DNA from: Naegleria gruberi
Lineage: Eukaryota
Direction: 5' to 3' (one strand)
DNA length: 64,000 nt
Assembly (NCBI GenBank): GCA_000004985.1
Contig: GG738853.1
Position 1 is the first letter of the stretch. Each line of letters begins with the position of its first letter. Below are positions 1 to 64,000 of this stretch, piece after piece. Both the position numbers and the translations under genes were made by a program. The notes under the pieces are model-generated. The model was given only the letters and a program-made list of their open reading frames with translations. It made no database searches and was not told where the DNA came from.

Positions 1-30
1 CAAGGATAATCCAAAGCATCACACACATAC

Positions 31-265
31 TTGGTACATTCAAAACAAGAGGCCACAGCAAAGGTAGCATTAGGAATATTACTACACATGGTATCGGAGC
101 AACACTGACAAGTACAAAATGTTGTCTTGTGTCTATCCTTTGGATCCAAATCAATATTAGATGGTTCTTCCCTTCCTTCAACAAGACCAATAGAAAGAAT
201 CAATGCATAGGAGATGAGCAATGCTGTAATCACCAGCAAAAAACATGATGATCGAATATTTTTCA
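31..265 (-). CDS. Partial first exon of a minus-strand gene (signal/TM segment then Cys-rich region); the gene continues beyond the window start
   Basis: The reverse complement of 1..265 begins ATG at 263-265 with an A-rich context. It reads MKNIRSSCFLLVITALLISYALILSIGLVEG...CTCQCCSDTMCSNIP...CFECTK and is followed by a GTATGT donor (complement of about 25-30). Signal-anchor-like hydrophobic N-terminus. Confidence 0.3.
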
Positions 266-694
266 TGGGCAGCAGATTTAATGCCATTTTTTAAATTGGA
301 GTTTCAAAGCTCCTGCCAACTATTAAATTAGCTCCATGACTTTAATTGTTATGTGGATTGCCTTACATAAAATTCCAATAAAATCCGAAGATGACCTACT
401 AGTAGTGATTAGTGTCATTCAAAGGTCTTTCTTCATTAATAATGAAAGAATGGTTCACAGAAGTGTTTTCAAGACAATTTGAAACCAATGACTTAAGTAC
501 AAACAACATGGCTCCTTTTGCAACCAATGATACAATTCAATTTATTTGTGAATCATATACGTTTGCATCTGATCAAGCAATCTTGAAATTGTGTTTTCAA
601 CAAACACAAAACCAGAATTTTTGTTTTTTCAATTTTAAAAATAAATTTAAAGGCCAAATCTGCTCGGTCTTGCTAAAACACAAACACAAAACAA

Positions 695-2272
695 ATGAGT
701 CAACAAGGATTACCTACCAGATCAAAGAGAATTCGTAACGATAAAGAAGAAAAAGCCGTTGATCAAAGTGACGAAAATGATGCTCAAGAGGAGAAAGATG
801 TTACACTACTGGATCGAGAGGAGAAAGAAGGTCTATTTGAAACGGTTGGAGGTTTAGCCATTGAAAAATTGGAAGAGAAGGATTGCAACATTCAATCACA
901 TTTTTCAATGTCAAACGACACAGGATCAGTTGTGGTCATCGATCAGGGATCTTCCTTTTCGAAAGGAATGATATTTACCAAAGATTCTAATGGAAAATTC
1001 AAAGAAGAATCGATCAGATTTAATGTTACTCCAAGAGCGATAGCTTCAGAGTTTGCACGAACCATTCTATATTACACACCATCAACTGATGAATATTTCC
1101 TATATAAGAACCCAAACTCTGATTCCATTCCTATCCATTCCCTCAAGAAACTTTTCACTGTATTGGAAGCCAATACCTACATTGTAAAGGATGAAAATGG
1201 CACTAGTTTTCCATTGAATGTATCCCTTTTAATGTTTAAATTCATTGAGAAGCTTCTCAGTGCAATTACATGGAGGAAGAAACAAACGAAATTCACCAGA
1301 AAAGTTGATACCTTCATTTTTACAGTTCCTACTGGTACACCACAACATGTGAAAGCTCTCTACAAATTGAACATTTTCAAAGCTATTCAGAAATGTTTTG
1401 AACATGGTTCAGCATTAAGGTTGAACAATATTTACGTCATTGAAGAGTATTTGCTATTGTACTATGCTAATATCAATGAGCAGTCAACAGATCAGATCCT
1501 TATGATTATTGATTTTGGTCACTTGACTGCAGATGTCACGGTAATTGACAAACTCCAAACTATTATTTATGCCAATGGTGAAGTTGGAGGTGTTTCAATG
1601 TTTCATAAAGTCATTGAAGAACTCACAAATGAAAATCCATTTGACGTCATGAGAAATATATTCGAAAGTCAAGATTCTGTCCTTCCAGAGAAGTACCAAT
1701 GGTTAGACAAGCCTTTCAGAGAGGTATGCAAAGAGATAATCCAACCAATTTTGGATGCCATTCTTCAAACTAACCCAGAACAGGTAGTTCTCTGTGGAGC
1801 TTTCATTTCGAATGGGTATTTTAAGGAACTTGTTAAAAGTATGCTAAACTTTGACAAATTGCAACAATACTATGATGGCAATGACTTCATTAGAAAGGAC
1901 GAATTCAAACCTCAACACTTTGAAATTGTTGAAATTGAAAACCCAGGAAGTGCCTTACTTGTTGGGGCTGCAAACATGTTACAGAGCAATGCACAGAATA
2001 TTTCATTTTCCAATGGTTTACCTGCTATTGTCAATATTCCAATAGATTTTGAAAGAAAATTACTTCCTTTTCAAACAAAAATTGCCTTCTTGTTTGAAGA
2101 TGAATATACCAATCAAGTCATGCTCAAATTGACTAAGAATGATAATTTCCTTTATGTTAAACAAGATGTTGAAATTTTCATTCTCAAAATTAGAAATACC
2201 ATTGATATGGAAAAGTTAGAAAACACCAATATCACCATGGATAACATAACAGATTGGCGTCTCAGAATTTGA
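695..2272 (+). CDS. Divergent Hsp70/actin-fold ATPase-like protein (NBD-only, 525 aa)
   Basis: Single ORF with an A-rich start context. Motifs resemble Hsp70 phosphate-1 (VVVIDQGSSFSKG), phosphate-2/connect (IIDFGHLTADVTVID) and adenosine (VVLCGAFISNGYFKELV). No substrate-binding domain is present. Confidence 0.5.
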   Translation: MSQQGLPTRSKRIRNDKEEKAVDQSDENDAQEEKDVTLLDREEKEGLFETVGGLAIEKLEEKDCNIQSHFSMSNDTGSVVVIDQGSSFSKGMIFTKDSNGKFKEESIRFNVTPRAIASEFARTILYYTPSTDEYFLYKNPNSDSIPIHSLKKLFTVLEANTYIVKDENGTSFPLNVSLLMFKFIEKLLSAITWRKKQTKFTRKVDTFIFTVPTGTPQHVKALYKLNIFKAIQKCFEHGSALRLNNIYVIEEYLLLYYANINEQSTDQILMIIDFGHLTADVTVIDKLQTIIYANGEVGGVSMFHKVIEELTNENPFDVMRNIFESQDSVLPEKYQWLDKPFREVCKEIIQPILDAILQTNPEQVVLCGAFISNGYFKELVKSMLNFDKLQQYYDGNDFIRKDEFKPQHFEIVEIENPGSALLVGAANMLQSNAQNISFSNGLPAIVNIPIDFERKLLPFQTKIAFLFEDEYTNQVMLKLTKNDNFLYVKQDVEIFILKIRNTIDMEKLENTNITMDNITDWRLRI

Positions 2273-2306
2273 AAGATTCACAACTGCAAATATATGGTTT
2301 GATCCA

Positions 2307-2921
2307 ATGTTAAAACTTCATCATGCAGCTTTTTTCATTGTTGGTGAGGTTCTCCAAGATCATGTTTTTGTTTCTATTATTTTCAAATCAGTTGGTCACT
2401 ACATTAGAAAGAGATTCAAAATTCCAAGAATTGGAAGAATGGAAAGAATTCCAATAACTGATGTTCTTGAAATTTTCACCACAGAAGAAGAAGAGGATAC
2501 CACTTGGTACGGAACCAAATATGATTTAAATATGGTTGTCACTGATTCTCGTGTTCACAGAGTTGATAAAAGTCAACTTTCAGAATTGGATGAAAACGAT
2601 TTCAAAATATTACTTTCTAAAGAAAATGTAATAACCAAAGAAGATCGTACTGAATATATTGAGAATTATGAGAGTAACATTCCAGCTCAAGAGAAAGGCG
2701 ATGCGAACAAGTACTGTGAACAGGTCAACTTTAAATGTATCTGTTGTGGAAAGGCCATTCAGAATGGCGATCAGAAACACAAATTTACCAGTCGTACTGT
2801 TTACCGTTTTAGAGAAGCATTTGGTGATAACAATATTCATCCTGGTTCTAGTTGTCATGACTGTTTCAAAATTCAAAGAAATTATTTCGACAGGAAAAGA
2901 GGTTCAAAGAAGAGAAAATAA
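2307..2921 (+). CDS. Hypothetical 204-aa protein with a C-terminal Cys/His cluster (possible zinc ribbon) and a basic tail
   Basis: ORF starts ATG at 2307. C-terminus reads CEQVNFKCICCGK...HPGSSCHDCF...RKRGSKKRK. No GT-AG join to the upstream gene is evident. Confidence 0.35.
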   Translation: MLKLHHAAFFIVGEVLQDHVFVSIIFKSVGHYIRKRFKIPRIGRMERIPITDVLEIFTTEEEEDTTWYGTKYDLNMVVTDSRVHRVDKSQLSELDENDFKILLSKENVITKEDRTEYIENYESNIPAQEKGDANKYCEQVNFKCICCGKAIQNGDQKHKFTSRTVYRFREAFGDNNIHPGSSCHDCFKIQRNYFDRKRGSKKRK

Positions 2922-3328
2922 TTCAAATTTCTCTAACATAACAATGATATTTATTCTATATTTCATTCTTGTTTCCAATAGAGAATCTTTCACTTTGACA
3001 CTGGTTTCAAATGGACTTTCTTCATCAAATTTATTTTGAGTTGACAAGATATTGTACATTATCTACAATATTGTACAGATGGAGTTTGAAGAATGAGTAG
3101 CATACTGCATTGAACAATACGATAGAAATTTTGTTGACGTCATTTGTAGCTGTTGAAGGAATTTGTTTTCCATGTTCTCTCAACAGGGTTCACCTCAATG
3201 GAAGAATGAACTTCAATTTATTTTCGAAATTTGAATAAAAATGAAGCTGAAATAATAATGAATTCAACAACAAAAACAAACGAACTAATTAACTTGTATA
3301 TAAACAAGACAAAACAATTGTTTGAAAA

Positions 3329-4477
3329 ATGTCATTCCTTAGATCATTCTTCACAAAGAAAACTGAAAAGAAAGTTGAAAGCGGTGGCTATGATGATTAT
3401 TCAGCAGACGAATCCTATGGAACTAGTTATTCTAGTAGTAGTGGTGGAAAAATTATTAAAGCAGACCATAAATCACAAGCAGGATATGATCAAGAACTAA
3501 TTGACCATAGTGAAAATATTGTTGATTTGGTTATTGTAATGGATTGTACTGGATCAATGTCAGGTGAAATTGATGCTGCCAAGAAAACAGTGCAAACAAT
3601 TTTGTCTAGCTTGAAAGATCACTTTAAAACAGATTTGAGATTCTCTGCCATTAGTTACAGAGACCACTCTGATGATTATGCAGTGAGAGAATTCCCATTT
3701 ACTAAAGACATTCAGAAAGCTAAAAGTTATATTGACACCATGTCAGCTCAAGGTGGAGGTGACCATCCAGAAGCTTTGGCATCTGCGCTCAAGGTTGTCA
3801 ATGAAATGCCATTCAATAAGAAGGGTAAAAAGATTTGTATTTGGATTGCAGATGCTCCACCTCATGGAATGAATTCCAATCAAGGTGCTGATAGCTATCC
3901 AGAAGGTTGTAAAGATGAAAATGGAAAGGTCATCGATTGGGTTAGATTGGGATCTGATTTACAAGAAAAGAATGTTTGCTTTTATTCATTGATTTGTGAA
4001 AGAGCTCAAGGAGATCAACAATTAGCTCTATTCATGGATTTCTTAGCAACCAAAACAGATGGTAAATGCATGTTATTGAAGAATGCTAACAAACTTCCTA
4101 ACTTGATTATCAATGGTTCAATTGAAAATGATGAAATGGATCAATTGGTTGCCAAGAAAATTGCAGAACTAGGTGAAGAAACTGTCAAACATATGAAAGA
4201 AGAAGAACTTGTTGAAAAGATTCAACAACTTTCCAAAGATGCCAAAATTAATCAAGTTCAAACATTTGAAATTTGTTCGACCAATACCAAGGAATTATTG
4301 AATTGTGATTCACTTTCAAAGGTCAACAAGGCATGGCTCAATACTGGTACTAATAATATTTCAATGAAAGGAGCTGAATCGGAGGAATGTTTCGAATATG
4401 CTTCTCAATGTTATACTGCTCCAAAATTGGAACACTACTCAAAAGCTTGTTCAAGAGCCATGAAATCCAAAAGATAA
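3329..4477 (+). CDS. von Willebrand factor A (vWA) domain protein, 382 aa
   Basis: aaaaATG start. vWA MIDAS-type start DLVIVMDCTGSMSGEI and the typical beta-alpha alternation. Ser/Gly-rich N-terminus. Confidence 0.6.
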   Translation: MSFLRSFFTKKTEKKVESGGYDDYSADESYGTSYSSSSGGKIIKADHKSQAGYDQELIDHSENIVDLVIVMDCTGSMSGEIDAAKKTVQTILSSLKDHFKTDLRFSAISYRDHSDDYAVREFPFTKDIQKAKSYIDTMSAQGGGDHPEALASALKVVNEMPFNKKGKKICIWIADAPPHGMNSNQGADSYPEGCKDENGKVIDWVRLGSDLQEKNVCFYSLICERAQGDQQLALFMDFLATKTDGKCMLLKNANKLPNLIINGSIENDEMDQLVAKKIAELGEETVKHMKEEELVEKIQQLSKDAKINQVQTFEICSTNTKELLNCDSLSKVNKAWLNTGTNNISMKGAESEECFEYASQCYTAPKLEHYSKACSRAMKSKR

Positions 4478-4554
4478 AAATTTTATAATGTAAATACTAT
4501 TTAATAAATAATGTAAATAAATTTTAAATTAAATTTAAAAATTAATTAAAAAAA

Positions 4555-7500
4555 ATGAGTGGAGTGCTTCATCATCAATCTCTATTAAAAGTCTTTCACG
4601 TAAAGGCTAAAAAAACAGGCAATATTGTGCGAGTGACCCGAGAGGTTTATACTCGTGATGATATTTATTGTCAATCTAGATCTTGTAAATTATGTAATCA
4701 TACAAATCCAGTGTTGGATGAACAGATAGAATCTTTATTAAAGTCATCCGATAAACAACAACAAGAACAACAATCGGACGATTCATCACCACCATCAAAT
4801 GAAACTCTGAATAAGAAACAACAACAACAACAAAAAAAGAAACAAGCAACAACAAAAAAGACTCTGATTAATAATGGCACTCTTGTGCATTATCTAGTAC
4901 CAACTTGTGAAGTAATTTTGAAATATTTGGAAATATTTGAAGTGAATGTCTTGAAGAATGTTGTTTTTTGTGAAACACTTTTTGAATATATTCACGATAA
5001 TGTAAAACATAGTAACAAAATGACGGGTAGTATTAAAGCTATTATTGCTGATAAGAATAATAGAAAGAGTATTCTTTATAGTAATGAACACTCTAATAGA
5101 ACATTGATCACTCCTAGAACTGAGAGCGAAACTATTGAAATGAGAAATGAAAGAGCAATTTTGAAAACAGCTGATTGGTATGCATCCCACTTGAAGGAAT
5201 CCAAAATAATTATTTGTCTTTTAGCAATTGATGAGGAACAATGTAAACGGTTGAATGAATTAAAAGATCAATCATTGGAAAATTTGAAAATAATGACATT
5301 AAAGGAATATTTGGCAAATAAGGAATATTACAAGCAGGATGCCAGTCGTATTGATTTGGAACAGCTCTATGAAAATGTTACCATAACAAAAGAACATGAA
5401 ACAGTGGATGATAATGAGTTTGGCTATCAAGACTACTTGACTCTTGATGTTATTGAACCTGGGTTGAACAGTGGAAAGTACTATAAGGGTGTTTTAAGAG
5501 TGAATCAATACAATTCTAGAAATGCTCATATCAAGACGACAATGAAACAAAACAATGGTATTATTGAAGAGGATGTATCTGTGAGAGTATTAGTGGAAGG
5601 ATCCGCAGACAGAAATAGAGCTGTTCATGGTGACATGGTAGTCATTGAATTAAAGCCAAAATCAGAATGGAAAAAGATAGGATCTGACGAATCTAGAACT
5701 GAACCAGTCGGTAGAGTTGTTGCAGTTTTGGAAAGAAATTGGAGAGAATATGTGGCATGTTTGGAGGAGAGCAAAAATAATACTGGAGACTATCTTTTGG
5801 CCATTCCTATCGATTCTAGGATTCCAAAAATCAGAATCAAGACTAAACAAAAGAATGTACTGGAAAATATGAGACTCATTGTAAGAATTAGTGATTGGGA
5901 AAAGAAATCAAAATATCCAAGTGGATACTATGTAAGAACTTTGGGACCAATTGGAGATTTGGATACAGAAACAGAAGGATTACTTGTTGAAAATCAACTC
6001 TTCACAAGTACATTGCCATTCAGTGATTTGGCACTTAGTGAGCTTCCTCCAGTTAGTAGTGGAGCAGAGTTCAAAATACCACAAGCCGAAATTCAAAAGA
6101 GAAGAGACATTAGAAAGACTCACCTTGTCTGTTCTATTGATCCTATTGGATGTGAAGACATTGACGACGCTTTATCAGTTAAAAAACTTAGTAATGGTAA
6201 TATTGAAGTTGGTGTGCATATTGCAGATGTTTCATATTACATCAAATATGATGGCTATCTTGATTTAGAGGCAAGGAGAAGATCCACAACAGTCTATTTG
6301 ATCGATAGAAGATTAGATATGATTCCTACATTGCTTAGTGCTGATTTATGTTCTATTCGACAGGGACAAGACAGATTATGTGTTTCTGTGTTTTGGGAAT
6401 TTAACAAAGAGGGCGAAGTGGTAGATACTTGGTATGGAAGAACAATCCTCAATTCCAAGTATGCATTGCACTACGAACAAGCAGACGAGCTTGTAAACGG
6501 AAAGTATCCAAACAAGGATAGAAAGCCAGCCATTGTAGAAAGAAATGGAAAAGTTGTTTGGAAAGAAAATGATGTTCATCCAGACGATATTCAAAAGCTC
6601 AAGAAGGATATTGGAGCATTACAACAGCTAGGTACTTTGATTCAAAAGAAACGTTTGAAGGATGGTGCATTGGAATTAAATGATTTGGAGGCTGTTTCCT
6701 TCAAATTGGATAATGCCAAGAACCCTGTTAAAATTGAAACAAAGGATGATTTATTAATTCATCATACTGTAGCTGAGTGGATGATTTTAGCTAACGCCTA
6801 TGTTGCAAAGAAGATTTACGATTCCTTCCCAGTTGCTGCTTGTTTAAGAAGACACCCTTATCCTATGAAGGATAAATTCCAACAAGTTATCAAAGTGGCT
6901 GGAAGTAGAGGATTCGAAATTGATTTGGAATCAGGAAATTCATTATCTAATTCTCTTGACAGAGCAGAGGATCCAGAAGACAAATATGTTAATTTATTAA
7001 TTCGTTCCTTGACAACTAGAGCCATGTCAGAAGCTGAATATTTCTCTACTGGTACCTTACCTGTTGATGACTTTGTTCACTACGGTCTTGCTTTACAATT
7101 TTATACCCACTTTACTTCACCTATTAGAAGATATGCCGATATTGTTGTACATAGATTATTATTATGGGCTATTAACAATGAACCAAATCCATTTTCAACA
7201 AGTAAATTGGATGAAATGAGCAAATATATGAATAATGTAAATAGAGCAAGTAAGCTAGCTCAAATGGAAAGCTCTGAATGGTTTAAAGCCAATTACTTTA
7301 GGGAACACAAAGATACTATCGAGGATGCAATTATTTTCAATATCAAATCAAATGCTATTTATATATTCATTCCTACCTTTAGAATTAAAGGTATTATTTA
7401 TTTCACTACAAAGGAAGGAGAATTTATAATTCCAGAAACTGAACAAAAGAAGTATCAACTTCCAACACTATCGCCAAATAATCAAGCACACAATGGCTAC

Positions 7501-8106
7501 AAGGTAGATCTCCAATTCTTAGAGGAAAACATTAGAAATATTTATTTGAATGTACTTGTTAAAGGAAAGGATACAGACTGTTACACTTTCCACATTTTCG
7601 ACCATGTCAGAGTCAAAATTAATATTAATGAGTCTAGGTCACATCTTCCAAAAGTCCAATTAGATCTAGTTACCCTTAAGGCCAGCAAGACAATTTCAAT
7701 CAATCAAGCATCTTCTAATAGCGACAAGAAATCTGTGGAAAAGATGATGCTTCAGAACTATAAGGATAAGAAGCAAAAAGAAAAGCAAAGTCAAGCTCTT
7801 GCTACCACTACTTCTGCTGATGATATTGAGTATCTTCAAAGAGGAGGACTCTACAATTACTTCCAAACCACTCAAAAAATGCATCCAAATATTAAGGTAA
7901 CGTCTACAGAATTGGAACAGGAGGAAATCAAGGAATTACATAAGAAAAAGAAAGCCATCCAAAAACGTCTCTCTGACATTCAAGATATCAAAAAGAAGGA
8001 AGAACAAACTGAGGAAGAAAAGGAAAAGCTTACCACTCAGGAAAAGTATGAAAAGAACTTGCTTAAAATCGAAAAGAAATTGTCAAAGCTCAATCTTAGT
8101 AAATAA
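4555..8106 (+). CDS. DIS3/Rrp44-family 3'-5' exoribonuclease (CR3 motif, PIN-like region, RNB domain) with a poly-Q insert and a K/E-rich coiled-coil C-terminal extension
   Basis: aaaaaaaATG start. N-terminus REVYTRDDIYCQSRSCKLC resembles the Rrp44 CR3 motif. NERAILKTADWYASHL matches the PIN region. RNB catalytic motif CSIDPIGCEDIDDALS and HYGLALQFYTHFTSPIRRYADIVVHR are present. The first PIN acidic residue appears substituted (LVPTCEV where Rrp44 has LDTNVV). Confidence 0.8.
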   Translation: MSGVLHHQSLLKVFHVKAKKTGNIVRVTREVYTRDDIYCQSRSCKLCNHTNPVLDEQIESLLKSSDKQQQEQQSDDSSPPSNETLNKKQQQQQKKKQATTKKTLINNGTLVHYLVPTCEVILKYLEIFEVNVLKNVVFCETLFEYIHDNVKHSNKMTGSIKAIIADKNNRKSILYSNEHSNRTLITPRTESETIEMRNERAILKTADWYASHLKESKIIICLLAIDEEQCKRLNELKDQSLENLKIMTLKEYLANKEYYKQDASRIDLEQLYENVTITKEHETVDDNEFGYQDYLTLDVIEPGLNSGKYYKGVLRVNQYNSRNAHIKTTMKQNNGIIEEDVSVRVLVEGSADRNRAVHGDMVVIELKPKSEWKKIGSDESRTEPVGRVVAVLERNWREYVACLEESKNNTGDYLLAIPIDSRIPKIRIKTKQKNVLENMRLIVRISDWEKKSKYPSGYYVRTLGPIGDLDTETEGLLVENQLFTSTLPFSDLALSELPPVSSGAEFKIPQAEIQKRRDIRKTHLVCSIDPIGCEDIDDALSVKKLSNGNIEVGVHIADVSYYIKYDGYLDLEARRRSTTVYLIDRRLDMIPTLLSADLCSIRQGQDRLCVSVFWEFNKEGEVVDTWYGRTILNSKYALHYEQADELVNGKYPNKDRKPAIVERNGKVVWKENDVHPDDIQKLKKDIGALQQLGTLIQKKRLKDGALELNDLEAVSFKLDNAKNPVKIETKDDLLIHHTVAEWMILANAYVAKKIYDSFPVAACLRRHPYPMKDKFQQVIKVAGSRGFEIDLESGNSLSNSLDRAEDPEDKYVNLLIRSLTTRAMSEAEYFSTGTLPVDDFVHYGLALQFYTHFTSPIRRYADIVVHRLLLWAINNEPNPFSTSKLDEMSKYMNNVNRASKLAQMESSEWFKANYFREHKDTIEDAIIFNIKSNAIYIFIPTFRIKGIIYFTTKEGEFIIPETEQKKYQLPTLSPNNQAHNGYKVDLQFLEENIRNIYLNVLVKGKDTDCYTFHIFDHVRVKININESRSHLPKVQLDLVTLKASKTISINQASSNSDKKSVEKMMLQNYKDKKQKEKQSQALATTTSADDIEYLQRGGLYNYFQTTQKMHPNIKVTSTELEQEEIKELHKKKKAIQKRLSDIQDIKKKEEQTEEEKEKLTTQEKYEKNLLKIEKKLSKLNLSK
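4790..4862 (+). repeat. CAA/CAG trinucleotide run encoding poly-Q inside the DIS3-family gene
   Basis: caacaacaagaacaacaa...aacaacaacaacaacaaaaaaagaaacaa is directly visible. Confidence 0.9.
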
Positions 8107-8112
8107 ATTAAT

Positions 8113-10047
8113 TTATTTGAATAATCGCTTGATAGCTTGGAAATAATTTCCATTTTCATATTCGCATTTTGCTAATAGTTTTTCAATATCCTTGCTCTTG
8201 TTGCTCATGGCAGAAAAGTCTGAATAAGCTTTCTCGAAATTTTGGGCCTTATAATTCACTACGCCTCTGTTATACAAGGCATTATCCAACACTCTTAAAT
8301 CATCCAATTCAATTTCTCCCTTTTCCTTGGTTGGTAAAAGAATCTCAATAATTCCAGTAATATCATTCAATGCTTTGGTAGAATAAGTTTCCAGAGATGT
8401 GTGATTAAAAAGAGTTAAATAAATATGATACCTATGATGTAGGGATTCAATCTTGTACTTTGGATCGAACAAGTCAGCCAAAACAATTGAGTCTTGGAGG
8501 ATCTTGAGTGCATCAGAAACTTTGTTGGTATCTGTTTCGATATATAGTAATGCCAATCTACACATTGTTGGAATTTGGAGTGATACTGCAAAATGTCTGT
8601 TAATTTCTTTTTCTTGTGATAAATCTGGTACCATTCTCAAAATTGTTTCATAATCCACAATCGCACTGTACTTGTCTTTTGTCATTTCATAACACTTTGC
8701 TCTGCAGAATAGACAAGTAATTTGATCTTCAGCACGTACAATGTTTTGAACATCAGCATCAAAGCTTTGGAATCTAGAGATGGCAGAGGTAAAATAAAAG
8801 ATAGCTTCTTCATATTGTCTCCTGAATGACATTTTCAATTTGGCAACCTCAAACCATGGTTGTAAATCAGCTCTATTAGACTCCACTGCTGTCATGAAGA
8901 ATTTTTCAGCGTTATCAATATCATTCTTCTCCAAATAGTTATTTCCTTTAAGAAGTAAAATAAAGGAAATATTTTTCTTATGCCTTTTCAATTCAGTTTT
9001 TCCCAAGTCTTCGGTTGAAACCTTTTGTAAAATATTATAACAAGCATCACAAGCTTGAATGGATTTTTCAAATTGACCTATTTTGTTCAGAGTCTTGGCT
9101 AACAATAAATTGGCAGAATAGTTGTCTGGATTGGTTTCTAAAAATTTAGATGTAAACTCTATACTTTTTGCAAAATTTCCAGATTTTTCGTGAGCTCGTG
9201 CAATATTAAAGTAAATTTTTGAAATTTCCTTTTCTGAGGAAAGTTCTGGCTCGCTTAGTCTAATTTCTAAAGATTTTTCGAATATTTCAAGTGCCTCTTC
9301 AGCTGCTGACCTTTCCAATAAAAGGAACCCCAAATTATTGAGTGATTCAGAATAAACTTTCTTCACTTTGACATTCTTTTGTTCAATGGCATCGTAAAAT
9401 CCAACAGATTCATAGTAATTTTTCTCTGCATCACTATATTTCTCATGTTCAAAATAATACACAGCTCTATTATGTAAAATATCAATCTTTGATTGTTTTG
9501 TCATGTCATTATCTGGATATTCATTCAAAATTTCCATACATTTATCCATATCGTTAAGAGCAAGAGCATGTTCACCCTTTAACAGATAAGTCTTCGATCG
9601 TTGTAAATATGGCAAATAATTATTTGGTTTCATTTCAATACAATCCGAAAAGGCTTCTGAAGCCTTGTGTAATACTCGTTTTTCTAAATAATCCTCTCCT
9701 TCATTAAACATTTCATCAAAGGATTTATCAAAAACTCTCTGTTTAGTAACAACAGTGGTGGCTTGTGGTTTTTCATCAACAATTAAATTCTTATTTTCCT
9801 CAAATTGTTTAACCAAATCCACTTCCAACTCTTCCTCATCGGAAGCCTTCTTCTTAACCTCCTTCAAAAAACTATTCAATTTAATTTCTCTTGCCTTGAC
9901 CATACAAGTTGAGGAAAATCCTCTTCTCACACTCGAAGGAAGGATATTGTTACTCTTTAACAGAGTTATTCTACTATTGTTGATGTTAGTACGTCCCACC
10001 AATACCGATAAAGATGAGGAGAATACCCTCAAGCTTTGTCTTTTCAT
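8113..10047 (-). CDS. TPR-repeat protein (644 aa) with an N-terminal basic/Ser-rich presequence, possibly mitochondrial
   Basis: Continuous minus-strand ORF. Repeated about 34-aa helical units with A/Y/L/N-E-K-A patterns (for example AEEALEIFEKSLEI and YFNIARAHEKSGNFAKSIEF). N-terminus MKRQSLRVFSSSLSVLVGR. Confidence 0.6.
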   Translation of the reverse strand: MKRQSLRVFSSSLSVLVGRTNINNSRITLLKSNNILPSSVRRGFSSTCMVKAREIKLNSFLKEVKKKASDEEELEVDLVKQFEENKNLIVDEKPQATTVVTKQRVFDKSFDEMFNEGEDYLEKRVLHKASEAFSDCIEMKPNNYLPYLQRSKTYLLKGEHALALNDMDKCMEILNEYPDNDMTKQSKIDILHNRAVYYFEHEKYSDAEKNYYESVGFYDAIEQKNVKVKKVYSESLNNLGFLLLERSAAEEALEIFEKSLEIRLSEPELSSEKEISKIYFNIARAHEKSGNFAKSIEFTSKFLETNPDNYSANLLLAKTLNKIGQFEKSIQACDACYNILQKVSTEDLGKTELKRHKKNISFILLLKGNNYLEKNDIDNAEKFFMTAVESNRADLQPWFEVAKLKMSFRRQYEEAIFYFTSAISRFQSFDADVQNIVRAEDQITCLFCRAKCYEMTKDKYSAIVDYETILRMVPDLSQEKEINRHFAVSLQIPTMCRLALLYIETDTNKVSDALKILQDSIVLADLFDPKYKIESLHHRYHIYLTLFNHTSLETYSTKALNDITGIIEILLPTKEKGEIELDDLRVLDNALYNRGVVNYKAQNFEKAYSDFSAMSNKSKDIEKLLAKCEYENGNYFQAIKRLFK

Positions 10048-10537
10048 TTTTTCATCATGAATTTTTTAAAATATTAAATAAAATAATCATGATGCTGTGA
10101 TGATGGTAAAAATTCATCATCGGAATAACAAGGAATATTATCTATTTGCTTATTAATTCAGACTAGACTTAAGTTTTGATTTTGTTTCTGTTGGTGGAAT
10201 AAATTGGTCCGCACTTCCTTCGCTTCTTCTTTCTAACACAATTCGAAAATAGAACAACAAGAAGTTAAAAAAATTTACAAATCCATTCTTGTGCACAGCA
10301 TCAATAGTTCTTCTTTCTGTGTGGTTGATATTGTTTGGCTTGAAAATTCTTCTTCGTTAGTCGTTAGCCATCATCATCATCTTCATTATTTGATTGTTAT
10401 TGATAAAAACAATTAAAAAAATAGTAGAACATCAACTCCATACCACAAGAGAGATAATATTTTGTTTGCTCGGACGATCATCAAAATATTATCATCATCT
10501 TTGATCTTTACATCATCAACAATATTAAAATCGGAAA

Positions 10538-13500
10538 ATGTATAATAGCAATACAACAAATGTTAGACCGATATCTAGCAGTATGGGTCCACCTCCCTTG
10601 AGTGCAAATAGTGCATCAAGAAGAACGATAGCTGCTACAACAGGTCCACCTCCTTTTAATCCTAATAATCGAGTTCCTACTGCTGTAGTAACAACACCAA
10701 TGCCGATGGTTAACGGTGGACAACCTCCTAATCCTTTCTTCAGACCTCCATATCCAAACAATCCACCAATACCTAATGGTATGATTCCGAATAATATGGG
10801 TGGATATATGCCACAACCAATGTGGTCACCAAACGTCCCTGTAACAAGTCCTAGTATGAGAAATCAACCACCTGTACAAAATAATTTTATGCCTGTTAAC
10901 AATAATAATACTTCAATGACACTATCTACTCCAAGTTCATCTGCATCAAGAAATAGAAGTGTATCAATTGGATCAGCACCTGTTCCAACTGGTGATCCGA
11001 ATGAAGCAAAATTATTTGATGAATTACTCACTACTTTCTATAGTGATCCAGTAAGAATTGATGAAATTTCTAGGATGGATTTATTTTGCATTAGAAGTGC
11101 TTTACCAAAAACAACTTTTGAAGAAATAGATATTTTCTCGAGCTATTTTGGACATGGATCTAGTGTGGATGCTTCTTCATTTGGAGCTAATTTATTATTG
11201 AATGATGATAATAATAATAATAACAATACAACACTTGACTATAATAATGGACAAAACTCTGTAATTTCCTCCTTACGACACGCAATTAGAAAATTATATT
11301 TGGAAGCTTTTCGTGATGATGACAAATTTTCTGCCTCTCTTCTTTCCTATCATTTACTTTTATATAAGAGATTGAAAATTTTGGAAAAGGTTCAGGAGTT
11401 TCAACATGGTAAAATGAATTCTACACAATCACTGAAAGTTCAATTTGAACAACTTCCTTCCAATAATGCTCTAAGTATTGCTGTTGATCATAATATTGAC
11501 AAACCAAGTACTTCTGTAATAGCTACATGTGCTCTTTCGAGTGTTCCTGTTAACACAACTGAAATGACCCAAGTTGCTGAGCATCAATATCAACCTCTTA
11601 AAAGGGAAGATTTGGATACTTTTACAAAGAATTTAATCAAAGCAATGCAAAAGAGCGATGTGAAAAAAGGTATTTTTGCCAAACTGAGGAAGTCGAAATC
11701 AGAATCAATTTACAAAATTATTACAAAGTATGCATATCCACTATGCTTACCACTGGAAATTTTAGATATTGAATCACTAAATCCAGTCAAACAATATTTG
11801 GTAGAATATTCATTGGATAAGGAAAATGGTTTGAAACGTAGAACAAAATCAATTCACTCCATGTTGCTTTTGGCTTTGAGTACTGGCTCTTTATTAGACA
11901 TGCTCCAAGTGTTACAATGCCTTCTTTCACTTTCCGAGAATCCTGACGATCCTCTCATTGATGCAGAGACTGAAGACGAAGGAAGCTTTGTAATGCGTGC
12001 CGAAACTCTAAAGCCACTACAACAATTCCAATATTTGATTAAGATGCATTTGGATCAATTAGAAAAGGACTCGAGTCATACACCTGGGAAAAACAATGAC
12101 TTACCTACGTATCTATTACCTCAACATATTTGGAACGACCCTAACTATTCTTTAATATCCTTCTCATCAAATGGTGTATCATTGAACTTTAATTGGAAGA
12201 AACCTTACCTGACCGCAAAGCGACTTTTCCTTTTTTTGCTTAACCAAATAGACATGTTAGCGACCCATTACTTGTACTGTGAATCATATAGCACAATTAA
12301 TTCTCAGGGAGATCTAGTCATAGAGCTGGGAGATTCAAAGAATATTAACTCACTTCTCAATCATAGAGAGAAGTTTTTGAAAAATAAGATTAGTGCAAAT
12401 ATCAAATTTTCTATCGAGTTGGGATCACCGAGAACCTTTTCGTCATTACTAGATATCATTGATAGCATGTTACAAATTCAAAATACCTCTAACAGTGAGC
12501 TTAATGGAGTTAAAAACTATTCCATTGCGGCACTTTTCAGAATATTGCACTTGAATGTGAAAGCATTGAGTTTGTGGAAAAAAGGAAGAGAGAACGTTAA
12601 TCAACTTGTGCAGCATCGTATGTCTAGCAGTACAGGTTATTCTAATGTAAATTTCATCGAGTCTATGAAGGGCTATTTCCTTGGGTTCCTCAAAGAAATT
12701 GACACTGATTTGGAAACTAATCAAGATGGACTCAAAAGTTTTGAAACCATCCACGAGGCCAAACCTAGTTCTCAATCAAGGTCAAAAGATCCAAACATCA
12801 AGGAACAACCAAAGAATCAACAAAAAACAACACAAGACCAAAAGAAGGATGTTACAACTAATCCTTTTATTCTGAACTTGTTCGGATCTACAGCAAAAGA
12901 GCCTGTTCAAGAAGAACAACAAACCAATTTTGACATCGAAGAGAATGACGATTTTGTTGTAATTTCAACAACACCTGGTCATCCAAATAATAGGGAACAA
13001 CCACCAACACCGGAGGAAGTTAAAAATGTTTCAAAGTATAGATCAATACTGGCAGCCTTGGCACCTCAAACTTTCATGTCTAAATTTATTTCTGAAAAGA
13101 TGTTGGACATACTAGTTACTGGATTTTCTATTTTCTACCCATCTCCCGAAGAGCAAAGATTTTTCTTAGAAGATTCAATAAGTATATTATCGAATGGTGG
13201 AAAATCGAACAGCACAAGCTTACTCTCTTCTTCTACAGAAGTTCCTTTAAGAAGAAACTTTTTAAAGAAGTTATTAGAACGATTGGTTAATGATTTTACT
13301 CTATTTGAAAAGTTGATTGCTAATGGTATTGGCATGTCTGATGTGAGTGTGGTGATCCCATTCACAGAAAAATTATTAGAATTTATCAAACGTCAAGAAC
13401 AATTCAAAATGGCAGAAGTTTTATCTAAACTCTCCAAGTTTACACCAGAAAAAGATATCAAACCAAATGATATTTACATGCATGAGGATTTGGAAATTAT

Positions 13501-16500
13501 TGCAAATCTTGTCAAACAACTGATGATAATGTGGCAAAACTTTTTATTCCATTATGTTCACTCAATTTTTAGTAAGAGTTCTGTTTCAAACAACAATGGT
13601 GTTGTAAATTCAATCTTGGGAACAAACACTGGAAAAGTCCTGTTTGAATACTCTAGACTTATTCTTAATCAAAGTGAAGAAGTTTTAAATGAAATGTGTA
13701 AAATCTCAGCTGAAATTATTGAAGTGAAATCAAAAGTTGACAAATCATCTGTTGATGAAGTTAATTCCCTATTAACGATTGGAATTTGTGAAGGTATTCT
13801 GCAAAAAGGCGCCACAGGGTGGTTATGTTTCCCTCTCTTGCTTAACTTTGCTAAATTCTTGTGGAAGGGTAGTATTCTTAGTAATTCTAAATCTGCAGCT
13901 GGAAATGTTGTTATAGAATCTCAATTAGAAAAGTTAACTCAATTTTTATATCCTCCTGTGGTTAATCTCTTGAGAATGATAGATTTGCTTTGTCAATTCT
14001 GTGATGTTCAAGAATTCAAATCTGAGGCCGAAAGGTTATTAATTGACTGGACTATTGTAGAAACTGAACATCCATATGATGGTAATGTTACTGATTGGAA
14101 AGAAGTTAATTTTATAGATCCTAACAATAACATTATCAATGTGGGTATCAAATTTGATCCTAGATGTATTACCTCTGGTCCTGAAGATCACCTTAGAATT
14201 AACTCTTTACAAAAAATTGCCAATCTTCAAGCTTTACAATTCTCAGGACATGGAACAACAATTCCAGTTAATCCTTTATTAACATGGGGAGCTGGCATGT
14301 CTTGCAGTTTCAAGAGCGGTAATTTTGCTCTTAATTCAAGTGAAGGAGGAAAACAAGGAAGCATGTGGGGAATGAGATGTCTTGTAGTACCAGTTAGAAG
14401 TTTCTCTGCACCTCCATTGTTTATGTACGAATTTTCTAAGTTATTAGGTCACATTGGTGGAAGATGCAGTACTTATTTGCTTTCAACCTATCCATACAGT
14501 AGTGATGAAGACAAGTACGTAGAATGGTTGGAAAGCAAGATATTTGCCAATGGAATCAAAGGAGAAATTGGACAACCTACAGAGCAAAACACAGAAAAAC
14601 AATCAAATAACAATAATAATGGTCTTTTGCTTCTAAGAATGGAGGAAGACTTCTCCAAGAATTCAATGATGTACCAACAAGCAAAGACAATAGCACCAGG
14701 CAAATTCGGTTCAAATCCATATGATCTCATCGAAAAAGTTGACGTAGATAGCTCTTCGAGTGACGTATTAGATGTTGCTGACAAATTCTTATTGGAAATG
14801 ATCGAACCAACATCAAATACCTCTGCTCCAATCAACTATTGCAATTACATGTATCAAAGAATTCTCAACAAGGAATCATTTACACAAATGATGCAACAAG
14901 TACCTGATGTTGTCTCTGCTGAAAGAGCAGTTATTGCAGCAGTTTTAAAGCATACAGGTTTGGACTCTCTAGCAAGAAAAGTTTCAGATGCTGTTGCTGA
15001 AAGCCCATTCCTTCTTTCTGAGAATGTTGATAAGGATTCATACGAAAAATCCATGTCCCTCTTGGATATTATGTTCAAGAATGGAGATTATGAAAAGTTG
15101 AAATTAATGTGGAGAAAAGTTGGAAGAACTCTAAGAGAGTGGATGATCAAAACCAAACAACAAAAGCAACTGTCTTACCGTGATATGAGAGACTTTATTG
15201 TTCAAAAGTGCAAATTCTTGATTTCTCTTGAGAGTGCATTTATGAGTACGGTCCCATTAGATGCCAGGGATATTGGTACTACAGAGAAGTCTTCTTTATT
15301 CAAGAAAGTACAAAGTCCAAGAGCTGTGGAGAAATCTTCATTATTTTCTCAACAACTTACACATAATTTTGTATTCAATCGTTTTAAGAAAGGAAATATT
15401 GGCGGTTTTACAAATATACTACCAAGTGATGATTTTGTTGGAGATATTTCTTCACAGATTGTCAAATTCATTCAAAGTGATATCATACCAGTAAGAATTC
15501 AAAACTTGATGAGAATGAGAAGTGAAAGAGCATTGAATAGAGCAACATCTCTTCAAATGTTTAGTGAACTTTTGCAAAGCACTCAATTTGCTAGTGTTAA
15601 AGCTGAAATTGTTCATGGTATTAAAGCTGTTAGACAAAACAGATCCATGAAGAAGATAGACTCACCAAACTTCCACTACTTCAACAATGTAGAGGGAAGT
15701 GGCCCAATGTATTCAGATATTTTGAGCTCAAGTCTTAGCGATTTCTTAAAGCAATTGTTCTACCCTCTGGATTCTTGCATTTCTACATCTTCACAAGAAG
15801 AAAAGGAAAAGCAACTAAGAGTCTTGGTTCAAAGTGGCTTGTTAAGAGAAATATTAGATATTTGCTTGATATCTTTCAAGCACAATGATATCAAATGGAT
15901 TATGCAATTTGATTTCTTAGAAAAGCTCTCCTACCTGATGTATAATACCATCTCAACTCCTGAACAGAACACTGATAAATTTAAAAGAAGGGATGGATTC
16001 ACAGAGGAACAGAAAGAAATCAATAAGAAATCTTGGAAGATATTCAGACTTTTATCTATCAGATGTGTGGAAATGTTGGAAGAAAATGCAATCACTGATC
16101 CAGTTGTAGAATCTCAGCTGAATGATTTGAGAGATACTGTCTTTAACTTGTTGTTCAAGGATTTGAAGAGAGTAATCGGCGATATGAATTCTGAAATTTC
16201 TTCAGAAGTTTTAGAAGAAATGCTTTCTCTCATGGTTTCTCTTTCTAACACACCATCAGCACAATCTTGTTTATCAAGCGAAAGATTCCAACAATTATTA
16301 TTACCACTGTTGAGATTAGAAAGCTATCCAAAGGTTCAAGAGTTATCGCTCAAATTATGTGGACAACTTATCACAAGCTATGGAGAGCTTTCTACTGATA
16401 ATAACTATAGTGAAGGTTTGAAAGAATTACTAACAATATTATTCGAGTTCTTGGGAGCCTATGAGACTAAACAAGTAACTGGCGACGCTTCTCTTGTCAA

Positions 16501-19500
16501 TGACAAAGATGGTAGTGGTTCTATTGGTATGAAAATGGCCAAAGATATCTTCAACTTGATAAGAAAATTATTCAGGGATATACCTGTTGATGATCATTCA
16601 TCTGCACCTTACTTTGTAGGAGTACTTACTTCATTAATGGATCAAGCTATTAATCTCTCAACACAAAATATAATACAGAGTATCAGGAAGGGAAAAACCT
16701 CTGTTTTGAAGGATATTCAATTGGTTTACTCCACTTTGACAGTCCTTAACGGATTTAATTGTGTTCCCCAAATTGGAGAAATTGTTAATGTAGATATGAA
16801 TGGCAGAGTTGAAAAAGCTAAAGTTAAAGAAATTGAGGAAACCTATCACTTGATCAAAATTGAACTATGTGACAAGACAGTCATTCACAGAGAACACTTT
16901 GTCTCTGCTGAGAATGTTAAGGTTGAAACCAACCAACCAATTGAAAAGTTTGACTTACAAAAGCAACATGTACACTCCTTATTCAAATTTATAACTGAGT
17001 TGGGAGTTATGGTGAATGGTACTGATTTAAGTTTAGATGACAAGATTCTATACTCTAATTTGTGGATGAGATCATTACGTTGGTTATTGGATGCTATTTC
17101 CATTCAAAATAACTATTCAACTATTGTTACAGAAACTTTACTTGGTGCCGATTCTGATTATGCTAATATGCTTGAAAAACTTGTTGGCCTTGGAGAAAAA
17201 TCAACTATTTACCAAACACTTGCTAATGAAACAAACAAGTCACTCATAACCTATGGTAAAGATCTTAAATTGGATTCTTGCAGTTTTACATTTACAGGAA
17301 AGAAATTCCACAAACAATACTACTATAGTTGCCAAACTTGCAGTATGAACACTAACCAAGCTGTTTGTGCATTCTGTGCCAGAACTTGCCATAGAGGACA
17401 TCGCTTGGGTACTTTGGAAGTTGGTGATTTCTATTGTGATTGCGGAGCTGGAGAAGCTGCAGCAAAGACACACGGAACATCTAATTGTAAGAGTTTAAGA
17501 AATGCATCCCCAGATCCAATTCTTACAACCGAAAGAATGGAAAGTGTAATGCTTCGTTTACAAAAATTAATGCCAATATCTTCCAAACGAAATCAAGCAG
17601 ATACACTTGATTTGGTACCGAACAGTCCAAATAGTAGTACTGCTTCACAAAACAATCAACCAGTTCAAAAAGGACCTTCCAAATTTGTGGTAACCAACAC
17701 TCTTGTACAAGATGGGGTACCATACACAATTAATAATGCTCCAGGAGAACTTCCACTCATCACTTTCAATCCAATGCGTTTGTACTCTCCAAAGCATTCT
17801 ATAATTGCTACAGACTTTTCAGTTCCAATGAGCTGGCCTGGTTTTTACTTTGAAGTAGAACTTGTGGATTGTGGAGAAAGTTTTGCAATTGGTTTTTCAT
17901 TACCATTTAATCCAACTAGTGCCATTACCTACAAGACAATCTTCTCTCAAACACAAAATATGTACACATGGCATACAGAAGCTGGTACTTTATACAAAGG
18001 AAATACTATTGTTAAAAACTCTTATCCAACTGCTTCAACAAAGGATGTCATTGGTTGTGGATTTATTAGAGAACAAAAAACTATTTTCTTTACTAAGAAT
18101 GGTGTAAATTTAGGACCTTCTTTCCAAAATGTTGATTTAATAACACTCAGTCCAATTATTGCTATGAAGGGAAAGAACGTACAAGCAAGAGTTAATGTTT
18201 CTATGATTAAGCCATTCCAATTTAACTTGCCAAGAAATTTCAAGTTGCTTGTTCCTGTATATTATGCTATTAACAATCCTACATCAGAAATTGTAGAAAC
18301 CAATCAACCACTGGGTAAGCCTTCTCAACCAGTTGTTCAAAATGAACTATCTGTCTTTGAAACCAGAGTCAAAGAATTGAAATCAGTTGTTAATGGACTT
18401 TACACTGAAGATGATATCAGAAGAGTGTTAACCTCTCTCAATAATATGGAAGGAAGTAATTTGAACATTCTTAACTTTGCTTTATCCATTTTACACAGAA
18501 ATATGCAACCTCAAGTTCAAGTCATTTCTAAAACAAATGCACCAACACAACCAGAGGCTGTTCCTGTTCTAAGATTACAATTGGTAGAACAAATGAAGTT
18601 GATGGGCTTTACTAATGATAAGGTTTGCTTGAAAGCTCTTCAACTTGCCAATGACGATATTAACTTGGCTTTGAACTATGTTTTCGAAGGTGTTGTTGTT
18701 GAAGATACACCTCCACTTATTCCTAATATGGCTTCTAGCAGCAGTATTAGCATTCCTTCTTCTATTGCTCCTCCTGCCAATCCTTTTGTTGATAGAGAAG
18801 AATTCATAAAGAAGAATGAAAAGAGTGTAAATGACATTTTACTCTTTGAAAATTCTGGTGTACCATTGCTTGGATCAGAATGTAACAACTCTGATATGAA
18901 ACAAAGATTATTGAAAGCTATGCTTCAAAACCCAGACATGAAAATTAACGAAAATAACTTTTGTGATTCTAATAATTTGAGAGAGGGCGATTTGGTTGTT
19001 GTTTCACCAAGAATTGTTGCTGTTGCTGATAATAACAGTGATTCTGGATATGATCTTTCTAGAAATAAGAAGACTGCTGCCCTGTCTAAACTTCGTGGTA
19101 AACTTGGCGTTGTATCTCGTAAGGTAACCTATGGCCCATACGTTATGGTAGCAGAGGAACAAGGTGCTGGATCTATTGTTACAGATTTGGTTGAATCCAA
19201 GAATGTCTACACAGCTCCACACGAGCTCAAAGGAATTACCATCAATGATGTTCCTGCAAAATGTTTAGAATTCTATATGGCTTTATCATCAACCTATATC
19301 AGAACAACAATTTTGAAAGCTTTGATAAAGGCATCAGAGATGAAAAATTTCAAAATGGATCTACCAAAGACCTTTTCAACAAAGAAGAATCTCATGAAAG
19401 GATTGAAGCTAACTTTGATAGATTCCTATCACCACTTGGATACCGATTATAACTTTATTTCTTCATATACCAATAATGTTATTCTTGAAAAGTCCGTAGA

Positions 19501-22500
19501 CTATGATAATAATTATACATTTGCCAATAAGACATTACCTGCTATAGAACATTTTGAATCTTGGAAGAATATGGAAATTACTAATTCTGAAAACAAAGCT
19601 TCTGACATTTTCTTGGAAATTGAAGAAGAAGCACTCAATGATCTAAATGCTTATACTCTTGGACTTAATAACTATAGAAAATATGATTATAGAAAAGATA
19701 TGAATGTATTGCACCAACAACCTACACCTTACAAGCAACATTTTATTCAATTTTATGGTGCCACTTCTATTGCTATTATTTTGGGAGAAAAATTTGAATT
19801 ACCAACAACATTGGACTGTCTTACATTCTATTTTGATAGAAATGGTAAGAAAGTTGCATTGCAAATCAAGGGAGGTACTCCAGTTCAAGACAGATGTCTC
19901 ATCATCACAACAAATAATTACAATTATTTCAACCAAACAGAACCTTTTGCCAATCAAGCACAACTATACTTTGAATTTACTGGACCAAGCGTAAGAGAAA
20001 ACAATGGTGTTACCTTCTATGCAGCTCCTTACACTACAAAATTATCTCAAAGGGATGCCTTCCTTCAACCAAATATGCTCCTCTCTTCTTTAGTATTGAA
20101 GTACTCAGCCATCAGTAGAAAATCAAGAAAAGTTGATTTTACTGCAGCTCTTTACTTCCCAATCATGGGAAGATACCTGTTAACACCATTTGCTCCTTTC
20201 AAGGGTATTGTAGCTGATGCTCTTTGTCAATTAGACTATAGCAGTCCAGTTATTTTCAATTCTCACATAGATCCAATGTCTCACACTGGTATAAGGGATA
20301 GTATTGTTAAAAGTGGTCCAGCTTATGCTCACTTGTCATTATTGAAGAGGTTTAGAGTTGAATTGGAAGATTTATACAGAAAATATTTGAGATATAATGA
20401 AACTTCACCTCATGCCCTCCATAATTTCCACGCTCTGACTGAATTTATGACTGTCGTAAGAAAATACCTTGTTAGTGACTTGTGTCAATCCATGTTCCCA
20501 AGTGCCTCAAGCAGTTTATCTAATTTACCAACTAACCTTGCAAATATATTAGACAAACATCACATGTACAGTTGTAAGTTAGATCAACAACATTATGGAA
20601 GAACAGTTGAAAGAGAAACCCTGGCATGTACCAGTTGTACTCATAGTGTTGCTAAGCAGTTATCCATGTACGAAACAAAACCTTCCTCTTCTTTTGCCAA
20701 ATATTTTGCTAATGAATCCACCAAATGTCAATCCCAGGTTGCTATGGAGTTCCAAATCAAGTATGATCACGAAAACTCATGTAATGTAGCAACAAGTATT
20801 GTTCCAATAGGAACTACAAGTGAATCCGTTTCAAAACTTTTCTCTAAGGAAGATAACTTGTTACAAGTTAACCCATCAGATTGGTTTGAACATGTATCTT
20901 GGGTTGACCAACTCACAATTATTAGAGAATTTTTGGAAACATTCACATCTAATAATGGTAGAACCTTCCCAGAATGGACCTTGTTTGAATCGATTCTTGA
21001 GAAGAGAAAGAAGGTCTGTTACAAGGAAAGCAAACATCCATACTCTGTTGTTAATGACTCTGATAAGATTAAGATTCCTGGAGCCAAGACCCTCTACATT
21101 ACCTTTGATAAACACAGTAAGACTCACAAGTGTGATCGACTGCTCTTTAGTACTAAGAAGGCAGGCTCTGACGACTTGGGATCTTTCGGTGGAGATGAGT
21201 TGAAAGACAAAACTATTGTTGTACATGGTACAGACTCTGTTTACTATGATTTCACTTGTGGTGGAGGTGATCATGACGTTAAATGCTCTGGATGTAGATC
21301 TAATATTTCTGGAGTTCGTTATCACTGTGTCGAATGTGAGGAGTATGACCTTTGTGAAAAATGTGTTTCCAAGCAAGGAAGAGTTCACTCTGATTTGCAC
21401 TTGTTCCTTAAAATTAGAAGGCCAGTTGATTGTATGCCTGCTATGATTCCTTCACTTTATACTCCAAGATGGAGGTCTACCTCTCAATTCAAAGGAAATA
21501 TTCACGTTGGAGTTAAATGTGACAATTGTGGTGTAAATCCAATCAAGGGTATTCGTTATTGGTGTGAAAATTGTGAAAACTTCAACCTTTGTGAAAAGTG
21601 CGCTGACACTGAGTTCAAATACCATGATAGAATGCACATTTTCTTGCGTGTTGTTAGACCTTTACCACCAAAGAATCAAATGCCTGCCAATGCTCTTCCA
21701 TATGGTCTCGTTTATGAGAAAGATATGGATTCTCACTGGGGTTATATGTTTAGCGTTTCTTCCTCTATTGAAGCTTGCCCTAGAATATCACAAGTCCAAA
21801 ATGAGATTGATGAAATAAGATCTTTAATGAAGATTGGAAAGGATAATCAACCTATTGGGGAAGACGATGTAGATCCTGTCGAGTTTGACAAGCAACTACT
21901 CGAATATGTTGAAACATATAGCAACGGATGGCAATCATTAGAATGGAATCAACTCTCACCAAAGAAAGAAGAATTAACTAATTTACCGCTACTTGATAGA
22001 GTCCCTCTCAACAGACTTAGATATAGATTCGTTCTTCTCAAACTTTTCAACAGAAGAATTTCACGAGTTATCAATATTTTAGATTTTACAAATACTTCAA
22101 ATATTGAGAGAATGAATGACTCAAGAGCTGTAACTATTACAGACATGATTAGTCAACAATTGAGAGATAGAATTTTCTATTCTGTAAAGATGGATGCTTG
22201 GCAACATACTATCATGAAGTCTCATGTAACAGTTGATCCTATCCATTTGAAGCTCAATAGACATTTGGCCTCTGAAATGCACCCAACAGATAGACAAAGA
22301 AATGCCTTCAATTCTCTCTTTATTCAAGCTTTCAACCAAGTTAAATCTATGCATCCAAAGATTTTGAGCAGAAAACAAGCCTCATGGAAGGTAACATTGA
22401 TTGGCGAAGCAGCTGATGACTATGGTGGACCTTTCAGAGAGTCTTTATCAAACATGTGCCAAGAATTGATTGCTAATGATCCTTCTGTTTTGGATTTATT

Positions 22501-23479
22501 CATCCCAACTCCTAACAAGGTTTCTGGACAAGGTGATAACAGGGACAAGTTTGTTCCAACTCCAAAGAGCACAAGTGATCAACATCTCAAGTGGTATGAA
22601 TTTGTAGGAATGTTAATGGGTATTGGTATTCTTACGAAGAACGTTTTGCCATTCGATTATCCTTCCTTAATTTGGAAAAGTCTTGTTAATGAAAAGATTG
22701 GTTGGACTGATTTGAGATCCTTTGATGAAGAAATTTACAATGCCATGAAATCAATACTTGAACTTGGAGATGTAGACGATTCAGATTATGAATTGAAATC
22801 AATTATGGAAGACAGTTTCTCTCAGACCTACTATGGAAGAATGCTTACCACAATGGGAAGCGACGGCAAAGAAGTAGAGCTTGTACCAAATGGTACTAAT
22901 ATTGAACTTTCCTATAATAATAGAAAACAATATGCAAACTTGATCTATGATTACCGATTAACTAAAGAGTTTAATTCCCAATTGAATGCCATCAGAAAAG
23001 GACTGTTCAACATGCTCACTAACAGATACTTTAGTCTCTTCTCTTGGCATGAACTGGAAAGAAACGTGTGTGGTATTCCTGATGTAGATGTTGAAAAATT
23101 GAAGCAACACACAATTTATGAAGGATACACAATCCAAAGTAGAGAAATCAAGCACTTCTGGGAAATTATGCAAGCATTCAGTCCAGAACAGCGCTCACTT
23201 TTCCTCAAATTCGTCTGGGGTAGAGGTAGAATGCCTTACAATGAGAGTGAGGCCTTCTCCAATCCAATGAAGATTCAAAAACTTGATAGACCAAATCCTG
23301 ACATTGTCTTGCCACTTTCGCACACTTGTTTCTTCTCTATTGAGTTGCCATCCTACTCTACAAAGGAAATTATGAAAGAAAAACTCTTGTATGCCATCAT
23401 CAACTGTAAAGCTATTGATATTGATTTTACTACAAGCGCAATAGAAGCTCAGAATTATTCTATTGCTGTAAGAAGATAA
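10538..23479 (+). CDS. Giant single-exon HECT-type E3 ubiquitin ligase (4313 aa) with UBR-box, SPRY/B30.2, UBA, two ZZ zinc fingers and a C-terminal HECT domain
   Basis: Uninterrupted 12.9-kb ORF. UBR-box CSFTFTGKKFHKQYYYSCQTCS...CAFCARTCHRGHRL...FYCDCG at about nt 17290. SPRY-like FYFEVELVDCGESFAIGFS...GCGFIREQKTIFFTKNG. UBA LVEQMKLMGFTNDKVCLKALQLANDDINLALNYVFEG. ZZ fingers CSGCRSNISGVRYHCVECEEYDLCEKCV and CDNCGVNPIKGIRYWCENCENFNLCEKCA. HECT motifs GEAADDYGGPFRE...LPLSHTCFFSIELPSYSTKEIMKEKLLYAI with catalytic Cys. Confidence 0.85.
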   Translation: MYNSNTTNVRPISSSMGPPPLSANSASRRTIAATTGPPPFNPNNRVPTAVVTTPMPMVNGGQPPNPFFRPPYPNNPPIPNGMIPNNMGGYMPQPMWSPNVPVTSPSMRNQPPVQNNFMPVNNNNTSMTLSTPSSSASRNRSVSIGSAPVPTGDPNEAKLFDELLTTFYSDPVRIDEISRMDLFCIRSALPKTTFEEIDIFSSYFGHGSSVDASSFGANLLLNDDNNNNNNTTLDYNNGQNSVISSLRHAIRKLYLEAFRDDDKFSASLLSYHLLLYKRLKILEKVQEFQHGKMNSTQSLKVQFEQLPSNNALSIAVDHNIDKPSTSVIATCALSSVPVNTTEMTQVAEHQYQPLKREDLDTFTKNLIKAMQKSDVKKGIFAKLRKSKSESIYKIITKYAYPLCLPLEILDIESLNPVKQYLVEYSLDKENGLKRRTKSIHSMLLLALSTGSLLDMLQVLQCLLSLSENPDDPLIDAETEDEGSFVMRAETLKPLQQFQYLIKMHLDQLEKDSSHTPGKNNDLPTYLLPQHIWNDPNYSLISFSSNGVSLNFNWKKPYLTAKRLFLFLLNQIDMLATHYLYCESYSTINSQGDLVIELGDSKNINSLLNHREKFLKNKISANIKFSIELGSPRTFSSLLDIIDSMLQIQNTSNSELNGVKNYSIAALFRILHLNVKALSLWKKGRENVNQLVQHRMSSSTGYSNVNFIESMKGYFLGFLKEIDTDLETNQDGLKSFETIHEAKPSSQSRSKDPNIKEQPKNQQKTTQDQKKDVTTNPFILNLFGSTAKEPVQEEQQTNFDIEENDDFVVISTTPGHPNNREQPPTPEEVKNVSKYRSILAALAPQTFMSKFISEKMLDILVTGFSIFYPSPEEQRFFLEDSISILSNGGKSNSTSLLSSSTEVPLRRNFLKKLLERLVNDFTLFEKLIANGIGMSDVSVVIPFTEKLLEFIKRQEQFKMAEVLSKLSKFTPEKDIKPNDIYMHEDLEIIANLVKQLMIMWQNFLFHYVHSIFSKSSVSNNNGVVNSILGTNTGKVLFEYSRLILNQSEEVLNEMCKISAEIIEVKSKVDKSSVDEVNSLLTIGICEGILQKGATGWLCFPLLLNFAKFLWKGSILSNSKSAAGNVVIESQLEKLTQFLYPPVVNLLRMIDLLCQFCDVQEFKSEAERLLIDWTIVETEHPYDGNVTDWKEVNFIDPNNNIINVGIKFDPRCITSGPEDHLRINSLQKIANLQALQFSGHGTTIPVNPLLTWGAGMSCSFKSGNFALNSSEGGKQGSMWGMRCLVVPVRSFSAPPLFMYEFSKLLGHIGGRCSTYLLSTYPYSSDEDKYVEWLESKIFANGIKGEIGQPTEQNTEKQSNNNNNGLLLLRMEEDFSKNSMMYQQAKTIAPGKFGSNPYDLIEKVDVDSSSSDVLDVADKFLLEMIEPTSNTSAPINYCNYMYQRILNKESFTQMMQQVPDVVSAERAVIAAVLKHTGLDSLARKVSDAVAESPFLLSENVDKDSYEKSMSLLDIMFKNGDYEKLKLMWRKVGRTLREWMIKTKQQKQLSYRDMRDFIVQKCKFLISLESAFMSTVPLDARDIGTTEKSSLFKKVQSPRAVEKSSLFSQQLTHNFVFNRFKKGNIGGFTNILPSDDFVGDISSQIVKFIQSDIIPVRIQNLMRMRSERALNRATSLQMFSELLQSTQFASVKAEIVHGIKAVRQNRSMKKIDSPNFHYFNNVEGSGPMYSDILSSSLSDFLKQLFYPLDSCISTSSQEEKEKQLRVLVQSGLLREILDICLISFKHNDIKWIMQFDFLEKLSYLMYNTISTPEQNTDKFKRRDGFTEEQKEINKKSWKIFRLLSIRCVEMLEENAITDPVVESQLNDLRDTVFNLLFKDLKRVIGDMNSEISSEVLEEMLSLMVSLSNTPSAQSCLSSERFQQLLLPLLRLESYPKVQELSLKLCGQLITSYGELSTDNNYSEGLKELLTILFEFLGAYETKQVTGDASLVNDKDGSGSIGMKMAKDIFNLIRKLFRDIPVDDHSSAPYFVGVLTSLMDQAINLSTQNIIQSIRKGKTSVLKDIQLVYSTLTVLNGFNCVPQIGEIVNVDMNGRVEKAKVKEIEETYHLIKIELCDKTVIHREHFVSAENVKVETNQPIEKFDLQKQHVHSLFKFITELGVMVNGTDLSLDDKILYSNLWMRSLRWLLDAISIQNNYSTIVTETLLGADSDYANMLEKLVGLGEKSTIYQTLANETNKSLITYGKDLKLDSCSFTFTGKKFHKQYYYSCQTCSMNTNQAVCAFCARTCHRGHRLGTLEVGDFYCDCGAGEAAAKTHGTSNCKSLRNASPDPILTTERMESVMLRLQKLMPISSKRNQADTLDLVPNSPNSSTASQNNQPVQKGPSKFVVTNTLVQDGVPYTINNAPGELPLITFNPMRLYSPKHSIIATDFSVPMSWPGFYFEVELVDCGESFAIGFSLPFNPTSAITYKTIFSQTQNMYTWHTEAGTLYKGNTIVKNSYPTASTKDVIGCGFIREQKTIFFTKNGVNLGPSFQNVDLITLSPIIAMKGKNVQARVNVSMIKPFQFNLPRNFKLLVPVYYAINNPTSEIVETNQPLGKPSQPVVQNELSVFETRVKELKSVVNGLYTEDDIRRVLTSLNNMEGSNLNILNFALSILHRNMQPQVQVISKTNAPTQPEAVPVLRLQLVEQMKLMGFTNDKVCLKALQLANDDINLALNYVFEGVVVEDTPPLIPNMASSSSISIPSSIAPPANPFVDREEFIKKNEKSVNDILLFENSGVPLLGSECNNSDMKQRLLKAMLQNPDMKINENNFCDSNNLREGDLVVVSPRIVAVADNNSDSGYDLSRNKKTAALSKLRGKLGVVSRKVTYGPYVMVAEEQGAGSIVTDLVESKNVYTAPHELKGITINDVPAKCLEFYMALSSTYIRTTILKALIKASEMKNFKMDLPKTFSTKKNLMKGLKLTLIDSYHHLDTDYNFISSYTNNVILEKSVDYDNNYTFANKTLPAIEHFESWKNMEITNSENKASDIFLEIEEEALNDLNAYTLGLNNYRKYDYRKDMNVLHQQPTPYKQHFIQFYGATSIAIILGEKFELPTTLDCLTFYFDRNGKKVALQIKGGTPVQDRCLIITTNNYNYFNQTEPFANQAQLYFEFTGPSVRENNGVTFYAAPYTTKLSQRDAFLQPNMLLSSLVLKYSAISRKSRKVDFTAALYFPIMGRYLLTPFAPFKGIVADALCQLDYSSPVIFNSHIDPMSHTGIRDSIVKSGPAYAHLSLLKRFRVELEDLYRKYLRYNETSPHALHNFHALTEFMTVVRKYLVSDLCQSMFPSASSSLSNLPTNLANILDKHHMYSCKLDQQHYGRTVERETLACTSCTHSVAKQLSMYETKPSSSFAKYFANESTKCQSQVAMEFQIKYDHENSCNVATSIVPIGTTSESVSKLFSKEDNLLQVNPSDWFEHVSWVDQLTIIREFLETFTSNNGRTFPEWTLFESILEKRKKVCYKESKHPYSVVNDSDKIKIPGAKTLYITFDKHSKTHKCDRLLFSTKKAGSDDLGSFGGDELKDKTIVVHGTDSVYYDFTCGGGDHDVKCSGCRSNISGVRYHCVECEEYDLCEKCVSKQGRVHSDLHLFLKIRRPVDCMPAMIPSLYTPRWRSTSQFKGNIHVGVKCDNCGVNPIKGIRYWCENCENFNLCEKCADTEFKYHDRMHIFLRVVRPLPPKNQMPANALPYGLVYEKDMDSHWGYMFSVSSSIEACPRISQVQNEIDEIRSLMKIGKDNQPIGEDDVDPVEFDKQLLEYVETYSNGWQSLEWNQLSPKKEELTNLPLLDRVPLNRLRYRFVLLKLFNRRISRVINILDFTNTSNIERMNDSRAVTITDMISQQLRDRIFYSVKMDAWQHTIMKSHVTVDPIHLKLNRHLASEMHPTDRQRNAFNSLFIQAFNQVKSMHPKILSRKQASWKVTLIGEAADDYGGPFRESLSNMCQELIANDPSVLDLFIPTPNKVSGQGDNRDKFVPTPKSTSDQHLKWYEFVGMLMGIGILTKNVLPFDYPSLIWKSLVNEKIGWTDLRSFDEEIYNAMKSILELGDVDDSDYELKSIMEDSFSQTYYGRMLTTMGSDGKEVELVPNGTNIELSYNNRKQYANLIYDYRLTKEFNSQLNAIRKGLFNMLTNRYFSLFSWHELERNVCGIPDVDVEKLKQHTIYEGYTIQSREIKHFWEIMQAFSPEQRSLFLKFVWGRGRMPYNESEAFSNPMKIQKLDRPNPDIVLPLSHTCFFSIELPSYSTKEIMKEKLLYAIINCKAIDIDFTTSAIEAQNYSIAVRR

Positions 23480-23734
23480 TTATTTCAATAAAACTGAATA
23501 ATCTTCAAAGCAATTAATGCCAATTCATTATTTTGTTTATATCAAAGAAGGAAAACTGAAAGGAAACCTCAGTGCTTGCTTTGAAGACTTAAAACTCACC
23601 AGTAATGCTACTGGAATGACAAAAACCTCCTTGAAATATTAGAATTGTTACAAATAAGTGATTCTATTTTTTCACATTTCCAAATTGGTATTCACCAAAG
23701 CATAAATTTTTTCAATCAAAAAAAATACGCGAAA

Positions 23735-24220
23735 ATGAGCAGCAAGAATACTGTCTTTAAGAAAATTATTATTGGTTGTGACCACGGAGCAGTTGATTTG
23801 AAGAATCAAACTGTGAATTATATTAAATCGGTTTACGGAAGTAAGCTTGACAATTTTTTCGATTTTGGTGTTCATACTGAAGATAGAGTTGACTATCCAG
23901 ATATTGCTCATGAAGTTTGCAAACGTATTCAATCAAATGAATATGATGGAGGTATTTTGTTGTGCGGAACTGGTGTTGGTATTTCAATTGCTGCTAACAA
24001 ACATGAAGGAATTAGAGCAGGACTTTGTCACGATGATTACACTGCTGAAATGATTAGAAAACACAATAATTGTAATATTCTCGCTTTCGGAGGTAGAACA
24101 ACAGGTATTGAAATTGCTAAAAGAATGGTTGATATTTTCCTTACCACTGAATTTGAAGGTGGAAGACATGCTGAAAGAGTTGACAAGTTGAAAATTACTT
24201 CATGTTGCGAAAGTAAATAA
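23735..24220 (+). CDS. Ribose-5-phosphate isomerase B (RpiB/LacAB family)
   Basis: gaaaATG start at 23735. Motifs IIGCDHGA, LLCGTGVGISIAANK, NILAFGGRTTG and GGRHAERV are typical of RpiB-type sugar-phosphate isomerases. Confidence 0.8.
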   Translation: MSSKNTVFKKIIIGCDHGAVDLKNQTVNYIKSVYGSKLDNFFDFGVHTEDRVDYPDIAHEVCKRIQSNEYDGGILLCGTGVGISIAANKHEGIRAGLCHDDYTAEMIRKHNNCNILAFGGRTTGIEIAKRMVDIFLTTEFEGGRHAERVDKLKITSCCESK

Positions 24221-24243
24221 ATATTAAATAATATTATATTATT

Positions 24244-25545
24244 TTACAAAACTGGTGTATCGTGTAAGGCACAACAAACTACTGCTTTTGCATGTCCCTT
24301 ATATTCTTTGATATATTCTCCTCTATTACAATCCCAAAGTTTAGCTGTCAAATCTGAGCTTGCTGTCACTAAATATGAAGAATCAGAATTGTAAGTACAA
24401 TCCCAAACCCATTTCTTATGTCCATTAAGAGTCTTTTGAAGTCTACATTGACTAGATAAATCCCACAATCTAACAGTGGAATCTGAACTACAAGTAGCAA
24501 GTTGTGTACAGTTTGGAGCAATTTTACATTTAAGAATATAATGATTAAAGTGAGCATTGAATTGATAGATCAATCGTATGACACCATCTTCAGTAATTGT
24601 ACAAGTTTGCTCATTATTGGTTGTTGTCTTTGGAGTTGGGAATATTGATGGTGTTGCTGGTTGTACCATATCATGTAATTGGGCTCCAATATTGATACCA
24701 CTCATTGATGAGGTCAATGGTGTTGTACTACCAAAGTCAGAGAATGATTTTGAAGAAGATAAAAGTGGCTTTGATGATGTAACAAAATTCTTCTCAGCAC
24801 TAAAACCATATGATTCCCAAATACTATTCTCTGTTTCTTCATAGCACTTGTAGTGATAAATATATACATTTCCCTTTTGATTGGCAACAGCAATTGTTCT
24901 TCCATCTTGACTAACATCTACACTTCTAATAGGAGTTCCTTTACATACACAAATCTTGTAGGCACACTTGTCTTCGGTCAAGTCCCAAATTCGCAAATAT
25001 CCCTTCTGATCACCAGCAATTAATTCTACTTGATTTGGATGTAAAACAACAGAATTAACGTGATTATTACTTGCTCTAATACCTTTAGAACTCTTCTTTT
25101 TACGTTGTTGTTTACCTGATGATCCACATACTGAATATTCTCTCTGACAAGTAAAAGTACGTAAATCCCAAACTCTCACCGTTCCATCTTCTCCAGCACT
25201 GTACATCCACTTGTCTTCCTGTTGAAATCCAATAGCTAGAATATTTGCAGTGTGTCCTTCTAAACTACCAACAAGTGGTAATTGTTGTTGCTGTTGTTGT
25301 TGTGGTTGGGATCTACTACTCGACTTCATGGTTCTTCCTCTTGGTGGATCACTTGTAGCCAATTGAAAGAGACGAATATGATTGTGAGAGGCAGCAGCCA
25401 ATAAATGTTTGTTGTGGGAAATACAGAGAGCATTTACTTGTGGATCCGTATAATTGATGGTGTGAGAGCAAACATTTGTGGTTGGTTCCCACAAGCGAAT
25501 GGTCTTATCGTAGGAGGCTGTACAGAGAATAACTCCTTGTGGCAT
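24244..25545 (-). CDS. lst8: LST8 (TORC subunit, WD40 beta-propeller) with poly-Q and Ser/Thr-rich insertions
   Basis: N-terminus VILCTASYDKTIRLWEPTTNVCSHTINYTDPQVNALCISHNKHLLAAASHNHIRLFQL and C-terminus YLVTASSDLTAKLWDCNRGEYIKEYKGHAKAVVCCALHD align closely to metazoan and yeast LST8. A Q9 tract and an S/T-rich insert account for the extra length (433 aa). Confidence 0.85.
   Translation of the reverse strand: MPQGVILCTASYDKTIRLWEPTTNVCSHTINYTDPQVNALCISHNKHLLAAASHNHIRLFQLATSDPPRGRTMKSSSRSQPQQQQQQQLPLVGSLEGHTANILAIGFQQEDKWMYSAGEDGTVRVWDLRTFTCQREYSVCGSSGKQQRKKKSSKGIRASNNHVNSVVLHPNQVELIAGDQKGYLRIWDLTEDKCAYKICVCKGTPIRSVDVSQDGRTIAVANQKGNVYIYHYKCYEETENSIWESYGFSAEKNFVTSSKPLLSSSKSFSDFGSTTPLTSSMSGINIGAQLHDMVQPATPSIFPTPKTTTNNEQTCTITEDGVIRLIYQFNAHFNHYILKCKIAPNCTQLATCSSDSTVRLWDLSSQCRLQKTLNGHKKWVWDCTYNSDSSYLVTASSDLTAKLWDCNRGEYIKEYKGHAKAVVCCALHDTPVL
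25288..25318 (-). repeat. CAA/CAG run (poly-Q) inside LST8
   Basis: ttgttgttgctgttgttgttgtgg on the plus strand, giving Q9 in the protein. Confidence 0.9.
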
Positions 25546-25738
25546 TTTTCTAATAATTTATAATCTTTTATTTTTTTTATTATTAATTGATGATGTTGAT
25601 GAGGTGTGGATTGACCTCAATTCAGATTGTGTGATTTCCTCAATCAAGTTTTTACTGTAAAAATAACTTTCCCTCCAAAATATTGAAATGTTTTATGTAT
25701 TGGCGCGAACACTTTGAAAAAAAAATAGTCAACTTGTG

Positions 25739-28007
25739 ATGGAGGCACCAGTATTTACCAACGTCAAACAAGCCTTAATCACATCGGCTGAAGCTCTTCT
25801 GATTGATCATAGCGCTATCAAAACTGAAGAGGATGTGATTGTAAGTAATTATTTATTCTCATAATTAAATCATTGATAATTATTCGAATAGTCAATTAAA
25901 ATCAATCAGCACGGTTCGAAAAGAGAACAATTAGAATTTAAGGCTAACTCCTTGAATGAAAGTATGAAGTCGATCAAATCATCTCTGGATGAAACTTGGA
26001 AGAACACCACTTCTCTTCAATATGGAACGGTTGTTCATGTTGCCTCTTTGAAGAAATATTCCGAAAGTACTGATGAATACAAGAAGGATTTCACCATGTT
26101 CGATCAAGAATTTCAATCTGTGAGAGAAAGAATGGATCAGTTGAATAGTCAATTCATAGAATTTAGTTCGAAAATGTCTCTTGAGGAGAAGAAGAAATCC
26201 GACTTATCAAAGGCTGTTAAGACCGCTGTTCTATCAAAGCAATCTCTGGAAAAGGCCATTGAAGCAAGCAGTCAAAGGATATTAGATACAGAGAAGGCTC
26301 TTTCTGAAATGAATATCAACCTTTCCTCCACACTAAGCGAGTTGCAAAACAAGGAGAGACTTTTGCAATCCACTTTGTTCGAAACCAAACAGCAAGAAGA
26401 GAATGAAAAGGCAGCCAAGTCAGAGCTCGAATCAGCCACAGAAAGGAGGGAGAAGAAAGCTCAATCATTGAATGACCTTGTGCAAAAGATAGAACATTCA
26501 AAGACAGAGAAGGAGGAAGCAATCTCAAATTTAGATTTGAAGGGAAAGGAGGTATTCAATGAAGTGACAAAGAGTATTGACATGGAAATTGAGCAAATCA
26601 ACCAAGATGTAGAGCAACGTAAGGGCAGCCTTTCATGTATGCAAGAAGATTTGAAGAATTTGGAAGGCGTAACAGTCCAACAAAAGTAAGTAATTGATTA
26701 TTCTTTGGATCATTCACCGATTAACAGAAAGTTATTGTTTGAAAAGCAAAAGTCAGTAGTTGAAAAAAGAAAAGAATTGTGTCTGTTGGAAAGAAATTTA
26801 GAGACCAAGAAGCAAGAAACAATTCAATACCATAGGCATGTAGAGTCAATCAAAAAAGATTTAGCCAACATCTCCAAGTCAATTGAAAAATCTAATGCCG
26901 AGTTGTCCTCAAAGATTGATCTTCTCAAAGAAGTTTCAGAACCAAGCTCTGAATTGATGACTGTGAAGAAAGACCATGAAGATATTTGTCAAGCATTGGG
27001 AAAGGTTAAAGAAACGATCCAGTCTAAGAAAATTCACATTGAAAATGGTTTACACAAGCTGAAGGATCACAAGGTTAGTATCTATGATTTTTGTTTTAAC
27101 GAGCTTTTTAGGTTTTGATTCAAGAAAATATGAACAAGTCATCCTCACTTCAGAGTGAAATCTCTCAATATGACATACATCTTTCAGAGATTTCAAGATT
27201 AGAACCAGATCTCCAAAAACAAATTAAGAAATATGAGCAAGCAAGCTCTGAATACGAAACACGGTTGGCAAAGGCAGAGGAGAAGTGTAGCATGTCCTCC
27301 AAATATTCTGAAGGAAAGAAGAAGTTTGACGAGCAAGTGGCCCAAAAGAAAAATGAAGTCGAACAAAAGAAGAAGCAAGTGGAAGAGGATCTTAAGAAAC
27401 AATTCGAATCAGATATCCAAAAGATTCAAATAGAAATGGAGAATGAAGAAGATAAGGCTGAGGAAAATCTCAGATTGTTATTGATCAGGCATGAGAAGGA
27501 GAGAAAGAAGAGGGTAAGTATTCTCCTTTTCTTTATGAATGACTCATTACAAATGTAGGCCGAAACAATTGAGGAACTTAAGCTTAAGGCTGAAAAGGCA
27601 AAGAAACGTAAAGCACGTAATCTAGAAGAGACTCCAAAGAAGAAGAAAAAGAAGAGTGTCACAGATGATATTGATGAAGACATTTTCTCTGTGGTAAGTT
27701 TTCAAAATTCTAATTTCCAATCACCTTGCACCTTTAGTCATCACAAAGTTCAGACATAACAAGAACTTTTGTCAAAACCACATCAAAGAAGGATAAGCAA
27801 CCCAAACCAAAGAAAACCAAGGAAACAAATCTATCTCCACCAAGTAGCACTAAGGGAAGAAGAAAAAGTCAAACAGAAACCAAATCAAAGAAGGCAGAAC
27901 AGGTTGAGTCCACTGGAAAGAAAAGCAAGACACCTACAAGCAAAACAAGTAAGAAGAAAGATAGCTTGAATAATTCTCAAATGTCTGTCTTTGATTTTAC
28001 AGACTAG
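25739..28007 (+). CDS. Six-exon coiled-coil protein of about 680 aa with a Lys-rich C-terminal tail (function unknown)
   Basis: Exons reconstructed by hand: 25739..25840, 25910..26685, 26728..27073, 27112..27513, 27559..27693, 27738..28007. Introns begin GTAAGT/GTTAGT and end AG, and the reading phases are consistent. The body is heptad-rich (LEEKKKSDLSKAV...ELQNKERLLQS...). The last exon's frame was chosen from the splice phase. An alternative open frame exists (27769..27969), so the 3' end is less certain. Confidence 0.55.
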
Positions 28008-28058
28008 AGAACTTCCAACTGTACATATTATAAATATTAATAATGGTTGTCTGAACGT

Positions 28059-28583
28059 TTACTGATTCCTCAGTTCTTGTTTGACTTCAGTTAGTAACTT
28101 TCCAAGTAGATTTAAACCAGGCCATTTTGAAGGGTGGGTCTCTATTGCTTCGTGTTCTCTCATTCCTATTCCCCAAATTGCATCATTTGGAGATGCTTCC
28201 GCTAATATCTTATCGCCAGTACTTAATAGAGTTTGTTTGATATCCTCATTCTGTGAAAATTTTGCATAAAGATGTCTCTTCATAATTAGCTCTCTATTTT
28301 GATTCCACATGTCGTCAGTGAAATTCGACACCATTCTTCCAAGCTGTTTAGCATTTGATGGACTTGTATTGGCCAAAATATCTTTTGCCACCTCATCATC
28401 TCCGAATAATTTAGCTTTCCCATACATCATTCCTTGTTCTGTATTTGCAAATTGAATTCCATCTAATACATAACTAGCTGCATGCCAATTACTAAACACT
28501 GATTTATCCTTCCAAAAGAACTCGTATTTTTGAGTATTGCCGAACTTGTCGTATGGTTTCTTTGATTGTTGTTGGGATGGCAT
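28059..28583 (-). CDS. NADAR-domain protein (YbiA/DUF1768-like, 174 aa)
   Basis: aaaaaaATG start. Conserved NADAR features: FSNWHAASYVLDGIQFANTEQGMMYGKAKLFGD, NAKQLGRMVSNFTDDMW...RELIM..HLYAKFSQNEDIKQTLLSTGDKILAEASPNDAIWGIG. Confidence 0.75.
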   Translation of the reverse strand: MPSQQQSKKPYDKFGNTQKYEFFWKDKSVFSNWHAASYVLDGIQFANTEQGMMYGKAKLFGDDEVAKDILANTSPSNAKQLGRMVSNFTDDMWNQNRELIMKRHLYAKFSQNEDIKQTLLSTGDKILAEASPNDAIWGIGMREHEAIETHPSKWPGLNLLGKLLTEVKQELRNQ

Positions 28584-28902
28584 TTTTTTATAGTTTTTTC
28601 AAAAACTTTCATGTTGGAAATTGATGTTGTAAACAATTATTTTTAAAACTGTTTACAATAAATACAATTAAAAAACAATATTTAATCAACTACCGACAAC
28701 ATTCTAAGTGTAACTATGCTCAATATGTTAAATAATTTAAATTCTTGTTAACATTCTTAAGACAACATTTGAATAAGAAATAAGAAACAAACTTAATATT
28801 GTTAATTTGCCCTCCCGCGGAGTTCTATTCCTTTCTTCTATTTTCTTAAATGATCTATCAACATCTGCCAACTGTAACATCTGTCGCATTTGTTAAAAAA
28901 AA

Positions 28903-30504
28903 ATGCAACAAGTTAATTCATCATTAACAATGAAGTTAATTACGTTCATTGCCATATTTTTAATGATCATTAACATGGCAACATGTGTATCATTAAATAA
29001 TCATCATCCTGTCACTTCTCATGTCAATAATGACATTAATTATCATCAAGTAATTTTTGACTATATGAAAGATCGTTCTAATGAAAATTTTAAATATCAA
29101 CTTTTAAATTCGGTTGACATTCCAAACACTGCTAAATTTTATGTATTTAACATGACAAGTGTCAAATGGTTAACTAACAAGGAAGTGTCACGTAGTGAGT
29201 GGTATCATTTTGTTGAAATTGTTGTTCCCTATCAAATAACTCAAACTAAACAAGCACTCATGTTAATTGCAGGTGGATCATCAAATTCACAAGTTCCAAC
29301 ACTTGACAAGGAATTAATTCAAATGGGTGTTTTAACAAAATCAATTGTTTGTACCATTCATCAAATTCCAAATCAACCACTCACTTTCTTATCAGATCCA
29401 GAAAAGAAGAGTCGAGTTGAAGATGCAATTTTAGCATTTGCTTGGGCAAGATTTATGAATTTAACACAGGAAAATGATGAATTGAAAAGTAATACTGAAT
29501 GGATTCCAAGACTTCCAATGGTCAAGTCAACTCTATTTGCTATGGATTTAGTTCAAGAATATTTATTGAAAAATCTTAATATTAAGGTTGAAGATTTTCA
29601 TGTTGCTGGTGCTTCAAAGAGAGGTTGGACGACAAATCTTGTTGGTGTTGTTGATCAGAGAGTTAAGAGTATTATTCCTATTGTTATTCCAATTTGGAAA
29701 ACAAGAGAAGTATTGGGTATGTTTTTTTTTCTTTTTATTGAACTAGTTGTATATTGAACTATGAAATTCTTATTGACTGGATTGTAACTTATTGTAACTT
29801 ATTGTAAAAATATAGAACATACATATAATTCACTTTGTTTTTGGCCTGAAGCAATGGGTGATTATGTAAGGGAAGGAATTATCAATCGATTGAATTCAAA
29901 GGAATTTAAATTATTAGCAGATGTTATTGATCCATTCGAATATAATGATATTCTTGCTGGTAAATTTAAATATTTTGTTAATGCAGTTGGTGATCAATTC
30001 TTTGTACCTGAATTGAGTCAATTCTCCTATCCATTTATTAAGGGAAGTGATGAACGTAAACATTTGAGATATATTCCAAATGCAGATCACTCAATGGCTG
30101 GTTCTGATGCTGAACTTACAATTTTGGCCTATTACTATTGTTTAATTAACAATATTTCACTTCCAATTTATAATTTCAATTTGAAATCTGATTCATTATT
30201 GACTGTCAATATTGTAAAGAATATTTTACCAATTAAGAGTATTTTATTATGGGAAGCTTTTGCTCCAAATAGAGATTTTAGACAACAAACTATTGGAAAT
30301 GTTTGGAAATCAAGAGATATTTCTACTAATTACAATGCTCAAACTTGTCAAATTAGTGTTAATTTAAATAATCCACCAAGTGGTCAATTTTATGCTGCAT
30401 TTGTTGAATTGACATTTGATCTTGGAGGTGCTATCTATCTCAAATTCACAACTTCAGTTTATATTCTTCCAAATGTTTTACCATGTCATTATAGTGACAT
30501 TTAG
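28903..30504 (+). CDS. PhoPQ-activated pathogenicity-related protein (PqaA-like), secreted; 2 exons
   Basis: Exons 28903..29716 and 29816..30504 (GTATGT...TATAG intron, phase 1). Signal peptide MKLITFIAIFLMIINMATCVS. Family motifs include HFVEIVVPYQ, ALMLIAGGSSN, ILAFAWARFM and FHVAGASKRGWTTNLVGVVDQRVKSIIPIV. Confidence 0.7.
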
Positions 30505-30682
30505 TTTGGAATAGAATATGGATTTAGTATGAATGAGATATTCCAATAAAAAAGTATTTCATTGATTTCAATTGTAGTATGCTTTGTGCTTTGAGAATTT
30601 TCACTTATACTAACTCGAATTCCATCTTTAAATATTTAAATATTAATATTGTTGAATATTTAAAAAGTTTTACAAAAAAAAA

Positions 30683-32311
30683 ATGATGAAAAAGGCCATC
30701 AAACAATTTTCCTGTAATATTCATAACAATAACAACAACAAAACTAGAAAGGAAGCACTCTCCATCCTCTCTAGAAAACACAATTATTTAAATAATAATC
30801 AACAAAGAAATACATCTTTCGGACAAGAACAAATTAAATGTTTTTCATCAAGCCTTTTATCTTTAACATCATCTAATAGTAATACAACAACATCAACAAC
30901 AGCAACAACTCAAGCAAGTTCTAAATTTCCAACTCGTCCAGTTCCTGCCGTATCTGTTACTCTATTAAAATTAATAACAAGAGGTTCCGAAGTGGATGGA
31001 TTTAAAGTTTTAATGATTAGGAGAGGAAAGGCTCCTGGAAAGGATTTGTTGGCTCTTCCTGGTGGACATTTAAATCTCGGAGAACGAATGATTGAAGGAG
31101 CAAAGAGAGAATTGCAAGAGGAGACTGGAATTAATGCTGATTTAATTCATTTCACTAATGCTCCACTCTTAACTGTTGAATCAATTTATTATCATCAGGA
31201 GGGAGATGATGGGAATGAGACAACTTCTCACAATGAAGAGGAGGATATTAGAACTATGAAGATTTCAACAAAATCGAATGAAATTAATTTTAGAAAGGAA
31301 CTTGGTGAGGAGTTGACTAGAAGAAAGAGAGAAGGAGATGATTCTATTCAAATTCAATATCATTTCATTATTTCAAGTGTTTTGGGTATTGTTCCACCAG
31401 AATTAAATCATCAAATTGAAGGAGAACCTTCAGATGATGCTTCACAAATTCAATGGATTAAAATTATGAAAAATGGAAAGAGTAGAAATTCTGTGGAATT
31501 GGATGAAGAGGGATGTATTACTACTCACATGAGTGAATGGATGGATGAAAGAAATCATAGAGGATTGTGTGAAAAGTTAAAGACTATTTACACTATGCCA
31601 ATTGTTGTACGTCATGCTATTATGAGACTCATTTCTTGTTATCCAGAAATTCAATCGCAAGCTCTTGTTACACCAACAGATTTATCCCTCTTGTATCAAT
31701 TGAATGACATGATGGTATTCTATCCAATAAGAGATAAGGTTTTGGAATTTTGGTTCCAAGGTGACATGGCTCCTCAACAATGGTGGTTCAAGTCAAGTCC
31801 AACCATTGATCAAGGTATTAAGAAATTATTCGAATCTCATGTTGCTGCTCTTTCCAATAAGCTTGAACTTCTCTTTGAAAAGTCATTCGAAGAAATTGAT
31901 GCAGTTTTGAAGAAGCAATCTAAGGAAACCTTGTTATCTGCCATGATCATGTTGGATCAATTCCCAAGAAATATGTACAGAAATAGTGCAAAGAGTTTTG
32001 CTTTTGATGATGTTGCTGTCAAGCTTTCATTATGGTGTATTGAAAACCAAATTGACCAACAATTTGAATTCCCATTACAAAAGATCTGGTTCTACTTCCC
32101 ATTAGAACACGCTGAAGATGCAGAATTACAAGACATGTCATGCGAACTTTTTGGTAAACTCGTTGAAGAACATGAAGCTATGGCTCTTTTCAATAAGTAT
32201 GCTATTAACCACAGAGAAGTCATTCAAAAGTTTGGAAGATTCCCATATAGAAATAAGGCCTTAGGAAGAGAAAGTACTCCAGAAGAAATTGAATATCTAG
32301 AAAGTCAATAA
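30683..32311 (+). CDS. Fusion protein: N-terminal Nudix hydrolase domain plus C-terminal DUF924-like domain (542 aa)
   Basis: aaaaaaaaaATG start. Nudix box GGHLNLGERMIEGAKRELQEETGI (GX5EX7REUXEEXGU). The C-terminal half (EFWFQGD...WWFKS...MIMLDQFPRNMYRNSAKSFAFD...QKIWFYFPLEHAED...FGRFPYRNKALGRESTPEE) has the W/F-rich signature of bacterial DUF924 proteins. Confidence 0.65.
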   Translation: MMKKAIKQFSCNIHNNNNNKTRKEALSILSRKHNYLNNNQQRNTSFGQEQIKCFSSSLLSLTSSNSNTTTSTTATTQASSKFPTRPVPAVSVTLLKLITRGSEVDGFKVLMIRRGKAPGKDLLALPGGHLNLGERMIEGAKRELQEETGINADLIHFTNAPLLTVESIYYHQEGDDGNETTSHNEEEDIRTMKISTKSNEINFRKELGEELTRRKREGDDSIQIQYHFIISSVLGIVPPELNHQIEGEPSDDASQIQWIKIMKNGKSRNSVELDEEGCITTHMSEWMDERNHRGLCEKLKTIYTMPIVVRHAIMRLISCYPEIQSQALVTPTDLSLLYQLNDMMVFYPIRDKVLEFWFQGDMAPQQWWFKSSPTIDQGIKKLFESHVAALSNKLELLFEKSFEEIDAVLKKQSKETLLSAMIMLDQFPRNMYRNSAKSFAFDDVAVKLSLWCIENQIDQQFEFPLQKIWFYFPLEHAEDAELQDMSCELFGKLVEEHEAMALFNKYAINHREVIQKFGRFPYRNKALGRESTPEEIEYLESQ

Positions 32312-32395
32312 ATTATTATGAAGACATCGACGTGTCAAACACATGATCATTTAATTAATAATAAGATAGTGAACGGATATAAGTCAATAAATTAT

Positions 32396-33408
32396 TTAAT
32401 GATTGGATTGTTTTTCGGTAGAGCCAACATAGGTTTCTGATAATAAAAGGACGCCAATCGCAACCATTCCTGGTAAGTAAACGTTGAACATGCTTCTCTT
32501 TTCAGATTTTTCATCTACTTGGCTATAACTTTCCCATGAATATCTAGTGAAAAAGCTCAAACTTAAAAAGCTAATGTTTAACAACAATACCAACAAGCTA
32601 AAATTTTGTTTTCTGGCAATTATCATTACTTTAGTAATGGAATAAACTGAAACAAGAGCAAGAGCAGCCCCATAAATACATTGTCTTTGTAAATAGTTCA
32701 ATAAATTTTCAATATTCTATTTAATCCTTACCTAAATGTGTGATATCCAAATACAAAGGTATCCAACATGATAGCAACCCCAACCAATACGTATAAATAG
32801 TAGAACGCCGTGGATTTCCAGTCATTCCATCCAACCATTTTGAGTAATATATAAAAAGCAAAGACTGAGAATAATATAAAATTGTAATGGCCAGAAACAG
32901 AATTAGGATGAATATTACAAGTATGATCTCCAATATATAATTTCAAGAATATTACTACAGAATATGAGCAATAATACCATGATGAAAATTGTAAAATTGC
33001 TCTTAAAGTTTCTTTCCAATTTCTGCAATGAGTAGAAGGAGAGTATTGTTTCTTATATGAATAAATTAAAGTTATAACTATTCCGAATAATGTTAATACT
33101 AAGAAGGAAGGAAATAAAAAGGTCTTTTTCAAATAAATTGCATTTGAAACTACTTGTTCTTTTTTCTCAAATCTATCCACTAAACAAACATCCACATAAT
33201 CATTATTATATTCAACCATGGATAACAATCTGCAAATTATTGTTAAACTCAAAATCCATTTTCAAAACACAACATACAAACTAGATATAATTAAAAGTCC
33301 ACTCAGAACTGTCAATACGTAATCAACCATATTTGCAATGTTTTCTTGATGTTGTAATGTAGGAGATGAAGAAGAAACGTCAATATTTACTCTATCAGTA
33401 GAACTCAT
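32396..33408 (-). CDS. Three-exon multi-pass membrane protein (about 310 aa), possibly PAP2-like (contains SGH and GYHT elements)
   Basis: Exons (minus strand): 33278..33408, 32732..33229, 32396..32684. Introns are GTATGT..AG and GTAAGG..AG with consistent phases. About 8 hydrophobic helices. DHTCNIHPNSVSGHYNF and FGYHTFRQ are reminiscent of the PAP2/SMS catalytic motifs, but the match is weak. Confidence 0.45.
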
Positions 33409-33936
33409 CCAAGAAGCAGGTGTATTTGCTATTTATCATCACCCAATGAATTATCATACGATAATAATAACATTTAAATTATTAATTATTGAAAAATTCA
33501 TCATCACACCATTCCGGAATATGTTGTTATCCAAATAATAATAATAATAACATCATCATCCACACATCATCATCAAACCAGCAAACTTACGCGCCAAATT
33601 ACGAAGTATTTTACTCTTCCGAAAATTCATTCAATTTCCACGTTATCACGTTGTGCTATTTTTTTTGAGATTTAAGAAAGGAAATTTTGTAAAAATAATT
33701 GTTATCGACATCCTTTTTAAAATAGATAACAATAAACTTTGAACAAATCAATGAAATTATTAATTTGAAATTTAAGAATTTTTTCATTCCGTACCTTTGA
33801 GGTATTATCATTAATCTAATTGGAACTTGGAACATGAATCATATCAATTATTTATACTCAACTTAAGGGCGATACAATAGTTAGTAAATAATGATTATTA
33901 TTTATTGATCAATTCTCACATAACGTGCTAGATGAT

Positions 33937-34875
33937 TTACAACTTCTTGCATGTCTTTCTCTTGATACAAATCTTCTTCAAGATTGACTTGCAACACTTC
34001 TTCTTTCCACCAACCAATTTGAATTTCTTACAAATCTTCTTTCCCTTAGAACGTTTCAAACACTTCTTATAATACTTCTTCTTGATACATCTTGGTGGAA
34101 TTGTAATTGACTTGGCACAATACTTCTTCTTATTATATTTGACACATTTGGAGAGAGTCTTCTTGTGCTTACAGAACTTGATGGTCTTATGCTTGGCACA
34201 GAAGAATTTCTTCTTAATGAGACAACACTTCTTGAAAGATTTTCTTTCCTTACAGTATTTAACCTTCTTATACTTGGCACATTTCTTAGCCCAGGAGACA
34301 ATCTTGCACTTTTTAACATATCTACATTTGGCGACCTTCTTATTGTAAGAATCAACAGTGTACTTGTCGCAGACCTTCTTCTTTTCACACTTCTTGATTG
34401 GAACCTTCTTGAATTTCTTGCAGACCTTCTTAACACCCTTCTTGACGCACTTGTTGACAATCTTGTGCTTGGCACAGAATTTCTTGAAACCCTTCTTGAC
34501 GCAAATCTTCTTAGTTCCATAAGAATCACAAACTTTCCAGTGCTTCTTCTTGGCACATCCAACAGTCTTGTATGCATGCAAGACACACTTCTTTGTTGCC
34601 TTACTATACTTGTCACACTTGGAATATTTCTTATGTTTGAGACATTTACCAGCACCGACAATGGCATATTGATCACAGACCTTCTTTTGACCAACGAGTT
34701 TGTGTTTCAAACACTTCTTAATCCACTTGTGCTTTAAACATTTTCTCTTGCAAACCTTTGGCTTGTGATACTTGTCAACTACTGGAGGTTTGGTTTGATA
34801 GCTGTCGCTTGCTTGAACTGAAAGGATTGCAATCAACAATAGAATTGCAATTGAAACGATTATATTTGTTTTCAT
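33937..34875 (-). CDS. Secreted, extremely Lys/Cys-rich quasi-repetitive protein (312 aa)
   Basis: Signal peptide MKTNIIVSIAILLLIAILSVQA. The mature region is dominated by K-K-C / C-x-K-H-K / K-K-V-C units. It has about 32 Cys (an even number) and about one third Lys. The codon periodicity makes the opposite strand and other frames open as well. Confidence 0.6.
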   Translation of the reverse strand: MKTNIIVSIAILLLIAILSVQASDSYQTKPPVVDKYHKPKVCKRKCLKHKWIKKCLKHKLVGQKKVCDQYAIVGAGKCLKHKKYSKCDKYSKATKKCVLHAYKTVGCAKKKHWKVCDSYGTKKICVKKGFKKFCAKHKIVNKCVKKGVKKVCKKFKKVPIKKCEKKKVCDKYTVDSYNKKVAKCRYVKKCKIVSWAKKCAKYKKVKYCKERKSFKKCCLIKKKFFCAKHKTIKFCKHKKTLSKCVKYNKKKYCAKSITIPPRCIKKKYYKKCLKRSKGKKICKKFKLVGGKKKCCKSILKKICIKRKTCKKL

Positions 34876-35136
34876 TTTTTCTGTTTTGTTGATCTTGTAG
34901 TTTCAGAAAACTGAAGACAATTTAAACCTTTCGAATACCATTTCATTAGGGATAAAACTCAAAATTAGAAACTTGTAAGGTTCCAAATATGGAAAGAAAT
35001 TTGATTCATAATTTGATAAAATTTGATCCCTCCATTCGCTGAATGAACCAAAGTTTACAATAATAAAGTGTTTTCTTGTAATAAACGTATTGTAAACTAT
35101 TAAAGTTCCTTGAGACATAACTCTCAGTTGAAAGTA

Positions 35137-36627
35137 TTAATATTTCAATTTTGTGATATGTTTCGTATTTAAGAGAGCATCTTTCCCTTCCTTATCCATG
35201 TATTCCGAGAAAATCCTAAGTTTTTTCAAGTTTTTCATTTTAGTGATTGCAATTATTCCTTCATCACCAAATTTGTTCTCATCAACTTGTAGTATAGTTA
35301 ATTGCATCATTTCACTAATGTACTTTGCACCTTCATTACCAAACTCATTGTTACGTGCATTTAGATCAGTCAATTTTTTCAACATACTAATCGATCTAAT
35401 ACCACGATCTCCAATGCTGTTGAACCCAACATCAAGTTTTGTTAAGTGTTCCATTCTGCTTAGTAATTCAGCTCCATTATCATTAATTTGATTTTCTGAA
35501 ATATCGAGCATTGTTAAATGTTTCAATTTACTTATAAACTCAAAGCCATCATTTCCAAGACCTACAACTCCAAATTCTAACTTTTTCAAATGGTCCATTT
35601 TACCAATCATTGAAAAACTCTCGATATTCAAATCATTTCCACCAATATTTAGTTTTGATAATTTTTTCATGTTGTAAATATCTTTCGCCACCTCCTCATC
35701 AACATCATTATAGCTAACATTTAAATAAATCAATTGTTGCAGGTCGCTTAAGTGTTTCACTCCTACATTAGATAAATAATTTACGGAAATATCAAGTTTG
35801 GTCAGTTGTTTCAATTGACCAATAGATTTAGCGCCTTCATCATCAATATTGTTTCCGCTTATATCAAGTTTAGTTAATTGCTTCAAATCTTCAATTTGGT
35901 TTGATGATGATTTTTCTAATTTGTTGTACTGCACTTTGAGTATTATTAATTGTTTCATCTCACATATAAATTTGAACCCTTTTGAACGAATAGAGTTGTG
36001 AGAAATATCGAGATTAGTCAATTGGCCCAATTTGCTAATAATTTTTGATCCTTCCTCACCCATTCGACAATATCTAACATCTAGTTCAGTCAATTGCTTT
36101 AATAAACCAATCGCCTCAACTCCTTTCATTATTGGGTTGTCACTAATATTGAGAATAGTTAATTGTTTAAATTTACCAATTGGTTCAATATCATTAAAAG
36201 TGTGTTTGCTCAATTTTAATTCAGTTAATTTTGGCATCAATCCCACTAACTTCCAAAATTCATCTATGTTTGAAATGTTCTTAAAGCTAACACTTCCAAT
36301 ACATGCAAGAAATTGATTTGTCATTATTTGTTCCAAATCTATTTCTTTTTTAAATTTGAGAGACAATTTTGAATATCTCATCACAACATTAAACCACTGT
36401 TTTGAAATTAGACAACAAGTCTTGAGAATGAAAACAACATCAATAAAAGATAATATTTCATAACAAATATCATCAATAAATAATTCTTGGTTGTCATCTA
36501 CACATATTTCCAATTACATATAATAGGAGTGGTGGATTTATTACTAACCTCTTCTTGATGTCGTCCTTTTCGAAAAGGGATGATAATCTGTCACATGATC
36601 CGAATCGTCCAATAATCGTTTGCTCAT
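35137..36627 (-). CDS. F-box-like / leucine-rich-repeat (RNI-type LRR) protein; 2 exons
   Basis: Exons (minus strand): 36549..36627 (MSKRLLDDSDHVTDYHPFSKRTTSRR, start in A-run) and 35137..36497, joined by a GTTAGT...TGTGTAG intron with matching phase. F-box-like ICYEILSFIDVVFILKTCCLISKQWFNVV. About 14 repeats of the form L.QLT.LDIS.N.I...G. Confidence 0.65.
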
Positions 36628-36850
36628 TTTTTTTAGATTTTTATTTAATCCTTCGAAGTTATTTTTTCAAAACATATAATTAAGGAAATATTGTAATATT
36701 GAGCCAACCACCTAGTGTACTAGTAAAAACAACCTCGATCAATAAATTGATTATTTCAAACTACTCTAACCTTCAATACTTGTTTGCCTTCTCTCTTATT
36801 TATTTACAAATATAGCAATTAATTATTATTAATACAACAATTTAAAAAAA

Positions 36851-39035
36851 ATGAAAAACCTTAAAACCATCACCAGTACTTCGCTCACTTTTTCGTCATC
36901 ACTCTTGCAGAAGAAGCAACAGCAGCAAATGAATATCATGATTGGCTTGCAAAACAACCTCGGAACGAAGGTTACACTGCTCAAAACCAAATACTGTTGT
37001 TCCCTCCACACAGCTAGATTTGGAGCATTGAACGATAGCATCAATGCTGCTATTGCTGCTACTGAGCAAGATAATTTCAATCACAAGACACAATCATCTT
37101 TAATTTTCCATCAACAGGCTTATCATCATTCTCCGAAGAATTTTCCTACAGAAAAAAAATTCTCAAACTCTAATCGTCGTTATCATCGAGGACAAGTTGC
37201 CTTTGGATTGGATAATAGTAGTAGTGTAAATACCAAATATAATATTGGATTGATAAGTAATAGTAGTGGAGCATTTGTTAGTAGAAATTATTCAAAAATG
37301 ATGGGAGAGAAGAGAAAAGTTGTCGGAGCTATTGATCAGGGAACTACTTCGACGAGATTTATGTTGTTCGATGCTAGTGATATGAAGGAAGTGGCCTCTT
37401 ATCAAATTTTACATGAAAATCATTTTCCTAAACCTGGATGGGTTGAACAGTAAGTTGTTGTGGAATGAATTTTTATTTGAAATGGTATAGAGATCCTATT
37501 GAAATTTATACAAATACACTTGAGTGCATGACTAATGCATGTGAAAAATTAGAAGGAGAGGATTATGAAATTATTGGTATTGGTGTGACTAATCAGAGAG
37601 AAACAACAGTGTTGTGGGATTCAGAAACTGGAAAACCACTTTGTAAATCAATTGGTATGTTTTATATTCTATAGAAATGATTAATGAAAATAGTTTGGAA
37701 CGATACAAGAACAAGAGATTTGGTCGATTCCATTTGTAAATCAAAAGCTGGAGGTGACTACTCCAAATTTAGAGAAGTTTGTGGTCTTCCACTTTCCACA
37801 TATTTCAGTGCAGTTAAACTGAGATGGATGATTGACCATTATGATGAGGTAAAAAAAGCAGTCGATAAAGGAACTTGTATGTTTGGAACTGTTGACAGTT
37901 GGTTGATTTGGGTATGTACTAATATTGGAATTTAATTTTGTAAACTTCATTTCAGAATTTAACAGGTGGCCTGAAGGGTGGTATTCACATTACAGATGTT
38001 ACCAATGCCAGTAGAACCATGTTAATGAACTTGAAGACACTTAAATGGGATGATGATATGCTCAATCTCTTTGAAATTCCATCAGGTGTTAAACTTCCAA
38101 CCATCAAGAGTAGTGCTGAAGTTTATTCAAGTATTTCTAAGGAAGTTGTACAAAATCACCCTCTTTTAAGTGGAGTAGCCATTTCTGGAGTAAGTACTCT
38201 AATATTCAAAGTATAATAATATTTATTTCATCATATTCATAATATACAGTGTATAGGAGATCAACAAAGTGCCACTATTGGCCAAAAGTGTTTTAAAATT
38301 GGAGATACAAAGAATACATATGGAACAGGATGTTTCTTACTTATGAATTGCGGACATGAAATTGTTAAATCCAATCACGGATTATTATCAACAGTTCAAT
38401 ATCAACTAGGACCAAATGCTGCTCCAGTCTATGCCTTGGAAGGTTCTGTTGCAGTTTGTGGATCTGGTATTTCATGGTTGGAACATAATTTAAAACTCAT
38501 AGAAAATCCAGCAGAATCTGAAACACTTGCCAGAACAGTTGAAGATACTGGAGGTGTAGTTTTTGTTCCTGCCTTCTCTGGATTATATTGTCCATATTGG
38601 AGATCTGATGCACGTGGTACTATTGTTGGTATTACTCACTATACAAACTCTGCCCACATTGTTAGAGCCATGTTAGAAGCTGTATGTTTCCAAACACAAG
38701 AAGTACTTGAATCCATGGTGAAAGATAGTGGACTTGCTGTTACAAACTTGATGGTTGATGGTGGTATGACCAAGAATCAATTATTAATGCAACTTCAATC
38801 TGATATCAGTAGAAAGAAAGTTAAAGTTCCATCCTATCCTGAAACAACAGTATTAGGAGCTGCAATTTGTGCTGCATTTGGCGTTGGACATTTCAAGGAA
38901 ATCAAGGATATTCCACCATCTCCAAAAGATAAGATGTTAATATTCACTCCTCACATCTCTGAGCAAGAAACTGAACTCAAAATGAAGAGATGGAAGAAGG
39001 CCATTGAAAAGTCATTAAATTGGCATGAAGAATAA
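36851..39035 (+). CDS. Glycerol kinase; 5 exons, with an N-terminal low-complexity extension
   Basis: Exons 36851..37449, 37491..37654, 37694..37911, 37956..38189, 38250..39035. All introns are GTAAGT/GTATGT..AG with consistent phases. Conserved FGGY motifs: [87 protein letters not shown] and [19 protein letters not shown]. Confidence 0.9.
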
Positions 39036-39557
39036 AGGATAGATGTTCTATAAGAAAGATCTTGGAAGAAAAAAGAGTTGATGGTTCTTTATTGTGTCAT
39101 TTTCAAGGCGCGATGATTGTTCAAGATGTAGTATATCCTTCTGCAAGGAACAGAGTTGATTCGATGATAACAGTCGTCGTGGGTACCACACTATTCGTTT
39201 GCGATCCGATTGTTGTAGTGGCCACAGTGATAGTAGTGGTAGAGAACATTTTGATAATAGATTGATATTCTTCAGTTTTTTTAATTTTGTTTTTTAATGA
39301 TAGTCGGAAAGTCAATACTCAAGCTTGAAAATACGTGAACAGCCAAACTATTCAGACATTTGGCAGGTAAACCAGTCAGGACATTTTTTAAAACTATTTT
39401 TAAACGTGATTTCAAAAAAACTAGTCGTTACGAAATAAATTAAAAAAAAAGCAAAAACACTTTAAGCTTTGCCAGCGAAAGATGAATATGAGCTTGAGAA
39501 TTTATTCATCATCAATAAACAAGTAAATTATCGTCCATCAATAATCTACTCGCAGTA

Positions 39558-40309
39558 TCAATACTTGGAGGCGCTCGATGGTTCATTACCTCCATCAAAC
39601 TTGTTGCCAAAATCGCTTTCTGTCATTGGTGTAGCAAATTTTATACTTTCTACCTTTTGAATCGCAACGTGGTGGTCATTGCCTTTAACAGAAAAACACC
39701 ACAAACCATCAACAACAATGGTGTGAGTAGTATCATCTTCTTCAACTACTACTACTACACTATTATTTGGTGTAAAATTTTGATTGTTTGTTGAGTGGGT
39801 GTTCATATTCAAGCAAAGTGGTGTGTTATTTGGTTTTTTTGGATGACGATTTTCACACACAGCACCAAGCAAACTATTCTCATTTGCCTTGCTGTGCTTG
39901 TGGTGTGGGAAATGAACCTCAAGGGTTTCGTATTGCAAGGATTACTATTGCATTGTGTCGCTTTCAAGTGCTTTTTAGTGTTGGAGGTCGATTTCTTTGG
40001 CGAAAGGCCTTTTCATTTTACCATTCTGATTCAGTGCGTCAATCAATGAGGATGAATTCAATACCTTATGAAATATTTGAAAGAAATTGCAGAGAATGAG
40101 TGGGAATAGTTCAGATTTTGAAGAAATATTGTTGGATGGTCATTTGTAAATATTCCATTTTTGAAACTTTTGCAATCTGAATATATCAAAAAAGAAGGTT
40201 GTTTAAAATTGGTTTTTGTGAACACTATAAAAATGAGAAAGTAGACGAAAAGTTTCCAAAGTTCGAGATCTCGGGAGATAAAAGTATTTTTGATTAATCC
40301 AATATGCAT
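39558..40309 (-). CDS. Possible minus-strand gene, unresolved exon structure (ORFs 40058..40309 and 39558..39938)
   Basis: Two open minus-strand ORFs without recognisable domains. Possible GT...AG introns between and within them. Unusual Thr/Val/His-rich stretches. Not confidently coding. Confidence 0.2.
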
Positions 40310-40421
40310 TATTTCACATCTTCTAGCCAGTACAATTACGTCGATCTATTTGTCAATCTTCAAATTGAAAACTGAAGATGCCAACAATAAACATCATATT
40401 GTGAATAAAATCAAAAGGAAT

Positions 40422-40494
40422 CGCCCACCGTGGGGGTCGAACCCACGACCACAAGGTTAAGAGCCTTGCGCTCTACCGACTGAGCTAGACGGGC
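40422..40494 (-). tRNA. tRNA-Lys (anticodon CUU), 73 nt
   Basis: Minus-strand sequence GCCCGTCTAGCTCAGTCGGTAGAGCGCAAGGCTCTTAACCTTGTGGTCGTGGGTTCGACCCCCACGGTGGGCG. It folds as a cloverleaf: D-arm GCTCAGTCGGTAGAGC, anticodon loop CT-CTT-AA, T-arm GTGGGTTCGACCCCCAC. A T-run follows the 3' end. Confidence 0.9.
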
Positions 40495-40586
40495 AGATAT
40501 TAAGGATTTTATGTCACACTAATCATTTTTCCCTTACAGATAATCTACCATTTCTTAATTATATAAATGAGGGAAAATATGTTTAT

Positions 40587-42065
40587 TTACAAAAGATTGA
40601 ACATGAGATACACCACAATGGTAAGAAGAATATACACAGGACCATTGTTGGTAAAAACACTATTTGACTCACTAACAAGAGCTCTTACATCTAATGTATT
40701 GTTTTCATCCATGTAGCCATCAAATTCCAAAACCATTTGATCCATTAAAGAATCAACATTTACAGATCTGGCCATCATTGTGGATAAACTAGCATCTGTA
40801 GTTACTCCATTCTTATCCACAACAATAGAAATTGGACAAGGCATATCGAGAATGCAACCACATTTCAATCCTTCCCAACTGTTCACAAATCTCTGAGCTA
40901 GGAATGTGAATAAATTATTGGCTACTCCAGTGTCAGGACTTGCATATTTCAGAGTGATAGACTTGTCGAGGAATATTCTGGCAGGTGCCACAACTGCGTA
41001 ATGTTTACAATAGAGACGAGTGGAAGCAAATGCAACACTGGAAACTTGTGGTTGAAAAACAGCAGCTCTGTACAAGTTGAGTTTTTCAAGGTTTGCTTGA
41101 TCATTGCTTCTTACCATTGGATTTCCTTTTGGAAGAAGAGCAATCGGTGCTTTTTGTTTCAATTTAGCATGAATCTCATCCAATGCCAATGACTGAGTCA
41201 ATTGACCATTATTGGCCAAATCAGGGGCCATGTATGGAGTGCAATTTAGAGCACGTGCCATTGCAACAGCTAACAATCTATTATCAGAACCATTTACCAA
41301 AGTTTGAGTTTGAGCAGTTCCTCCAAGGGCTTTCAAATTAGCTGCAGTATTTTGACAAGTTCTACCTGCCAATGTCTTGTTTGTACTAATGATATAGGAT
41401 GTAACAACGTTATCTGATTGATCCATGTCAACAATACCAAAATCTCTGACAGTCATACATGATTTTCCATCAAGTGCAGTGCCAAGTGCTGGAACTGGTG
41501 GATTAAAGAAGGAACCAGGATCATTGGTTGCTTTTTCCTTAATAATTTGACTGATTGATGTTTGAACAGCTTCAAAAAATTGCTTTCCATTGCATGAGGC
41601 GAATTGACCAAAAATATCATTTGCTCCATCAATACCATTGACACAATTACCTTGAGCAAGTGAATTACTGGAATCAATTAAAGTAAGAGAACCAGCATTT
41701 GTACCAAACCACAATCCAACAATTGCTGTTTTTGGAAAGACAGGAACAGTTGGTTTGATTGCTGGTTGAGTATTTTGAGTAATTACCAAAGGATTATAAA
41801 TCATGAAGGATCTTGTCTCTGGAACGAAAATAACACCCTCAACAAATGATTGTTGATCAGCAGCAGTCATGACACAAGGGCCATTGGCAGGATTGACAGC
41901 TCTCAAAATATAAGGAGTTGCCAATCCTTGAGGAGTGAGTGGATTTGGAGGAACAATAAGAGCACAATCAGGATTAGCACCCTTTACAATTCTGATATAA
42001 TGTACAAGAATAATGGCAAGACAAATACTTGTCTTGAGTGAGTTGGAAACGATCATGTTGAGCAT
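40587..42065 (-). CDS. Secreted, probably GPI-anchored protein of unknown function (about 490 aa)
   Basis: Minus-strand ORF. Likely start MLNMIVSNSLKTSICLAIILVHYIRIVKG (signal peptide) at 42063-42065; the ORF extends further upstream to 42215 without a clear start context. C-terminus ...NNGPVYILLTIVVYLMFNLL is hydrophobic (GPI-signal-like). Cys-containing and N-glycosylation-site-rich. No known domain recognised. Confidence 0.5.
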   Translation of the reverse strand: MLNMIVSNSLKTSICLAIILVHYIRIVKGANPDCALIVPPNPLTPQGLATPYILRAVNPANGPCVMTAADQQSFVEGVIFVPETRSFMIYNPLVITQNTQPAIKPTVPVFPKTAIVGLWFGTNAGSLTLIDSSNSLAQGNCVNGIDGANDIFGQFASCNGKQFFEAVQTSISQIIKEKATNDPGSFFNPPVPALGTALDGKSCMTVRDFGIVDMDQSDNVVTSYIISTNKTLAGRTCQNTAANLKALGGTAQTQTLVNGSDNRLLAVAMARALNCTPYMAPDLANNGQLTQSLALDEIHAKLKQKAPIALLPKGNPMVRSNDQANLEKLNLYRAAVFQPQVSSVAFASTRLYCKHYAVVAPARIFLDKSITLKYASPDTGVANNLFTFLAQRFVNSWEGLKCGCILDMPCPISIVVDKNGVTTDASLSTMMARSVNVDSLMDQMVLEFDGYMDENNTLDVRALVSESNSVFTNNGPVYILLTIVVYLMFNLL

Positions 42066-42437
42066 TTGTGAATGGTATTCAATGGTTTGATTTGAATAAC
42101 AACAGTTTGTTTTTGTTTTTTTTTGATATTGTTCACTAGTCCAATAAAGTGCCGACAATTTAACAGAAATTGCACAAATCATGTATGTTATCAAAAAGGA
42201 AAAGTAGGTTCTCATAAAATTGAATGAAATAAAGGATGAAAGGTTGAGAGATATACGAATATTAACGAATGAGGAGTTTGGATAATGATCTATCGCGAAA
42301 AACTTTCTCTATCTTTATAATTGATTGATTTGGTACACACAGATCCATCATAAATCATTGCAAGTAATAAAAACCTAATTTTCATGTTGAATCTGCAATA
42401 AAACCGAAGATGCAAAAGAGAAAATAAAAAACATGAA

Positions 42438-42510
42438 TCGCCCACCGTGGGGGTCGAACCCACGACCACAAGGTTAAGAGCCTTGCGCTCTACCGACTGA
42501 GCTAGACGGG
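42438..42510 (-). tRNA. tRNA-Lys (anticodon CUU), second identical copy
   Basis: The 73-nt sequence is identical to the copy at 40422..40494, on the same strand and followed by T6. The flanks diverge immediately outside the tRNA. Confidence 0.9.
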
Positions 42511-42835
42511 CTACATTCACCATACTTGTATTTACTTTATGAGCGAACACTTTCGTTTTCCATATTTTGGTTATGGAGAGTGGCAAAGTTTCTCTAAGGC
42601 AACCCAAGAAGAATTTGATAGTTTAAGCTTTTAAATTTTGAATTTCCAAAATAGCCTGGTCACTCCAAATAAACATTGGATATTGAAGAAAGTTCAATCC
42701 AACTTCTAAAAATGTGAAAATACCTTTTATAAAATTAGTCCTTGATAACATTCTTCAATTGTTAATTCTCTATTCTAATCTTTCATCTCTTGAAAACGAA
42801 ACACATTAAAATACAAATCGAAAAGAAACAAAAGA

Positions 42836-45015
42836 ATGTCCATAGGAGCCATCTCTGGTTATCAGTTCACTGATGTCGACAATCCACCATCTGAGAAAGA
42901 ACGTCATCACTTTCGTAAGAAATTTCATCGTAACAAGGAAACAGATGAAACTGTTTCAAGAACTTTCATTCCAGATACATTAGAACCCAAAGTAAATGTC
43001 CTATCTCATTGTTACATGTTCAAAATCTTTGGTTGGAATACATGGCTAATTGTCATTGGATGTATTGGTGCGATGGGATATGGTGTCATTCCAGTCATTT
43101 GTCAGTACCTTCTGGGATCTCTTATTGATACATTTGCTTCACCAACAGTGACTAGTGAAAGTGCTGGAAGAGCTGTAAACAAATTGAGTCTTCAATTGTT
43201 AATTCTAGCAATTAGTGGTAAGTTCTCTATTGTATATTAAACTAAACTTGTCAAAGGTGCCATTGCCTTTGCTATTCATCACTGTTTCATGCAATTGGCC
43301 AATGCAAGACTTGGTACTGCAATGAGAAAAGCTTACTTGGGTTCATTATCCAAACAAGAAATGAATTATTTCGACATTAAGAAAATTGGATCATTGACAG
43401 TTGTGTTGAGCGAAGATATTCCAAAAATTCAAGATGTTTATACGAATGAATTTTTTGCATTCATGCAAGAGATTATTCAGTTTGTGGTTGGCTTTATTCT
43501 TTCATTGACTGTGAATTATCAAATGGCTTTGATTTTATTTTCAACTGGTAAGTATTTCGATCACTTTCGTCCCATTTAGAATATATTTTGTAGCTCCCTT
43601 GACATTTTTTCTACATACCATTCTCTCAACTATTGCCACCCTTCTTACAAGGAAAATCAACAAGTGCACTGATAATTCAGCTGCCGCTGCCAATGAAATT
43701 TGTTCCTGCATGAAAACTATTCGAAGCATGGCTTCAGAAGAAAAGGAAGCAAAGAAATTTAGTAGGGATTTGAGAAAGATTGATACTTTGGGTTTTTATA
43801 TGGGAATTAATTATGCTACATTTCTTGGAATATCTGTTTTTGTAACATGGGCAACTATTTCACTTGGTTTTTGGTAAGTTTATTGTTTTAAAGTTTCCTA
43901 TAAAAGGAAAAAGGTACGGTGGACATCAAATTGTTGATCAAAAGTCAACTATTGGTTCTATTTTTAAAGTATTTGGAATGATGTTTCTTGGAATTGGTAA
44001 GTTGTTTATTGAAATTCTGTGAAAATTACAATTTTCGAATATAGTTGCTCTTATTCGTTCTGCAACTTTCTTTCCCAGATATGGTAAAGCATATGCTTCA
44101 GAAACTACTCTTCTAAAGGTACTATTAAGAAAACCTGCCATTCCATTCAAAGGTGGACAAAAACTTGATAAAGTTGAAGGTGAAATTGTACTAAAGGATG
44201 TTGAATTTGCCTATCCTTCTCGACCAAACATTAATGTCATGCAAGAATTCAATCTACACATCAAATCTGGACAAACTATTGCCTTGGTAGGACCATCAGG
44301 TTCTGGAAAATCAACTATTGTTGGTTTATTAGAAAGATTCTATACTCCAAATAAGGGAAATATCACAATTGACGGTGTTGACGTTTCAGAATTGGACCCA
44401 ATGTGGCTTCACCGTCATTGTTTAGGAATTGTATCTCAAGAACCTGTTCTCTTTGCTGGATCCATCAAATATAACATTGCCTATGCATTACTCGGACCTG
44501 ACGAAGACATGAATAGGTTTACATCAGTTTCCATGGAACAAATCGAAAGTGTAGCCAAGAGAGCAAACGCACACAACTTTATTATGGAACTGCCCGATAA
44601 ATATGACACTCTATTGGGTGAGAAGGGAGTTTCTCTTTCGGGAGGTCAGAAACAGAGAATTGCCATTGCACGAGCTCTACTGCAAGATCCCAAAATTTTA
44701 CTTTTGGACGAAGCAACTTCTGCACTTGATACAGAATCTGAAAGATTAGTCCAAACAGCCCTTGATGAATTGATGAAAGGCAGAACGAGCATTTGTATTG
44801 CTCACAGGTTGACTACCATTGTGAATGCAGATATGATTTGTGTGTTGGTGAGGGGAAAAATTGTTGAGAAGGGTACACATCAAGAATTAATTCAAATTAA
44901 GGATGGTGTGTATAGAAATTTAGCTCAAAAGCAAATGATGATTGGATCACAAACTGATGAAGAACAAGAAGGAATTTCAAGAGTAGAAAATATTGGAGAT
45001 GACAACGATGAGTAA
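42836..45015 (+). CDS. ABC transporter, B-family half-transporter (TMD plus NBD); 5 exons
   Basis: Exons 42836..43217, 43257..43547, 43594..43873, 43914..43996, 44045..45015. All introns are GTAAGT..AG with consistent phases. NBD motifs: Walker A GPSGSGKST, Q-loop, signature LSGGQKQRIAIARAL, Walker B ILLLDEATSALD and H-loop IAHRL. Confidence 0.8.
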
Positions 45016-45415
45016 TAATTGTACCGTGTATGAATTCAAGCATGATTGGTAACTTATAAAGATCTTTTTATTAATGTTCAGTGTGTTCAAGTAATGATAA
45101 CAGTGCAACATCCTATTCGAAATGAGTTGAAATCACAAATCACACATAGTTAACGTATCCTAAATAGTGTAAATAGTGGAAAGTGTGGCTCGCAAGACAT
45201 GAAATTTCAATCTCATATATTGCAAATTTCTTGTCAAATCTTTGATGATGATTCAATTTAACACTTTCTCCGTAATTGATCACAAAACATGCTAATGAAC
45301 GCAAGTTTAACATGAAAGTCAAACCTTTGATTTTTTGATTATCTTGACATTCCAATCAAAATCCATTTCATTAAAAATCATTTATCTCAAATCACGTTTC
45401 TAATTTCAAAAAAAA

Positions 45416-46812
45416 ATGCAACACAACTCTTCCACAGATGACGACCACCATCAGCACAACAACATGGATGAAATTGGAACACCATCTACCAATTACATCA
45501 ATCTTTCCTCCGATCAATTAACTCCCACAGCCACCACTCAAGGTTTAGTCGAAAAGCAACAACCCCTAAATCCATTCTATTCACACGATGGTAGACGAAA
45601 GGCAGTTGGACACTGGTTGTGTCATAAATATGTCAGCTTGGGATTATCTATTTTCATATTCTTTGCAGCTCTTTCTCAACTTATTTGTGAAATTGCAGTT
45701 TATCCCTATACCAATAATTATGGAGTCAAAGTTGGACCAAGAGTTGCCATTTATATTCCATTGGCATTTTCCATCTTGTACTATGCCATTATGATATTTA
45801 GTTGTGGAACTTTCAAGTATTTGTGGAATAATATGAGTGTGAGTGAGATTTATAATTATATAGATATGATTACAAAGGTGAAACCTGTCATTGCAATGAG
45901 TGTTTCGTGTTATCATTATGAAACAAGAGTTGAACATTATACTGATTCACAGGGAAGATCACAAACGAGAACTACAACTGTTAGAGTGAATACTTATTCT
46001 GAAACTAGATTGTTTAATTATGAATTTTTCAGAGATTTATCAAGACCTTTTGTGTATGTGTTTATTATAAGAGATTTTAATTCAATAATTTTCATATATT
46101 TTATTCGAAACTTTTCAGTCTCGATGGAACTTCCAAAAAGTATATGAAACTCCAAGTAGCAAACGTAATATTCACCAATGATGAAACCACAAAAAAGTCC
46201 TTAGATACATCCAGACTTGCAATTCAAGTTGAAAATCGTTGGAGAGATGTTCACATGGATTATTCTGAAAATTGGACAGTTCCAGGATTCAAGAAACAAA
46301 TTCTTGCCAAAATGGAGGACAAGACATCAGCTACCTACTTTTTCAACATGTTCAGTTATATCCTATTCTCAATCTTTTTAATGAATAGTTTGTACAGAAT
46401 CATTTTTGATTATTATTGTGACACTCAGGAATATCAAGTAGTGAAAGAAATTTCAGTCTTGCCATTCCCTGAGGAGATGATCATTTTACAACCTTCATTA
46501 TGGATGAATTCAAATTATGGAAGTATGAGTTATGGAGAAGCTGTTTCATTTTCTTCACAATTACCAAAAGATTATATACCTCCACAAAATGGTCAACCAA
46601 CAATGAGTCAACCAGGTATTCCTTATCCTCAACAACAACAAGCAATGCCTATGCAAAATGGTCAACCAATTTATCAAGGTATTAGTGCTCAACCTTATCA
46701 ACCCTATCCAAACAATTCATACACACCACCACAAGTTTACCAAAATAGTCAATATATTCCACCACCAAATACTGTATTGGAACCTGTAACCATTCCAAAT
46801 CCAACAAATTAA
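45416..46812 (+). CDS. Two-exon transmembrane protein with a Q/P/Y-rich C-terminal tail (function unknown)
   Basis: Exons 45416..46053 and 46119..46812 (GTATGT..TTTCAG intron, phase 2). His-rich N-terminus, then hydrophobic segments (LGLSIFIFFAALSQLICEIAVY, IYIPLAFSILYYAIMIF, FNMFSYILFSIFLMNSLY). Low-complexity tail PQQQQAMPMQNGQPIYQG... Confidence 0.5.
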
Positions 46813-46875
46813 ACATTTCACAAATTTAAAGAACACTGGACGAAACAAGAAGTTATTTTTCTATTTATTGGAAGA

Positions 46876-47271
46876 TTAGAGGACATATCTGTAAATTAAC
46901 CAAGATGAGAAAGAAATATCAAAAACTGCACAGAAAGGAACATAAAAATGTGGAACACTTTCATGCTTGTGGAAAAGTAAATCCCACAATGCATGAATTC
47001 CAATTCCAATTGCATTGGTCAACCAAGAACGATGCTCCAAAGCATACATTGCCAATCCAGTGTATAAAACAACTGCACCAATTTGTGTGAAAACATTCAT
47101 CTTGCCATTGGAAGCCAAAGCAAAACCCAAGTAAATAGCAGCAATGGTTGGGAGCATGAGAGCAACAAATGAGAATGCCAAACTCTCTGACATTAATTCA
47201 ATGTTTAGGATAGAGAAGAGTGCCAAACCTAATCCAACAAGGGAATCTCTAACTGAGGTATGTGAATGCAT
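46876..47271 (-). CDS. Small four-helix membrane protein (131 aa), hypothetical
   Basis: Minus-strand ORF with aaaATG context. Four hydrophobic stretches (LVGLGLALFSIL, AFSFVALMLPTIAAIYLGFALA, IGAVVLYTGLAMYAL, IGIGIHALWDLLF). Confidence 0.4.
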   Translation of the reverse strand: MHSHTSVRDSLVGLGLALFSILNIELMSESLAFSFVALMLPTIAAIYLGFALASNGKMNVFTQIGAVVLYTGLAMYALEHRSWLTNAIGIGIHALWDLLFHKHESVPHFYVPFCAVFDISFSSWLIYRYVL

Positions 47272-47493
47272 TTTATATTGTAGTTCAATTAGTTGTGCAT
47301 CAGGTGCAAGATTCTTTTAAAGGAATTTAATAATTGTACTATTGTTATCCAATCAAAATTAGCTACTTAAATGGAATCTATCGCGCAGTTGACCACAATT
47401 CTAAAGCATTTTGATTGAATGATTCGCAAACAATTTTCACCTCAAAGTAAAACAAACCAATGATCTAGTTCTTTGTTTAACATCCAATGTGAA

Positions 47494-47574
47494 GCAGGGG
47501 TTCCCGAGTGGTCAAAGGGGGTAGACTCAAGTTCTACTGCGCAAGCTTCGTGGGTTCAAATCCCTCCTTCTGCA
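47494..47574 (+). tRNA. tRNA-Leu (anticodon CAA), type II, about 81 nt
   Basis: GCAGGGGTTCCCGAGTGGTCAAAGGGGGTAGACTCAAGTTCTACTGCGCAAGCTTCGTGGGTTCAAATCCCTCCTTCTGCA. Features: acceptor GCAGGGG/CTTCTGC, 3-bp D-stem with GAGTGGTCAAA loop, anticodon stem GTAGA/TCTAC with loop CT-CAA-GT, a 12-nt extra arm and a TTCAAAT T-loop. One T:T mismatch sits in the T-stem. A TTTT run lies downstream. Confidence 0.7.
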
Positions 47575-47807
47575 ACTTTTGCTTCTTTATCCCTTAATCT
47601 TTTTGATAAGACGACCATTTTCAAATATTTATTGTTAGTATGATGTCTAGTTTCTATGGTAAAATTTTTGTGCAACTCCAAATAGACTCTATAAAGATAA
47701 TCAATAAAGATAACGCTGACCTCAAATATTCCAGCTGAAATACCTTGAAGATTTGAAGAGCTACTAAAACATTTAATTTCCAAAAGACTACAGCACCACA
47801 GGTTCCC

Positions 47808-47862
47808 AAGTTGTCTCCAACCTCAGTACTGATGTGGCTCGACGATGCTTAACTTCTCAAAT
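47808..47862 (+). pseudogene. Degenerate tRNA-Leu-like 5' fragment (tRNA relic or tRNA-derived element)
   Basis: CACAGGTTCCCAAGTTGTC matches the first 19 nt of the upstream tRNA-Leu (GCAGGGGTTCCCGAGTGGTC) at about 16 of 19 positions and then diverges. No cloverleaf can be completed. Confidence 0.3.
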
Positions 47863-48224
47863 CGGACGGGATGAGGTGCATTCATCGTGATATGGCCGTA
47901 GCCAATCATTATCCTAAAACCTTGAATATAACCATCACCAAAGAACCACATATACTATTTTTCTGACTAATGTCATTTTGAATATTAAAGTTAAGCCAAT
48001 TCAAATGCCAAATGATATATAAAAGAGAACTACACCAAAATTATCCCCACTATGGATTGATTTTACTATTGGTGTACCCCATCCTCCCTACTCAACGATG
48101 TTATTATGTTATCAAGCACAAATACAACACAATCTCCAACAGTAACTACCATCAATAAGGAGTTTCGTTTTTTAATTAGAATTTTGGTGTGTTGAATGAG
48201 GAAAGTATCAGTTAGTGTATTGGT

Positions 48225-48713
48225 TTATTTCTTTTTAGGTCTCTTTCTTGGTCTTCCAATCTTTCTCTTGACGATTTTATACCTATCCTTCATGGAATCA
48301 ATAGTTTCAATGTTGAATTTTCCACGATTAAATGATATAGAGATGTGTTTTCGTTTGGAAGATGGAATTTTCATGCCTTCACTTGCTGAAGATCTGTCAG
48401 AAGAATATTGGAGATTAGTTTCGTTTTTCGAATATGTTGATATTGATGAATAAACTTGTTGATCCTTTGAAGTTTCTATCACGTTAGTATCTGTACATGT
48501 TCTTAGAATTTCCAATAAGAGAAGCATCCTCTCCTCTGCACTATTTACATGTTCTGTCAATTCTATAAATTGTTTTAATCTAATGAAGTGAATTAAATGT
48601 TAATAAGTTGACTGAAATTTTTCAATAACATACGTTAAGCTTCCATTCACTAGTCCATCAATAATTGTCTTCCATTTTACATCATTAGATTGAGAAGGTT
48701 GTTGTTGACACAT
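48225..48713 (-). CDS. Small AT-hook-containing basic protein; 2 exons (about 145 aa)
   Basis: Exons (minus strand): 48634..48713 (MCQQQPSQSNDVKWKTIIDGLVNGSLT) and 48225..48579, joined by a GTATGT..CATTAG intron with consistent phase. C-terminus KRKIGRPRKRPKKK is an AT-hook core (GRP). Confidence 0.45.
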
Positions 48714-49950
48714 TTTTTAATTGTTGGTTGAATTGAACGACTAGAAACCAATGGACTTTGAAAAGATTCCAATCTAACACACACCGGTGGATCTTATCCA
48801 CCCATTTGCAACTTCATGTTTGTTGAGATCTAAATTAACACAAATAGTGGTGAAAGTTGAAATATTTCAAATTTAAACGTCGTTATCTTTGAAGCGGTCT
48901 GTTAAAACTATGCGACCATTCATTGGTATTCGAAAGAGAAATTAGTGATATTTACGATATTTAGAAGGATAGTTGTTGAATTGTCAAATGCTACACTATT
49001 TGAATTCTTTCTTTATTTGTGATTCAGTTAGATGAGTGGTTCATCATCTAAGGCTTTTCATTTAATGTTGAACCGTTCAATGATTGTTACTCTTGGTTAA
49101 ATATCAAAGTATCTCACAACAGTCTACAGAAGAAACATTACTGCAAAAGAAGAGGTTTGTTTATCATTGTTTTTGCCACTTTCTTTGATTAAAAAGAAAA
49201 CGTTGTAAGTTTATTAGTGTACTTGAAAAGATTCTTGCGTATTTAGTACCTATATGTATCTATAACAGATCAATTAGAACAAATTCCTTATATATGTTAA
49301 AAATTGACCTATTTGGAATGCCCTGAACTGAATTAAGGCTAAAATCCTACATGGGAATCAAGTTTTTACGCTTCTGTTTCGTTAAATTCAAAAATGAAGC
49401 ATATACAGCAATGTAATGTTGGTCAAAAAATTTAAGAATAATGAACAGAAATTCGTTGATTGAGATACAGCTATTGGAATGGCACCTTAACGTCTTGTGT
49501 TTCTACCAACGTTCAAGCATTTGCCAATGCTTGTGATGACACCTATCAAAATTAGATCCAAATAATGCTAACTAATTTTTTGTTTAACAAAATTTGAAGT
49601 TTGACATACATGTTGAAGGATACAATGAGTTGGAAGAAATGTTATCTGAAACACAATTTTCTTGATATAAATAGATGTCATTACTCATATCAATTCATTA
49701 TTGAGAAAGGTGCAGCAATACCTTCAATAACCACACAGAATTAATTTCCTATTAAAATTCAGATTGGAGAACATTTAACAATTTCTCAGCCTTAATGTAT
49801 TCGTTTCACTAGTACTAACAAACAATAATTGGCCAATAATTTACATTAGGTGAAAGTGTGAAGTTGTTATGTGTTGCATTAATTTGGATGACAACCCTTT
49901 TTTTAACGGGTATTGTAATTTTTTTAAAATAATTAAAAAATTATAAAAAA

Positions 49951-50703
49951 ATGAGCGACGAAGATTTCTTTACCACACCTTCCAACGAAGAAACCCAACA
50001 ACCTGCTGACGAAATGTTCGGCGATCAACAACAACCACAAGAGTCCTTTGATTCTTTCGCTTCTGGTGATGATAATGGATTTGTTGCTGATGATCAAGGT
50101 TTCGATCAACAAGGTTATGTTGAAGAACAAGAACAAGAACAACAAGATTTTGAACAACAAGGTTACGTAGAAGAACAACCAATGACTGTCTATGAACAAC
50201 AACAACAAGAACAATACACCGAACCACCAAAGCAAGTGTCTGCCATCAGAGAATTCGAGGAAAAGAGATACAACGCCCTTATGGAAAAGGACAATGAAAG
50301 CAGAGTGCAACACGATAAAATTTTGGACGAAGCCAAGAATTATAAGGCCAAGTATATCAAGGATCGTGAAGAAAGAAAGGACACAAACTCCAAGAAGAAC
50401 AAGGATGATGAAGAAATCTTCCGTTCAACCATGGAAACTGTTCACGAAAATGTCTGGGAAAATGTTATGAAATATGTTGACTTGAACAAGGCAAAGTCTC
50501 AAAACAAGCTTGACAAGGAATTGGATGATATGGACGAACAAATTCTCGGTAAGAAGAAGAAGAAGAAGAACCAACAAAAGGAAGAAGAAAAGACCACAGT
50601 CAAGAAAGCCGACCAATTTGATCATCTTGAAGTTGAACAAAAGGATACCACTAGACTCAGAAAGATCCTTTTGGAATTAAAGGCAGAAGCTCCAGCTCAT
50701 TAA
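49951..50703 (+). CDS. Clathrin light chain-like protein (250 aa)
   Basis: Acidic N-terminus with a tandem DQQGYVEEQ / EQQGYVEEQ repeat. Central SAIREFEEKRYNALMEKD resembles the CLC consensus (IRKWREEQ). The C-terminal KDTTRLRKILLELKAEAPAH parallels the CLC tail (KDVSRMRSVLISLKQAPLVH). Confidence 0.55.
   Translation: MSDEDFFTTPSNEETQQPADEMFGDQQQPQESFDSFASGDDNGFVADDQGFDQQGYVEEQEQEQQDFEQQGYVEEQPMTVYEQQQQEQYTEPPKQVSAIREFEEKRYNALMEKDNESRVQHDKILDEAKNYKAKYIKDREERKDTNSKKNKDDEEIFRSTMETVHENVWENVMKYVDLNKAKSQNKLDKELDDMDEQILGKKKKKKNQQKEEEKTTVKKADQFDHLEVEQKDTTRLRKILLELKAEAPAH
50089..50196 (+). repeat. Tandem duplicated 27-nt unit (caacaaggttatgttgaagaacaa / caacaaggttacgtagaagaacaa) in the clathrin light chain acidic region
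   Basis: Two near-identical DQQGYVEEQ-coding units about 60 nt apart. Confidence 0.7.
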
Positions 50704-50809
50704 ATAAACTTTAAAAGCAATTTTTGTATAGTAATAATTATTTTCATTTAAAATATTACAAAAATATTAAAATAATTAAATTTGTATTAAATTTATACAA
50801 TTATTATTC

Positions 50810-51808
50810 TTAAGGTCTATTCACCAAGTTAACCAAACTTTGAGTACTCACAACTGCAGATGGGAATTGATTTTCCAATACAATCAATCTGTGAACTCTG
50901 GTTGCCTTCAATCTCTTTACGATAAGTTCCAATGTTGAATCTGGCTTACAATAAATATATGGATACTTTTCATTGACACTCTTTTGACGAACAGCAGATA
51001 AAAAGTCAATAACAGGTAAATCAAGGAGAGCAAATTCACCTTCAGAAACCATTTGAATATCTCTAGAACTTAAAACACTGATCAAATGTTTTTCTTCACT
51101 AACAATTGGCACAAAATTAACCTTATGTTCGGACATCATAACAAAAACATCAATAGTACGCATATTTTCATCAGCACAACATTTCAATTCACGTGATAAA
51201 TGTAATTCATGACAAGTAGCATTGAAAACAGTGTTTCCTTCATTTTCATCAATAATTTCTTTCATCAATTTGATAACATCGGAGTGTGATACAACATTAA
51301 TGATCATACCAGCTTCATCCTCAATAATAATACGCTTATTACCTAAAGCAAATTGTTGAATAGCATCCATAGCAGTGGCTGCTAAAGTAAGAGTTCCATG
51401 AGCATCCATTTTAGAGTAATTAGCAACTTTAATCACAGGTGTATCCAAAATAGCTTTAGCAACTTCTTGATTTTGGAGTAATTGAATTGTAATATTCTTT
51501 CTTGGTGATACTGGTGTATTATTAATATTGGCCATTTCAACAAGAGCTTGTCGGTAAGTATCAACCATGAAAGCAATAATATCACTAAAATCAATAAAGT
51601 GAACTTCTGAAGCTTTTTGAGTCTTTTCCTTGTGCGAATAAATTGGAGCAGAACGAACATCCCACTTCATAAGTTGTTGTATGGCATGAGAAATAGTTTC
51701 ATCTGCAGTAAAAGAGAGAAGGTTTTTCTTTTGACCAACAAGTTGTTCTATAGTGGTATTTTGGAATGTTTCCTTCAAAATTTGCTTAGCAACAGACGTT
51801 GAAGACAT
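50810..51808 (-). CDS. CBS-domain pair protein (about 333 aa)
   Basis: Minus-strand ORF. Probable start MSSTSVAKQ at 51806-51808; the ORF is open further upstream to 51904. Four CBS-like units (hydrophobic-x-V/I...D/E with beta-alpha-beta-beta-alpha spacing, for example IIEDEAGMIINVVSHSDVIKLM and RLIVLENQFPSAVVSTQSLVNLV). Confidence 0.55.
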   Translation of the reverse strand: MSSTSVAKQILKETFQNTTIEQLVGQKKNLLSFTADETISHAIQQLMKWDVRSAPIYSHKEKTQKASEVHFIDFSDIIAFMVDTYRQALVEMANINNTPVSPRKNITIQLLQNQEVAKAILDTPVIKVANYSKMDAHGTLTLAATAMDAIQQFALGNKRIIIEDEAGMIINVVSHSDVIKLMKEIIDENEGNTVFNATCHELHLSRELKCCADENMRTIDVFVMMSEHKVNFVPIVSEEKHLISVLSSRDIQMVSEGEFALLDLPVIDFLSAVRQKSVNEKYPYIYCKPDSTLELIVKRLKATRVHRLIVLENQFPSAVVSTQSLVNLVNRP

Positions 51809-52479
51809 GATGATGTGATGATGTAGTGGTGTATATGGAAGTAAATAGATCAAAACTTGTATATTCTTGAAGTGAGTGGCTTTAGTACTACAACAAGAAT
51901 TCAAAATAATAGCGCGAAACGGGAAAGATCAAGCTTTGATATTTTTTTAATAATTTATAATGTTGTTGTTTTTGGGTCTTATTGCTGATGGAACCATTTT
52001 CATCGAATCTTAGCCTTCGTTCATCGCCCAACGAGAATTGAAATAATTAACGAAGTACCCAAGGAAGATTTCAAGTGAGCATCAAAGATAAAATTAACCA
52101 TATTTCTTAACACTTGGTCCTCCAAAGTATACTCTGTTTTAAATGAAAATATGAAATAATATTTGATATCAATGAAGATATTGTTGTTGTTACTGTAGTT
52201 TAGTTTGTTTGGAATGATGTTGAAACTAATCAATAAGACCGGGTCCAAGTATGGTAATCATTAAAATTGTACAAAAGAGGAAAAAGTTGTGGCTCAATTG
52301 AGTAGAATTTTAAAGTAGGTACTCGGTTGTAAATAGCTTGTTTCAGTTCCTATTCGATATCTTGCCATTTCTTCAAATTTATTTATAATTATCATCATTC
52401 CTGTTGAATCAATTTACAATAAAGAGTTTAGAGTTGTTCGTTATTGGGATTCTTGTTTAACCAAATGCTATTAAACATA

Positions 52480-63956: not shown

Positions 63957-64000
63957 ATGAGCAGTCACGATGAGGGAAGAGTATTGTTTGTTTCAACAAG
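63957..64000 (+). CDS. 5' end of a further gene (MSSHDEGRVLFVST...), truncated by the window end
   Basis: aaaaaaaaATG context at 63957, open to the end of the window. Confidence 0.3.
   Translation, partial: MSSHDEGRVLFVST

Follow-up and report, generated by a model that had tools for sequence, protein, structure and literature searches.

Positions 10538..23479 of a 64,000-nucleotide stretch of Naegleria gruberi contig GG738853.1, here called the window, hold a single-exon gene that we read as encoding a giant HECT ubiquitin ligase of a heterolobosean family, one that would bring in its substrates by means of a UBR4-like N-terminus reader as well as SPRY, UBA and ZZ modules; we assign this reading a probability of about 0.55. 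Sequence comparison places the protein in a small family that is conserved within Heterolobosea. It is a variant, not described before, of an established enzyme class and does not constitute a new type of system. The respective sequence affinities of its UBR box and HECT domain suggest that the two were brought together independently of the combination seen in UBR5.

The gene and all features described below lie on the plus strand. One ATG-to-stop open reading frame (ORF) spans 10538..23479 and encodes 4313 amino acids followed by a stop, as the preliminary description had stated, and its product is identical over 4313 residues to the public N. gruberi gene model XP_002680426.1 (UniProt D2V5N7), whose annotation reads "ubiquitin protein ligase" and nothing more. 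Because this identity assigns the protein to a heterolobosean, the amoebozoan origin suggested earlier was rejected. Intron content of the locus was judged from how much of the window is covered by ORFs: 76% of it falls within stop-to-stop ORFs 150 codons or longer, indicating an intron-poor locus in which an intronless gene is unremarkable. The earlier argument that 12.9 kb without introns is unusual for an intron-rich genome thus does not hold; Fritz-Laylin 2010 is said to have counted ~0.7 introns per gene in Naegleria. Nor is the protein unusually long for a giant HECT ligase, since HUWE1 chains of 4374–4411 residues are among the solved HECT matches listed.

Three independent orthologues are colinear with the N. 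gruberi protein across almost its entire length. P0011 aligns over aa 157–4296 at 33% identity, and P0013 and Pharyngomonas P0023 likewise align colinearly at full length; P0011 and P0013 come from two sequencing samples. The Pharyngomonas orthologue is a complete ORF in a transcriptome, and another orthologue is encoded by one ORF of a genomic contig. A fourth, Acrasis kona P0004, is a C-terminal fragment, 51% identical across the ZZ-ZZ-HECT region. These alignments bear on whether the 4313-residue ORF could be an annotation or assembly artefact, produced by fusion of neighboring genes or by read-through of a pseudogene. Two features would suit such an origin: the Pro/Asn/Ser-rich, low-complexity N-terminal region (10538..11005, aa 1–156), and the ~3,500 residues of the protein that lie outside any Pfam family, six unassigned segments having returned no credible Pfam match at E ≤ 10. 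The N-terminal region is not conserved in the orthologues, which leaves the true start codon uncertain within aa 1–156. By contrast, the chance of 4313 codons free of stops, computed from the base composition of the window, is P ~1e-148. On this figure and the colinear orthologues, gene fusion was rejected, and an artefact of either kind is extremely improbable.

Pfam was run on the whole protein with curated cut-offs, and families described below as unmatched are so at E ≤ 1 unless stated otherwise. The recovered order is zf-UBR (33.8 bits; cut-off 25.2), SPRY (43.6 bits; cut-off 26.3), a sub-threshold UBA (18.4 bits; cut-off 22.4), two ZZ fingers (51.3 bits over two stretches; cut-off 21.4) and a C-terminal HECT domain (241.9 bits; cut-off 23.9), which, apart from the sub-threshold score of the UBA, bears out the domain content and order initially proposed. 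UBA matches exceed the threshold (40.6 bits) at the equivalent position in P0013, so the domain is supported at the family level. The Pfam order is identical in the full-length orthologues P0011, P0013 and Pharyngomonas kirbyi P0023; the architecture is therefore common to other heteroloboseans and is not confined to the N. gruberi protein.

An N-terminal scaffold of about 2100 residues (11006..17257, aa 157–2240) matches no Pfam family and is colinear in all orthologues, at 15–45% identity. It is followed by a conserved central cassette consisting of a UBR box of the UBR4/BIG type (17279..17497, aa 2248–2320; Pfam zf-UBR at aa 2248–2318), the SPRY domain (17843..18193, aa 2436–2552) and the UBA-like domain (18581..18688, aa 2682–2717; Pfam UBA at aa 2682–2714). 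The solved SPRY domains nearest to aa 2436–2552 are those of RanBP9 and RanBP10, and a word-indexed search with aa 2200–2761 returned one weak match. A second conserved cassette, toward the C-terminus, comprises a β-rich module, the two ZZ fingers and a post-ZZ motif.

Together with a pre-HECT extension, the HECT catalytic region covers 22247..23431 (aa 3904–4298), with the Pfam HECT domain at aa 3988–4291 of 4313, the extreme C-terminus. At E ≤ 0.001, 115 solved chains match, and the best 60 of these 115 are all HECT ligases. The predicted catalytic cysteine, C4264 (codon 23327..23329), sits 49 residues before the C-terminus within S-H-T-C-F-F-S, a motif that every orthologue retains unchanged. 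HECTD3 stands at the top among the solved matches listed (183 bits for the protein alone and 286.7 for the profile of its family), and homology to it extends some 85 residues beyond the N-terminal edge of the Pfam HECT domain; UBR5 stands near the bottom of the solved HECT domains (98 and 144 bits, respectively). This class affinity is a ranking of scores against solved structures, not a tree. SPRY domains have been reported as exclusive to class I HECTs, which include HERC1, HERC2, HECTD3, KIAA0614/HECTD4 and HECTEx1 (Grau-Bove 2013, PMC3673628), and the Naegleria protein has one. Class I HECTs carrying SPRY, ZZ and zf-UBR were already recorded in Thecamonas trahens in 2013 (PMC3673628).

The UBR box has its closest solved counterpart in UBR4 (E = 3.8e-15, 59 bits), followed by FBXO11 (2.8e-9), UBR5 (6e-5, 26.6 bits) and UBR1/2 (about 3e-3); over 61 residues it is ~50% identical to the UBR4/BIG type. 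Its Cys and His zinc ligands are complete and invariant in four orthologues. Also conserved in all four are F2257, Y2299 and D2301, the equivalents of UBR4 F1671, F1713 and D1715, and D2301 additionally matches UBR2 D150, the position of the Asp that binds the α-amino group. In UBR4, the substitutions F1671A and F1713A each eliminate peptide binding, and the α-amino group is held by D1715 (PMC10687169). The Arg-selective Asp is missing: the residue corresponding in sequence to UBR2 D153 is A2304, and that corresponding to UBR4 D1721, its structural equivalent, is A2307. The position of UBR4 K1708 is occupied by Glu, and the specificity of UBR4 is therefore no guide to that of this box. The conserved UBR4-type residues for N-terminus binding nevertheless make direct coupling of the UBR box to the HECT module plausible, as the preliminary description had envisaged; N-degron recognition itself is what we infer from these residues.

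A real ligase could instead carry a UBR box that serves as a general protein-interaction zinc module, as in FBXO11, UBR3, UBR6 and UBR7. The enzyme would then act in quality control or in chain extension and take its substrates through SPRY, ZZ, UBA and the scaffold. The absent Arg-selective Asp, the second place of FBXO11 among solved UBR boxes and the presence of a UBA would fit such a role, as would the ZZ cassette and post-ZZ motif, the most conserved regions outside the UBR box. Several UBR boxes bind no N-degrons, and many UBR-box proteins lack N-recognin function (PMC4506424). The three peptide-binding positions retained in all four orthologues argue the other way, as does the 57% identity of the box within the family, which ranks it with the best-conserved non-catalytic blocks that lie beyond the ZZ cassette. 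We consider a non-reading UBR box unlikely, but a serious contender.

ZZ finger 1 (21278..21424, aa 3581–3629) and ZZ finger 2 (21506..21661, aa 3657–3708) were compared with ZZ-type N-degron readers. All eight zinc ligands of ZZ1 are invariant. At the positions of p62 D129/D147/D149, ZZ1 has S/E/D and ZZ2 has D/N/N, and orthologues have N, S or E in the first position and N in the third position of ZZ2; neither finger therefore has the full p62 acidic triad, the reader feature of p62, PRT1 and KCMF1. In p62, D129N on its own lowers binding about 30-fold. The closest solved ZZ to ZZ2 is that of HERC2 (6.9e-11), which keeps an acidic residue at the position of p62 D149, whereas ZZ2 has Asn there.

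Directly N-terminal of ZZ1 lies the second of two modules, recognizable by 'E-S-x-H-P-Y' (21020..21277, aa 3495–3580) and highly conserved, with 41–54% three-way identity. The first, 'E-[ST]-x-H-P-Y ... F-D-x-x-x-x-T' (14057..14395, aa 1174–1286), is family-conserved and matches nothing in Pfam. The two copies resemble each other weakly (hhalign pairwise E = 0.0037, probability 8.9%). As a tentative lead, these ExHPY modules may be CUB-like, as in ZZEF1. Following ZZ2 is the post-ZZ motif 'LPPK..P.N.LPYGLVYEK...HWGY.F' (21662..21760, aa 3709–3741), which matches no known family; aa 3701–3750, which contain it, show 65% identity within the family and are better conserved than any other non-catalytic stretch. 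When the ZZ cassette was put to a word-indexed search as a family alignment, the matches were short ZZ-only fragments and nothing else, and AlphaFold2 models built from five-sequence alignments were unusable (mean pLDDT 43.6 for aa 3440–3790 and 45.0 for aa 3790–4313).

Comparison with known ligases bears on whether the protein is a divergent UBR5/EDD or HERC2 orthologue with lineage-specific elaboration. UBR5, a class IV HECT, is likewise a single-chain HECT ligase with a UBR box and a UBA, linking an N-terminus reader directly to HECT catalysis; unlike the Naegleria protein, it has an MLLE/PABC domain adjoining the HECT and β-propeller inserts, and it is devoid of SPRY and ZZ. HERC2, too, is a HECT ligase of giant size; it has a ZZ, the one nearest to ZZ2, and belongs with HECTD3 to HECT class I (PMC3673628); it differs in its three RCC1-like domains, Cyt-b5, MIB_HERC2, CPH and DOC, and in lacking both UBR box and SPRY. 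In the Naegleria protein, MLLE/PABP, RCC1, MIB_HERC2, Cyt-b5 and APC10 are all unmatched (Pfam, E ≤ 1). The HECT and UBR-box scores given above set it further apart from UBR5, the UBR box being of UBR4 and not UBR5 type, the domain order is unlike that of either family, and full-length searches of solved structures match at individual domains only. With diagnostic domains absent, a different order and HECT and UBR affinities lying elsewhere, orthology to UBR5 or HERC2 was rejected as highly unlikely, in line with the distinction from both drawn at the outset. Since the HECT and the UBR box are far nearer to HECTD3 and UBR4, respectively, than to UBR5, the UBR-HECT combination looks independently assembled.

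HECTD3, a class I HECT, gives the best HECT score against the Naegleria protein, an affinity by score ranking and not by phylogeny. APC10/DOC (HECTD3, HERC2), RCC1 (HERC1/2) and Laminin_G_3 (HECTEx1) are absent by Pfam from the Naegleria protein; of the pair that marks the excavate class I family HECTEx1, Laminin_G_3 plus SPRY, SPRY was found and Laminin_G_3 was unmatched at E ≤ 1. The UBR4–KCMF1–calmodulin complex and BIG put the same kinds of reader on a giant scaffold: UBR box, β-sandwich and ZZ finger occur together in UBR4 complexes, and in plant BIG the ZZ is internal to the polypeptide (PMC7618180). Solved UBR4 and BIG chains match at the UBR box only, with no homology detected elsewhere, and the Naegleria ZZ fingers are nearer to those of HERC2, ZZZ3 and Nbr1 than to KCMF1. 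Catalysis differs as well, UBR4 relying on an E2 and on a hemi-RING/UZI module at its C-terminus, with a giant Armadillo ring as scaffold, in contrast to the HECT C-terminus of the Naegleria protein. In animals, the corresponding readers belong to UBR4, a hemi-RING ligase, and to KCMF1, its partner.

In the reading that we favor, a giant HECT ligase with a UBR4-like reader, ubiquitin would pass from an E2 to C4264 and from there to substrates held by the reader cassettes. A free substrate N-terminus would be bound by the UBR box in the manner of UBR4, with the Asp on the α-amino group and the two aromatics stacking on the first side chain, and SPRY and the ZZ fingers would supply extra peptide contacts. 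The UBA would bind ubiquitin, by which the enzyme may extend chains on already ubiquitinated proteins. A more specific proposal, which we put forward tentatively, is that Heterolobosea possess a HECT-type N-recognin of their own, a giant ligase restricted to this lineage, with a UBR4-type UBR box and possibly ZZ fingers on a class-I-like HECT, invented independently of UBR5 and endowed with its own specificity, and with the two conserved-module copies and the post-ZZ motif falling outside described families.

Should the UBR box prove to read N-termini, the family would represent a second, independent fusion of N-degron recognition with a HECT module, after UBR5, and would offer a glimpse of the N-degron pathway in Discoba, where to our knowledge no such pathway has been characterized. 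Otherwise, it would be a further case of the already documented domain shuffling among protist HECT ligases. The two ExHPY modules, the post-ZZ motif and the ~2100-residue scaffold are candidate new domain families.

The giant HECT ligase is encoded by a single ATG-initiated ORF of 4313 aa at 10538..23479 (+). With 34.8% A and 31.8% T in the window, stops would make up 7.6% of random codons, so the chance of 4313 codons without a stop is ~1e-148; an annotation artefact was rejected as the explanation of this ORF. The product matches exactly Naegleria gruberi NEG-M XP_002680426.1 (EFC47682.1; UniProt D2V5N7), which lies on a scaffold of 695 kb and has "ubiquitin protein ligase" as its only public annotation. 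The preliminary description considered 12.9 kb without an intron unusual, a view the surroundings do not sustain: 35 stop-to-stop ORFs, each 150 codons or longer, cover 76% of the window, and the flanking genes, encoding Dis3-like RNase, TPR, RpiB, WD40, NatB Mdm20 and NUDIX-DUF924 proteins, are long single ORFs. The locus is compact and intron-poor, and the length of the intronless gene is therefore unremarkable. Among giant HECT ligases its product is likewise of ordinary size; the solved-structure matches include HUWE1 chains of 4374-4411 aa. The host, which the preliminary description grouped with amoebozoans, is a heterolobosean (Discoba).

Several other features of the window were recorded. 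Two ORFs with GTG starts overlap the ligase gene in its most conserved and most GC-rich part (20876-21400, −, 174 aa; 20820-21203, + in another frame, 127 aa) and are taken to be chance ORFs. The gene at 55830-58697 (+) encodes Mdm20 (PF09797, 227 bits), the auxiliary subunit of the N-terminal acetyltransferase NatB, and lies 32 kb from the UBR-box ligase, probably by coincidence. A class I myosin with a TH1 and SH3 tail (59295-62203, +) has an 823-aa ORF whose match to the motor-domain profile begins at profile position 244; part of the N-terminus it lacks is probably encoded by the upstream ORF 59295..59708, connected through a short intron or a change of frame around 59709-59731. At 30683-32311 (+), a NUDIX hydrolase domain is fused in a single ORF to DUF924, which Pfam lists as bacterial and of unknown function.

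A Pfam scan of the whole protein, judged against curated cut-offs, upheld the proposed order of UBR box, SPRY, UBA, two ZZ fingers and HECT: zf-UBR (aa 2248-2318; 33.8 bits, cut-off 25.2), SPRY (aa 2436-2552; 43.6 bits, cut-off 26.3), UBA (aa 2682-2714; 18.4 bits, E = 0.002, the only domain below its cut-off, 22.4), ZZ (51.3 bits, cut-off 21.4; two stretches placed by us at aa 3581-3629 and 3657-3708) and HECT (aa 3988-4291; 241.9 bits, cut-off 23.9). The four-way orthologue alignment is most conserved in three places, namely the UBR box (57%), aa 3451-3750 (41-65%) and the HECT domain, where an invariant S-H-T-C-F-F-S motif surrounds the predicted catalytic cysteine C4264. The middle block comprises an E-S-x-H-P-Y module continuing I-P-G-A..L.I.F-D-K-H-S.T (aa 3495-3580, window 21020-21277, from the family alignment), then ZZ1 and ZZ2, and, directly C-terminal to ZZ2, the motif LPPK..P.N.LPYGLVYEK...HWGY (aa 3709-3741, window 21662-21760), which equals the catalytic site in conservation and corresponds to no known family. 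A weaker E-[ST]-x-H-P-Y ... F-D-x-x-x-x-T copy lies at aa 1174-1286 (window 14057-14395); likeness between the two modules is weak (hhalign pairwise E = 0.0037, probability just 8.9%). Both may resemble the CUB-like modules beside the tandem ZZ of ZZEF1. At E<=10, Pfam returned nothing credible for either module or for the rest of the ~3,500 aa outside the named domains.

An exhaustive HMMER search with aa 2200-3399 against 1.84 billion cluster representatives gave only seven proteins below 1e-30, three of them giant: P0011 (3588 aa; Logan sample SRR34264949), P0013 (3014 aa; encoded by one ORF of a gene-dense genomic contig from ERR14790941) and P0023 (3503 aa), whose complete ORF comes from the Pharyngomonas kirbyi transcriptome. 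All three share the Pfam order zf-UBR, SPRY, UBA, two ZZ and HECT, and by BLASTP are colinear with the giant ligase over aa 157-4296 (P0011, 33% identity), 455-4309 (P0013) and 1144-4304 (P0023). Colinearity over almost the whole length in the same domain order therefore rules out a gene-fusion artefact. When the ZZ-ZZ-HECT region was the query, a partial protein of Acrasis kona (51% identity, 100% coverage) joined the set, as did fragments from metagenomes. The family thus spans Naegleria, Acrasis and deep-branching Pharyngomonas; the sources of P0011 and P0013 are probably heteroloboseans too, because their HECT regions are as close to Naegleria (49-50% identity) as that of Acrasis. Among the best 150 matches, no protein outside the family carried more than two of the modules. 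The P0013 contig is very compact: the preceding gene ends 16 bp ahead of the P0013 start and the next begins 5 bp past its stop (flanking regions 1-3000 and 12050-12418), with a RING-finger protein upstream.

The same HMMER search retrieved other UBR-box proteins. P0012, from a 335-kb ENA metagenome contig, has 19 tandem UBR boxes in 1423 aa and no other Pfam domain, and P0014 has 12 in 993 aa; we are not aware of a described protein that has arrays of this kind. In short proteins or fragments (P0035, P0137, P0085, P0152 and others), a UBR4-like UBR box stands beside either SPRY or a UBA, so both neighbourhoods exist beyond the giant HECT family. P0001, retrieved by a separate word-indexed search, combines PB1 with a UBR box.

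Among solved structures, the UBR box of the giant ligase is closest to that of UBR4 (3.8e-15, about half of residues identical across 61 positions), including nematode and plant UBR4/BIG (1e-13 to 2e-12). UBR4 anchors the alpha-amino group of its ligand through D1715 and the F1713 backbone and forms the second-residue pocket with the help of K1708; F1671A and F1713A abolish binding, and D1721 is not required (PMC10687169). The equivalents of F1671 (F2257, aromatic in 4/4 orthologues), F1713 (Y2299) and D1715 (D2301; both invariant in 4/4) are kept, and with them the box is predicted to have the residues a UBR4-type N-terminus binder needs. K1708 (E2294), D1721 (A2307) and, by sequence equivalence, the Arg-selective D153 of UBR2 (A2304) are changed, and the specificity of UBR4 cannot be carried over to the box. 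After UBR4/BIG, its matches are FBXO11 (3e-9), UBR5 (6e-5) and UBR1/2 (~3e-3). The main rival is that the box, like that of FBXO11, is a module for general interactions.

Both ZZ fingers retain all zinc ligands; ZZ2 matches the HERC2 ZZ (6.9e-11), and the tandem pair aligns to both ZZ fingers of S. pombe Nbr1. In p62, D129 and D149 contact the alpha-amino group and D147 the first peptide bond, and D129N lowers binding ~30-fold (PMC6098011). N-degron reading through the ZZ fingers is doubtful because these positions are S/E/D in ZZ1 and D/N/N in ZZ2, and the full triad is absent from both fingers of the orthologues too.

Against solved structures, the HECT domain scored best with HECTD3 as a single sequence (183 bits; next ITCH 131, UBR5 98) and as a family profile (286.7; TOM1 210, UBR5 144); the profile alignment begins before the catalytic domain, at residue 390 of HECTD3. 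Among solved SPRY domains, those of RanBP9 and RanBP10 are the closest. HECT class I includes HECTD3, HERC1, HERC2 and KIAA0614, SPRY is reported as exclusive to it, and a Thecamonas trahens class I clade bears SPRY, ZZ and zf-UBR (Grau-Bove et al. 2013, PMC3673628). Score ranking of the domain matches favours reading the protein as a class-I-like HECT ligase with a UBR box that would have been gained independently of UBR5; orthology to UBR5 or HERC2 was rejected. The survey of 2013 included N. gruberi among its taxa and recorded similar domain sets for Thecamonas (PMC3673628). The sequence of the giant ligase itself is public and generically annotated. Our literature search found no paper linking Naegleria with UBR boxes or N-degrons and no description of the giant family.

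The UBR4-KCMF1 complex and plant BIG have the same reader set of UBR box, beta-sandwich and ZZ (PMC7618180), coupled to a hemi-RING, whereas the readers of the giant ligase are coupled to a HECT domain. Taken together, the protein is most likely an active HECT ligase that would recruit substrates via its UBR, SPRY, UBA and ZZ readers, in which the UBR box may act as a UBR4-like reader of N-termini and the UBA may let the ligase recognise ubiquitinated proteins.
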